A stretch of DNA of 62,945 nt from Folioceros fuciformis (taxonomy: Eukaryota): assembly GCA_049999805.1 (NCBI GenBank), contig JBNGIO010006337.1, positions 332,215-395,159 of the forward strand. Direction: 5' to 3'. Below the pieces are notes generated by a model. That model saw nothing but the letters and a program-made list of their open reading frames with translations, had not been told where the DNA came from and did no database searches. A program made the position numbers and the translations under genes. Shown piece after piece: positions 1 through 62,945 of this stretch. The stretch's first letter is position 1. Each line of letters starts with the position of its first letter.

Positions 1-3000
1 GCTCTGACGGCGTCCCTGGAGGAAACCAAGGAGGCGTTGCGGACAGCCATCGCTGGTAGGGATGATCTTGAGGCAGAGGTCCAACAACTTCGCCGACAGG
101 AGAGTACGTTGGCGTCGGAACACAAGCGGCTGTCGGACTCTTGGAATGAGAGGCTGTTTCACCTTGAACAACGGCTTAAGGAGACTTCAACTCGCCTTCA
201 TTCGGGTCAGGTAGAACGAGATACGGTGGTGGCAGATCTTGAGAGTAAGGAGGCTGAAATGCAGAGATTGGCGGATGAGAACAAGAGAATGGCGGCTGCA
301 AATGAAATGGCTGAGTTTGCAGTGAAGTCTTTGAAGGCGAAGCTGGAGCAGCAAGCTGTAGAAGCAGAGAAAATGAAGGCAGGACTTGAGGAGCGGGAAA
401 GGGAGATAGATAGGTTGACGCGAGAGAAGGTTGATTTGGATGACTGCCTGACACAGAAAGGCGAGCGTCAATGCTTAGCCGAGCAGAGGATTCAGGACCT
501 GAAAATGAAGCTCGAGGAAACCGCCAACCAACTCCAGACCGAACGGGCTGCAATGCTGGCAGACCTTGTAAGCAGGGAGACCGAACTACTAAGGATGGCG
601 GATGAGGTCAAGCGATTGACGGCTGTGAAAGAGGTGGCTGAGTTTTCAATGCAGTCGCTGCAGTTCAAGCTTGAGCAATCAGCTGTAGAAGCAGAGAGAA
701 TGCAGGCAGAACTTGAAGATAGTTGCAGGGAAAGTAACAGGCTGACTGAAGAGAACCGTGATCTTGGTAATCGCTTGGCACACCAAGCAGAACGGCAATG
801 CCTAGCCGATCAGATAATTCAGGACCTGAGAGTGAAGCTCGAGGAAACCACTCATCAGCTTCAGGCTGAAAGAGGTGCGATACTGCTAGACCTCGAAAGT
901 AAGGAAACCGAATTGCTGAGGATAGCCGATGAGAACAGGAGGTTGACGGCTTCGAAAGAAACGGGAGAGTCTTTATTGATTTCTTTGCAGTCTAAGCTTG
1001 AACGAGTAGTTGAAGAAGCAGAAGGAATGCGTACAGAACTTGAGGAAAGGGGCAGGGAGACAGACAGGTTGACTGAAGAGAAACGTGGTCTCAGTATTCT
1101 TCTGGCACAGCAAGGAGAACGACAATCCTTAACCGATCAGATAATTCAGGACCTTAAGGTGGAGCTTGAAGAAACTACTCATCAGCTTCAGACTGAAAGA
1201 GGTGCAATACTGGGAGACCTCGAAAGTAAGGAGACCGAATTGCTGAGGATGGCCGACGAAAACAGGCGATTAACGGATTCAAAGGAAACGGCAGAGTCTT
1301 TAGTGATTTGTCTACAGTCTAAGCTTGAACAGTTAATCGAGGAATCAGAGAAAATGAGAGTGGAACTTGTCGACGGCGGCAGAGAGGCACACAGGTTGAC
1401 TGAAGAGAACCGTGATCTCGATAACCGCTTGAAAGAGCAAAAAGAACGGCAATGCTTAGCCGAGCAGAGAATCCAAGACCTGAAGGTAAAGGCCGAGGAA
1501 GCTGCCGAGGAACTGCAAACTACTGTTTCGTGTAGAGACGAGCTTCTGTCCGAGGTTGAGACTTTGCGGGAGAGCATCCATCTCATGAAGATGGAGGAGG
1601 AGAAGCAGTTGCAAGCCTGGGAACATCGAATTTCTTGCGTCCAGCAAAGAGCTGGCGAAGGAGCAAAAGCGCTGGATTCCCTTCTACTGGAAAAGAATTC
1701 GCTGCTGAGAGACCTGGAAATCAAAGAAGTGGAAGTGGATGAGTTAAAGCAGCAGAATACGCTGCTACTGTCGGCGAAAGAATTTCTGGCATCCACTGTA
1801 GAATCTCTACAGATTAGATTAAGTAAACTTTTCGATGATGCGGAGAGAAGCAAGGCAGAGATGGAGGAAAGGGACAGAACATCACGTCAATTATCTGAAC
1901 ACAATGCGCAACTGGAAAAGCAGCTGCGAGAACTAGAGGAAAGAGCAGACTTGGCGGATCAGCGGTTGGAAAATGTGAAGACGAAACTCGAGGAAACTGC
2001 AAGTGAGCTTCAAGAGGCCACGAGCTCCCGGGATGGCCTTGGGAAAGACGTAGCCCAATTGGAGGAGCAAATTCGCAGCATGACCTTGGAGCAGGATCGT
2101 CTTTTGCAGTCCTGGGAGCATAATCTCGGTGCTGTCAACAGGCAGCTCGTCGAGACTGCTTCTCAGCTTCAAACGGTTTCGACTGAGAGAGCTACTTTGC
2201 TACGGGATCTGGAGAAGAGAGAAGCTGAGCTGAATCAGATGGAAAACGAAATTAGGCAGTTGCTGGCTGCAAAAGACATGGCTGAGTTCTCAGTGCAAAG
2301 TTTGCAGGCGAAAGTGACCGCCGTCGTTGCAGAATCAAACAGCAGCAGAGCGAGCATGGAGCTGCTTCGCCAATGTTTTGATACTGCAGAAACGAAGGTG
2401 GCGTTGAGAGATGCGCAGGTGCAAGATCTACTTGTGAAAATTGAAAATGGGGAGCGAGTGAGTGCACGATTGAGAGAAGCTGAGGTGGAGATCCGAGATC
2501 TGCAGGAGAAACTGGAGGAAGCTGATCAGATGGTTAGGGACAAGGAAGACAGTCTGGCTGCTTCAGAGTGGACGGTACAGCACTTAGCTAGTGAAATATC
2601 CAAAGCGAAAAGCACCTTGCTGCAGAAAGATAAAAAGGAGGCTAACCTGCAGCAGCAGCTTGAGGAGTTGGCTATGCAGCTGAGGAGCAAAGAGGGAGAG
2701 ATCATTGAACTGGATTGTTTTCTTCAAGAGCAGATGGCAAAAAGTGCTAAGAGGAAAGCTGAGGTTGACGAGCTATCAAAAAAAATACACAAGCTTCACA
2801 AGGAATCAGCTGGTTGGCAGAGGAGAGAATCTGAACTGGACAGTCGCGTTAATGTTCTTGAAGCTGCTGTGGAGGAGAAGGATGCCATTTTGGCTGAACT
2901 TGAACAAAAGCTGAAACAGCAAGCCGAAGTGCAAGAAGCGATGGAAGGGGCGATTTCAAGCTTGAGGGTGCAGCTCGCAGATGGGAACACTGCATACGCC

Positions 3001-5540
3001 CAGAAAGAACGGGAGATGGAGCGCTTGTGTGATGATTTAGAAGCTGCAAAGCAGGAGGCCGCCTCAGCCGCGGAGCAGCACAAGGACGTTCAGAGCAAGC
3101 TAATGCAGCTCGAGCAGATATTCGAGGGGAAGAGAGAAAAGATGGAGTCCATGGCCGAGGATTTGCGGGGAACCGTCCGAAAGTTTGATGGGGAGTTGAA
3201 GGAAGAGAGAGCACAAGTACGACTACTCTTGCAGAAGTTGTCCATCGCTAACGAGGATCGGGACGAAGTTCATCAACAGATGTTGGTGATGGAGGATCGA
3301 GTAGGTGAGCTGCTGGCTCTGCAGGATGAGTTGGAGAAGGCAACCGCGCTCGTGTCGACATTACAGAAATCGGTTGTTGAAAAGGATGAAGCTCTGAGAG
3401 AGATTAATGACCAGTTTGTGGAGCTTGATCAGACCTTTCAGCACAGGGTACGAGAGCTTGAAGCCCTAGTGATGAAACTGGAGGAGCAGAGTCGAAATGC
3501 TGATCCTCAGCTGAAGGGAGAGACAGGGAAGGTCTCTGTGCTTTCTGAACAACTGTCACGTGCTGAGCAGGATAGGGGTGATGCTTGCCAGCAAGTCCTT
3601 GCATTGCAGGAGTTGTTGTGTAAGGCAAAAGACGAGGTGAACGATGCGACTGAAAAGGCTGCGCTCCTCCTGCTGAAGTCTTCAGATGCTGAGTCAGGAG
3701 CAACTGAATCCCATCAGAAACTCCATGCCATGCAGCTGGCTCTGACTGAAGCAAGGAATGAGCTAGCCGAGCAGACGGGTAGGAATTCGTTGGTAACGAA
3801 AAATCTATTAGAAGCCCAGGGAGAAGTGGCGGACACACACAAAAGGCTAATAAGCGTACAGGAGTTGCTAGCGAAGGCCAACTCTCGGATAGTACAGGAG
3901 ACGGAAAAGGCCGATGCTCTTGTGTCGTCGCTGCAGGCAGTACAATGTACGCTTCTTGAAAAGCAGGTCGAGGTGGATACATTATTGACAAGCCTTCTCT
4001 CGGCTGAGAGTAGAGCGGCTGAATCAAGAGAACAAATGCTGGCAATGCAGGATCTCCTCCGAAACACGGAATGTGACTTGAAAGAAAATAGGCAGAAGGT
4101 CCTACAGTTCATTTCGTCCGTAGAAGAAGCACAGGAGACCATTGGGAGGAAACAAAAGGAACTAGAGGCTGTCAACGAAAGGCTTTTGGCGTTCGAGTCG
4201 AGAGCAGAAGAGGGTGAGGAGAGAGAAAGGATTAACTTGGATGAGCTGCTTCGTGAAGTTGCTACAAGCAAAGAACGGGAGAAGTCTCTAGAGGAGATGA
4301 ATCAAAGGTTACAGCTGGAGGTTGCTAGGGGAAGGGAGCAAAATCTGGCGAGAAAAGAGAAGCTCGTGCAAGTTCTTGAACAGCTTGAGCAGAACCGGCG
4401 GACGAACACTACTCTTCATATGCAGATGGCGGTGACTCATAAGCGGGTTTTGAACGACATAAGTGCTGTCCATGGTGAAGCCAGAACAGGTGATGATCAC
4501 AATGTAGTGCGGAGAAGTAAGAAAATGAGGAGAACAGATGATCTGTCCTCAAGTAGTGAAAGTCTATCGGATGCAGTCGAAACAGAGGCAGAAGAGATCA
4601 TCTGCCCGGCTTCTGCAGCTCGTAGTGGGAGCCAGCAAGTACACGCAGAAAGGGGACTGGTCGGCCTAGTTGGAGATCTCGACCAAATGGCTGAGTATTC
4701 CAGTAAGGCCGCGGAGAAGGACCTGCATATACCAACTTTGACGCCGAGTCACAGAACGGATGCAGACGAACCTGTCGTCACAGATATGGAAACAGCTGTG
4801 GTACAACTAGGCGTTCAAAGACGGACAATAGCCGAACTTCGCCAGGAGGTTCTGAATCTAAGATCCAACTTGCAGCATGTGCCGACTGCGGGTGAAAGTG
4901 GTCCCGCCACGGACTTGACCGGCAGAACTGTAAGCTCCGAAGAGTTCAGTCATCACTTGGAACTCTGCGACTCACTCGTAAGGTATGTCGGGCACACGCC
5001 TTCTAGATAGTGCGTGGCCTGTTCTGCTGTGAATATAGCCTCAGTTGCAACAGTAGCCATGTGGTGACCATTCTTTGATTTGTTCTATGCAGGAAAAACA
5101 TTGCTCTTGATAAAAAAGTGGAAGCGATGGAGAGGTATTATTAAAACTAGTGTTCGTTGGGTTCCTGGTGCGTGTTAGAACAAATCACTGACCCGTGGTC
5201 CGACTGTCTAAACAGGAAAAACAGAGGTTTGCAAAGAGAGCTCGAAAGCTTAAAGCAGGGTTCCTGTGCACATCGTGAAGCTGATGGGAAAACGCAAGAT
5301 CAGAGAAAAGGAGGATTCCTCTCATGGGAGAACCGGGTGCCACCAGTGGCTGTGAAAAGCATCGAGGATGCCAAAATGATGCCTTTCTCAGAGTCTGAGA
5401 CATCCCGGACCAGGGGGGCATCCGAGAGATCGCCGTTGCAAGAGCTCAGAAGTGGGCCAAATAGTCCTTCAGTCCCTGCGCATCTGAAGGCAAGCAGGCA
5501 GGCAGGGTTACGTTCAGCCAACGCTGAGTTACGATCTTGA
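1..5540 (+). CDS. Very long coiled-coil protein, 3' part (5'-truncated by window); exons <1..4982, 5093..5134, 5216..5540
   Basis: Open frame >1650 codons, E/L/K/Q/R-rich with heptad character. Canonical splice sites AG|GTATGT (4983), TGCAG|G (5092), AG|GTATTA (5135) and AACAG|G (5215) join in frame (..LVR-KNIALDKKVEAMER-KNRGLQRELESLK..) to TGA at 5540. C-terminus contains RSPLQEL. Confidence 0.85.
184..1560 (+). repeat. Coding tandem repeat, 327 bp / 109 aa period, ~4 copies plus diverged copies downstream
   Basis: Equivalent 'KLEE' codon positions recur at 511, 838, 1165 and 1492 (exact 327-bp spacing); unit LEETxxQLQxERxAxLxDLESKETELLRxADENRRL...QCLAEQRIQDL. Confidence 0.9.
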
Positions 5541-6819
5541 CCGTCGTAGCCCTCCAGCCTGCAACCTGTTTCATTAAATTGTACAACTAGACCAGATATC
5601 AGAACTGCCCTCTGAAACCAATTGACCCCAAGGATTTGTGGCATCTTTCTCTGCAAAACATCACTAGCCATTGAAACATTCTTGGAACCCTAGCCAGATC
5701 ACCAGTGCCCTGATTTAGCTTCTTGCTAGCTAGTGAGCAAGCAAGCACCTGCAAGGCCGTTAGCTTTCTGGAAGCGGATTTGCAAAGAGAGCAAGTGAGC
5801 TGCTGCGAGGCCGTTCTCCAGCAGCTGGGCCTGAGGCAACGTGAATTGCTCTCGACCACGCCGCACTTGCACTGAGTCTGTGTGTGCGAGTCGATGCCTC
5901 CTGGTCGAAGGTAGTGTCAAAGTGCTTGGCGCGCGCGATAATAATATCCCTGGAGGACTTGCCAAGAGCAGAGTCGGAGTCGGCCAGCTCGAGTCGGGAG
6001 CAGAGCTCTGTCAGAGGAGGACGGAGACACAGAAGAGCAGACGTCTGATTGCGGATAAATCTGATAAATTTTGAATATACCACCGTACCTGTTGCCTCTA
6101 TAGCATAGAGCAGCAGATCATCGGGATAGCGTGTAGGGTATGGATGCTCGAAGTCACCAGGTTAGTCATGTCTTCGAAAAGCTTGAATCAGTTTTCGGAT
6201 CTAAGAACATGAGTTATCACACGCAGCAACAACCACGCACTCGTCTCAAACTGCAGACACCGCGGCTTCGTCACTGGGCAAAACCAAGGGCTATTAACTG
6301 GTTAGAGGAGCCAAAGAAGTGGAGCATTAAAAGATATCCTTGCCATCAAGGTTGAGAAAAGGAAGATATCATTCTAGATTGTGTGAGCAAGTGCTTCTTC
6401 CATACATGAAAGAAACACAGATCACACAAACTGTTTTGTATGTCTAGTGACTGGAAAAAGAGAGATGGATTTTGGCTAAGAGGCTTGCTTCTTAGTGTTA
6501 TTGGATGCATGATAGTTGTAAGAAGGTATTTGATGCTCATGTTCACTTTCTTGTACTACAAGAAGTGCTAACAACCAAAATTTGATAGTTTTTGATGAAA
6601 ATGTTAAGATCATTTATATTGCTTGAATAATAATGGATAAACATACCTAACTATTTGAAAGTGACTAATAAACATTGATATGATATAAACATTGATATGT
6701 ATCGATATATTTTTTGCTTATATCGAACATTCACATCTCTTTCAGCTTATATATGTAGAGCATGACAAGGAAGGAAAGCATAGTATCTTTCAGTCCAAAG
6801 TTATCTTGCTAAGGAGAAG

Positions 6820-8727
6820 ATGGCTGCGCTTTTGTTGTCATTCGTGTTGAGTCTAGCTTGTGTTACTTTGCTTAGTGGGAAGCATGCTTTGGTCCATGGT
6901 TGGAATTCCAATCTAGAGTTTACCTTGTCGAAACCATTTGATTTGAGCATTATCAATCGTCCTTTTGTTACCTCACATAATGTATGTATTTTCTATCACA
7001 CATCTAGTAATGGTAAACATTATTTGAACTGTTTTTATTTTTTATTTTTGTTTGATGTTCTCATAACTTGGTAGATGTATGTGTGCAGCTTTCAGATGGT
7101 TCCATTGTGGATTGTGTGAGAATTGAAGACCAACTGACTTTGCAACATCCATTGTTCAAAGATCATGTTCTTCAAGTACGTCTAAAATGATTTATAAGAC
7201 CGTACAAGTATTTTCTTTTGATTCATGCATTGTAAGGTAAATTGTGTTCACTTGCAGAAACCACCTCCATCATTTCAAAATTTGCGACTACAAATCGTGC
7301 GAGAGTCTACCCATCTCCAAGTGTACCATCAAGAAGTTGGAAAGTGCCTAGATGGAACCATCCCTGTGCGGCGGATCTTGGAAGATGATCTGGAACGTTT
7401 ACAGCGAGCACATGCTCTGCGAAGAAACCAGAGATCTTCTCAAACTGACGCTCTAAACGATGGATATGTGCATGATGTATGTTTCTAGGTTTACTTTAGA
7501 TGTTTCTTCTTCCATCAATAGTTGTGGAATCTCAATGTTGTCTAACGTTAACCTTATGAAACCAATGTGTTGTGTTTGGTTGGTTTGGACGTAGTATGCA
7601 AGAGATGAGTTCACAGGACCTTCATTTCATGGTGCGACATCTGCTATTAGTATATGGAACCCACAGATCCCTATTAACTCAGTAGGGGCAACAATTTCAC
7701 AGATATGGGTGGTTGCTGATAATGGCTTCAACAAGAACACCGCAGAAGTTGGATGGACAGTAAGTATTTAGCATACATGTTGTGGTTTAAATTAAATGGG
7801 TTGTTTTGTCTCATCATTCTAAGATGTTTGTAACTACAACTATCTCAACTCTACTTTGTGTAGGTGAATCCCACTTTATATAAAGACACTGCCTCTCATT
7901 TGTTCATCTATTGGACGGTAATTCATGATATGTTACATCTTATTCCTCGTGACTAATTTTCTAGATTATTGTACTACTATGTGTATGGATCCATACATAA
8001 TTTGTTGGCAGATCATCATTCTAACATAATTTTGCTTTCTCATCTCAGGCAGATGACTATACTAGCACTGGGTGCTACGACTTAACGTGCCCTGGATTTA
8101 TTCAAACGGATGCTACTCACGTATTGGGCGGGGCATACTCTCCTGACACTGTAGGCACTACCCAAGTTTTTACAATAGCAAAGGTAAATATATTCCTCAA
8201 ATTTCAACCTTTGATAATAATTAAATTTTATTATCATATTCCTACATCATACATATGTTGATTATGATAACACATGATTTATTGATCTCTTTCTCTTGTT
8301 GTAGAATGCTTCAACTGGAGACATGTGGTTACAGATAGATAATACAATGGTGGGTTACTGGCCGGCTAGTATTTATTCTAAGGGTCTTCTTCAAAATCAA
8401 CTGCCCAATAGGTTTGGCTGGGGAGGAGAAGTAGGCACATTGAAAGGCCAAGCACGTCTTCCTATGGGTAATTCATTGTTTGGTTCCGGCGCTTCGCAGG
8501 CAGGTACACTCGGTCCAGTACTTCCGGCCTACCATGCTCAAGTATCAGTTTTGAGTTCATTGGATAATGGTGCAAGCCTTTATCCGGTGGAGGCATCATT
8601 TGCGCAGCCATTGCAAACATCTTCAGATTTTGATATCAAAAACTTTACACAAGTAGGAGTAGCACCGGGAGTACCCATAGGAGGTACTTGGATTTTCTTT
8701 GGTGGACCAGGAGGGACTGTAGCGTGA
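6820..8727 (+). CDS. Neprosin-family secreted glutamic (prolyl endo)peptidase with activation peptide (DUF4409/DUF239), ~414 aa; exons 6820..6981, 7089..7175, 7258..7476, 7595..7759, 7864..7917, 8049..8183, 8305..8727
   Basis: Signal peptide. Propeptide motifs DGSIVDCV..QHPLFKDHVLQ and C-x-DGTIPVRR. Catalytic-domain motifs ISQIWV, AEVGW, VNPTLY..LFIYWTADDY..TGCYDLTCPGFIQ, VGYWP, WGGEV and terminal FFGGPGG. All six introns are GT-AG, phase 0. Both presumptive catalytic glutamates are present. Confidence 0.93.
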
Positions 8728-9507
8728 TAGGGACCACATTGCTGCGCATCTAAGCATCCTTGTTTAGGGGGCGGAATATTTTCTTGATTCTGGAATATGT
8801 AAGGGACTACATTTTTATGGTCACAAATTAAGCATGTTCTCTACACCACTCAGCCCATACACATATGGGTTCACGATTCCCAAGGCCCTTCTGAGAATGG
8901 GACGAACCCCCTCGACAGAGGTTGGCAGTTGCCTTCGCAACAAGGACAAACGATCTCTGCACTGTACTTGTCTCGAATGTTTGAAGCAGCGGGACTGGCC
9001 TCTTACAAACCTGAAAGATACACTACGACACACACACATCGCTTTGAGTTTGCCACGATGTCAGCTTGGCACGTTTGACGAGACGTTACAGTGGTCGTTC
9101 CTCCCGTCCGGGGATGTAGAAGGTGCGGCTACCGAAAACAGACGACAGGACTTTTTCCTTCCAAACGTCGGTCCGATGCCCGGCTGCTTAGTCGCTAGCT
9201 CTGCCCAGAAGCTCCCCGGGCGTGCCAGGCACCTGCTGTTCATTTTCTGTCATCTCTCCTGGTGTAGTCTCTGTGATCCGCTTCGACACTTCTCACCAAT
9301 TTGTGTGAGACAACTAGATGAAAGGTAGGGGCAAGAGTATATGAACTGGGGGGTTTGGGGTTCTGATCGGAAAATAACAGGCTTGATTCATCCAGCACCA
9401 CAAATGCAAATGCACCAGTGTTCACCACGATGGAAAGTTGGGGTTGATGTCGTGTTTTGCCGACCAAGCTATCTGTCAGCAATGCTGTTTGTGTTCCTGT
9501 GTTAGAC

Positions 9508-11087
9508 ATGGCTGTGGCACTTGGGGCGAACACGCGCTCAGGTATGGTAGCAGGGTCAGCTCGCGACTACGTCTTGCTTCCCTGCAAAGGCTTCAGGGTG
9601 GCGTCCTCGGACACTCGCCTCCTGGCTTCGCAACAGAGGCATTCACGCTGCTTGTGGCAGTATGCTGGTGTCAGTTGTGTATCGGCGGCTTTACAGCGCA
9701 CACGGATTTCAGAGGGAGAGTCTCAAGAGACTTTGGCGGAAGAGACTCGAGAAAATCTGATGCCTGAGGGAGTGATTCAAGGGGTTCTGGAGACAGGGAT
9801 TCAAGAAACTCTGGCTACAGCGATTCCAGGGACTTCAGAAGGGATGCAAGAGACTTTGGCGACAGAGATTCAGTACGGATCGGGGACCTGTGGAGACAGA
9901 AGGTACCAGGGGTTTCCGGGGGAGGGGCTCGACAGTTTCCAGGGTAAAAGGCTCTTTCGAGTTTAGAAGGGCAGAAGGGTTGATGCAACAGATTTGGTGC
10001 AGGCGGGCACCGCAGAGTGAGAAGGAAGGATACAAACAATGCAGCTTACGAAGTGTTCGACGAAACAACAGGGGAGAAGGTGATTGTGTTGGGAGTTGAT
10101 GGTCTGGAACCACCCAAACCTACTCAGAAAGATCTTCAATGGGAACCTACGAAAGTGGTGGTTTCTGGTGTTGTGAGCCAGGAAACTTGGTACAAGTCCA
10201 TGGAGGCTTCCATGGACGGGCCCTTGGGAGCTTACAGGTTCAGGGGTGTAGTCCAAGGAAGTGAGACACGTCTCCAAGGAAGTAAGACACGTCTCCAAGG
10301 AAGTGAGACAAGTCTCCAAGGAACTGAGACGCGTCTCCAAGGAAGAGAGACAAGTCTCCAAGGAAGTGAGACAAGTCNNNNNNNNNNNNNNNNNNNNNNN
10401 NNNNNNNNNNNNNNNNNNNNNNNNNNNNNNNNNNNNNNNNNNNNNNNNNNNNNNNNNNNNNNNNNNNNNNNNNNNNNGTCTCCAAGGAAGTGAGACACGT
10501 CTCCAAGGAAGTGAGACACGTCTCCAAGGAAGTGAGACACGTCTCCAAGGAAGTGAGACAAGTCTCCAAGGGACTGAGACACGTCTCTAAGGAAGTGAGA
10601 CACGTCCTTTTACTTGTGTTGGCCTCATTGCATGAGAAGAGATACGCTGTCGCTACCTTCATAGCTCTTGCTCCTCGGGCGTCAGATCACTGTCCCATCA
10701 CACTTACCTGTTAGAACGGCTTGTAATGCTGGGTGAAGTGCGCATTTGTAGGCCTTTGTCTCTGGTTTCCAAGTGTCTGAAAGGGCCAGGTGGGTTCAAG
10801 AACGAGATACTGTTCAGAACGGCTGGTTCTTACATCTCTAATTTTCATGTTCCTATCCTTTGATTGCAGGGCCATATGATTCTGATGAAGGTGAGCTGAG
10901 TGACGAGGATCCTTCTGATGAGAAGGAAGATGCTGGGTATTCTGATCTTGAAGAGGATAGTGATGAGGAGGAAGAGGTGGATGAAGTCACTGATGGAGGC
11001 AGGAGTAGTATGAAGCAGATCACCCGGCCACCAGGAGTAAAGGTTTTTGGGCGTCACTCTGGGGGCGGTGCACGGGCTAATTGCTGA
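9508..11087 (+). pseudogene. Disrupted gene fragment, possibly the N-terminal (transit peptide + acidic) region of a plastid DEAD-box RNA helicase RH50-like protein; no helicase core visible
   Basis: Transit-peptide-like N-terminus from ATG 9508, then frameshift/stop near 9890-9985, then AYEVFDETTGEKVIVLG, which resembles (from memory) a motif in plant RH50 N-termini. A D/E-rich exon follows acceptor TTGCAG|G at ~10869. The region is interrupted by a minisatellite and an N gap. Confidence 0.35.
10250..10605. repeat. 21-bp minisatellite (GTCTCCAAGGAAGTGAGACAC)n spanning an assembly gap
   Basis: About 11 near-identical head-to-tail units are visible either side of the N run 10378-10477; no spacers. 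Confidence 0.95.
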
Positions 11088-12704
11088 GGTCTGTATGTTT
11101 GGGGGGATGGTTGGAGACAACGAGCTACCCAAAGATGAGTCTGGAGGGGCGTAGGGATGACGATGAGGGTGAGGAACTTTATGGGGAACACAGAGAAGTT
11201 GATCATGAGGATGGAGATGAAAGTGCTCATGGTTACACAAGTGCTCAGCAAAGGCATTGGTGTCGGCTGCCCGCACCCCTTAAAAGCAAAAGCCCGTGGA
11301 GCCGGAGGCACGGGTAAAGCTGCTTATGTGTTCGTGCTGGGCAAGCAGGTGTAGTTAGCTCGCCGAATCATGACCCGTAACGAGAAAGATCATCCCATTC
11401 ATTTTGTGCCCAATCCGATGTGGTGAGAGCGTAATTCCAGCCGTGGTAGGTTGCACATTAGGAGGTTCACTGTGGTGATGAAATTGCTGGGAGCTCTTGC
11501 TGGAACGGTTTTGCGATGTCATCCCAGAATTTGGTCTCCCAGGAGCTGCTTTCCGGCTGTCATGCCATCAATCGTATTAGGAAGTTGCTGGAGATCTACC
11601 TTGGGCCCTAAACCTTTCCCTCTCGTTTGGAAATGCTTTGTTTGCTGTCTAACACGAGGTAGGCCATAACTTCACATCCCGTAGCTTTGTTTCATGCGAC
11701 TGCTTGTCCAGGTCGTCCGTGTTGGAGTGTATCCGTTATGAAACATGAAAGCTAGTAAATGAGATGCTGCTGACTGACGCCGTCCCAGTGCAGTCACAGC
11801 AAGTTGCAATAGAAAAGTTGGTAACCCTCCCCTGCGTGGTGGATAATTCACTGGCTCTCGCGCCGGCGAGTTCTTTGAGCACGAGCGGTAGTCTGTAGCC
11901 GCAGGAAGCAGCAGTACCAGTACACCTTCCTCGAAGCTGAAATGCGATCAATTCGTCAGATCGGCCCTGCCTTAAAGTTTCCATCCTGGAGTGTCTCGGA
12001 AGTCGCCGGTTCCGACCTTACAAGTGATGGATGACAGACTCCTTGATGCGACAGCAGGGAAAGGAGCGGTTGTGGAGGATGAACATGTGGAGAGTTTGAA
12101 GGTATGCAACAGGGTAGAGACTGTCGATTCTTCAAGACCCGGACAGAGTGGAGGAATGGAGATCTTTCTAACCTTGCAAGACGGGAGGGTTGGGGGGGGG
12201 GCGCAGAGGTAGAGGCAGTGGCGGGCCTAGAGATCTTGGGACTGCTGGGCATAATTCGGAGGAGGTGGAGAGGCATTTTTCTTTGGGGAAGTCATTGTCT
12301 TCTTTGGCTCTGCAGAAGGTGGATTGCGCTTCGGATGGCGAAGATGATCTGCAATCGCACGAGATGGAACAGTTTGTCCGCCCGCAAGATGCTGTACGAG
12401 TGGACGGAAGGGAGTAGGATGCAGAGCCGGCGTTCCCGAAGCCTTTTCATGATGAGGGTGAGACTGGGTGAGTGCTTGCCTGATGAGGGTGTTGCGCGCT
12501 TGGCTCACGAAGTAATTGATTGCACAGTGGACAGCGACGGAGCCCGCAGGATACGGTGCCAATGCCGGCATGAAGTCATTATTCACTCAGCCTCTGCGCA
12601 TGCGCACATTATGCCAGTGTACTGCTCCACAGAAAACTCGGAGATCATAAATAATGGGGTATACGTGCATGTGAAGGCTGGCCATTCATAAAAATATATA
12701 TTGG

Positions 12705-13385
12705 GGTGCATCTGGAGACTCGCAGATCGTGAGCCTTGAGGTGCATGTAGAGACTGGCAGATTGTGATCCCTGAGGTGCATGTAGAGACTGGCAGATCGT
12801 GAGCCTTGGGATGCATGTAGAGACTGGCAGATCGTAAATCTTGGGTTGCACCTGGAGACCGGCGGAACATCACTCTTGTGTGCATGGGGATCACTGGTTT
12901 TCTCGGAGTTAAAAATCTTGGGGATCTGCATCTGTCCGCATATGAGTGCGAAAGCTGGGGCATGCGGGAGAAAGGTCAATTTCAAGACTTGGATGGCATT
13001 CCTCGCATAAATCTTGGGGAGGATCTGGAGACTTGCAGATCTTAAAAGCCCAATTTCAACAATTGGAGAGCTTTCCTCGCATAAATCTGGGGGTGGATCT
13101 GGAGCAGATCTTACAAGGCCCATTCCAAGAATTGGATACCTTTCCTCACATAAATCTGGGGGTGGATCTGGAGGCTTGCAGATCTTACAAGTCCCATTTC
13201 AAGATTTGGATAGCTTTCCTCGCATAATTCTTGGGGTGGATCTGGACTTCCAGATCTTAAATCTTTGTGTGCATGTGGAGACTTTCAGATCTTAAATCTT
13301 CTAGTACATGTGGAGAGTTTCAGATCGTAAATCTTGAGGTGCATGTGGAGGCTAACAGATCACAAATTGGGTGCATCTCGCAGAT
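12705..13385. repeat. Compound tandem-repeat region (35-bp units, then ~70-80-bp units), probable non-autonomous TE or satellite relic
   Basis: GCATGTAGAGACTGGCAGATCGTGAGCCTTGAGGT x~4.5 (12708-12860); TTTCCTCGCATAAATCTGGGGGTGGATCTGGAG..CAGATCTTA x~4 (12998-13262); degenerate 35-mers again to ~13385. Confidence 0.8.
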
Positions 13386-13527
13386 CAAGGATGTCAAATT
13401 GACTGTTACAGAGGGAGGGTGCGAAAGGTCGGAGGATGCATATGTCTGGTACGTGCTTCGTGAATGCTTGCCAGTCTCCTTCCTCCGAGGTAGTCCAGGC
13501 GATCACTAGCACGTGAACGCAGCTCAA

Positions 13528-14556
13528 ATGGCGATAACTAGTGGCCTCTTGACAATGTTGCTTCTTGTCTTAATTTTCCATCTGGGTGCACAAGCTCGCT
13601 TGCTGGACTCGAAGGTCACAGGTTACGAGCCGGATGATTTGAAATTGAGTGAGAGCTTGGAGCGACTGTTTGATTCGTGGGCTGCACGCTTCCAGAAAAA
13701 CTACGTCAGCGAGAGTGAGAGGCGAGAGCGCTTTGAAATATTTCGGGATAACGTGCAGTATATCGATGCTCGCAATCACCAGATCAGTCACGTCTTAGGC
13801 TTGAATGAATTTTCGGATCTAACGTCTGATGAACATCGGTTATCATACACAGGGTACATAGCGCCGACAAACACATCATCAACAAGCACGAACTCGTCTC
13901 AAACTGCATATACCGCGACTTCCTTCACTTGGCAAAACCACGGGGTATTATCTAGTGTGAAGAATCAAGGCAGGTGCGGAAGCTGCTGGGCATTTTCTAC
14001 CACCGGAGCAGTAGAAGCTATATATTCCATCAAGGTTGGAAAAAGAGTGGCTCTTTCGGAGCAAGAGCTCATTGATTGCGTGAGTGATTGCTCTGGTTGT
14101 GGTGGGGGAAATATTCGGTCCGCCTTCAACTTCATACTCGGTAACGGTGGGATTGATTCGGCAACTGATTATAAATACTCAGCTTCAAATGGCGTTTGCA
14201 ACTCGATCAAGGAAAACGAGCGTACAGCTTCCATCACGGGATACGAGACTGTGGGGCGGAGCGAGAAAGCTTTGTTAAATGCAGTTGCCAACCAGCCAGT
14301 AAGTGTTGCGATTAATGGTGGAGGGAGGGATTTTCAATCGTACGCTTCCGGCATATTTACCGGCAACTGTGGGACGAACCTTGATCACTCTGTACTGGCA
14401 GTTGGCTGGGGAACATCCGGAGGAACTGATTACTGGATTCTCAAAAACTCTTGGGGCACGAACTGGGGAGAGGCGGGCTACATGCGTATCAAGCGGGTGA
14501 CAGGCTCTGACGGCTTGTGTGGCATGTACAAGGATGCCTCGTTTCCTACAATGTGA
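13528..14556 (+). CDS. Papain-like cysteine protease (C1A, cathepsin L-like) preproprotein with I29 inhibitor prodomain, intronless, 342 aa
   Basis: Signal peptide from ATG 13528; ERFNIN-type ERRERFEIFRDNVQYIDARN; GLNEFSDLT; catalytic QGRCGSCWAFS, LDHSV and WILKNSWG; ALSEQELIDC, GCGGG. No KDEL or granulin tail. Confidence 0.95.
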   Translation: MAITSGLLTMLLLVLIFHLGAQARLLDSKVTGYEPDDLKLSESLERLFDSWAARFQKNYVSESERRERFEIFRDNVQYIDARNHQISHVLGLNEFSDLTSDEHRLSYTGYIAPTNTSSTSTNSSQTAYTATSFTWQNHGVLSSVKNQGRCGSCWAFSTTGAVEAIYSIKVGKRVALSEQELIDCVSDCSGCGGGNIRSAFNFILGNGGIDSATDYKYSASNGVCNSIKENERTASITGYETVGRSEKALLNAVANQPVSVAINGGGRDFQSYASGIFTGNCGTNLDHSVLAVGWGTSGGTDYWILKNSWGTNWGEAGYMRIKRVTGSDGLCGMYKDASFPTM

Positions 14557-15966
14557 CTTGCAGGAGGAAAGGACACGGCTTCAAGATTTTCATTTACTGC
14601 TAGAGCCTGTGAGAAATTAGATCTATCTCCCAATGCAAGCAGAGGGACAGGGTAACGTGTGCGGTGTATCAATTGCGTAACAACTTCTATTTGTGAAACA
14701 ACTAGATAGAATAATGCTGTGTCTTTTATTGATATTATAGATAGAATATAATATTTATTTACATGGAATTACATACTTATAATTTTGTGGTATTTATCCA
14801 CCCTTCGAGGGTTAAGAAAGACCAGAGCAAGACTCTTCCTAAGGAAATTTTGACAAGGTGGCTTCATCTTCTCCTTGTATTCATTTTTCCAGAAGCTACT
14901 GTCACGATTGATATGTGGAAAACAACAAGGGCACGCTCGAGATAAGTGGAACAGACACGAGCTTCAAGCTTGAGATAAATTCTCCTTCAACTGCTTCTCT
15001 TTCATCGCCGTGGGAAACCCGGTTGTTGGTTGTAGTGGGGATGCAGCATAAGCTTTGCGTAGCACGGCATGCATTAGTCCTGGACCAGACTTCGAGATTG
15101 AGCAGTGGCATCCGACTTGGAATCTGGCAGAACAGTGCACTATTGTCACTGTGATGTGGTGCAACACTGCAGAGTGACGACATGAGTCCATGCATGCCCG
15201 CAGTGACTGAAACATACATGCGAAGGGCGATGTTGAAGGCTGAGTATGTATTTGCAGGCTGCAACATGAGGCCCATCTGTCGAATGGACCAACCGAGGAG
15301 GCGGGCCTCGTTCTGGCTGACCAGGCTACTTTTGCTTGGCCTCTGAAGGCCTGCACGTGGAAGCACTGGCGCAGTGACGGATGCGACAAGGGACTGATTG
15401 AGATGTCCATACTGTACATGGATTACAACTGTACACTTATGTCGGGGCATTGGCCACGGACTACAACTAGCGTCTGCCAGGATAAATTCCGGGAAAGTCT
15501 AAAACTGCTGCCCAGCTTTATCTGTCGACCGAGACGGACATGCGATTGTGCTGGCCAGGATATGCGAACATGCGGCGGCAGCAGCTGTTGCGGCATGGTG
15601 GGCGCTTGGACGAATCGGTCCTCCTGGAGCACATAATTTAGAACATGATGACAGCCCGTCGTGGCTGCCGTCAGGAAAGCACGGCCCTACGGATGCGACA
15701 TCATGGCACAAAGGAGAGACTGGTTAAAAGCTTCATCCCAGGAAATGCTAGTGGTGGGAAAGTACTTGCCGACTACCAGACGTGGAAATGGAGTAAGGCT
15801 TAGGATTCTTACCTTAGGTAGCTGAGGGGTTGCGTTGTGAAGAAGCGTATGATGAACTCCAGGCTGCTCGGCATGTGCACCAAATGCTCTACAGGAGGAA
15901 CTTACTCTTCTGCTACTCCTACCAAACCAAATCAACCCGACCACGAAACAAGAATCCCAGCAGCTT

Positions 15967-17637
15967 CTAATTCACGATGGGTGCCCTAGTGATGGACGTC
16001 TTCCTATGCGTGTGTCTCTCGTTAGGGTGCTCATATGGCACTGGCCAGGGCTGATTCCTCTCCTTGTCCTTGAACCTACCTCCCCATGCGCTGAAGGTGG
16101 CGCACATATCCGGGTTGTAGTCATGCAGCTGGTCGCAAGTCATAAGCCCAGGATCCGAGGGCATCTGTCTGCCGCTGTCCTTGCTCTTGCTGCTCTTGTT
16201 GCACTTACTGCACTTGCTGTTCTTGCTCTTGCTATCACCTGTTTCCGTGTTGCTGGAACTACTACTATTATTACTGCCACGCAGCTCTCCCTGATGCTTA
16301 TTCTGGCCACTAGGCTTAGAGGATGTTTGCTTTGAAGAAGTGTGCCCAGAAGGTGGAGTGCCCGAATGCGAGGACGTTCCTGACCCAGAACTGACATAGC
16401 TTTTGCTGCTTAACACAGATTTTGGCGAAGCTGGGCGACTGGCTCCAGATCTGTTGCTCTTGTCGGATCTTGGAGACAGCAGCTCAGACCTGGGAGACCT
16501 GCAGCCTGCTGCATCGCCTCTGCCCGCGCCGTCGCTTGCACAGGAAGCTCCGGAGGGGGGTAAGCTGGGCGGGCAGTCACGCCCATCCTTGCTCTTCCCT
16601 TCAGACTGGCAGCTCCCCGGGCCTGCAAGCTTGGGCTCCGATCTGTGGCTACCTCCAGTCTTGGCCACGCTATCCGCCTTCTGGCTCCCAATCTCGTGAC
16701 ACGCCAGTGGATTTCCTCCCCCGTTCTCACTTGCTTTGTGGCTCCCATTGCCGTGCGACCTGTGACTGTCACTACTCTCCGCACAAGCCTTGTGGCTTCC
16801 ATTTCCATGAGACTTCTGACTTCCATTCTCGCGATCGGCAATCTTTTCATCCGGCCTAGCATCAGATCTGGCAGACTTGGCAGCCGCATGTGCAGCCGCA
16901 GTCTTGGTTTGCACCGCATAGGGAGGGGTGGGCGGAGCACCCGTAGCAGGCCCGTTACCGCCACCCCGGGCCTTCAGTATCCTGTCCCGGTCCAGGCTGC
17001 TCATCCAGGCCTTCCCAACAACCATCTGGCTCCGCTTCTTGGCAGCCGCTGCGGCCAGATCCCTGGGACTGACGTGGTTGGGATTCACAGCGTACTCGTC
17101 CGCCGAGCCAGGGTACTTGGGATTCCGTTTATCCTCCGCCCAGTGGTGCAGAATGGACCTCCAAGAGGGGTCCCCGGGATACCTCATCGGATCCGTCACA
17201 AACGTGGCCAGCCTACCAAAATACGGAGTAGGACCATCCGTATTCCTGCCGTAGTGGGGGCAAGGGATGATGCGATGCTGCTCACTGACATCGGTGGCAG
17301 TTCTGCCGAACCAGCCGCCCGGCAAAGTGCCCTTCTTCTGGGGCCTGCCGAAGTTCTCGAAGAAGTCGGTGACGGAGCTGGCCTTCCTGTTGAAGCAGGG
17401 CACAGGTGCATTGATCAGTTCGGGACTGTAGGAGTGGGGAGGGGGCTTTCCCTGGTAGAATTTAGTGACCGACGTTGCCTTCCTGCCGAAGTATGGGGTG
17501 TGGAAGCGCTGGTCGAACGGCTCATCCTTGAACAGAAACGTTTTCTTGCGCTGGTGGTTGAAGTTGTTATCTGGCTTGGGCTTCAACGATTTGAGCCTCA
17601 CAATACTGCCCTGATGCTTTCTCATCACCTGATCCAT
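15967..17637 (-). CDS. Uncharacterised 556-aa protein: N-terminal (Y/W/C)F(G/N)RxA(T/S)xV(T/S) repeats, long Ser/Gly/Lys-rich disordered region, short structured-looking C-terminus
   Basis: Single ATG-initiated ORF of 1671 bp, GC-rich. Repeats PYFGRKATSVT, PCFNRKASSVT, GWFGRTATDVS, PHYGRNT, PYFGRLATFVT. No TE motifs. Confidence 0.75.
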   Translation of the reverse strand: MDQVMRKHQGSIVRLKSLKPKPDNNFNHQRKKTFLFKDEPFDQRFHTPYFGRKATSVTKFYQGKPPPHSYSPELINAPVPCFNRKASSVTDFFENFGRPQKKGTLPGGWFGRTATDVSEQHRIIPCPHYGRNTDGPTPYFGRLATFVTDPMRYPGDPSWRSILHHWAEDKRNPKYPGSADEYAVNPNHVSPRDLAAAAAKKRSQMVVGKAWMSSLDRDRILKARGGGNGPATGAPPTPPYAVQTKTAAAHAAAKSARSDARPDEKIADRENGSQKSHGNGSHKACAESSDSHRSHGNGSHKASENGGGNPLACHEIGSQKADSVAKTGGSHRSEPKLAGPGSCQSEGKSKDGRDCPPSLPPSGASCASDGAGRGDAAGCRSPRSELLSPRSDKSNRSGASRPASPKSVLSSKSYVSSGSGTSSHSGTPPSGHTSSKQTSSKPSGQNKHQGELRGSNNSSSSSNTETGDSKSKNSKCSKCNKSSKSKDSGRQMPSDPGLMTCDQLHDYNPDMCATFSAWGGRFKDKERNQPWPVPYEHPNERHTHRKTSITRAPIVN

Positions 17638-20600
17638 TTCCTACCTCGGGGCCCAGCCTGCCCCCGCACTAGCGCCGCTACCAATGTCCAGCCTAGCTCG
17701 CAACGGATCGAGTGCTCTCCGGATCCATGTGCAAAGCTTAGCACCCTCTGAATTCCTGGTCCAGGACTTCCTCCCAGCACAAATGTGTAGAAATTTCTAC
17801 CGCACCCAGTTCCACTGATGAGCGCACGCGCACCAACGAGTCCCCAGTTTCCTCCAGCCAGCCTCGAAGGCTCTGTCGGTGATGGCGAGCAGCGCGTGGA
17901 GCAGGGATTGCCCTGTTTTTTCTCGTCGCGCCCTTGGCTTTCGGCATTCCCGCAGGAGCGGGGGTAGTTGATGTCATAACCGCGCGAAGGCAGGCGAGGA
18001 GGGCAGGCAGGCAAGTAGCGACGCCGGACCCGCGTCAGCCGGCTCGGCCGGTTAAGCCGTCAGCACTCACAAATTCCCGTTCCGTTGTGTTGTGCTCACT
18101 TTGTCTACCGTTTCTTTAAATCAAGTCCGTTACCGGGCCTACCAAGGTCACTGTGACGGACACGCCTTAAGCCCTACGTAGGTAGGTCTGTTCCCTTGCA
18201 CTCCGCAGCTGGACACCATTTTGTCCAAGTTAGGGATTCCCTCGCGCTTCGCGCCTCGCGCCTGGCCTAGGTTATGGGCCAGCTCGTAGCAGCCTATCAT
18301 CCTTGTGCAGGAATTTTCTATCAAAGAACTCGCACTCCAGGGATTGCTTTCTCCTCTACTTAGGCAAATATGTGTCCACATCATATGCTCCTATTAAAGA
18401 AGTTATTTGATTGCGCTTCTATATCAGAGCTTGGGCATCATCAAACATTACCTATATCTTTATATGCCTATACCTAACTAGTGTTTTAACATGGCACAAA
18501 GTTCAGAGTTTCATTTGACACATTACTATACATTCATAGTATGTGTTGATCATTATGATTTAGGGTTAAGTCTGATTATATAAGTATATAGATTTCAATT
18601 AGAAATAAGTTAAAAAGACATCCCATTCATTAGGGTTACAACCTTAGATGAAGAGCTATGATGTTTAGTAATAGTTTTAAGTAAAGCCTAATTTTAGGAT
18701 ATTATGATTTTATTTTTTAGTACTTTCTTAAATATATATAAAAAATAATGTAATTACTCATTAATTATGATTAATTGATCTACATAAGCCAAAAACTAAA
18801 GATAGTATTCGAGAATGATTATACATATTACATCTAGATAGATTTACATCATTTTTGTTGATAAGAGGATGTGCACAAAATTATTTAGTGTTTAGGGTTT
18901 AGCACCTTGTACCATACCTCTACACGCCTCCTTAGACAACAAGGGGTTTTAGTTTTTTTCCTAGTGCACATGTGCAAGAGGGGAAAATGGAGACTTTATG
19001 AGGAGAAGAAAATGGGAAGAAATCTATCTATCTAAGAAATCGAAAGTGATGTAACAAACAAATGCAATATAGTATATGAATCAAATATTTTAACCACTAC
19101 TTGACTATAATATTTCCCTCTCATCCATCCCTTTTATATCTCTATCATATTTCAACAGTAACCAAGTACACTTAAGCTATATAGTATTGAAGTGTATTAC
19201 TAAACCATGGTTAAATCTAAAGGTGGTTGAAAATTTTGCTATGAGACTCTAACTCCCAATTCTTGAAGTATCAAAAGGTCTAAGGTTAATAATAAACCCA
19301 ATTCTATCCATTGGAACACCTTAAGATAATCAAAGATCATTCGGCTCATCCATTGAAGTATCCGACGATCTCGGATTAGTGTTTTCAGGTATTGGATTTG
19401 TTGTAGGTGGTGCAACATCAATGCTAACCATTGAATAATAAGACAATGGATTCGTCATTAACAATACAAAATCATGCCTAACCAGAATCGTAGCCCAAAA
19501 AGGTGGCCTCATTGTGGATGGTGCTATAACACTACAAACTATAGTACTATAAGGTGCTAGAATTCTCATGGCTTCTACCCTAGTATGATCAACCAAACTA
19601 AGTGCTTCTAGTACTAAAAAGCACCATTGTATGCTACAATACTTTCAAGCACTTTGTACAAAGTTTTTGTTGTTTCCTACACATCTCAAACTATTCTCAT
19701 CTCCTATTTTGATAAAACTGTGGCGGATGAATGAGGGTATAATCCACTCCATTTGCTACATAATCAGCTTTAATACCTTGTTCATAATGTTCACTCTAAG
19801 ATCTATAAGAGTCTGACTCTTGATTCCAAACCTTGTTGAACAAAGTCTGCAAATTTCCATGCATTTGCATGTATCTCCCGTATGAAAATCCTGCACACAT
19901 TCTTTGCAAGAAACCTTGGAATCCTTACATGTTGTTCAATATAAATTACATTTCATGTCATGTTTCTCACACTTGAAAAACTCATTTAGACCCTTGCACA
20001 CATGTAATAAGTCTTCCATCTTACATGGAAGTGCTATAATAAACAACCTTTAACTCTGGGATATAGAGCTATGGCTGATGCCCAACTTTGCCTCCCACTG
20101 GTATGCTTCTAACCATCTTTTTAAAAACTAGGATCACAACACTTCTTCTATTGCATGCATACTTGTAACCCAACTTCAACATGCTCACTAGTCCTAGAAA
20201 CCTAGTCCTCTTGTCAAATCTGAAAGTAATCTCATAAGGAGAGTACTAAGTCATTTTAATTACACTTATACTTATTCTTATATATATTTATTACTGTGGA
20301 GAGGCATATGTAAACTAAAATTTTTAAGTGTAATTAATGAGAAAATCAAGTGAACCTCTTATATTGTGGAGCACGATATGGATACCCATTAAAAACAGGG
20401 CTTGTAGAGAAACTTTGAATTTTTAATATATGATATAATATTTTATAATTATGTGAAAAAAAATACGATTTGTATGGCCAAGAGTATTGTATCCTTTGTT
20501 TGTTCAAGGGCATTGCTTCCCATAAACATCCTCCAAGTAGTTATGTTATGACTTGGACTAGCTATCCTCATATGGGACGTGAACATCGAGATTTCACTAA

Positions 20601-21482
20601 CTAATTATTCTGAGTGGTCTTTTGTTCATTTCTCATGGTGAGAGTTACAAAGGTTTTGCCTAACCACCTAAATTGGTTAACTAACTAGCTTACATGATTA
20701 AACTAAGTAAATTATATTGCTATTAACTCAAGTTAATACAAGTTACACATACTACATTCATTAATTACCTCTAAGTTCAACTTGGTAGCATAGAATCACA
20801 TCTATCAAGCATGGTCACGTGGTGTGGCTTACTTGCATATAGATAGTAATCAGTTAATAAATAAATTATACTGATAAACCTGATTAATGATAAATAATAT
20901 AATATCTAATTAATATAATTATTACAAGAATAAAAATAAAAACTAGATGTTGGCCTTGGAACTGATTTGTCTTTTGAGTCAGAGTCTTAGAAGGGATTTA
21001 ATACAACATATGAAAACAAGGAAACATGGTATTTTCTATTATTGAAAAAAAGATAGAAAGTTCCATCTACTCCAAAGACTTGGAGGAATAACCCGAGTAG
21101 GGCCAAAGGCAAAAAGGGGTACTAGCCCCGTCGAATATCATTCTCAAAAACTACTACTCCTCCCAAAATGTCATGATGTTGAATGACAAAAGGCCTACCT
21201 ACCACCGGTGCCGAAGAAACTGCTTGACCTCCGCTTGTTACTGTTCTAAAAACCGCATTGGCCAATGCTCGTTGCAAAGCAATGCATACTAATTGTGAAA
21301 AGAAAACAACTATAGAGGAAAGAGGGAGAACACCATTCCTATTGCTCTGATATACCTTGGCACACTCCTTGATAAACCTTGAAAAGTCCTTGCTCATAGC
21401 CCCATGAGTCTCAAGAGCAAGGGGGATGAAAGTATGCTCATCTTGCAAGGAAGAATACTTATGGACTTTGGCACTTGTACAA

Positions 21483-21657
21483 TGTTAAGATAACAAGCCC
21501 TGTCACACTTAGGGTTATATGTATTTAATTTAGATTAAATATGTTTAGTTAAAGTGAAGCAACATGACTCTAGGTCATGAATATTTAAACACATTTTTTG
21601 TATTGATTATATTATTGATTCAGTTTTGGCAACAATCGTTTTTGCACAACTTTCACA
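21483..21657 (+). repeat. 5' LTR of Copia element 1
   Basis: TGTTAAG...TTTCACA, matches 28043..28217. Confidence 0.95.
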
Positions 21658-21672
21658 TGGTATCGGAGAGCC
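21658..21672 (+). promoter_or_regulatory. Primer-binding site, tRNA-iMet type (degenerate)
   Basis: TGGTATCGGAGAGCC immediately after the 5' LTR; canonical is TGGTATCAGAGC. Confidence 0.8.
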
Positions 21673-21874
21673 TAGGTGGTGAGCGATGGCCACGCTGATC
21701 AACAGCAAGCCAAAAAGGAGAAAAGAAAAAGGAAAGCAACGACTGCGAGGAGGAAGGCACAGAATCCCTGTCCATCTGCTGTGGCAGGAGTCAGGACCCG
21801 AGCCTTAAACCTCCTCTGGAACGCACAACTTATGAGCCACTAGACCACACTTGGTTCCTGTGAGATGTGTGATT

Positions 21875-22940
21875 CTAGCAGGAGACTAAACCACACAAAC
21901 AAACAATGCTCCGGCACGGCTTCGGAGAGGATCTCCACCATGCCCCGGCTCGCATAGCAGGAGACTAAACCACACAAACAAACAATGCTCCGGCACGGCT
22001 CCGGAGAGGATCTCCACCATGCCCCGGCTCGCATCGCCTTTACGGCCTGTCACTCATATGCCCCTTCTTCGGACGGCGGCTCCGGGTGATGGAGGCGCAC
22101 AAGGCGACCAGGCGAGCGGCGCAGGAGGACGTTTTGTCGTGTAGGCTACCGTGCTCGGTGGGATTGAGCCCCGGCCAGGAGGTGGAGGACTTTGTGGCTG
22201 CCAGGTTGCATGCAACCGGGCAGGAGCCGGGATCAGTCAAATGCATTGCGACCTGCTTGGAGATCGGATGCAGGGCACCACTAGAGATGGCGGCGCCCCA
22301 TCCCCCTAGCCCTTCTGCTTCCGCTGCAAGGGGGGGAGGCCGAGAATCGAACTGGTGCGTTCGATCTGGCCAGGGCATCGGTCTCAGGCGGGCGTGCTTG
22401 GATGCTCCTGTGACGGTTAGGTCTAGGCTCACAGTTCTGGAATTGTGGTGCCCTCGAATTGTCCTCCGGACACACCGGGCAGGTGTGTCTTGTGCATACT
22501 CGGCAGGAGGGCACACTGCAGGAGGGCACACTGCAGGAGGGCACTCTGCTGGAGGGCACGCTGTTGATCACACCCTCTGATCCCGCAGCAGGAGGGCACT
22601 GTACTGGAGGGCACGCTGTTGATCATGCCCTCTGATCCAGCAGCAGGAGGGCATACTCTACTGGAGAGCACGCTGCTAACCACGGCTATAGGTGCTGGTC
22701 ACTTTGTGGTGATGCTCTGTTGATCACGCTGCCTAAACAGGATCTGATGCCAGGCAAGTTTTTTTTATGAGGAGGCATTTTGTTGCACGAACGAGCACTG
22801 TGTGATGTGGTTTGTGACTCTAGCTTGCGAACGAGCACTGTGTGATGTGGTTTGTGATTCTAGCTTGCGAACGAGCATTGTGTGATGTGGTTTGTGACTC
22901 TAGCTTGCGAACGAGCACTGTGTGATGTGGTTTGTGACAC
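21875..22940. repeat. Tandem repeats in the Copia-1 leader: ~78-bp x2 (21875-22035), 15-bp GCAGGAGGGCACACT array (22503-22680), 40-bp x4 (22789-22938)
   Basis: Directly visible repeats, e.g. GAACGAGCACTGTGTGATGTGGTTTGTGACTCTAGCTTGC x4. Confidence 0.9.
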
Positions 22941-23436
22941 TGGCTTGCCTCCTTTCCTTCACATGATGCACTGCTTGTTTGCTGTTTCGTTTTTTTTTCT
23001 TATCACGTCTTCCGCTGCTTTTTCTAACCTTGTGTGTGCGAGGAAGCATTGAGGTAGCTATCTTTCCGAGGTCGGGCAGATAACATTCTACCCTCCCCGA
23101 ATTGATGGCCACATCATAGCCTCCTGCACAGCAAGTCAGCTTAGTTAGCACATTTTCTTTTATATATGTATCTTTTTTTTCTTAAATAATAATTTCTTTA
23201 TTTATGGAAAATTATTTATAGAATTTATCCAGTTTTTTCAAACAAAAGGCACATATTTTGCTGCTTCTTCACCTAGCCATAGCCTAGTGGGAGATCCATC
23301 ATATGTCACATTTTTTGGAGATAGGGATTGTGGTTCTGAGCATGAAGAGGATTCAGGTTCGTGAGACGGCGATCCTCTCCTCGGGATACACATAAGCAAC
23401 ACAACACCATCACGTAGCACAAACACTCACGTAAAC

Positions 23437-26400
23437 ATGTCTGCCTCCTCTTCAATATCTGAATTAAAAGAAAAGGATAGATTTAATGGCACCCAATATC
23501 ACATTTGGCATGTCCGGATGAGGGCTGTCCTTGTAGCTAGGAAAGCGTGGACTGTGGTGGACGGGACCCATAAGGAGCCAACTGCAGCCGCCACAGGAAC
23601 TTCACTTTCAACTGCTCAACAAACCCTCCTGGACGAATGGACTTCAGACAACGACCTTGCTGTAGCACTCCTCATAAGTGGTTTGTATGTTGTTTTAATT
23701 CTAGATGTAGAAAATGTGCTCAAGGCTCATGAGATATGGGAGCAACTTGAGAGGACATAGCGAGTGCACAATAGGATGGCTCTTTGCGCTGCAAGGCAAG
23801 AGTTGTTTACCCTTAAGATGAAGGAGTCTGACAAGGTTGCAGTTTTTACGAGCAAGTTCAGACATTTACGCGCAGACACGGTATCTTTTGGTTCTACTAT
23901 GGATGAAGAGGATGCCATTGCGCAACTGCTGATTAGCCTTCCACCATCCTATCAAAATTTTGTGAGTATACAAAATGGTCCAATTCGCCCTACAGGTGCT
24001 GCGAACACATCCAACACTAGGACATTGGAGGATGTCATTGGGGCATTGTACCAGGAGGAGAAAGTCGGCAGCTTATGTCAGGTGGACATAAACACAAGAG
24101 TGAAAAGGTGATGGCTATGAAGTTCAAGCTGCACACAAACAAAGGGAAGACTCAAGGATCAGGTCAGCGTGCTAGTGACTCTGGATTTTCTTCCACTAAG
24201 AGGACAAGCAACTGTAATTGGTGTGGGATAGCTGGGCATTGGGCCCGTGACTGCCGCAAGAAGAAGGCAGGCAAGCCGCAGCGCCAGCACAAACCTACTT
24301 CCAGCATGGCAGTGAAAGACAAGTCTGGAGGTGACCACGATAAATCTACTGTGAGGATTTATATTGTTTGCCTGTCTTGCTCCACGAGGGATAGTATTAG
24401 TTGGTATCTGGACTCTGGAGCAACTACACATATTTGTATGGACGAGGACTAGTTTTCACATCTGCATCTGCTCAAAGTACCTAAGAAAGTGCTGTTGGGA
24501 GATGAGAGGACTGAGATTGGGTTGTAGATTAGAGGGCACGGGAGGTGTACCTTATCCTGCCGGACAATACAGAGCTTACTCTTGACGGGGTGCTGTATGT
24601 CCTGAGGATGGCGAAGAATTTGATGTCACTTAGCAGACTATTGAAGTCGCACGCTCTTCTTATGCAAGCTGATCAAGTGTCTTGTTCCTTTAGCAAGGCA
24701 GATTCACCTGGTATATGTGCCTTCGAAGGGGTGCTAGTCAACAACTTGTACAAGCTGAACATCAACTACAAGCGTGCTCATATAGTATGTTCTACAGGGA
24801 GTACCCACATGGACCAGAAGAAGCTGGCTGCTTTGTGGCATGCTCGCCTAGGACAAAACAACCGAGCAAAGCTGGTGGACATGTCCAACAAGGAATGTTT
24901 TTGAGAACCCCTGCCCAAGTGCTTCAAAGACCTTACAGTCTGCGAAGCATGCATTCTTGCCAAGAAGAAGGAGGCTCCTTTCCCTAATGCACCTGCACAT
25001 AAGGCATCACAAGTATTGGAGCTTGTCCATGCGGATATATCTGGGAAGATACAGGAGGCTTCACTTGGCGGATCTCGTTACTACTTTTGCTTGACCGACG
25101 ACTATAGTAGGTACTGGACCTTTCCTATGCAGTTGAAGAGTGATACATTCACTTGTTTCCAGGAATGGTTGCCTATTGCCCAGAGATAGTCAGGTCAACT
25201 TCTTAGAATGTTGTGCACGGACAATGGAACGGAATTTGTCAACGCAGCCTTCAACGAGTACTTGGCACAACATGGCATTCAACGCCAGCTGAGTGTACTC
25301 TATACTCAACAACAGAACGGAGTTGCCGAGCGCAAGAACCAAACCCTGCTAGGTATGACGAGGAGTATGCTACTTTGGGCAGGTCTTCCTCAAGGGTATT
25401 GGGCAGAGGCCGTAGTTGCTGCGGCGTACATCCTCAATCGGGTGCTCACCAGCGCTGTACATGGAAGGACACCATATGAGGTATTTTGGAAGCGTAAGCC
25501 TAGCCTACTTCATCTTCGAGTTTTTGGAGCAAAGGCATTCGCTTATATCCCTTCCGAAAAGAGTAGGAAGCTTGACATGAGATCTAAGGGCCTTGTTTTC
25601 GTCGGATACAACGAGACTGCCAAGGCATACAAGCTTTATGATCCGGTTACTCACTCTCTAACCTTAGCTCGTAGTGTCACTTTCATTGAACCTAGCTATG
25701 CTCATGGTGAACTGGCCACGTCAGTAGAGGGAGCAGCTCCATTAGCTTATTATGATGATGAGCAGGATACTAATCAGGTACCTGCGTATCCGCAGGATAC
25801 TAATCAGGTACCTATGTATCCACAAGATGATGAGCTACCAAATAACCCTCCGCCTATTTTAGATGCACAGGATGTCCAGCCTGCCTATGCACCCGTAGAT
25901 GAGCTGGCACATGAACACCTGAATGCACCAACTGTGGACAACAACCCTGCACATCACCGTGAACCTTTCATAGAAGATGCAAATCCTTACCCTCTTCAGG
26001 ATGACCATGAACCTGTTTTAGAGCCAAATGTCATGCCGCCACAAGTTGTAGAAGTTCCACCAGAGCCCGAGTTGCGCAGATCCACCCGCCATAGACTGCC
26101 TAGAGCCGAGTGGATCGAGCCCCCCTATGAGTCTATAGATTTCCGCAACACTTCCACATCACTTGCTGCTGTCATCCCTGATGAGCCAATCAACTTGAAG
26201 CAAGCCTTGTCAGGCCCTGATGGTGACAAGTGGCGTACATCAGTTGAGGATGAGTATCAGTCCTTGATCAAGAATAATAGATGGAAGTTAGTGGATTTGC
26301 CACTTGGCAGGAAACCCATCTCGTGCAAGTGGGTTTTCAAGCACAAACTCAACTCCAAGGGAGAGATTGCACGTTACAAATCCAGACTCGTGGCTAGGGG

Positions 26401-27765
26401 CTTCACGCAGGTTGAAGGCCTAGATTACCAAGAGACTTTCAGCCCCGTAGTCAGATCTCAATCAATCAGGATGCTACTTGCTATGGCTACGGAACATGAT
26501 ATGTATCTGCATCAAATGGATGTATGCACAGCTTATTTGTACAGCAAGCTTGAGGAGGAACTCTACATGCAACAACCTCAAGGGTATATTGATCCTAAAT
26601 ACCCCAACAAAGTTTTAGTTCTTCTGAAGTGTATTTATGACCTCAAGCAATCTGGTAGAGTATGGTACTTTACCATGCATGTTTTTTTATTGGAGATTAA
26701 CTTTGTACAAAGCTCTGCTGATTCCAATATATATATGCTTACCCAAGGCTCCACATATGTCATTTTGGCTTTATACGTTGATGACGTAATATTGGCTACA
26801 AATGATAAGACCCTATTGGAACATGTCAAGTCGCTTTTATCTAACAAATTTGAAATGAAGGATATTGGTGAATTGAAGTTTTGTCTAGGGATACAGATAG
26901 TGAGAGCTGATGGGGTGATGGCCATACATCAAAACAAATACATCAAGGAGATTTTGACCAAGTTTCATACGGATGAGGCACGACCCACTACTACCCCAGC
27001 TGCTGTGGGCGTGAAGCTTACTAGCCTTCAATGTGCTCAGACCCAGAGGAGCAGCTGGATATGCAGGATGTACCCTATAGACATGCAGTAGGGAGCCTTA
27101 TTTTTGTGGCAAACTGGACCCGACCTAACATCCAATATGTAGTTAGTACAATGTCGCAGTTCTTAGAACACCATGGTAGGGCTCATTGGGTTGCCGTCAA
27201 GCGTATCTTCAGATACTTAAAAGGCACAATGACACATGGGCTCATATACAAGCGTAGTGGCAAAGCTAAGCTCATCCTACAAGGTTTCACAGATGCCGAC
27301 TGGGCGTCTGATGTTGACTCCTGTTGCAACCTCTCCACATATTGTTTTCTTCTTGCAGGAGCTGCTATTAATTGGAGTTGCAAGAAACAACCCTCTATAT
27401 CTTTATCTTCAATAGAGGCAAAATATAAATCTCTCACTGAGGCCACCAAGGAGGCTGAATGGGAGAGAAGATTCTTGTAGGACTTGGGGCAGATACAATA
27501 GGATCCTACTCCTATCCTATGCGACAACATGTCAACCCTTGCCTTGGTCGCTAACCCTCGATTCTATGCACGCACCAAGCATATAGAGATATCCCATCAT
27601 TACATCAGGGATGCCGTGGATAGAGGGGTAACGAAGGTTAGTAATGTTGGAACAGATGACAATGTGGCCGACATTCTAACCAAAGCACTTTCTAAGCCAA
27701 AACACTATAAGCATATGGATGGCTTAGGGCTGGGTGATTACTCAGCTTATGTGAACGACACATAG
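23437..27765 (+). pseudogene. Copia gag-pol with stops and frameshifts
   Basis: CNWCGIAGHWARDC zinc knuckle; WYLDSGATTH protease; LWHARLG; TDNGTEF and QNGVAERKN integrase; YKSRLVARGFTQ, LYVDD RT; FTDADWA, RTKHIEI RNase H. In-frame stops at 23758, 24902, 25187 and 27478, plus frameshifts. Confidence 0.93.
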
Positions 27766-28042
27766 TGTAGGATTAGACCTACAGAGGGAGCGAACAACTC
27801 AGTAGATGAAGCCACAAGCAAACAACCAGTTGTGAGTTATTTATCTCCATTTTTCTTTATGAGCCTTCTTCAATTTCAAAACTACTGCTGCTACGCCGCC
27901 AGCACATGTGTTTTCTACCACAAAGTGGGGGATGCCTCATGTGTGGAGAATCATTGCCTGCTGGTGGACTATTTGCCTTGCTTCATTTCTGTGGAGATTT
28001 CTCTAGACCAGTTGTTACCTAAGCGTGAAGCTTGAGAGGGAG

Positions 28043-28217
28043 TTTTAAGATAACAAGCCCTGTCACACTTAGGGTTGTATGTATTTAATTTAGATTAAAT
28101 ATGTTTAGTTAAAGTGAAGCAACATGACTCTAGGTCATGAATATTTAAACACATTTTTTGTATTGATTATATTATTCGTTCAGTTTTAGCAACAATCATT
28201 TTTGCACAACTTTCACA
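28043..28217 (+). repeat. 3' LTR of Copia element 1
   Basis: Follows the PPT; starts TTTTAAG (TG>TT change) and ends TTTCACA. Confidence 0.95.
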
Positions 28218-30759
28218 CACAACCCTCTGCCGCCCAACCAGAGGGGTTGATGATAATGTGCTCACAAATCAAGTCCCTAGTGGGATCTGTAACAACCACA
28301 TCAGCAACACAAACTTGTTCCCCCCTAGTGAAAAAAAGGTTGGCTCTAAGTGAACCCTATTACGCAAAGTATATGGATGCTCCCTATACGGAAGAAACCC
28401 ACACTCCCTATCGATTGAGAACATGACATCCCGAACTGCATCATGAGTGGCAATACGGTGCCCCCCAATGGGACAATGTGCTAAATGGGACCCTGTATCA
28501 ACAATGGCAATCCCATAACTGCATGTAGAGAGAGAAAAGGCCAAGGGGTGGGCCAAACCTAAGCGAAATCTCATCGCGCTGGCAAAAGTTGCTAGTGCAA
28601 TTTCAAACGCCTGGCTGCAAGGTCGAGCCAAAAGCCAAGAGCCCGCTCCTTTACCTGAACAAGATCGAATACGAGCTCAAGGAGACCTAGGGATGGATGA
28701 GTCTGAAAGATGGGCTCTTAGTGCTTGACCATATTGCTTTTCTAGGAGGGAGGCTTGAAGACCCTTCAACCCTTCCCTAGAAAAGGAGGTGAAAGGAGGT
28801 AGAGCCTCACAAGCCTCCAACGATAGAGAATCCCTTGCTTGCCTAAGAGATACTTGTAAAGGGAAAACGCCCTTCTCAATGCCAGAGATAAAACTTTCAA
28901 GAACAGGGGAATCTTGCAACAAAAAACGAGAGGCCAAAATTGGAGTTGAGAAGGCCCAGCTATCGAGAAAGGGAGCTGGAGCAGAGCCCTCCATGGCCAA
29001 AAGACCAACCCCTCCAAAGGCAACTGGCAAGGAAGCCTGCTTCCAAGCCAAATCACAGACAACACACTCAAAGGTGCCAGGATCTATGATGTCCCCAAGA
29101 GCTTGCATAACTTGATTGTCAAACTTCCCGAGACTTAATAAGAAAACTCGAGAAGGCGCAACAGTTCTAGTGAAGTAACCTGGTCGCCGTGCAAAACAAG
29201 AATGAATACCAAACGCAATATGAGGATCACCAATTTGTGAGAGGTCCATGATATGAGCCAAATCTCCATCCAACACTTCATCCACAAACCTATGAACAAA
29301 ATCAGGAGGTCCCACAAGCACACCCAAGACTCGAAGTCCTTGCGAGGGGGTGATATCTCCCCCCGAATATTGAAGGGGGGAAGTGATGCCTAAAGGGGAC
29401 CAAACCCTGCATGTAGATAGCTTAACCCGTAACCCCACCTTGGAGAGCTCTGATGAGAAGAAATCAAATGTTGCTTTGACTGTGACTCCTTGCCCAAGAA
29501 TATGAGTGTCATCAGCCACAGAAGGGTAAAGGCATTCCCAAATTGCTAAGGCAATAGAGGACAACGCTTGAAAATGCGCCATTGCAAAAAGAGCACCCCC
29601 TAGTAGATCCCTTTGCATTGTGCCTACTGTTGAATAAAAAATTGAGAACCTCTCAATAGTTGGGCCGTGTTGGTAGTAGAGCTTGGATGGTGAGCCATAG
29701 AAGGAGCAAACAAAAGGGATAAGACTTGCAAATTGACCTCCTGCACTCTTGAGCTCCGAGAAGATGGCGACCCTAGAGACGGTGTTGAAAGCATTCTCAA
29801 TATCAACCTGCAAAGCTACCCAGTGAGGATGTAACTCGAGGGCCGCTTGGATGCCAAGGGCAACAGATTCATACTCACCTGGGGTAGCAATCCTAAATTG
29901 GTGGGGTGCAAGATGCGCTTGGAAGTGCTCCCGAAGTTGAATTGCAATATTTTGGGCTGATAAGAGGCAGAAATACCTCCCCCATAGCAATAGGGCGCTC
30001 TCTAGAGGTGGGCTTTTTCCAGTATAAGCAACTTACAAGCCACCAAAACTTGAGAGATTCAATTGGGAACTTTGCCCCTAGGCACAGTAGCCGCTAGTGT
30101 ATAAAGCTCCGAAAAACCACTTGAGAAATCCTCATGAGAAAAATAATCTAAAAAATGGTCATAAACTGTGCCAGACAAACCCCCTGAAAGTCGCGGTGCA
30201 GAAAAGAGTGCATGCCAAAAAACAACCCTATCCTAGCAAAAAAGCTCCCTGACCGTGTGGTCAAGACGATCTTGCGGTATAGTGTCATGAGGTTCTAGAT
30301 GAAGGGCACGAAGTGCAGCAATGGTGTCCTCAGTTCAGATGTAGCTGGCACTGGGCACAATGCTCTAGTAGTCTGAGCATATTCACCATCCTTGCCCAAC
30401 ATGAGACACCGCTTGAGACGCGCTTTAAATGGGTCATGACAAACCTTGTCAACCTTAGCTGACTTCAATCGAGATTTTTCTACTAGTAGATCCTCATCCT
30501 CCTCTTGAAGAACTTTGCTAGTCTCCGGATCGAAAATGGCGAAGTTGAGAGGCCACCTCCCTATGACCTGAAGGACCACCCCTAGAGCGCCGAAGGCACC
30601 ATCTGGGCAGGAAAAGGAACAAAATCCAAGCATCCTCATCCCTTGGGTCCCGAGCAAGGCGATCCGAGGGAAGACGATAAGTAAGGCAAATATCATCATG
30701 TAGGCACCTAGGGAGATGTCGAAAGAGGCGAGGACATGGAAAAGAGCTAACGCATTATT

Positions 30760-32325
30760 ATGTTGTGTGGACTACACAAATACCTTCTTCTCTCCTGTTG
30801 CAAAGATAGCCTCTAACCGAGCATTCCTTGCTATCGCTGCTGCTTTGGATATGGGGATACATCATATGAATGTCCAAATTGCTTTTCTAAATGGAGATCT
30901 GAACGAAGAAATCTACATGGAGGAACCCGAAGGCTACGTGGTACTTGGATGTGAGGTCGAGGTATGTAAGCTTCAAAAGACCATTTACGGTCTTAAGCAA
31001 TCTACCTTTACTTGATACTGTAAACTTGATGATCATTCCCAGTCTAGAGGTTTCAAGAAGACCAATGCTAATTGGAATATTTATGTGAAGCAAGTGGGAG
31101 CTTCTGTTGTCATCATTGCCATATATGTGGATGATTTATTCATCGTTAGCAATGATCAAGAGCTTTTAACCTTAACAAAGTGAGGCCTTAGTGAAAGCTT
31201 TGCTACACGAGACCTTGGGGAGCTGAATTATTTCCTAGGAATAAAGGTTGATAAAGATAGGACCAACAAGGCAATCTCTCTAAGTCAGCAAACATATGTG
31301 CGGACTATACTAGAGCGTTGGGATGCAGGATTGCAAACCAACGCAGACGCCAATGATCCGCAATGAGAAGTTATCATGGGAGGTGGATTCTATTATGAAG
31401 GAACAAGTAGATAGGAATCTCTACCAGTGTGCTGTTGGCTGCCTTACTTACTTGGTGACAAGCACCATGCCAGACATCGTAGAGGCAGTGGGAGTCGTGA
31501 GCCAATTCCTGGTCAACTCCCAACCTCAGCATTATCAAGCTGTCAAGAGAATACTCAGATACTTGTAGAGCACAAAACATTGGACATTGACCTAGCAGAA
31601 GAAGGAGGACGAAGAAGCCCGTATTGTGGGATTTTGTGACGCAGATTGGGCTAGAAATGTCGACACTCACAGGTCTACGACAAGGTATGCCTTCATGCTA
31701 TTTGGGGGAGCCATTTCATGGAGCAGTTGGCGCCAGCCTACACTGACACTATCCTGTACAGAGGTTGAGTATATGGTAGCCTTAGCCGCAATCGTGAAAG
31801 CTACATGGCTTAGGCGATTGCTCGAAGAAATAGGGTTCAAGCAATAAGGTGGAACGCCCATCTTCAATAACAATCATGGCTGTATTTATTTCGCTAAGAG
31901 CGCTATTTTTCACGCAAGGACTAAGCACATCGAAGTTAGGCATCACTTCATCAGGGAAAAAGTCTAGTCCAAGGAAATAGCTTTAGTTTATTGTCCTACT
32001 GAGGACATGCCTGCTGATGTTCTTACTAAAGGCTTAGCTTTAGAGAAGCATACGAAGTTTAGCAAGATGCTAGGTTAACCAAGTAAGTCTTGAATAGACC
32101 ATAGATATGTTGAGTGGGAGTGTTAGAAGCCTATGGGGTTTGTGCAACATATCTACATTAGAGTCTAGAGATTATACCCCAAGATATGTAGAATAGAACC
32201 ACGATCAAGGTAATGTTTACCCTTTATCGAGTTATAGTCATGATTGAAGGCTAAAGATGTACGTATGGACTATCAATCTATCTAGAGGTATTGAGGCTTA
32301 TCTTGGGATTCACCCTTTTCTAACA
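30760..32325 (+). mobile_element. 5'-truncated degenerate Copia (RT-RNaseH, PPT, 3' LTR 32121..32325)
   Basis: FSPVAK..AFLNGDLNEEIYMEEPEG, IYVDD, GFCDADWA, RTKHIEVRHHFIRE; PPT GAGTGGGAG at 32112-32120; LTR bounded by TGTTAGAA...TTCTAACA. Confidence 0.88.
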
Positions 32326-32502
32326 GCGTCATACCGGGTATGGCCTTCATCGGAACTCTATTCAACACATAGGTTGTTGTCAGGATAGCCTCTCCCCAAA
32401 AATTGACTAGCAAGCCATTGAGAAACAACATGCACTTGGCTGCTTCCACAAGGCTCCATATCTTCCGCTTTGCAACTCCATTTTGCTATGGAGTGTGCGG
32501 AA
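32326..32502 (-). mobile_element. Copia integrase fragment
   Basis: Reverse strand reads PHTP*QNGVAKRKIWSLVEAAKCML..FWGEAILTTTYVLNRVP. Confidence 0.8.
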
Positions 32503-32979
32503 TCTGAGATGCTCCTTGCTCACCTAACTTTTGTGTGGGTTTGTCTCTTTGAATGCTAGGTTTTGATTCCTAGTTAGTGTGTGTCTAGAACCACTATTCT
32601 ATATTGTATGGGATTTTTCTTCGTATAAACCTAAACCCAATGGTTTTTTAACGTCCACCTTAGTATGTAACACATACACCATCCTAAGTTGGTAGCACAT
32701 TTAAACCATCCACAAACCGCTCAATCATACACAATTGGCTCTTAGTTGGTAGTGCAAGTATGATATCCACAATTGGCTTACTTATATATGAGCTCATTTT
32801 GGCCTCTAGATTAAGGTGTTGTATGATAAGACTGAAAAGCCTAACGTCACATAAGAGTATTTGAGCATTTTTTTTATGAAAAGAAAAATAAAACAAGAAA
32901 ATGAGCCATGGCCATCCCAAGGCTGGATTGAGGAGGCTAGTGATCATAGCTCTACAGGTTAAGGGATCATTGCCGACGG

Positions 32980-33153
32980 TGCAGTAGTATCGTGATGAGG
33001 CGTAGCTCGGAATGGGAGGAAATTATCACGAGAGTTGGGAGATGGGGCGTCTTCAAGAATGATTACAAGACACTTGATCTCCATTTCATGGAAAGTGTCC
33101 GGTGGGTTTTCAAGCAGCTCCACGAAACGGGACCTATATATCGGGCGCTTAAG
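32980..33153 (+). pseudogene. Isolated fragment of a cytosolic (type 2) isoleucyl-tRNA synthetase gene
   Basis: CSSIVMRRSSEWEEIITRVGRWGVFKNDYKTLDLHFMESVRWVFKQLHETGPIYRALK matches the IleRS consensus CRSIVMRYxxEW...GRWIDFxNDYKTMD..FMESVWWVFKQL..KGLVYRGFK, with substitutions at conserved residues. No other IleRS segments are seen in the window. Confidence 0.85.
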
Positions 33154-34850
33154 GCGAAGATGATTCTGTCTATTTTGGATTTTGGAGTGGCTCATCCGTG
33201 GGTGCAATGACGGACTTTAGTGTAGAAACAGGTAGGAAAAAGTGACAAGGGGGACTAGACACCCTCACTCTAGGTGCGACAAAGAGACCAACTATCACGA
33301 CCTCCTCACGGTCCGACGTAGAGGAGAGAGCATTGTACTGTACGTCCTCCACGACAAGAACCCCATCGACATGTGAAAGACCCAGCCCACTTTTAGTGGA
33401 ATAGGATGATGGCTAGAAGAAATGATTGAGGAATTACAAAGTGTCAGCACAAGTGTGCTTATATAGGTCTGAGTATGAAGGGTGCGTCCTTCACTTATCT
33501 TCTCCCTATTACCTAGGATGATCATATTCTAATACCTTTTACTATTATATCATCATCTGTCATGGGGCCGACGCTTACTCACGACTCTCACTCTTCACGC
33601 ACAAGGATGCTTAACGAACTTACCATGTATCCGTAGTGATTAGGATAATTTTCACTATCTAAGATTGTTGAAGTGTATGATGCAATCAGTGTCACTGTTT
33701 TACAACGGCAGCCCAGGCTGGATGACGTGTTTTGAGGGAGCCAAATTGAAAGTAAGGACGGAATTGCTTTCGCATAGCACCACTTCTCATGGCAGTGCTC
33801 ATTCCGGGCTCATTCGTGGCCTCTGGCAGGAACCTTGCGGGAATTGACGCCCGTCCCTTTGAACGACACACCACTCCTGCTTCCATTGAGACTCAAACGT
33901 ATGCATTGGTCGCTGGGGAGTTCCCCCACACCTGTCGCTGTAATGAGAGCAGGTACTGTGCTGAGTGAGCAATACACCGTGGGCATTTTTGGAAGGAGGT
34001 TAGCAGCTACAAGTTGAAAGGCGTACATCCGGCGTCTAGTCTGGAGGGGCGCATCACAACTGAATGCTGAAACGATAATGCAAAATTAAGCGAGCCCTGT
34101 AGAGCAGCTGTGGGGATTTCGAAGCGACTGAGCCCCAAAATTGCAAGGAGGCAGCTGCAGCCCTCACGCAATCTAGCCAGCTGTGAGTGTGATCTCGGAA
34201 TGAAGGCAGGTGATGACACCCTTGTTGTGGATTGTAGATCCCTGGGACGGGATGACATTGTGTGATCGGAGGGATTGTTGCACACTGAAAATATTGCAGA
34301 AACGCAAAAGTATGCATCTGGATTGGAAATAAGTTATCTGGACGCGCGGCTTTGGTGGTATACACTGAAAGATTTTCGCCGCTCCGTTTGGATACGGTGC
34401 TACATGTTCAGAACATGAGGACCATTGTGCCCTGGTAGCAAGCGAAGTGCACAATGTGTGGACTCGGCAAAGAATGATCCTACTCTAACACTGACCGTGA
34501 CAATGTGTCACCTACAAAAGAATGCATGCATGCATGGGTGCAACTGGTACTGAACTCAGCAATCTTGGGCGGTAGCGCTACCACTCGCCGCAGGTTGTGC
34601 ACACACGAGCTCGCAATCGCTGCAATGCCAAAGATTGCTGCGCTATACACGCACGTGAGGCAGGTAGGAGAGACGATTAAAAGCTGGACGTCTGTTGCAG
34701 CAACGATATTGCATACATGGACGCACTGCAGCAGACGAGTGGGAGACCCTGATCTGGAGCTGGCCACACCATTGTTCCCCATTGCTGCGTCAAGCTAGGC
34801 TGGCGGTCCTCACCTGCCTTTAGCGGCACACGGATCATGGATGCAAATGA

Positions 34851-35297
34851 TCAGCAAGTCTTGGGAACGGTAGTGCTGCAACTGCCCGGGTTGCTGGGAG
34901 GAGGTGGCGACGGAGTGGCAGGCTTCTTGGAGTATCTGGCAGGCTGCTTGGCTGCTCCCCCGTTGCGTCCGTCGACGTCCACCATCAGCTGCGCCACGTT
35001 GGTCCAGGGCATGGAAGGAGGCGCCTCTGGTCGTTTCCACGTCCTTGCGGAAATCAGCTTACGCAAGTCCAGGACGACCGAGTCGGGGCCTCCGCTCGGC
35101 GTCCGTGGTTGAGCGGCATGACGTGGGTCCCCGACCGCGCCTACGACCGAGGGCTGGGGCTCCGGATCCTTCGCTGTAGCAGCTGGCATTTGCGTGCTGC
35201 GCCTTGCGGCCATCCCCTGGTCGCAGAAGCCCGCCAGGAGCAGGCAGAGCAGAAGCACCGGGACCCCATTATATCCTCCACTGCACGTACCCGCCAT
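34851..35297 (-). CDS. Secreted Pro-rich small-peptide precursor, copy A (148 aa)
   Basis: ATG-initiated; hydrophobic signal peptide VPVLLLCLLLAGFCDQGMA|ARR; dibasic sites; C-terminal PSPPPPSNPGSCSTTVPKTC. The ORF has the same length in both duplicates. Candidate TATA at ~35645 and a CAG|GTGAG 3'-UTR donor at ~34813. Confidence 0.75.
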   Translation of the reverse strand: MAGTCSGGYNGVPVLLLCLLLAGFCDQGMAARRSTQMPAATAKDPEPQPSVVGAVGDPRHAAQPRTPSGGPDSVVLDLRKLISARTWKRPEAPPSMPWTNVAQLMVDVDGRNGGAAKQPARYSKKPATPSPPPPSNPGSCSTTVPKTC

Positions 35298-36427
35298 GGT
35301 TTCAGATTCGTTAACCCCGAAATTCCGCCGACTCCGAAACTGGGATGTTGTTCTTCAATGAGGTCGGCGGCAGAACTGAAAACCAGGAATGTTACAGTGC
35401 CCGATCCAAGTCCAATGCAGGCGTAGGCTCTGCAGCGCGCTGGTAGCTACGGTGAGAAATAGGTGGAAGGTTACAGGCGCGTGCAGGTCACATCGAATTC
35501 GAATGCGGATTCCGGATAGCACTACACTTGGACTCTTGCTTCGTTGCTGGCTTCGTTGCTGGCTGGCTGCTTGGGCGTTGCTTTCCAGTGGTGAGCCGTG
35601 TGCAGGCGCTTGAGAATGGGGCAACGCTTCTGGCATGCTGCGTTATAAACGCCAGCAGAATCTCAGCGCCATGCGCGCCTAACGCTAGACTCAGGCGCAC
35701 CCGCACTACTCCCGGGTAAGACGGTGTGCGGTCCGGTCCGGTCAGGAGGCTACCCCGTTGCCTGGCCTCCAATCCGGGGTCCAGTCTGGTAGATGAACTA
35801 CCGGAGCCCAGTGTTTGATTACTCCTTATGTTAGGCCATGGCATGCCATGGGGGCCCCGCGACTTCCGTGCCACTCACATACATTATCATAATATGGGCA
35901 TGCATCGTCGCACATTGTGACGTGGGCTCATGTCAAAGAGTGCGGAAGACTTGGCATCGCAGCTCTGTGCAATTCCCGTTGGCCAGGACTGGAGACTGGA
36001 GACTGGAGACTGGAGACAGGATACGCGACGTCAGGCTCCACCTGCAGCCGACCTATCAAAGAGCGCGGATTACTTGACGTCGCAGCGCATTGCAATTTCC
36101 GTTGGCCAGGACTGGAGCCTGGAGACAGGATACGCGACTCCAGGCTCCACCTGGAGCCGAGCTGTACTTCCCACCCTGATTCCCCATTGCGACACCCGGA
36201 CCCAGCGGCCTCCGGGCGTATGCCGGCGACCATTTGCGCGGTGAGCCAATCGGGCTTACGCCGCTTACAGGGTACCCTTGAAGCCCTCTCATTCGCCACG
36301 CTGTGGATTTGAAGATCATTTCTTGATTCAAATATAGTATCTTACATTCCCTCTATGCACAGCATGAATATGTCTTTTACATTATAATATTAGACAACAT
36401 AAGAGTATTGATACTTTTGTGATACAT

Positions 36428-36570
36428 ATTGAGAAAGAACGGAAAATTCCATCTACCTAGGATGAGGGGGAACAATCTCTGAAAGAGGGCAAAAGGTCAA
36501 AAAGGACACTAAGTCTACCTACAACACGTGACGAAGAAGCTGCTTAACCTCCACTTGCTGTTCTTTTAAA
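36428..36570 (-). mobile_element. Short remnant of the 3' end of a CRE-like element related to 21045-21250
   Basis: ATTGAGAAAG..TTCCATCTAC..GGGCAAAAGGTCAAAAAGG..GAAGAAGCTGCTTAACCTCCACTTG aligns with 21041-21240. Confidence 0.6.
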
Positions 36571-36659
36571 AAAAATTTAAAGATCATATTTGTCAACAAC
36601 TTTTACAAACCAAAAGAAGGCCATCAAGAAGGCCATCACCGAGGAAGAATCTTAGTCCT

Positions 36660-37040
36660 ATGATATACCTTGGCACACTCCTTCTTATAATTATAATATA
36701 CCTTGGCACACTTCTTCCTATACCTATGGTATATCTTTGCACACTTCCTAAAATTATGATATATCTTTGCACACATGTGAATAAGCGGGTATGGTACCCC
36801 TACCAAGTACCCACTCACATGTATCATGGCCACATCAATTGCACACCTGTGGACAAGCGGTATGGTACCCCTACCATACCATAGGTACATGCTCACATGT
36901 ATCATGGCCACATCAATTGCACACTTGTGGACAAGCAGNNNNNNNNNNTATCATGGCCACATCAATTGCACACTTGTGGACAAGCAGGTATGGTACCCCT
37001 ACCAGGTACCCGCTCACATGTATCATGGCCACATCAATTT
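36660..37040. repeat. Tandem repeats (~30-bp units, then ~70-bp GTATCATGGCCACATCAATTGCACAC.TGTGGACAAGC.. units)
   Basis: Visible repeated units, with a small N gap. Confidence 0.85.
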
Positions 37041-37089
37041 CACGGTCACTATAGGCTTCCTTAGAATTGCTCCCCTCCGAGCCTGGTCA

Positions 37090-37362
37090 CATAACTTTTG
37101 TAACAAGTATGAGAAAATTCAATAATTGTGTTTTGTAATAACTTTTGTAACAATGAGAAAATTCAATAATTGTGTTTTGCAATAACTTTTGTAAAAGTAT
37201 GAAANNNNNNNNNNNNNNNNNNNNNNNNNNNNNNNNNNNNNNNNNNNNNNNNNNNNNNNNNNNNNNNNNNNNNNNNNNNNNNNNNNNNNNNNNNNNNNNN
37301 NNNNTTGTGTTTTGCAATAACTTTTGTAACAAGTATGGAAAAATTCAATAATTGTGTTTTGC
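37090..37362. repeat. AT-rich ~45-bp tandem repeat spanning a gap
   Basis: ATAACTTTTGTAACAAGTATGAGAAAATTCAATAATTGTGTTTTG repeated. Confidence 0.9.
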
Positions 37363-38213
37363 ACGTGCTTGGGAATATTTGAATAAGTCCCAACACCTTC
37401 AAATGTGCCATTAGTGATTTGGCCTAGAAGTAGGCTTTCTTCACAATTGCCTCTGGGGGCACTTGCTTGCTATTCATGGAGGCCTTACCCCCAACAATCT
37501 TCCTCGGTAGCTAAGACCTCTTTGCTCCAAATCTAGCCTCTCGATTTTTAGAGAGGCTAGATTAAAATTCTCTAAAATTCTCCTCTTTTAGAGGCTTTTA
37601 TGGAGGTGTAAACTAGGGGAGTATTCGGGGTAATATTTAGTTTACAAGTGTCTTCGAGGCAAGTAAGCGATTGCTTATTTTCTGGAGGCTCAGAAGACCA
37701 TACCTCCTTTTTTATCCTTTAGAAACGAGATCTAAGGTCTTTCGGCTTCTCTTTTAGAGAAGCAATATTCACAAGCACAAAGGGCTAGGCTTCTTCCAGA
37801 GTCATCCGTCAATATCCCCAAGTCCTCTTCCACTTGTATCCACTCTTGTTCGCCAAAGGAAGCTAGCTCATGGCTCTTAGTGTGCTAAGGCCTTGCATTT
37901 AGTTGTTTCGAATTGCACAAGTGACTTATATAAGTCACTTGCATGATTACAGTCATATATTTGTGACTACAATGAGACTATGCCTAAGTATGGGGTGTAG
38001 TGAAATTTTGTGTCTAGGGACATAAGGAGGTCCACATTCACCCTCTGTGTTGTTATAGTCCTAGGAGTCGATCTAAAGGGAATGGTTTGTGTCAAGTTGC
38101 TCTAATTCTATGACTTCTAGACTCTCTACAATCAGTTCCTATCCGAACGTACTCAACCGCCGTGCCCAAGTCCACTATCGTCATTCCTAGCTCTGCCATT
38201 GTAGTGAGTTCCC

Positions 38214-38601
38214 CCTTGGGACACATAGTCCCTCTCACATGGCACACAAACCTCTCCTTGGGACACACATCTCCCTCATAGGCCACACAGACCTCTCCTT
38301 GGGACACACATTCCCCACATAGGCCACACAAACCTCTCCTTCGGACACACTGTCCCCTCATAGGCCACACAAACCTCTCCTTCGGACACACAGTCCCCCT
38401 CACATGCCAAACACACCTCTCCTTGGGACACACAATCCCCTCATAAGCCACACAGACCTCTCCTTGGGACACACAATCCCCTCATAGGCTACACAGACCT
38501 CTCCTTGGGACACACAGTCCCCTCATAGGCCACACACACCTCTCCTTGGGACACACAGCCCCCTCATAGGCCACACACACCTCTCCTTGGGACACACAGT
38601 C
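38214..38601. repeat. ~41-bp minisatellite, ~9-10 copies
   Basis: ACCTCTCCTTGGGACACACAGTCCCCTCATAGGCCACACA-type units. Confidence 0.92.
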
Positions 38602-40199
38602 TAATAAGGGAGACACAACAAGGTCTCTTATACATGTGACCTCGAAGCACCATTACTTCCATAGCCTTTCAGAGTCTTAAGAAAGGGTGCCACTTCTACC
38701 CCCTGGATAGGCTGAAGAACCGCTTGTTTTACCCGACAATTGAGTTGATAATTCAGTCATCCTTCTTTGGAGGGCGATATTTTTGCCCTCCCTAGCCGCA
38801 ACCTATCCGAAGGACCAAGCTAGCCCCTCCACTACATTGGTTATGATCCCAGGCTACTTGCGTGGCTCCTACTGCGGTCGCTCTGGTGTAAAACCGGTAA
38901 TTAGGAGCTAAGGGGGTCCTCCCAAAAGATGCCCAAATGGCCCTCCTCATGGCCTCTGGGTTTGTGATCCCCTATTTGATAAGGTCCTCCAAGACTATTG
39001 ATCGCAGCAAAGTCTTTCGCCGGTCAATTTCCTCTTGGGCGGGTCATGGGGCAAGAGCCGAAATCACTTCGGCGGGTGGCGAACTAGAAGAGTGAGGACT
39101 CCAACCCTTCTTTCTCCCATGCGGAGAAGGGGGTCGTTGCTACAGCCAGCTATCGTAGCGAGCCAGCAAGCTGAAGAGCAGTTTAACGAGAAGGACTGGA
39201 CACCTGATCAGCATCCAGATGAGGTTGTTGGCATATGAGTAATGGCCGCAGCAGATTACGCATAGGGCATGCCTAGGACATAGAACATGGTTTGCGCCTA
39301 ACGGTCCTATTCCGCCAAATCGGGCTTTCGGGTGATTTTCTTCGTTTTTTTCGTGGCACATATCCATGATTCATGCTATTTGATGTGGAAGATCCCGAAA
39401 TAAACTGAACAATATTCATGACGCACTTCGTATTCATCATGTTTACCAAGAAACTAGGCGAAATTGAGGGTTGGGAACAGTAAAATTCCTTGATATTATC
39501 CAGTTCCATGCTTGGACTGCCGCTCTCGGCNNNNNNNNNNNNNNNNNNNNNNNNNNNNNNNNNNNNNNNNNNNNNNNNNNNNNNNNNNNNNNNNNNNNNN
39601 NNNNNNNNNNNNNNNNNNNNNNNNNNNNNNAATTCCTTGATATTATCCAGTTCCATGCTTGGACTGCCGCTCTCGGCTGCAGCTAGACACGATGATAATT
39701 TCCGAAATCGGCATTACTAGAAGTTGAAAAATGTGAGGGATTTTTTGAATATCAATCACTTACACATGTGTGCTGGTTTGCTAGCGCACGTATGTGGTGA
39801 GTGCGCTGGTCTACCGGCACACACATTGCTTCAATGTGCCGGTAGACCGGTGCACTCCTTGAGGAAGTGCGCTGATCAGTTGGTGAATGCCCACATAGGG
39901 TCTGGGGAAAGTGCAACACAACCATTCGTAAGGGTGCACTGATAGGCCGGCGCACACATAGACTGAGTGCACCGATCTATTTGCGCACCCCCACAAGATC
40001 TGCGTTGGCTGATTAGAGCACTACTAGAAGAGGCATTCATGGCACTAGCAAACTGAGGGATGCACTTATGAATAGCCAACCACAGCTCTCTGCAAACAGT
40101 GTTCATATACAGGGTGTGTGGTATACATGAAAGTACTTTACCAGTATAGTCTAAGTATCTGCTAGTTGGTCATTGACTTCCTATGGAGGATCTTGATCT

Positions 40200-40720
40200 C
40201 GTTTAAGCACATAGAAGTTCTTTCTAAGAAGGTTTCGAGTGCGAGCATGCAGCTGTTTTTTACGAGTCAACTCAAATCTATACGCTAAAATAAAAGTGTT
40301 CGCGATAGAAAGTGTGTCAATATGCTTCCGAAGTCTTCTGCTTGGCCGTCGCTTTCATCCTCGTCTAGAACCCTTGGGAGGATCTTCATTTGGCAATATC
40401 ATCTCCTCTTAATACCGATCTTCAAATGCATTTGAACATTTGGTGACCCACGAATGGATTATGATACTTTGAATGTCATTGTCCTTATGTGTGTCCAACA
40501 CTTTGGCGATCCAAAAAGGCCTATTGTCTTCGTCTGTCTCGCATGGGACTGCAATCATGTGCCCTACTTCTATCTCTGATACATCTCCATTTAAGCTATC
40601 ATGGTCGTTGCGAACATGAGCCTCTCTTCTATCCGCACCCACATACATGTGTCTTCTAGGAACTTCTCATATCCGTGGGTTTTCCACCACCAATGCATCT
40701 GGCACGTGTAACGGTGTATT
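40200..40720 (-). pseudogene. C-terminal fragment of a probable transposon-encoded protein
   Basis: Protein-like EIEVGHMIAVPCETDEDNRPFWIAKVLD..IIIHSW, continuing after disruption into HIDTLSIANTFILAYRFELTRKKQLHARTR. It lies inside the TIRs and points away from the MTase gene. No DDE core is retained. Confidence 0.45.
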
Positions 40721-40889
40721 CAACAACTCTGTCACATTGCGATTATACATGCCAGCAGAGTTGAGCACAAAGTAGAGTCTGTGAGTCTACATAATCGCGA
40801 TGTCTAATAAGCTATGTGATATAGAATGCATATAGAATGATATATGTATCTGCATATATGGAATGCAGCTATGTAGAAGCTATATATCT

Positions 40890-42624
40890 CTGGGACAAAG
40901 AAACATGCAAAAGCCAAGAGAAAACTTGGGGAAGCTGGACTCACTTCCAGTAATGCGCAAATGTTAGATGAGTCATCGAAGAAGGTTGCAGCAATGCAGG
41001 GAAGGCCTTGGAGGGCTTTTCAAGGAGTCCCAGCAGGGGTTACAGGCGAGGAAATGCTAATAGTTGTGACGCAAAAGGTCATCCAGGGCAAGGTGCTCCT
41101 AAAAGATATGGACCCAAAGGTAGGGAAGAAGAAAAAGATACATTTGATACAACATGCTTTCAGGATGGCTTTGAAGTGTGCAACATTTGAGGAAGCGGAA
41201 GTCTTGTATCCCAAGCACACGGAAGACTCACATCTGCTCTAGTTCCAAACTGCCTTTACAAAAGTGGTACACTTGCTTTTTCAAAGCCTTTAGATGTTTT
41301 TGAGCATACTAGTTGGATTGTGCCAATCTACCGGTGCACTCCAGCTGATTTCTTTGGAATGTGCTATCTTTCGGCGCATTCTGGAAAAATGGCCAGAGTG
41401 CCCCGGTAGACCGGCGCACTCTACCTGGAAACTCCGGCCATTTTTCCGTAATGTGTTATACATTACGGAGGGGGTGCGCCGGTAGACCAGCGTAGCCCAG
41501 CTCCTGTGTCCATAATACGCGGTTTTTTGGCGCTTTCCGTGAAAATGGCCGGAGTGTGCCAATCCACCGACGCACTTGGGCCAACTTGAAGGACTTCTGT
41601 GTAGATTGGGGAGGGTGTGCGCTAGTCTACCGGCACACTCTAGTCATTAGAAGTGATTTTTTACTTACTTAGGCTGGAGTAACGTAGTTCATGATTTGTG
41701 ATTCTGCTTTTTGTGTGGTTTTTCTTAACGAAATGCTTTTTGGTAGAAAGCAGTGGACATCACATACCTTGAAGCATTGCCAAAGCCTTTTCAAGATTAT
41801 GTTTACTCTGCTAGAAATTGGAAGCGCATGGAAGAAGAAAAGCAGAGACTCACAGATGCAGATATGGATGCAGGATTATCGGAGTTCAGAGTCCCAAACA
41901 GTAACAATAAGACAAAGCATTAAGTTATCCATCGAAACGTTTTGGAGATGGAAGCATTTATGGTAAAACGATTGTATACTCTCTGATTCGCAAATTTGCC
42001 TCGCGGACTGCAACGACATGAATACGATAGCTGACAAGCGAAGAGCTAGAGGACATGATTCGAGGGTTTTTAGAATGCACCAACAATAATGTGTATGGGT
42101 TGGTTCTCATGCATGGCGTGGATCTGATTACACAGGCTAGGGAAGCACATCAGCCATGGTGAAAGAAGGGAACCATTCAAACCTTAGTGTGGGAGAAGAC
42201 TAACATACCTCCCAATGCAAGCACAATAGAGATTGTCGAGTATTTAGCTGTTGGAAGTGTAGTTCACTCTGAAGCTCAGAACACAAAAGCTCCATTATTC
42301 GCGAATCAGGGATTCCTTCTTCCGCGAGTTACAAGGCATGGTGCTGTGTCGAAGAACCATCTATTCCACTCGGCAGATTCTCTAGTCATCTTGCTGTATC
42401 AAAAGCCCCTTAGTTTAATGGGTATGTTGGTGAATATGTTCTCCACTTAAGGGGACTGGGTAGTGGATGCTTGTGCAGGATCTGGGACATTTCTACAGTC
42501 TGCGATTCAAAGAGGAAGACATGTTGTCGCAGTGGATTTCGATATAAGATGTACCACTTACATCATGCAACGGGTGAATGGCATAGGCTCTTTACCAGAC
42601 TCCGATGAGGAGATCAGCACATAG
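40890..42624 (+). pseudogene. Beta-class N4-cytosine/N6-adenine DNA methyltransferase (N6_N4_Mtase-like) with N-terminal extension and one intron (41267..41746); disabled
   Basis: Motifs in beta order: VIHRNVLEM..YTL*FANLPRG..EYD (41924-42028; cf. IIHGD.LE..DLIFADPPYG..WD), TLVWEK (42181-42198), VEYLAV (42235), YQKPLSLMGMLVNMFST*GDWVVDACAGSGTFLQSAIQRGRHVVAVDFD..YIMQRV (42397-42576; cf. QKP..L..LI...S..GD.VLDPF.GSGTT..AA...GR..IG.E). Stops at 41240, 41921, 41984, ~42160 and 42448; frameshift at ~42030. Confidence 0.82.
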
Positions 42625-43349
42625 CATTTCTCGCACGGGCCCACAAAGTTTTGGGCCAAAGAAGTCTGCACGGATGGTAGCGTGGATCGTTGGATGCAGG
42701 TATTCACTTTGTTGGGAAAAAAAGGAGAGATTCTTGCACAATCGGACGACAGACCAGCGGAAGATCTTTATGCTATAACTATATGGGATGAGAATGGAAC
42801 AATTCCGCCTTAGACTGTGGACAACCTGCATTTCTATGTTCTAAATGTGCAGGGGGACAACTTCGGAGACATAGAGGGCCAACGACTTAAAGACATAGAT
42901 GTTGTTGTCGATTCCGAGGCCAATCAAGACGTTCGTGTTTTTATTTAAAGGTGTTGTTGAGAGTAGTGGAAGTGGATAGTATATTATGATTATAAACATA
43001 TTTGACTATGTCGTTTTTCAATCCATGGGATGCAGATAGACACCTCCCTGTCCTTTAAACATAGACTTTAGTGTGCCGGTAGAGCGGCGCACCGAAAGTA
43101 AGATTCTTTTTTTTCTTAAAGTTTTAGAGTGTGAAGACCACATGTACCACTTGGTTGTGGGCTTGAAGCAAATGTGTGGAGATCGATTATGTCCACCACA
43201 CGTCAATATAATTGGTTTTTGAAAAAGAGGCTAAAATGTAGATATGTGACTAGGATGGTGTAAACTCAAATGTGCACCAAATGGGCTTCGTGGAATACGA
43301 CCGTTAGGCACAGACCATGTTATAGCCGCTAGAGCTGGAAGAAGGAAAC

Positions 43350-46050
43350 AAGGTTAGTATTAGAGGTTAGACTGAGCAGGATTAAGCTAACCCCAATTAG
43401 TTGCTAACCAATCTAGTAGTTCAGTTAGCTTAGGTAAAGAAGTGGTCGGTGTTGAGTTATCGAGCTCTATATGAGCTAAACTCATGTGGTGTTAGTTATC
43501 CCAGTTGGGTTCATACTAGACTAGTTCTAGTTATTAGTGAACTTAGGATAGTGTAGAATTATCCCATATTGAACCTGGAAGTTGTGTAGCCCTAAATGTA
43601 CTACTCAAATGGAGACCTCGGACCTCCATAGTAAGACAGTGGTGATGTGTATTGTTTTCATGGTTGTGATCACCAATACCACCCTCTCTTCTCTCCTCTC
43701 CTCTCCTACACTTGCACGTAGATTGGAGTCGATCCTATTGACAGTCGGAATTGGGACGTGGGGGGTACAAGAACTAAGTGCTCCTCTCATCAAACCGGCT
43801 CAATTCCTGGACGGGGGCCTCCTCACTTTTGGTAGTTGGACCCCTAAGTTTGAGAGATGTCTGGGCACATCTCTGCTTACATCTGGTATTAGAGCTGGTC
43901 GATCATGCAGGAGACATGACTCCAAAAAATCGCCAAATATTTGATTGGATTTGTGCCTGATGGTACGAAAGCTCATGACGGACGGTCCAGGAGGAGGAGT
44001 GATCACGGGAGTGGGAGCGTCGTCATTCAGGATAGATGGGAAGTGCGCACGTAAGGTGCAAGGAAAAAGAAGGTGAGAAGCAAAGCAGCTTTCGTGGAGA
44101 AAGAAGGATGAAGAATGTCGAGCTTAATGGAGCAATGATGTTTGACCTAGCAAACGCTCCCATCTTGGTGCAAAAAATGTGTGCTAGCTGCGAATGAGAA
44201 AGTGCAAGCGTGCCAAGGCTAGAGGATTTGAGCTCAAGGAGATCCGTCACCTTGTAGTCATGAGGTCTTGGACCCAACGATGGCAAAGGTCACATCGAGT
44301 GCTGGTAGGAGAAGAGATAGTTGGGTCCGGCATCCGAAAGTAGGTGCATGCATGAGAGCAGGGGCCTGCAATTTTCCAACGAAGGGATAAGTTGCATATT
44401 TGAGCTTGGATTACGTGCGTACACAAGGTCAATGGACGATAGCAGTGTTTCTTCACGGCTCCACCAACGAGCGAGATCCATAGCCGACATGGCCCCAGCT
44501 CTACATGTCGAACTTGCAGTCCGACAAAGTGTGAAGTTGCGAGGTGGACCGGTAGCTAGAGGGGGCGTTAAGAAGAAAATTTCCCATCCTCGCAAATCCC
44601 TCGTTGGGCTTGCACTAGCAATGGGAAGGCAGCTCGTTAGAAACGAGGCCAAGCTGCAAGGAAAGAAGTAGTTGAGGAGGAGGATATTGTGCTTGATCCC
44701 GTGCATATGCCCACGCATGGAGCAATAGAGGCTGAGCCTGCTACGAACTTGGATGTGAACCCCACGTGGGCTCAACACGAGAAGTAGAATTTAGATCCCG
44801 CGTTGAGTCCGAGGTTATGGCTATGATCCAGCGAATGCTACAAGCTCAACAAGAGAAGCACAAAAAATGCGGAGAGGGAGAAGGCCTTACGTGAGATGCT
44901 TCTTGGACATGCCGTTGGCTTAGTCCAAGAAGACTTCCATGTGCCAAGAGATGTGGTGAACGAAGGCGATGGTCCAAGCTTGTTTAAGTTCAAAGCACGT
45001 ATGGAAGCCAAAGCTCAAGCTATTCTACATCAATCATTGCAAGAACAAAAGGAACAGCATGAGAAGTTGGTAGCAAATTTGCTTGCACAAAATGAAGAGA
45101 AGGAGCAAAATTGGAGAAGCATTCTAGCACAAGTCATGCAAAAACCCGCTTTTGGACAAGATAGCATACTAGAGCCTGTTCATGCACAGAATGACAATAG
45201 AGATGGAAGGCTTGCTTCTGCAAACGAGTTGCCCACATTAATTGGGACTCCCATCATCAACACGATCCTGCCAACAACATTGAAAATTTTTCGAGTGCAA
45301 GGATTGGCGTTGGAAGAGGATCCCAAAATTGCTAAGATTGCTAGGCGTCTACAAATTGCAAGGCATGAGAGAGCTCAAGCCGAGGCAGTCACGGACCTTG
45401 CTTCTAGAGAAGGGATGTCGACGAAGGTCCGGATCTAACTTGAAATGATGATATGAGAAAGAGGGCTAAGTTCGAGGTGCTAACATGCCAAGATAGGAGC
45501 CCGAGTAAGTTGCAGGAGTGGATGCAAGCATTCACCACATATTTTGAAGGTGGACTTTGCAGCCCATTACACAAGCCATCTAGCCAGAGGTTGGTGGGAG
45601 AACAGGAAGGAGGCTGGGAAGCGTGGAGAGAAGCTGCCCATACAACCATGGGAGGTGATGAAAGCCGAGCTTCTTCACAACTTCTTGCCCAAGGATCACA
45701 AAGAAAGGTTTTGGTCAGCGTGGTATGCTCTCAAGCATACAGGAACACTTGAAGAATTTCATTTGCAATTCATGAAAGCTATGCTCAAAATACTAGATCT
45801 AGAGGAGGAGGCAAAGCTCGCCAAGTACTGCGATGCCATCAAGCAAGAGTATAAGCTCAGCATTAAGCAACAATGCTGCACCACTATTGAAGAGGCAATT
45901 CAAGCTGAAATGGATGTCGAGAACTACAAAGTCAGGCTAGTTGGATCTGCAATTGTGACAACCCGGCAATTCGGGCAAAGCCAAGGACAATAATGTGTGT
46001 TTCACAAACCATAACAAGCTCAAGGAGCCAAGTACAACCCCTTTCACTCT
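43350..46050 (+). mobile_element. Degenerate Ty3/Gypsy element: LTR end, PBS and gag
   Basis: LTR-like segment ending ..CTTACA (43881); PBS TGGTATTAGAGC at 43884-43895; retrotrans_gag-like KVDFAAHY..ARGWW..PWEVMKAELLHNFLP..LKHTGTLEEF..F (45544-45993). No pol seen; left boundary uncertain. Confidence 0.75.
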
Positions 46051-46129
46051 TGGAAGATTAAGGTAATAATCAATGCATGTGAACTGTTCGAAATGAGCCC
46101 ATGTGAAATCGGCTTCTCCGAGGTCAACC

Positions 46130-47690
46130 ATCTCGAAGGCTTGGCATAGCTCCCACTTAACCTAGCGCATCAAGGTAAAGGAATTGCTGATTATCCGTAG
46201 GTCATCAACGTATACAGCGATCCATACTTGTGAGTCCCCGACTCCGAGCGTGTATACTTCATGATTTGCCTCGCTCCGTTTCTCGTACATGGAGGAGAAC
46301 ATACCATTCCCCTCCAAGTGATCGGGTCTTCATGGGTCCACATAAGTCGCTGTGCACCAAGTCCAAGTGGTGCTCCGCTTACACTCGAGCAAATCCTCCC
46401 TATGTGAAGGGAGCCTTGTGGTGCTTCCCCAGCACACACCCTTCACAAAACTTCAACTCACTGTCCCCCTGGAGCGTGAGCCCATGGACCATTGTGCGAT
46501 TCGCTAACAATCACATGTCACGGTCTCCTAGGTTCCAAAATCTCTCATGCCACAGTCGGATTGATTCGTTTGCAACCTCGATTTCGGCTATGTTGGCCCT
46601 CTCTCTTGCACGCTGCTCCTCGCTCTTGCTTCCGGTCTCAAGAATGTTGCAAGAAAGTCGGTATAGGTTGTCATCCCCAAGGGTGGGTTTGGCAACCGTA
46701 TCACCATGCGGGTTCTTGATATGCAGCTTGACCTCTTGAATGCCACTTCCAAGCCTATAGCTGTGAGCCTGGACCCTTCCTTGGGAGCTGTGAGATCTGC
46801 TGCCTTTTTTTGATAGTCTCAAACCCTATATCCGACCTTGTCACAGTAGAAACACTTGAATGTGGATGGACTCGATCGCGAGGCTTTGGTCCTCCCATCG
46901 CCTCGTGTTTTGCCTCTACTCATGGAGTTCCCATGAGCGATGAACACTGAGTCTTCTCCGTCAGCTTGCTCCTTCCCTTTCTACTTGCGTCGAGCTGCCT
47001 CCTGCACCAGTCTTGACCAAACGAGTTCTGTGGGCAGTGTGTTGCCTCATGACTCTAATGCGTGTAGGGTTATTAAAGCCCAATGTGCTTAGACTAATGT
47101 GATTAGTCTAATTAAACTAGTGTGATAAGTTTAATTAGACTAATGTAATTAGTCTAATATTAGTGTTTAATTAAGTATCATTAGCTTAAGCTAATCTTTA
47201 GGAAGCTTCCTGCATAGCTTGCTGCTTCCTGCATAGCTTGCTTCCTGTGAGCTTCTTGTGAAGCTTCATTGGGAGCTTTTCTAGGGGGTATTTTAGAGCT
47301 GTGAGAGACATTGTGAGACCTCTCTTTCTCCTCTCCTCTCCTCCTCCCTTCTCTCTTCTCCTTCACCATGCTCCTCAAATGATCCTTTCAATGCGACCAT
47401 CAATGTCTCGTAAGAGGGTGGGAGGCTGACCAGAAGTAAGATGATGAGGACTTTCTCCTTGAAGTTGGCTCCGACAGCTTCTAGCTGCTCATTTTGGGTA
47501 TCCACCTTCGCTAAGTGTTCTTCCATGCTATCTTCTTCCCCCATTCGCAGTGTGACTAGTCGCTTGACTAGGAATACCTCACTCACGGGACTGCCCACCT
47601 CGTACCGCTCCCTCAATCGTTCCCAAACGTCCTTAGAAGTTGAGTGTCTCGAAAGTTCTCGTAACAAATGCTTTGTGATCCCACTATTTC
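46130..47690 (-). mobile_element. Fragmented Copia relic (gag, zinc knuckle, GAG-pre-integrase/integrase start) with a ~300-bp LTR-like insertion at ~47063-47367
   Basis: SKDVWERLRERY..LRMGEEDSMEEHL..LLVSLPPSYETL; CFYCDKVG; LWHERF; CEGCVLGKHHKAPF..LVHSDLCGPMKTRSLGG. Confidence 0.8.
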
Positions 47691-48976
47691 CATTTCGGCC
47701 TTTGTAGATTTCCATTCCATTATAGAGAACGGAGCTCACAATACATTCAAAGTGAAGGATGCTATGAGGCCAAGCAGAAAAAAAAGAGCAGTGATCAAAG
47801 AGTACATAACGGTCAAAAAGGAGACCGACACGGAGTAACAATGGGAAAGGTACAGCCCAACGAGGTGTGTCTTTGCACCCCTTAAATACGGAGCATGGTG
47901 CGCACTGCCCTGCAAATCCTGGAAGTACATCAATATGTGGTATCTTCCATAAACTTCATCTGGTGAATTGCGCCGTGATTGAGAACGTCAGCTGCAGCTG
48001 GAAAATCTCCTCCAACACCCCACACCAGTTGCTGTCTTGAGAGCAGGTACTGCGCTGAGTGAGCAATACACCGTGGGCATTTTTGGAAGGAGATGAGCAG
48101 CTACAAGTTGAAAGAAAAGTAGAACCTGCCACTAGCCTGCAGGGGCGCATCACAACCGAATGCTGAAAAGATCATGCAAAATTAAGCGAGCCCTGTAGAG
48201 CAGCCGTGGGGAATTCTAAGCGGCTGAGCCCCAAGTTGCAAGGAGCCCTAGATTGCTCCCAGCTGGCTAGATTGCGTGAGTAATCTAGCCAGCTGTGAGT
48301 CTGCTCTCGGAATGACGGCAGGTGATGAAAACCGTGTTGTGGATTGTATATCCCTGGGACGGGATGACTTTGTGTGATCGGAGGGATTGTGGCACACTGA
48401 AAATATTGCAGAAACGCAAAAGTATGCATCTGGATTGGTTGCGTTCAATCCAGATGCCATCTGGACGCGCGGCTATGGTGGTATACACTGAAAGATTTTC
48501 GCCGCTCGGTTTGGATACGGTGCTACATGTTCATAACATGAGGACCGTTGTGCCCTGGTAGCAAGCTCAGTGCACAATGTGTGGACTCGGCAAAGAATGA
48601 TCCTCCTCTAACACTGACCGTGACAATGTGTCACCTACAAAAGAATGCATGCATGCATGGGTGCAACTTTTACTGAACTCAGCAATCTTGGGCGGTAGCG
48701 CTACCACTCGCCGCAGGTTGTGCACACACGAGCTCGCAATCGCTGCAATGCCCAAGATTGCTGCGCCATACACGCACGTGAGGCAGGTAGGAGAGACGAT
48801 TAAAAGCTGGACGGACGCTGTTGCAGCAACGATATTGCATACATGGACGCACTGCAGCAGACGTGTGGGAGACCCTGATCCGGAGTTGGCCACACCATTG
48901 TTCCCCATTGCTGCGTCAAGCTACGCTGGCGGTCCTCACCTGCATGTAGCGGCACACGGATCATGGATGCAAATGA

Positions 48977-49423
48977 TCAGCAAGTCTTGGGAACGGTAGT
49001 GCTGCAACTGCCCGGGTTGCTGGGAGGAGGTGGCGACGGAGTGGCAGGCTTCTTGGAGTATCTGGCGGGCTGCTTGGCTGCTCCCCCGTTGCGTCCGTCG
49101 ACGTCCACCATCAGCTGCGCCACGTTGGTCCAGGGCATGGAAGGAGGCGCCTCTGGTCGTTTCCACGTCCTTGCGGAAATCAGCTTACGCAAGTCCAGGA
49201 CGACCGAGTCGGGGCCTCCGCTCGGCGTCCGTGGTTGAGCGGCATGACGTGGGTCCCCGACCGGGACCACGACCGAGGGCTGGGGCTCCGGATCCTTCGC
49301 TGTAGGAGCTAGCATTTGCATGCTGCGCCTTGCGGCCATCCCCTGGTCGCAGAAGCTCGCCAGGAGCAGGCAGAGCAGAAGCACGGGGACGCAATTATAT
49401 CCTCCACTGCACTTGCCCGCCAT
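48977..49423 (-). CDS. Secreted Pro-rich small-peptide precursor, copy B (148 aa)
   Basis: Paralog of 34851..35297; 8 aa differences, all in residues 1-54; residues 55-148 identical. Confidence 0.75.
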   Translation of the reverse strand: MAGKCSGGYNCVPVLLLCLLLASFCDQGMAARRSMQMLAPTAKDPEPQPSVVVPVGDPRHAAQPRTPSGGPDSVVLDLRKLISARTWKRPEAPPSMPWTNVAQLMVDVDGRNGGAAKQPARYSKKPATPSPPPPSNPGSCSTTVPKTC

Positions 49424-50445
49424 GCTTTCAGATTCGTGAACCCCGAAATTCCGGCGACTCCGAAACTGGGACGTTGTTCGGCAATGAAGCCCAGTGGCAG
49501 AACTGAAAAACAGGAATGTTACAGTGCCCGATCCAAGTCCAATGCAGGCGTAGGCCCTTCAGCGCGCTGGCAGCTACGGTGAGAAATAGGTGGAAGGTCA
49601 CAGGTGCGCGCAGGTCGCATCGCATTCGAATCCGGATTGCGGATACCACTACTCTCGGACTCTTGCTTCGTTGCTGGCTTCCTTGCTGGCTGGCTGCTTG
49701 TGCGTTGCTTTGCAGTGGTGAGCCGTGTGCAGGCGATTGAGAATGGGGAAGCGCACCTGGCATCCTGCGTTATTAAGGACAACAGAAAGTCAGCGCCATG
49801 CGCGTCCAACGCTAGACTCTGGCGCACCCGTACTACACCCGGGTGAGAGGGTGTGGGGTCCGGTCTGGTCAGGAGACTCACCCGTCGCATGGCCTCCGAT
49901 TCGGGGTCCAGTCCGGTGGATAAACTACCGGAACCCAGTGTTGATTACTCCTTATGTTGCGACACGGCGTGGCATGGCCCCCACGACTTCCATGCCACTC
50001 ACATACATTATAATAATATGGGCATGCATCCTCGTTCATGGTGTGCGGGGGCTCATGTCAACGAGCGCGGAAGACTGGGCGTCGTAGCGCTGTGCAATTT
50101 CCGTTGGCCAGGACTGGAGACTGGAGTCTGGAGACAGGATTCGCGACGGCGGGCTGCGCAGACCTCCAGCGGACCGATACTGCAAAGTACTTCCCACCCT
50201 GATTCCCCGTTCGGACACCGGGACCCCGTGACCTGCTGGCATGTGCCGACGCCCATATTCGCGGTGAGCGAGCCAATCGGGCTTACAGGGTACCCTTGAA
50301 GCCCTCCCATTCGCCACAGTGTAGATATGTAGATCATTTCTTCATTCAAATATCGTATCTTACATTCACTGTATGTACAGCATGAGTATGTCCTTTACAT
50401 TACAATATTAGACAACATAAGAATAGTGATATTGTTGTGATATAT

Positions 50446-50655
50446 ATTGAGAAAGAGCAGAAATTTCCATCTACCCAAAGATGGGGAGGAAGAACCAAGA
50501 AAGAGGACAAAAGGTCAAAAGGGACTAGCTCATCAAATATATTATGATGATTATATGATGCAAAATAATAAAAGGTCTCTTGAAATAACAAAAGGTCTAC
50601 AACAACCGGTGACGGTGACGAAGAAGATGTGTGAATCTCCACCTGTTGCTTTGCT
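50446..50655 (-). mobile_element. Remnant of a CRE-like element 3' end (paralog of 36428-36570)
   Basis: ATTGAGAAAG..TTCCATCTAC.CAAAGA.GGGGAGGAA..CAAAAGGGACTAGC..ACAAAAGGTCTAC..ACCGGTG aligns with 21041-21240. Confidence 0.6.
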
Positions 50656-50812
50656 CTTTTACAAACGTGCTGCATTTGTCAACACCTTTTAAAAACCTAA
50701 AGAAGATCATCATTGTGGAAAGAAGAAGAACCTCATCCCTATGACTATGATATAGAAGTTCTTACCCATGGCCTTAGAGGTTTGGAGACTAAGTAGATGA
50801 AAATATGCTCGT

Positions 50813-51105
50813 CTTACAAGAGAGAATATTTATAGACTTTTGGTAGTCACAGAAAACCTAAACCAGAGAATACTTACAAGGGAGAATATTTACAAACTTT
50901 TGGTGGTCATAGAAAACCTAAACCAGAGAATACTTACAAGGGAGAATATTTACAGACTTTTGGTAGTCACAGAAAACCTAATTATAAGGGAGAATATTTA
51001 CAGACTTTTGGTAGTCACAGAAAACCTAAACCATAGAATACTTAAAAGGGAGAATATCTACAGACTTTTGGTAGTCACAGAAAACCTAAACCATAAAATA
51101 CTTAT
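50813..51105. repeat. 60-bp tandem repeat, ~5 copies
   Basis: CTTACAAGGGAGAATATTTACAGACTTTTGGTAGTCACAGAAAACCTAAACCAGAGAATA units. Confidence 0.92.
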
Positions 51106-51603
51106 GGACTATGGAAATCACTCAAAACCTAAATTAGAGTCATTCGAGTATCCAATATGGCCCTCTTCATTATAAAGACTTTCTTTATGAGTTTTGTAGA
51201 GTATATGATTATGTCTATGATTATCATAGATCCCTTAAGTGATTTTTCATAACTTTAAATTACATTAGCATAAGCTATATGTAAGGGAGAGGTTTCCCAT
51301 GGATCTCATGATTTGGAGCTAGCAAGTTACAAACTTTGGAAAACTCTACATTGGGGGTGTGTTACATGGTAGGTAAGGAGGTATTTTTACGCCTCATCAG
51401 TTGTAGTCCTATAATTCAACTTTGGGAGCACTTCGAAGCATATTTTTCCCTATTAACTTAGGATTGCTTGGAATGGAAAAGTTTGGTAATCAATCTAAAT
51501 CAATCTAGGAATGTTTGACTTAGTTGATTTTTGCTAAGGACAGTTCGAAGGAGGGGGCATATGGAAGGCAGGTCTCTGGTCCCACGGTAGGTAGTGAGGG
51601 GTA

Positions 51604-51840
51604 TAGCTTGAAGAGGATCGATAGCGTAGGAAAAAATATGAATAGAATGTATATTTTTGTGTATAATGTGAGTGTGTGAGGGCCTTTATGGCCGTGTCCC
51701 GTGAACCTGTACGACGGTTGACGGGTGATCGTTATTTAGGGCACGGTTCGTGCCTGTTCGTATTCTATGTGCATAATTAACCTAAGGACTACGCTTAGCG
51801 CCCGGAAGCGGGATATATTAAGGGCAGCCGTATTTCGTTA
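51604..51840 (-). repeat. 3' LTR of Copia element 2
   Basis: Near-identical to 58392..58628; adjacent to the PPT. Confidence 0.96.
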
Positions 51841-52467
51841 CCCCCACTTATTCCACATTCCCGCCGTCGTGAACTAGTTTACGCCGCAGCCTCTTGCCGT
51901 CCTCAGTCTTTCGCATACTTTCCGCCTGCAGAACGGATCGCAGCTATGCTGAGTGTTGGCGGCATTTCTCACTTGGATGGCACCTTTGTTCCATTGATCC
52001 TACTGCTGGTACTGGTCGGCGTCGCTGCCTGGGAGCAAAAGAGATTTGCCCGAGAGGTGTTCGGTGCTTCATGCAGCTTGTAGGCCAATTGATCTTGGCA
52101 GGGAGGAACAGCTGCGCAAGAAGATGAGGTTGTTGCATGCTCAGTTGCGGCGGCTCAGGGGATTGCCTCCCACTACTGATGAGGAGGATTTCCGCAAGCT
52201 GTTGCCGTGTCCAGGCCTTGAGATGATTCTTGATGCTGCTGATTGTGATCCAGAGGGTAACCTGGTCTTTAGGTATGCTCCGTTCTGGAGAAGTCCTGAA
52301 GTGGAGGCGAAGATGGCAGGATTGTAGTTTTTCTTCCCTGCGCACACACAGGAGTAAAGGAAGGTAGCAATTCTCTCGTGCGTGTCAATCTTTCCCCCAC
52401 TGTCTGTGACAAGACTAACCCTCTGTTTGTGCATGTGCGTGCCTGTGCTGTGCAGGTGTGCAAGAAG

Positions 52468-55400
52468 TCAAGAACTTGGTTGGGTGTCGAGCCCCAGACC
52501 CTTGCAGTGAGCAATGTGCCTATCTTTTGGGAGTGACTTAGTGAGTAGGTCTGCCACGTTTTGCTCTGTGGGTACGTAGACTAGGTCAATTTCTCCGGAG
52601 GTCACTGTCTGCCTGATATAGTGCTGTTTGATGGCTATGTGCCTAGTCCGAGAGTGGTGCACTGGATTCCTGGACAAGGCTATGGCTGACTAGTTGTCGC
52701 AGTACACAGTCGTGGCTCCGGGTTGAGGAAAACCCACAGAAGCCATGAACAGGCGATTGTAGACAGTTTCTTGAGCGGCTGCAATGGTGGCCGTGTATTC
52801 TGCCTCGGTGCTAGAGAGTGCGACCACAGTCTGCTTCTTTGAAGTCCAGCTGACTGCTCCGCCAGAGAGGATTGTACAATTGGCAGTGATTGAGTCTTCA
52901 TCACTTGCCCAATCAGAGTCAGAGTAGCAGATGAGTAGTGGAAACTTTCCTTGTGATTTGTATTTGAGTCCAAGATGCTGCGTTCCCTTCAGATAGCGTA
53001 GGGCTCTCTTAACTCCTGTCCAGTGTGCAATGCCGGGGTCAGCAAGAAACCTAGAGAAGACTCGTGCAGCCGGAGCTACATCAGGCCTTGTCCATCCGCT
53101 GATCCAGATAAGGCATCCCGTTAGCATACTGTAGGGTTTCTTTGCCATTTCCATCTTTTCTGCTTCTGTCTTTGGACTCTGGTCTGTGGAGAACTTCTCT
53201 CCCACAGCCATGAGAGTGATAGCTGGCTTGCAGTCTGTCATAGTGAATCTTTCTAGCATTTGCCTTACGTAATGTGGTTGGTGGCAGAATATACTGCTCT
53301 TGTCTGGACTGATGACAATCTGTATGCCTAGGAAGAAAGTGAGCTGTCCCAAATCCGTCATGGAAAATTCAGCAGTGAGAATGGACTTAACTTTCTTCAT
53401 GATGTCAGGGGAATTGGCAAATATCAGTGCATCATCGACGTACAGTGCTAAAATGGCAAACATCTGCCCTTGCCTCAGGATGTAGACGTTTGTGTCAGCA
53501 TCGCTCTGACTGAATCCGGATTTGACCAGGTAAGCATGAATCTTTTGGTACCAGATCCTTGGAGCTTGTTTTAAGCCGTACAGGCTCTTTCTCAACTTGC
53601 ATACCTTGTGTGGTTCTGACTTGCTGACATAACCCTCAGGCTGGGTGATGTACATCTCCTCGTCTATTTCACCATGCAGGAAAGCGGTCTTGACGTCCAT
53701 TTGGTGAATATCCAGTTTGCATTCAGCAGCCAAGGCAAAGAGCATCCTTACAGAAGAGGCTCGTACAACAGGTGAGAATGTTTCATGGAAGTCCAGTCCC
53801 TCGACCTGCTTGTATCCATGAACAACGTATCTTGCCTTGTATCTGGCCACTGACCCATCGGGGTTTAACTTTTTCTTGAACACCCACTTTCCCGTGAGTG
53901 GTTTGCGTCCTGGAGGCAGGTCTACCAGCTCCCAAGTCTGGTTATCGATGAGAGACTGGTATTCAGAGTCTATGCCTACCTTCCAGAGCTTGCCTTCTGG
54001 GGAGGACAGTGCCTCCTTCAGTGTAGTAGGTTCTCCAAGGTCCTGAGCTGCTATCAGGGCGCGTGCAACATAATTATGAGGTATGTGCAAGTCCTGAACT
54101 CCAGGAGCATCTGAGCTGGCTGCAAAGTTTGCATGCAGTCTTCGGTGCTCTTCATCCAATTCATAGCTCAGTGGTTTGTGTGTCCACTAGCTTGGATCTG
54201 TGGTGTGGCTCCTGGCAGATCTTCTGAGCTCCTGTGGTGCCTGAACCACTTCTTTAGCGACCTCTGAGTGAAGCTGCTCCTGGTTCTCCTCAGTTTCTAG
54301 TGGAGGAGAATGTGGGGGACTATCGTTAGTCACATTGTCATGTTCCTCATACTGAGGCTTGTCAACCTGGTCGCTTGTCTCCGAGGTTGAGTCATCTGCA
54401 GTGAGGTCAGGTTCATCTTCTGGAAAGGCAAAAGCAGGCTGTTCGGCAGCAGTTGGTACTTGCTGAAAGGTAACCAGGTGCTCATCATGTGTTGAGGGTG
54501 CATCTTGTTCATCAGTTGTGAGACGTTCCAGGCCAGGTACGTCTCTGCTCTTTTCTGAGACTTGCAGGAGAAACTGCTCATCAAAGATGACATTTCTGGC
54601 ATGCAGGAAACGACGATTCAGGGGGTCATAAAGTTTGTAGCCTTTAATGCCCTCTGTATAACCGATGAACAGGTGTTTGGTTGCCTTAAAGTCCATCTTG
54701 CGTCTGACTTCATCAGGTGTATGGGCATATGCTGGACAGCCCCAGATCTGCAAGTGGTCCACTCGAGGCTTGACGCCAGTCCACCTCTCAAAGGGTGTAG
54801 CATTGGCAAAGGCACAAGTGGGTAGCCGGTTTTGAATGTAAACTGTTGTGGCAACAGCTTCTGCCCAGAAGCACCGAGGAAGTCTGGCGAGATGCAGCAT
54901 AGACTTGGCAGCAGCCTGTGTGACCTTGTTTTTGTTCTCAAGCAAAGGGTTTTGCTCATGCTCATAGGGAACGGTAAGTTGCCGAAGAATACCCTCCCGT
55001 GAGCAAAAGTCCGTGAATTCTCCTGAGGTAAACTCGCCTCCGTTGTCACTTCGCAAGCATTTCAGTTTCTGACCTATAAAGCGTTGAGCATACAAGAGGT
55101 ACAGTAGAAAGCAAGAGAAGGCTTCACTTTTGTGCTTGAGAAAGTAAGTGACTGTAAACCGACTCCAGTCATCAATGAGATGCATGAAGTAGAGAGCACC
55201 ACTAAGGGAACGTGTGGACATAGGACCACAGAGGTCAGTGTGCACAGTTTGAAGTAGCTGAGTAGCTCTCGTTGCATCTTGACTGGGATGTGGAGCCTTA
55301 TGGTGCTTCCCTTGTATGTAGGCTTCACAAAAGATGGAGTTCTCAGACTTGAAGTGAAGAGGTGTCCTGTACAAGGATGAAGCAGGCAGAGTCCGGAGAC

Positions 55401-57321
55401 GTTGGAGGTGCACATGTCCCAGTCGGCAGTGCCACAGTTGTGTCTCATTAGGAGAACTGGTGGCTGTTGCATGAGCAGCTGGTGCCTTCAGCTGCTGGAT
55501 GGGGTTGCTCTTCAAGTTGAGCTGATATAGGTCATTCTTGAGAGTGCATGTGACCAATAACTGGTGCGGTGCAGCAGCCTCCCGCAGTGCAAGACCATCA
55601 GTTGTCATCTCCAAGGTAAGCAGTGGAGGAGACAGGCGTCTTAACGAGACTAGATTTTTAGCCATCTGTGGGACAAAGATGACGTCTAACAAAGTGATGG
55701 TTTTGCCTTGTGCAAGGTGAAGGACAACTGTGCCAGTGCCCTCGATGCATAGACCACTGTCATCACCTAAAAGTACAAAATGTCCCTTAGGAGAAGACGT
55801 GAAAGTGGTAAAGGCTGTGCGAGTGTTACAGACATGCGTGGTGGCACCTGAGTCTAAATACCAGGCATGCCTGTCTTGAGAAGAGGAGACCATACACACT
55901 GTGAGGATGGCCCCTGTACTTTTCTTTGAAGATACATGAGCAGATGGAGGAGCTTCTCGCTTGGGTTCACCATTCTGCTTCTTACGGCATTCAGATTCCA
56001 CATGCCCTGGGATCCTGCACCATGTGCAAGGGCCTCGTTTGGCATTACTGGACTTGGAGGCTGACCATGTAGGGCGAGGAGAGCCTGGTTTATAAGGTGG
56101 GCGGTTGCCACCTTGAGCACGCCGTCCTCGTCCTTGAGAGACGAACATGGCTCGTGCAGGATTGCTGGAGGAGGATCCTCGACCACGAGTGTGAGTACCC
56201 TCCTTGTTGAGCAAAGCACCAATGATATCTGAGAGTGAGATTGGAGATTGTGTGCCAGCAGCTACTGCTGCTTGAGCTGTCTGTATGTGTTGATTCTGAG
56301 TGCTCACAAAGCTGTTGTATTTTTCTGGTAGTGACATAAGGAGGGCCACTGCAGCTTGGAGTTCATCAACAGCAGTGCCAGCCGTCATTAATTTGGTACG
56401 TAACATCCTGAAGCGGCTGACATGATTCTCAACAGTATCTCCATCTCGCATTCTCAGATTATAGAAGGCACGTGTGGCATGAACAAGTGTTGTGACACTT
56501 TTCTTCTGGTACACTTGACAGAGTGAATCCCAGATTGCCTTCGAACTGTCTGCCTCCCGGGCATGAGACATCATGCTTAAATCCAGAGCAGAATGGATCA
56601 CGTTTTGGGCGCGAAGATCCTTGAGTTTCCAGGCATGCTGGTCTGCTCGGCTTGCAGCAGTTGCACCTGTAGCAGGTGTTGCTGGCATTGGAGTTGCTCC
56701 AGTAACGTACTCCCAGAGTTCGAGCTCTTGAAGAATGGTACGTACTCGAATCATCCATATGTCAAAGTGTTGGCCACTAAATCTATCTTTGTCTTTAAAG
56801 TCATACTTAAAGTTGTTGACTGTGACATTTGCAGGAGGATTAGTGCCCATGACTGTATATTGACTGAATTGCGTTTGACTTAGATCAAACAGTTGATCAA
56901 GGTGGAATGAGGAAGAATGACTAGAGGCAGGTGAATTATGTGAGGACCTTGGTGTGGAGGCCGAGCTATCAGAAGAGGGAGGCTGAGAGAAAATGACACC
57001 AGACGCTAGCGTGCCAAGAGTACTTACTGAACTTAATGCAGGATCTGGAAGGGTGTACTCGTCTGAGTAGTCAAAGGGATTTTCTGGAAGGACAGGTGTC
57101 TGTTCAAACCCAGAGATTGGTGATTCTTCAGATACCCCCTCAAATCCAGAAGTTGGCAGTGTTTCAGGTGCTTCTTCAGATTCGACCCTTTCTGGTGACG
57201 TTCCAGATCTTGGGCTTGAAGGTGACCCTTCAGAGCTCGATCTTGGACGCGACGTTCCGAGTCTAGCAGGAATCCGGCGCGGTGGCCTCCCGGCTGGGCT
57301 TGGATCCCAAGGTTCCGACAT
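52468..57321 (-). pseudogene. Copia gag-pol in a single frame with two in-frame TAG stops (54187, 52690)
   Basis: CTWCRIPGHVESEC; WYLDSGATTH; LWHCRLGH; VHTDLCGP, RSDNGGEF; YKARYV, HQMDVKTAFL, LYVDD; YSDSDWA, STEAEY, DN*SAI, RTRHIAIK. Confidence 0.95.
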
Positions 57322-57913
57322 ATTCAACCACCATCTTCCTTGATTTCTCCTCAAGTGTCATCTGTGTCAAGAATGTAGCCACCTCAGAGATGACGTCGTT
57401 CTTGGGTCTTCCACCAGGTAGGACGCAAGGAGGCCCTGAGGGGAGATTTGGCACAGTTTGATGCAGGTTGATAAGCGTTATTCTTTCTGGCTCAGTTTCC
57501 AGTGGCTGAGAACTTTGCTGCTTGATCACTCCTTCCAGGTGCGTAACCTTTGTGAACAACGTATTCAGATCATGAGACAGGTGTTTATATCTGTAGTTGA
57601 TGTTGTCAACTTTGTCACGGAGGCGCTCCTCCTGGACTTCGCGCATTCGCCGAAAATCACACAATGTTGCATGCGTGTGACGGCGCTCCTCAGCGAGGAA
57701 GTGGTGGAGAGTCTTCAACGCCGGCTCTAGCAGGTCAGGTGTAGTTTCAGACGCGCTCGTAGATGGATGCAGGTGTGCACTTCTTCCGCAATTACTGCAA
57801 GAGCTCTCAGCTGGGTAGGTGAAGGGTGGCGGACGTGCACTCCACCGTGTGACGTCCGCTACGCTGGCTCTATGTGGATTGAAGGTGCGCCTTGAGCGGC
57901 CATTGCGAGGCAT
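57263..57913 (-). CDS. Extra 216-aa ORF upstream of gag inside Copia element 2 (coiled-coil-like, function unknown)
   Basis: ATG-initiated ORF between the PBS and gag; heptad-like VQEERLRDKVDNINYRYKHLSHDLNTLFTKVTHLEGVIK; overlaps the start of the gag frame. Confidence 0.5.
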   Translation of the reverse strand: MPRNGRSRRTFNPHRASVADVTRWSARPPPFTYPAESSCSNCGRSAHLHPSTSASETTPDLLEPALKTLHHFLAEERRHTHATLCDFRRMREVQEERLRDKVDNINYRYKHLSHDLNTLFTKVTHLEGVIKQQSSQPLETEPERITLINLHQTVPNLPSGPPCVLPGGRPKNDVISEVATFLTQMTLEEKSRKMVVEYVGTLGSKPSREATAPDSC

Positions 57914-58379
57914 TGCTTAGGATAGCAGCCCAGTCATTTACCTATCTAATGCAGGCTTGTGGACTGACTCCTGTGTGCAGGAATACCAGGTTATCATCAC
58001 CTGTTTCCTAGTGTATATGAGAACGCTAAGAAAGACGTGTATATGACCTGGTGTTCCTATGCAGGCTTCTTTCCTACAGCAGATTGAGTCTTACACACGC
58101 AGTGAACTAATTGCAGGCCATGCTAGAAGTGTACTTGGGACCATACTGTGCAGGACAGAAACCAAGATGACAATCTGGCAGATTAAAGATGCAAGTTCAG
58201 CAGGGTGGCTCAATGTTCCTTGGCGCCAGGTGCGCAAGTGCTACGCGTAGTAGTGATTGACAACCTCCGCCAAGAAGGTTGCAGCTCGAAAGTTTTCATG
58301 TGTCAGAGTCCTAATGCAGGACTCCGATTTACAGATCTCACACACACTAGGAGGCGACATGGCGGAGTCCATCAACCAA

Positions 58380-58391
58380 GCTCTGATACCA
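58380..58391 (-). promoter_or_regulatory. Primer-binding site, tRNA-iMet
   Basis: GCTCTGATACCA is the reverse complement of TGGTATCAGAGC. Confidence 0.95.
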
Positions 58392-58628
58392 TAGCGTGAA
58401 GAGGATCGATAGCGTAGGAAAAAATATGAATAGAATGTATATTTTTGTGTATAATGTGAGTGTGTGAGGGCCTTTATGGCCGTGTCCCGTGAACCTGTAC
58501 GACGGTTGACGGGTGATCGTTATTTAGGGCACGGTTCGTGCCTGTTCGTATTCTATGTGCATAATTAACCTAAGGACTACGCTTAGCGCCGGGAAGCGGG
58601 ATATATTTAGGGCAGCCGTATTTCGTTA
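58392..58628 (-). repeat. 5' LTR of Copia element 2
   Basis: Directly abuts the PBS. Confidence 0.96.
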
Positions 58629-59299
58629 GGGTAGGTGAAGATTTTATTGGATTTGTTTAATTTTGTTTTGGTAGGTTAGGTCTATGGTAATAGGACGAGG
58701 TAGTAAAAAAAAGAAGATACCTACCATACATGGGGAGAGTACCTATGTAGGGTAGATGCCTAGTAGGGAGGGTACCTACCTAGGTACATAGAACATCTAC
58801 TTATAGGCAAATCCCTACCTAAGATACCTATGTGGGGAAGGTACATATAGGGGAAGACTCCTATATAGACACCCCACCTACGAAAAGGAAGTGGTAGAAA
58901 GCTACGTACGAAGGGGACATCCTCACCCTACGTAGGGAGAAGAGATCATAGGGAGACCAACCCTCCACCAAAGGGAGGAGTTCCTTGAGTTAAAGGACAA
59001 GCAAGCGCCTCATCTACATACTTAGAAGTGATCATGTAGGTGGTGGTTAGGGGATGCCTCAAGAGATCAACACAAAAAAAGGTATGATGGAAGGTCGATA
59101 ATGCAAGAGAAGACGGATCCCATTAATGGAGAGGACCCAATGGCAGCTCAGCCAATCGACCCCGCTTCCCTTCAAGAGCAGTCCTAGCCACTCCCTTTTA
59201 GAAGGGGGCCTAAGAATCCCTTATGATGATTCCAACGATCCCCAACTTTCAGTAGTAGTGGCACCCCTTGCCCTAGAAGATTATTGGTAGGCCTTAGTA

Positions 59300-62200
59300 T
59301 CTTGATAGGTGACTGTATTTAAGTCTATGGTGGCTAAGAGGACAGTAGCCCACCACCTACACGTAGGGGAGGGTTCATGTGTCAAGCTCTCCTATAAGAA
59401 GGTCTACTCCCTTTTAAAGGGGGACACGACATTCACCCCCTTGCAAATTTCTTTTGTTTGTAGTCTAAGACAACACTCAAACATACATCTGATTCATGGC
59501 AAAGAGGGCACCCCCTACTAGATCGACTCCCCTTGCCTTATGCTGGCATGGTTAAATTGCAAAGACACCTCTTTGTGGTGAGACCATGTTGGAAGTAGAG
59601 CTTAAATAGTAAACTATGGAAGACGCAAACAAATGGAATGATTGTCGCCAATTGACCTTCCATGCTTTTGAGCTCCAAGAAAATGGTGGCCTTGGATATA
59701 ATGTTGAAGACCTAGGTCCCTCACAACTTTGGCCCCATAGAAAGTTGGAAAGAACTTGTTGCAGACGTTTAAACTCTAACTGGGTAGGAGCCCACAAGAA
59801 GACATAATACCATAGGGAGACGGTCAGTATGTGGTTGATGACCACCAAACTACCTGCGAGATTGAGCTCCAAGATTTGAAGACTTGCTGCTCTACGTATA
59901 AACCTCCGAAGCACGAATTTACCGATCTCCCCATTCTACTCATTTTGTTGAAAAGGTAGACCCAAGTACTTATGGGTAGCTCCCTGTTGTACTTCCATGA
60001 TGTGGCTGATGCACTACGGTATCTCGTCCTCCATATTCAAACACACCATATGTGTCTTCCTCCAGTTGACTTTACATCCCGAAAGTTGTCCAAAGACTTA
60101 CACCTGTTCTAGCATCGCAATCAGGGAGATATTTGACGTAGAGGAGAAGAGCATGGTGTCATCTACAAAGGCCAATACGCGGAGTTGAAAACCGTCTGGG
60201 CCTGGCGCCCTCTACTCATGAGTCCTACTTGACAGCTTTGATGAAGGAGTCAGTAACAATAATAAACAAAGATGGTGCGAGGGGGCAGCCTTGCCTAACG
60301 GAGTGGGTGATGTCAAACCGCTTTGTAAAGGAGCCATTGATAGTAACCTTGGTGCCAGCCTCCTCACACAAAATGGAGACTCATCGGGAGAAATTGTTAC
60401 CAAAGCCAAGGCTTTGAAGACGGCACCAAAGGAAGTGCCACTCCACCGAATCATAGGCCTTGAACAAGTCTAGGGAGATGAAGACTGCCTTTTTCTTCTG
60501 CATCAACACATCAAACTTAGCTTCATGTGAAAGAAGCAGATTGTCGAGTATACACCTGTTATGAATGAAACCCTTTTGTTCAAGCTCGATCCACTCGTCC
60601 AGGAATGGCTTGAGTCGATTAGCCAAGACTTTCGCAATCAACTTGTATGTGGTAGTGAGAAGGGTGATTGGACGCCAATTGGAGATGGAAACACTAGCAT
60701 CCTACTTTGGTATCAAGGAGATGACCCCCATATTGAACTAGCTTCCTGTACTCCCTTCTGCCCATATCGCGTCTAAGGCCTCCATAAATAGAGGAGGCAT
60801 GTACTCCCAGCCCCACAACAGGAATTCAGGGGGTATACCATCATGACTTGGAGACTTATGGCTCGGCATATCCTTGAGTGCCTGGAGAACTTCTAACTCC
60901 GTGATCGGAGCACTCAAAGCCTCTCACTAGACCTGAGTCACCTTAGCAGGGAAAAGCCCATAGGTGGAAGCCCAAAGAGGTTCCCAACCTACACCTTTTC
61001 TGACACTAGCAAATATACTAACATAAAAGAAAACAATTAGCTTCTTCAAACCAATTAGTGATTCCTGAAGAACACCTTGGGCGTAAGTGAGTGCAGGAAT
61101 CCTGGATCTGTGCTGATTAGTGGCCACCTTGTTGAAGAAGAATTTGGATGGACAATTGCCTTCCTTGACCCACTTAACCTTCACTCTAAGAAACCAGCCC
61201 TTGGCTCTATCTTCTTCAAGTTTCGCAAACGAACATTGAATCTTCGTATTGCGCTGCACTTCCCTTGAGGTCAAATCCCGCTCTTCACACAAAGTTTGCA
61301 AATTCCTCAATTCATCTCGTAGAAAATATTCTCGATGTCGCTATTCCTTCACCCTCTTCGCACCCAAGACCTTAAGAAACCTAGTGGCCTTAGTGTTTGC
61401 AGCGATCAGTCGTTGCACCGCTGACTCATCTCCTTGTTCATCTTCTTGCTTCTATATGGTCATATACTCCCTCCTCCGCAAAAAGGGAAGTATTCATCCG
61501 GAAAGATTGCATGTTTGCCTCCAAACGTCCAGCATTCATATCAAAAGTTAGGAACAAACTCACGGGGTGGTGGTCCGAGAGAATAATACCTGCTAAAATC
61601 CCATATTCTTGCACAAAAGGCAGCCAGCTTGATGGAAGGTAGAATCTATCCAATCTCCTCGCCTCCAGATTATTCTGTTATTGGTAAGACTGGTTGTATA
61701 GGAGAGATTGTGTAAAGCGTTGAGTAGGTAAAGCGAGCCATGGATCTTGGACATTAAGAATGGTATGTCTAAGCTCATGCCAAGATAGGGGCGCCATTCG
61801 AACATCCCAAGAGCTATCCCCCCGAATATCTTCTCTTCGCTCGACAAAGTTGAAGTCCCCTATGATGATCCAGGGCACTTGTGCGTCCAAGTGCTCTCCA
61901 AGACTTTCCCATAGTTTGCTTCTTTCACCTCCTACGTTAGGAGCATAAATGTTACAAATCCCCCCGAACCTTGCGGAGTAAGAATCACCACCCACACGAA
62001 TCGACCCAAGTCATCCTAACCCATTTCCAAAATGTTGTGAGAGAGCTCCAGATGTGTCGTAATTCAGACTCCCCCCTGGTCACCGACTCCAAGGTAGTAA
62101 GGAAGTGAGATCCCAAGGTAGTAAGGAAGTGAGATCCCACTGCCGATGTAGGTTGAGCTAGGACCCATTCTGTTCTACTCGTAAGGAAGTGAGATCCCAC

Positions 62201-62945
62201 TGCCAATGTAGGTTGAGCTAGGACCCATTCTGTTCTACTCGTAAGGAAGATTTTCTTCACCCTTTGAATCTGACTGGTTGAAAGTTTATGTTCCTGTAGA
62301 CATACCACATCCCAAGACACATCTTCTTGGAGAAGGTGAGTAAGGCGCTTGCACTTGGAGGCTGTTTTGGACCATCCTCCAAGTCCTCTTACATTCCACG
62401 AAAGAATGCGTAGATGTGGCCCATGCGCGTAATGTCTTAGATGGTCAACAGTCATTTAACTTAACCAAGAGATCTCGACTTGTACGTGTCTGGGAAGCCG
62501 TGTGTAAGTGGGTGGCACCCCGGGATTGAATAGCCTTTGCAACTTTTTGTTTTTGCACCGCTTTGAGAATTCTCTCTAATTTCCTCTTCACTGGTAGAGC
62601 TTTATCTTGCAAGACAGCCCCGGATCTGCGCGGCTAACTACCATCCTTCTCAGGAAACCTTCCAAAGCTTATGGCCTATGGAACATCAATCCAAATTTTG
62701 GACAAATAATGAAGACTAATGTGGATATTTTAACAATAGAGTAATTGAGAGGTTTAATGCCCCCATTGCTGTGACATATTGGGGTGACTTTTTGGCATAC
62801 CTTGATAGGATGCCCCCTCTAACAATTGCTCAAAAGAACCCTCAAGAGCAAGGGGAGGAAATGGAAGGAGGTGGTTAAAAGAACCCTCAAGAGCAAGGGA
62901 AGGAAATGGAAGGAGGTGGTCAAAAGAACCCTCAAGAGCAAGGGG
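59300..62945 (-). mobile_element. Degenerate L1/Tx1-like LINE (APE endonuclease + RT), runs off the window
   Basis: LRILSWNVRGL, DVVCLQEHK, NIYAPN, WIIIGDFN, SDHHPV; WRPITLL..YKLIAKVLANRL, LDLFKAYDSVEW, VRQGCPLAP, FVDDT. Many stops and frameshifts; internal 60-bp duplication at ~62120-62250 and 45-bp repeats at 62832-62945. Left boundary approximate. Confidence 0.92.

Follow-up and report, generated by a model that had tools for sequence, protein, structure and literature searches.

The window analysed here, a 62,945-nt stretch of Folioceros fuciformis DNA, contains a methyltransferase (MTase) gene within a transposon, and a sequence-only reading of it had proposed that this gene carries a spliceosomal intron and an N-terminal extension of the MTase. 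Is the interval between the two coding segments an intron, and what does the segment upstream of it encode? We consider it probable that the interval is a phase-0 GT-AG spliceosomal intron, enlarged by palindromes, in a dead and 5′-truncated copy of a ParB-MTase gene carried by a non-autonomous transposon with terminal inverted repeats (TIRs).

Two coding frames flank a 480-nt GT-AG interval

On the plus strand, the upstream frame (40877-41266, with an in-frame TAG at 41240) ends in GCC TTT ACA AAA GTG (AFTKV; 41252-41266) and is followed from 41267 by GTACAC. The 3′ end of the interval, at 41746, reads TTTTTGGTAG, after which AAA GCA GTG GAC (KAVD) begins at 41747. Between these exon segments lie 480 nt (160 x 3; 41267-41746), bounded in phase 0 by GT at 41267-41268 and AG at 41745-41746, and the stop-to-stop frames on either side (40877-41242 and 41747-41923) have identical phase. 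The frame from 41747 reaches MTase motif IV (NLPRG, 41993-42007), with stops at 41921 and 41984 on the way. The sequence-only reading had described this arrangement, an upstream frame running to a phase-0 GT at 41267, a TAG acceptor at 41746 and the same frame continuing to motif IV, and it can be read directly from the letters.

Comparison with related proteins delimits the same segments. Residues 350-477 of the relative P0021 match the window in a tblastn alignment that stops exactly at 41266 (E 3e-6), and residues 21-103 of P0003 match positions 41768-42010 (tblastn). From tblastn, the alignment and the list of stops, exon A survives as a remnant at 40898-41266 (plus strand), a helical linker with a PW motif at 41003-41020 and the TAG noted above. 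The first part of exon B (41747-42027, plus strand) keeps the frame of exon A and adds LPKPF at 41777 upstream of motif IV. It ends at a frame-shifting 4-nt deletion (42027-42028, plus strand): CAGG is inserted after 42027 in one X1 contig (depth 78 of 230), and by simple arithmetic these four bases bring 41747 and 42031 into one frame. The rest of the MTase domain (42031-42948, plus strand) carries VWEKTN at 42187, YQKP at 42397 and motif I (DACAGSG) at 42466, with four internal stops and a closing TAA at 42946. The window gene is thus 5′-truncated, with exon A representing linker and exon B the remaining linker and the MTase, and the copy is a pseudogene, having seven internal stops, the 4-nt deletion and no ParB part. 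Because of the weak donor GTG/GTACAC (the slash marks the exon-intron border) and the many stops, the window copy itself cannot be a spliced functional gene.

The stops in both frames, and the empty Pfam result for either N-terminal piece, would also suit two separate genes, or chance open frames within decayed repeat DNA. In the relatives P0021, L007 and L008, however, both segments are contiguous in one open reading frame, and we give this explanation almost no credence; a split into separate genes, which the sequence-only reading had itself raised against its proposal, fails on the same evidence. Since the N-terminal extension is conserved in relatives, we assign the exon A and exon B segments to one gene.

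The interval is very likely an ancient intron

The interval (plus strand) consists of T-rich flanks around a GC-rich core. T content is 41-47% in the flanks versus 21-24% in the exons, and the GC fraction is 0.33-0.35 in the flanks and 0.54 in the core. The 3′ flank (47% T) contains CTTAAC at 41724-41729, 16-21 nt upstream of the AG. A pyrimidine tract and a branch-point-like consensus upstream of the AG are as in U2-type introns.

A GT-AG intron is found at the homologous codon in 18 of 55 related metagenome loci. These introns measure 81-93 nt and are mostly not multiples of three, so that those of 82, 83, 86, 89 and 91 nt, among others, keep the frame only on removal. The donor context reads AF[KR][DE]W/GT or AFKK/GT in the relatives versus AFTKV/GT in the window, and the exon after the intron opens with AAACCA in 15 of the 18 intron-bearing loci. 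After the acceptor, the consensus of the window family is CAG/AAACCAGTGG (T41744C and G41750C in five X1 contigs); further genomic copies run across the acceptor and read CAG/AAACCA there. Translation breaks at the homologous point in L035 and L042. P0021, L007 and L008 have no intron at this position, and their alignment passes straight over the junction; the conceptually spliced product scores 144, 105 and 65 against three intronless relatives, compared with 117, 68 and 57 for the unspliced reading. Removal of two such introns from L001 leaves 249 residues free of stops and colinear with P0021 and L007. Exon homology breaks off and restarts exactly at the GT and the AG.

Because introns occupy the homologous codon in 18 of 55 loci, the following exon keeps its AAACCA start and the intronless relatives align across the junction, we regard 41267-41746 as very likely a genuine and ancient phase-0 spliceosomal intron. 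The intron claimed by the sequence-only reading is thereby upheld, with a position and phase conserved in distant relatives. We infer that in intact copies the pre-mRNA would be spliced. Among the 15 joints listed between contigs of the organism's DNA runs and the window, the joint 41266>41747 is absent.

The 480 nt could instead be a MITE-like hairpin element that entered the family's master copy within its coding sequence, with GT and AG at its borders by coincidence. The core (41313-41645) is GC-rich and palindromic, its five palindrome copies (41315-41639, start to start 63-80 nt) forming two long hairpins (RNA fold z -9.07), and the number of palindrome units differs among copies (joints 41361>41434 and 41492>41431). 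Yet the short intron found at this codon in distant relatives is an unrelated one, again followed by the AAACCA exon start, and taking out the putative duplicated copy would remove conserved K-P codons. The sequence-only reading had allowed for an insertion with a target-site duplication of its own, but no direct repeat was found flanking the interval, and we judge an insertion into coding sequence to be very improbable. The pair AAAGTGG / AAAGCAGTGG at the intron borders was considered as a target-site duplication and rejected, AAACCA being ancestral exon sequence in the family consensus and in relatives. The interval and its acceptor are also covered by other genomic copies of the family. 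A weaker form of the idea is likely, in which the palindrome core was inserted into a short intron that already existed: an ancestral short, U-rich intron would have been enlarged in the window family by five copies of the element's palindrome.

The relatives are metagenome contig loci whose eukaryotic nature we infer from their introns and neighbouring genes; an SDR gene and a copia RT fragment were found in their flanks, where no transposase was detected. Copies in the organism's own DNA runs number in the hundreds and are diverged. The shared intron, further lineage-specific introns, a Ginkgo gene model and these hundreds of diverged copies together argue for a long residence in eukaryotes, in agreement with the sequence-only reading, and settle its point that the MTase is not bacterial contamination.

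Relatives join a predicted ParB/Srx-fold domain to an MTase

In full-length relatives, the Ginkgo gene model included, a ParB/sulfiredoxin-fold domain is followed by a helical linker and a beta-class MTase of the N6/N4 type. Against PF01555 (Pfam) the window piece reaches 15.8 bits, under the cut-off of 26.7; all nine relatives tested pass this cut-off, with 30.0-65.7 bits. Motifs in the window follow the order IV (NLPRG, 41993), VWEKTN, YQKP and I (DACAGSG, 42466). A model of the C-terminal domain of P0021 matched CcrM, M.BceJIV, MboIIA, M1.HpyAVI, RsrI and N4CMT in Foldseek, and a word-indexed protein search with the read-through window MTase (P0001) returned no match. The canonical catalytic motif of amino-MTases is (D/N/S)PP(Y/F/W). 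Motif IV departs from it both in the window (NLPRG) and in its nearest relatives (DLPRG); the more distant ones show DIPYG, DFPYG or DAPYG at this position, and Ginkgo and L032 have DIPHG. Since the nearest relatives show DLPRG and not D-x-P-Y, catalysis in the window's clade appears doubtful.

The model of the relatives' N-terminal domain, which is of moderate confidence (pLDDT 71), matches ParB, Noc, Spo0J, KorB, sulfiredoxin and PadC in Foldseek (best E 3e-4), with ParB or Noc chains at all of ranks 1-10. VIA gave Z scores of 7.6, 6.3, 5.7 and 5.5 for the same model, including PadC (7.6), pNOB8 ParB-N (6.3) and Srx (5.7). The N-terminal ORFs of the relatives matched no Pfam family, and no relative of the ParB-like domain turned up when prokaryotic and viral contigs were scanned by pattern. 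A profile of alignment A3 searched against PDB sequences returned MTases only, because two full-length rows included the MTase domain. In the window, tblastn with five ORF1 proteins found no match upstream of 40940.

These results change the picture of the N-terminal extension. It is conserved in relatives, as the sequence-only reading would have it, but it is not the stand-alone helical domain supposed there; it is the linker between a ParB/Srx-fold domain and the beta-class MTase. A ParB-type fold, close to one of the domain kinds that this reading proposed to look for, is predicted in the relatives (Foldseek, VIA), the window copy lacking that part. A fusion to the MTase in eukaryotes was also envisaged; because phage ParB-methylases share the layout of ParB followed by MTase, this layout was probably inherited and not assembled in eukaryotes.

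The gene is carried by a non-autonomous TIR element

The carrier of the window gene is a non-autonomous, high-copy TIR element of ~4.04 kb (39284-43321). It is flanked by the target-site duplication ATAG, read from the sequence at 39280-39283 on the left and as the same four bases at 43322-43325 on the right. The left TIR, AACATGGTTTGCGCCTAACGG (39284-39304, plus strand), and the right TIR (43301-43321, minus strand) are 21 nt long and differ by 2 mismatches; a window-wide search found these two matches only, one per element end, where chance would give 0. At nine X1 contig ends the sequence parts from the element just before 39284, one DNA contig shows an empty-site-like joint 39283 -> 43329, and contig pieces at least 80% like the element number 964 in X1 and 753 in X2.

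The deepest-covered part of the element is a conserved minus-strand frame with three stops at 40184-40765 (X1 depth 594-1158). It matched no Pfam family, no homologue among longer proteins and nothing in the relatives' loci, and against Atlas it gave weak eukaryotic hypothetical clusters only (best score 0.92, a recognition below the usual level). Pfam and homologue searches of the element's frames found no recognisable transposase. A copy-specific AT-rich stretch follows at 40751-40891, where depth drops to as little as 16 (X1) and 1.9 (X2), and beyond 40748 three X1 contigs continue differently. This stretch probably marks where the copy was internally deleted or rearranged. Because the window's truncation falls on this copy-specific junction (40748-40891) and other copies continue differently there, longer copies without the truncation probably exist.

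With no transposase found in the element, its gene might also be cargo acquired by capture. The intron would then be real, but the MTase would not be a working transposon gene: a non-autonomous TIR element would have picked up, in the manner of Pack-type elements, part of a host ParB-MTase gene with its exons and intron alike. The copy begins mid-gene at about 40898, without a ParB part, and plant TIR elements are well known to capture gene fragments, as described for Pack-MULEs in PMC6431247. However, the truncation coincides with the copy-specific junction, and DNA transposons of red algae are reported to carry methylase and ParB-like accessory genes regularly (10.1101/2025.02.11.637652). 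Moreover, the gene is tied to the element by the element's palindrome, which in the whole 63 kb occurs in the intron and in both subterminal regions but not outside them. We therefore hold capture to be unlikely and retain the reading of an intron-bearing ParB-MTase gene that is linked to its carrier.

Palindromes link the intron to the element ends

The element-specific palindrome is 22-26 bp long and of the type GAGTGCGCCGGT-AG-ACCGGCGCACTC (GAGTGCGCCGGTAGACCGGCGCACTC type). Its 22-nt consensus has seven matches at six sites, all within 39801-43092, with 0 expected. Besides the five intronic copies there are a left cluster at 39768-39979 and a right subterminal copy at 43066-43092. Rfam gave only sub-threshold mir-299 matches, on one palindrome (28.7 bits versus a gathering score of 67), and the intron array was not reported by Tandem Repeats Finder.

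Loci of relatives, like the window element, combine a gene of ParB type with clusters of palindromes. In one relative clade a different palindrome, TCGATAY-N2-4-RTATCGA, is arrayed upstream of the gene at six of the eight loci whose upstream sequence extends for 300 nt or more; L004 has eight copies of the clade palindrome at ~41-bp spacing, and the relative's form is TCGATAC-N3-GTATCGA. Upstream arrays were not seen in the L032-type and L007-type clades, nor in L003 and L013 of the array-bearing clade.

Given the arrays upstream of the gene in that clade, the upstream arrays and the intron palindromes together suggest parS-like sites, and the palindromes in the intron may be binding sites of the protein itself. 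The ParB-like part would bind the element palindromes as ParB binds parS, and the MTase part would then act on, or at least dock on, the element's own DNA. That eukaryotic ParB-MTase genes and lineage-specific palindrome arrays form a co-evolving ParB/parS-like pair, by which the element protein loads on its own DNA, is a tentative proposal toward which we lean less than away. If true, the element would encode a self-targeting chromatin module, and a DNA transposon of the land-plant lineage would be epigenetically marking or shielding its own DNA. The recurring link between gene and palindrome array provides a testable model of a transposon that recognises and modifies itself. More broadly, a ParB-MTase of prokaryote or phage type has been in eukaryotes long enough for introns to be common to deep lineages, and in a streptophyte its gene travels within a TIR transposon.

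Comparison with known systems

In the literature searched, no paper was found that describes a plant DNA transposon with a fused ParB-MTase gene. Phages and prophages have fusions of ParB-N and an N6_N4 DNA methylase (PF02195 and PF01555). These fusions likewise place an N-terminal ParB/Srx-fold domain before a beta-class amino-MTase, and in BFVD four phage proteins can be aligned with the 789-residue model over 654-715 columns, though at a high rmsd (15-29 Å); the BFVD matches include one named ParB/Sulfiredoxin and one Mycobacterium phage DNA methylase. In contrast to the phage fusions, the family described here is eukaryotic; it has spliceosomal introns, its helical linker is longer, and its motif IV is of the form D-[ILFA]-P-[YHR]-G.

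Other amino-MTases of prokaryotic type are found in eukaryotes. N4CMT is reportedly a host gene with a different partner domain, neither linked to ParB nor carried by a transposable element. In bdelloid rotifers it represents a bacterial-type beta-class amino-MTase in a eukaryotic genome, as set out in PMC8885841 (structures 8s9m/n/o), and it matches our model with a Foldseek E of 3.6e-10. DAM-carrying retrotransposons, as described in 10.64898/2026.05.21.726589, resemble the present case in placing prokaryote-type DNA adenine methyltransferases on eukaryotic transposable elements; there, a Dam-type MTase lies inside a polyprotein, whereas here the MTase is of the N6_N4 (beta) class and has a gene to itself, with an intron, in a TIR DNA element.

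The Plavaka (EnSpm/CACTA) elements of red algae, with their accessory genes PAG2 and PAG3, carry an N6-adenine methylase gene and a ParB-like gene, with inverted-repeat arrays beside the latter, and the authors proposed that the ParB-like protein binds its own element (10.1101/2025.02.11.637652). As far as that account goes, recognition of an element's own DNA has so far been proposed for red-algal Plavaka only. By its description, to which our comparison with PAG is confined, the Plavaka methylase is joined to SET and the ParB to a 2OG oxygenase, in two genes on elements of 17-19 kb. The window family differs in uniting ParB and MTase in one protein, in residing in a streptophyte, and in its TIR (AACATGG...), 4-bp target-site duplication and intronic palindrome array.

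A single gene interrupted by a putative spliceosomal intron

The frame upstream of the interruption (40877-41266) contains one in-frame TAG (41240) and terminates with the residues ...AFTKV, directly before a GT that begins at 41267. The 3' end of the interrupting interval is a T-rich tract followed by TAG (41744-41746), and the same frame resumes at 41747 with KAVDITYLEALPKPF..., passing two stops before a remnant of methyltransferase (MTase) motif IV, NLPRG (41993-42007). Re-reading the window confirmed these features, from which the sequence-only reading had proposed that the 480 nt (41267-41746, phase 0) are a spliceosomal intron.

When the window's read-through MTase served as query in an exhaustive HMMER search, 107 proteins were returned at E <= 0.001 with a best identity of 34%, including a 670-aa Ginkgo biloba gene model and a 789-aa ORF on a metagenome contig (P0021). 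The Pfam cut-off for N6_N4_Mtase was passed by all nine relatives scanned. By tblastn, residues 350-477 of P0021 match 40898-41266, stopping at the last base 5' of the GT, and residues 21-103 of a second relative, P0003, match 41768-42010. P0021 has both segments uninterrupted side by side, as do the genomic ORFs of two related metagenome loci, L007 and L008. The conceptually spliced window product can be aligned to these three from the PW motif across to motif IV, with scores of 144, 105 and 65 versus 117, 68 and 57 for the unspliced sequence. Given this contiguity and the better spliced alignment, the two segments are parts of one gene, and not the separate genes that had been considered as an alternative.

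Conservation of the interruption among relatives

A scan of metagenome contigs, using an alignment of 11 relatives as query, identified 55 loci, 18 of which are interrupted at the homologous codon. In these 18 loci the upstream exon ends in ...AF(K/R)(D/E)W or ...AFKK and is followed by GTTAGT, GTATGT, GTAGGT or GTAAGC. A pyrimidine precedes the terminal AG and the downstream exon starts with AAACCA (K-P) in the same 15 of the 18, the exceptions being L032, L033 and L038; translation of L035 and L042 is broken at the same point. The relatives' introns are short (81, 82, 83, 84, 86, 89, 91 and 93 nt) and AT-rich (GC 0.23-0.31 in eight introns measured), and since most have a length that three does not divide, splicing alone would preserve the frame. 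Removal of the 91-nt and 89-nt introns from L001 yields a stop-free 249-aa product colinear with P0021 and L007.

The window junction reads AFTKV/GT ... TAG/AAAGCA. In five DNA contigs derived from other family copies, the changes T41744C and G41750C turn this into CAG/AAACCA, so that the exon opens with the six bases seen in the relatives. With codon, phase and exon start shared between proteins just ~25-30% identical, the only economical reading is a shared, old intron. Additional introns found in relatives and not in the window family follow EMVTEFNK, ENLAW and FSGTG; L007 and L008 are without the first two and have another one past motif IV. Such gain and loss is what a gene long resident in eukaryotes shows. 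Both the intron and the long residence in eukaryotes proposed from the sequence are thus supported by these comparisons.

An intron probably enlarged by palindromes

The flanks of the interval (41267-41312 and 41646-41746) are T-rich with a GC content of 0.33-0.35, and CTTAAC lies just upstream of the AG. The core (41313-41645), with a GC content of 0.54, consists of five palindrome copies of 22-26 bp (GAGTGCGCCGGT-AG-ACCGGCGCACTC type), spaced 63-80 nt start to start. Two long hairpins are predicted for the interval as RNA (z -9.07). The combined length of the two flanks roughly equals that of an ordinary short intron, and we therefore read the interval as a short ancestral intron enlarged by the palindrome array.

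Alternatively, the 480 nt could be a secondary insertion with its own target site duplication (TSD), but no direct repeat flanks the interval 41267-41746. In X1, a DNA read set of the organism, other family copies cover the interval at a summed contig depth of 153-177 versus 337-466 in the exon bins, and the number of palindrome units varies among family copies in the organism's DNA contigs. The array is therefore a family trait and not a private insertion.

The gene as dead cargo of a non-autonomous TIR element

The 21-nt terminal inverted repeat (TIR) AACATGGTYTGYGCCTAACGG occurs only twice, at 39284-39304 and inverted at 43301-43321, and both element ends are flanked by ATAG. Nine contig ends diverge directly before 39284, and a single contig links 39283 with 43329, as expected of an empty site. 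At >=80% likeness, 964 contig pieces from X1 and 753 from a second DNA read set, X2, fall on 39200-43400. This makes it a TIR element of high copy number; its length of ~4.04 kb includes a 100-N run (39531-39630). The run lies between two identical 47-nt stretches (39484-39530 and 39631-39677) and looks like an assembly gap artefact; similar N runs are found at ~36939-36948 and 37210-37310. No recognisable transposase was found in 39284-43321. The palindrome has 7 matches (0 expected), all within 39801-43092: a cluster on the left, those in the intron and one subterminal copy on the right. A conserved minus-strand frame with three stops and the motif RPFWIAKVL (40184-40765) has the deepest coverage within the element and matched no family or homologue.

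Depth collapses at 40748-40891, where other copies continue differently. Relatives show homology only from 40898 onwards, and the ParB-like part was not found in the window copy. From these features we infer that it arose by internal deletion. Past 42027 the gene switches to a new frame containing VWEKTN, YQKP, motif I DACAGSG (42466) and four further internal stops. One high-depth DNA contig of the same organism has four additional bases, CAGG, after 42027, which exactly restore the frame. The window copy thus carries seven internal stops and a single frameshift, which makes it a pseudogene, the dead cargo of a non-autonomous element.

The surroundings are eukaryotic and plant-like, given copia-type retroelements and gag fragments (24021-27480 and 44827-45993, plus strand; 52690-57916 and 47293-47955, minus strand), a neprosin fragment (8305-8727) and a papain-family protease. 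The latter is an uninterrupted 348-aa plus-strand ORF (13510-14556) with an I29 propeptide and a C1 domain, whose best matches in a protein collection search are land-plant cysteine proteases of XCP or RD21 type (identity 43-50%, at most ~50%). On these grounds the source was taken to be a streptophyte to which nothing in that protein collection is closely related. Positions 1-5010 (plus strand) hold a 1669-aa open frame, truncated by the window start, with strong purine skew and a weak, leucine-zipper-like Pfam match. A tandem array of 41-nt period with at least seven overlapping copies (38173-38625) lies just beyond the element.

A predicted ParB-linker-MTase architecture

In relatives, 400-550 residues precede the MTase, with no Pfam recognition. 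The AlphaFold model of P0021 (pLDDT 75) has three parts: a confident alpha/beta-plus-helical domain (80-320), a helical linker predicted with confidence at 390-445 but poorly at 450-530, and the MTase (535-780), whose model matches CcrM, M.BceJIV, MboIIA, M1.HpyAVI, RsrI and rotifer N4CMT. A separate model of the L011 N-terminus (pLDDT 71) matches ParB, Noc, Spo0J, KorB, sulfiredoxin and PadC (best Foldseek E 3e-4). Its top five VIA-align matches are PadC (Z 7.6), pNOB8 ParB-N (6.3), Arabidopsis sulfiredoxin (5.7), KorB (5.5) and human sulfiredoxin (5.1); the Z values are moderate, yet all top matches share one fold. Among viral models, four phage proteins, one named ParB/Sulfiredoxin and one a mycobacteriophage DNA methylase, align with the whole protein over 654-715 columns that cover both domains, with high rmsd. 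From the ParB-fold matches and two-domain alignments, the exon A segment (40898-41266) is the linker of a ParB-linker-MTase protein, an architecture that probably came down from a phage or prokaryotic ancestor. The N-terminal extension first noted from the sequence is thus real, while its proposed fusion to the MTase within eukaryotes gives way to a probably inherited layout.

For motif IV, most relatives have DIPYG, DFPYG or DAPYG, Ginkgo and L032 have DIPHG, the three nearest relatives of the window have DLPRG, and the window itself has NLPRG; this replacement of the aromatic residue is conserved and not random decay. Loss of this residue in amino-MTases makes catalysis doubtful, and activity in the window's clade is accordingly questionable.

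Palindromes near the gene also occur in one clade of relatives, as arrays of a different sequence, AAyTCGATAC-N3-GTATCGArTT, a few hundred bases upstream. They are present in six of the eight clade loci whose upstream sequence spans >=300 nt, L003 and L013 being the two without: eight copies in L004 (676-1020, spacing ~41 bp), three each in L014 (7-170), L017 (34-175) and L019 (120-360), two in L002 (1-60) and one in L011, the arrays repeating every 41 or 51 bp. L010, outside this count, has one copy. Several relatives' contigs start within such an array, and none was seen in the L032-type and L007-type clades. The palindromes might serve as loading sites of the ParB-MTase protein, as parS does for ParB, an idea we propose tentatively and consider less likely than not.

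Taken together, the comparisons support the gap as an intron, the extension as real and the gene as eukaryotic and old. Red-algal Plavaka transposons, as described in part of a Bostrychia preprint (10.1101/2025.02.11.637652), carry genes for a methylase and a ParB-like protein, the latter gene with inverted-repeat arrays beside it. Our finding adds to known kinds, namely transposable element-borne methyltransferases and ParB-methylase fusions, its unusual feature being an intron filled with palindromes of the element itself.
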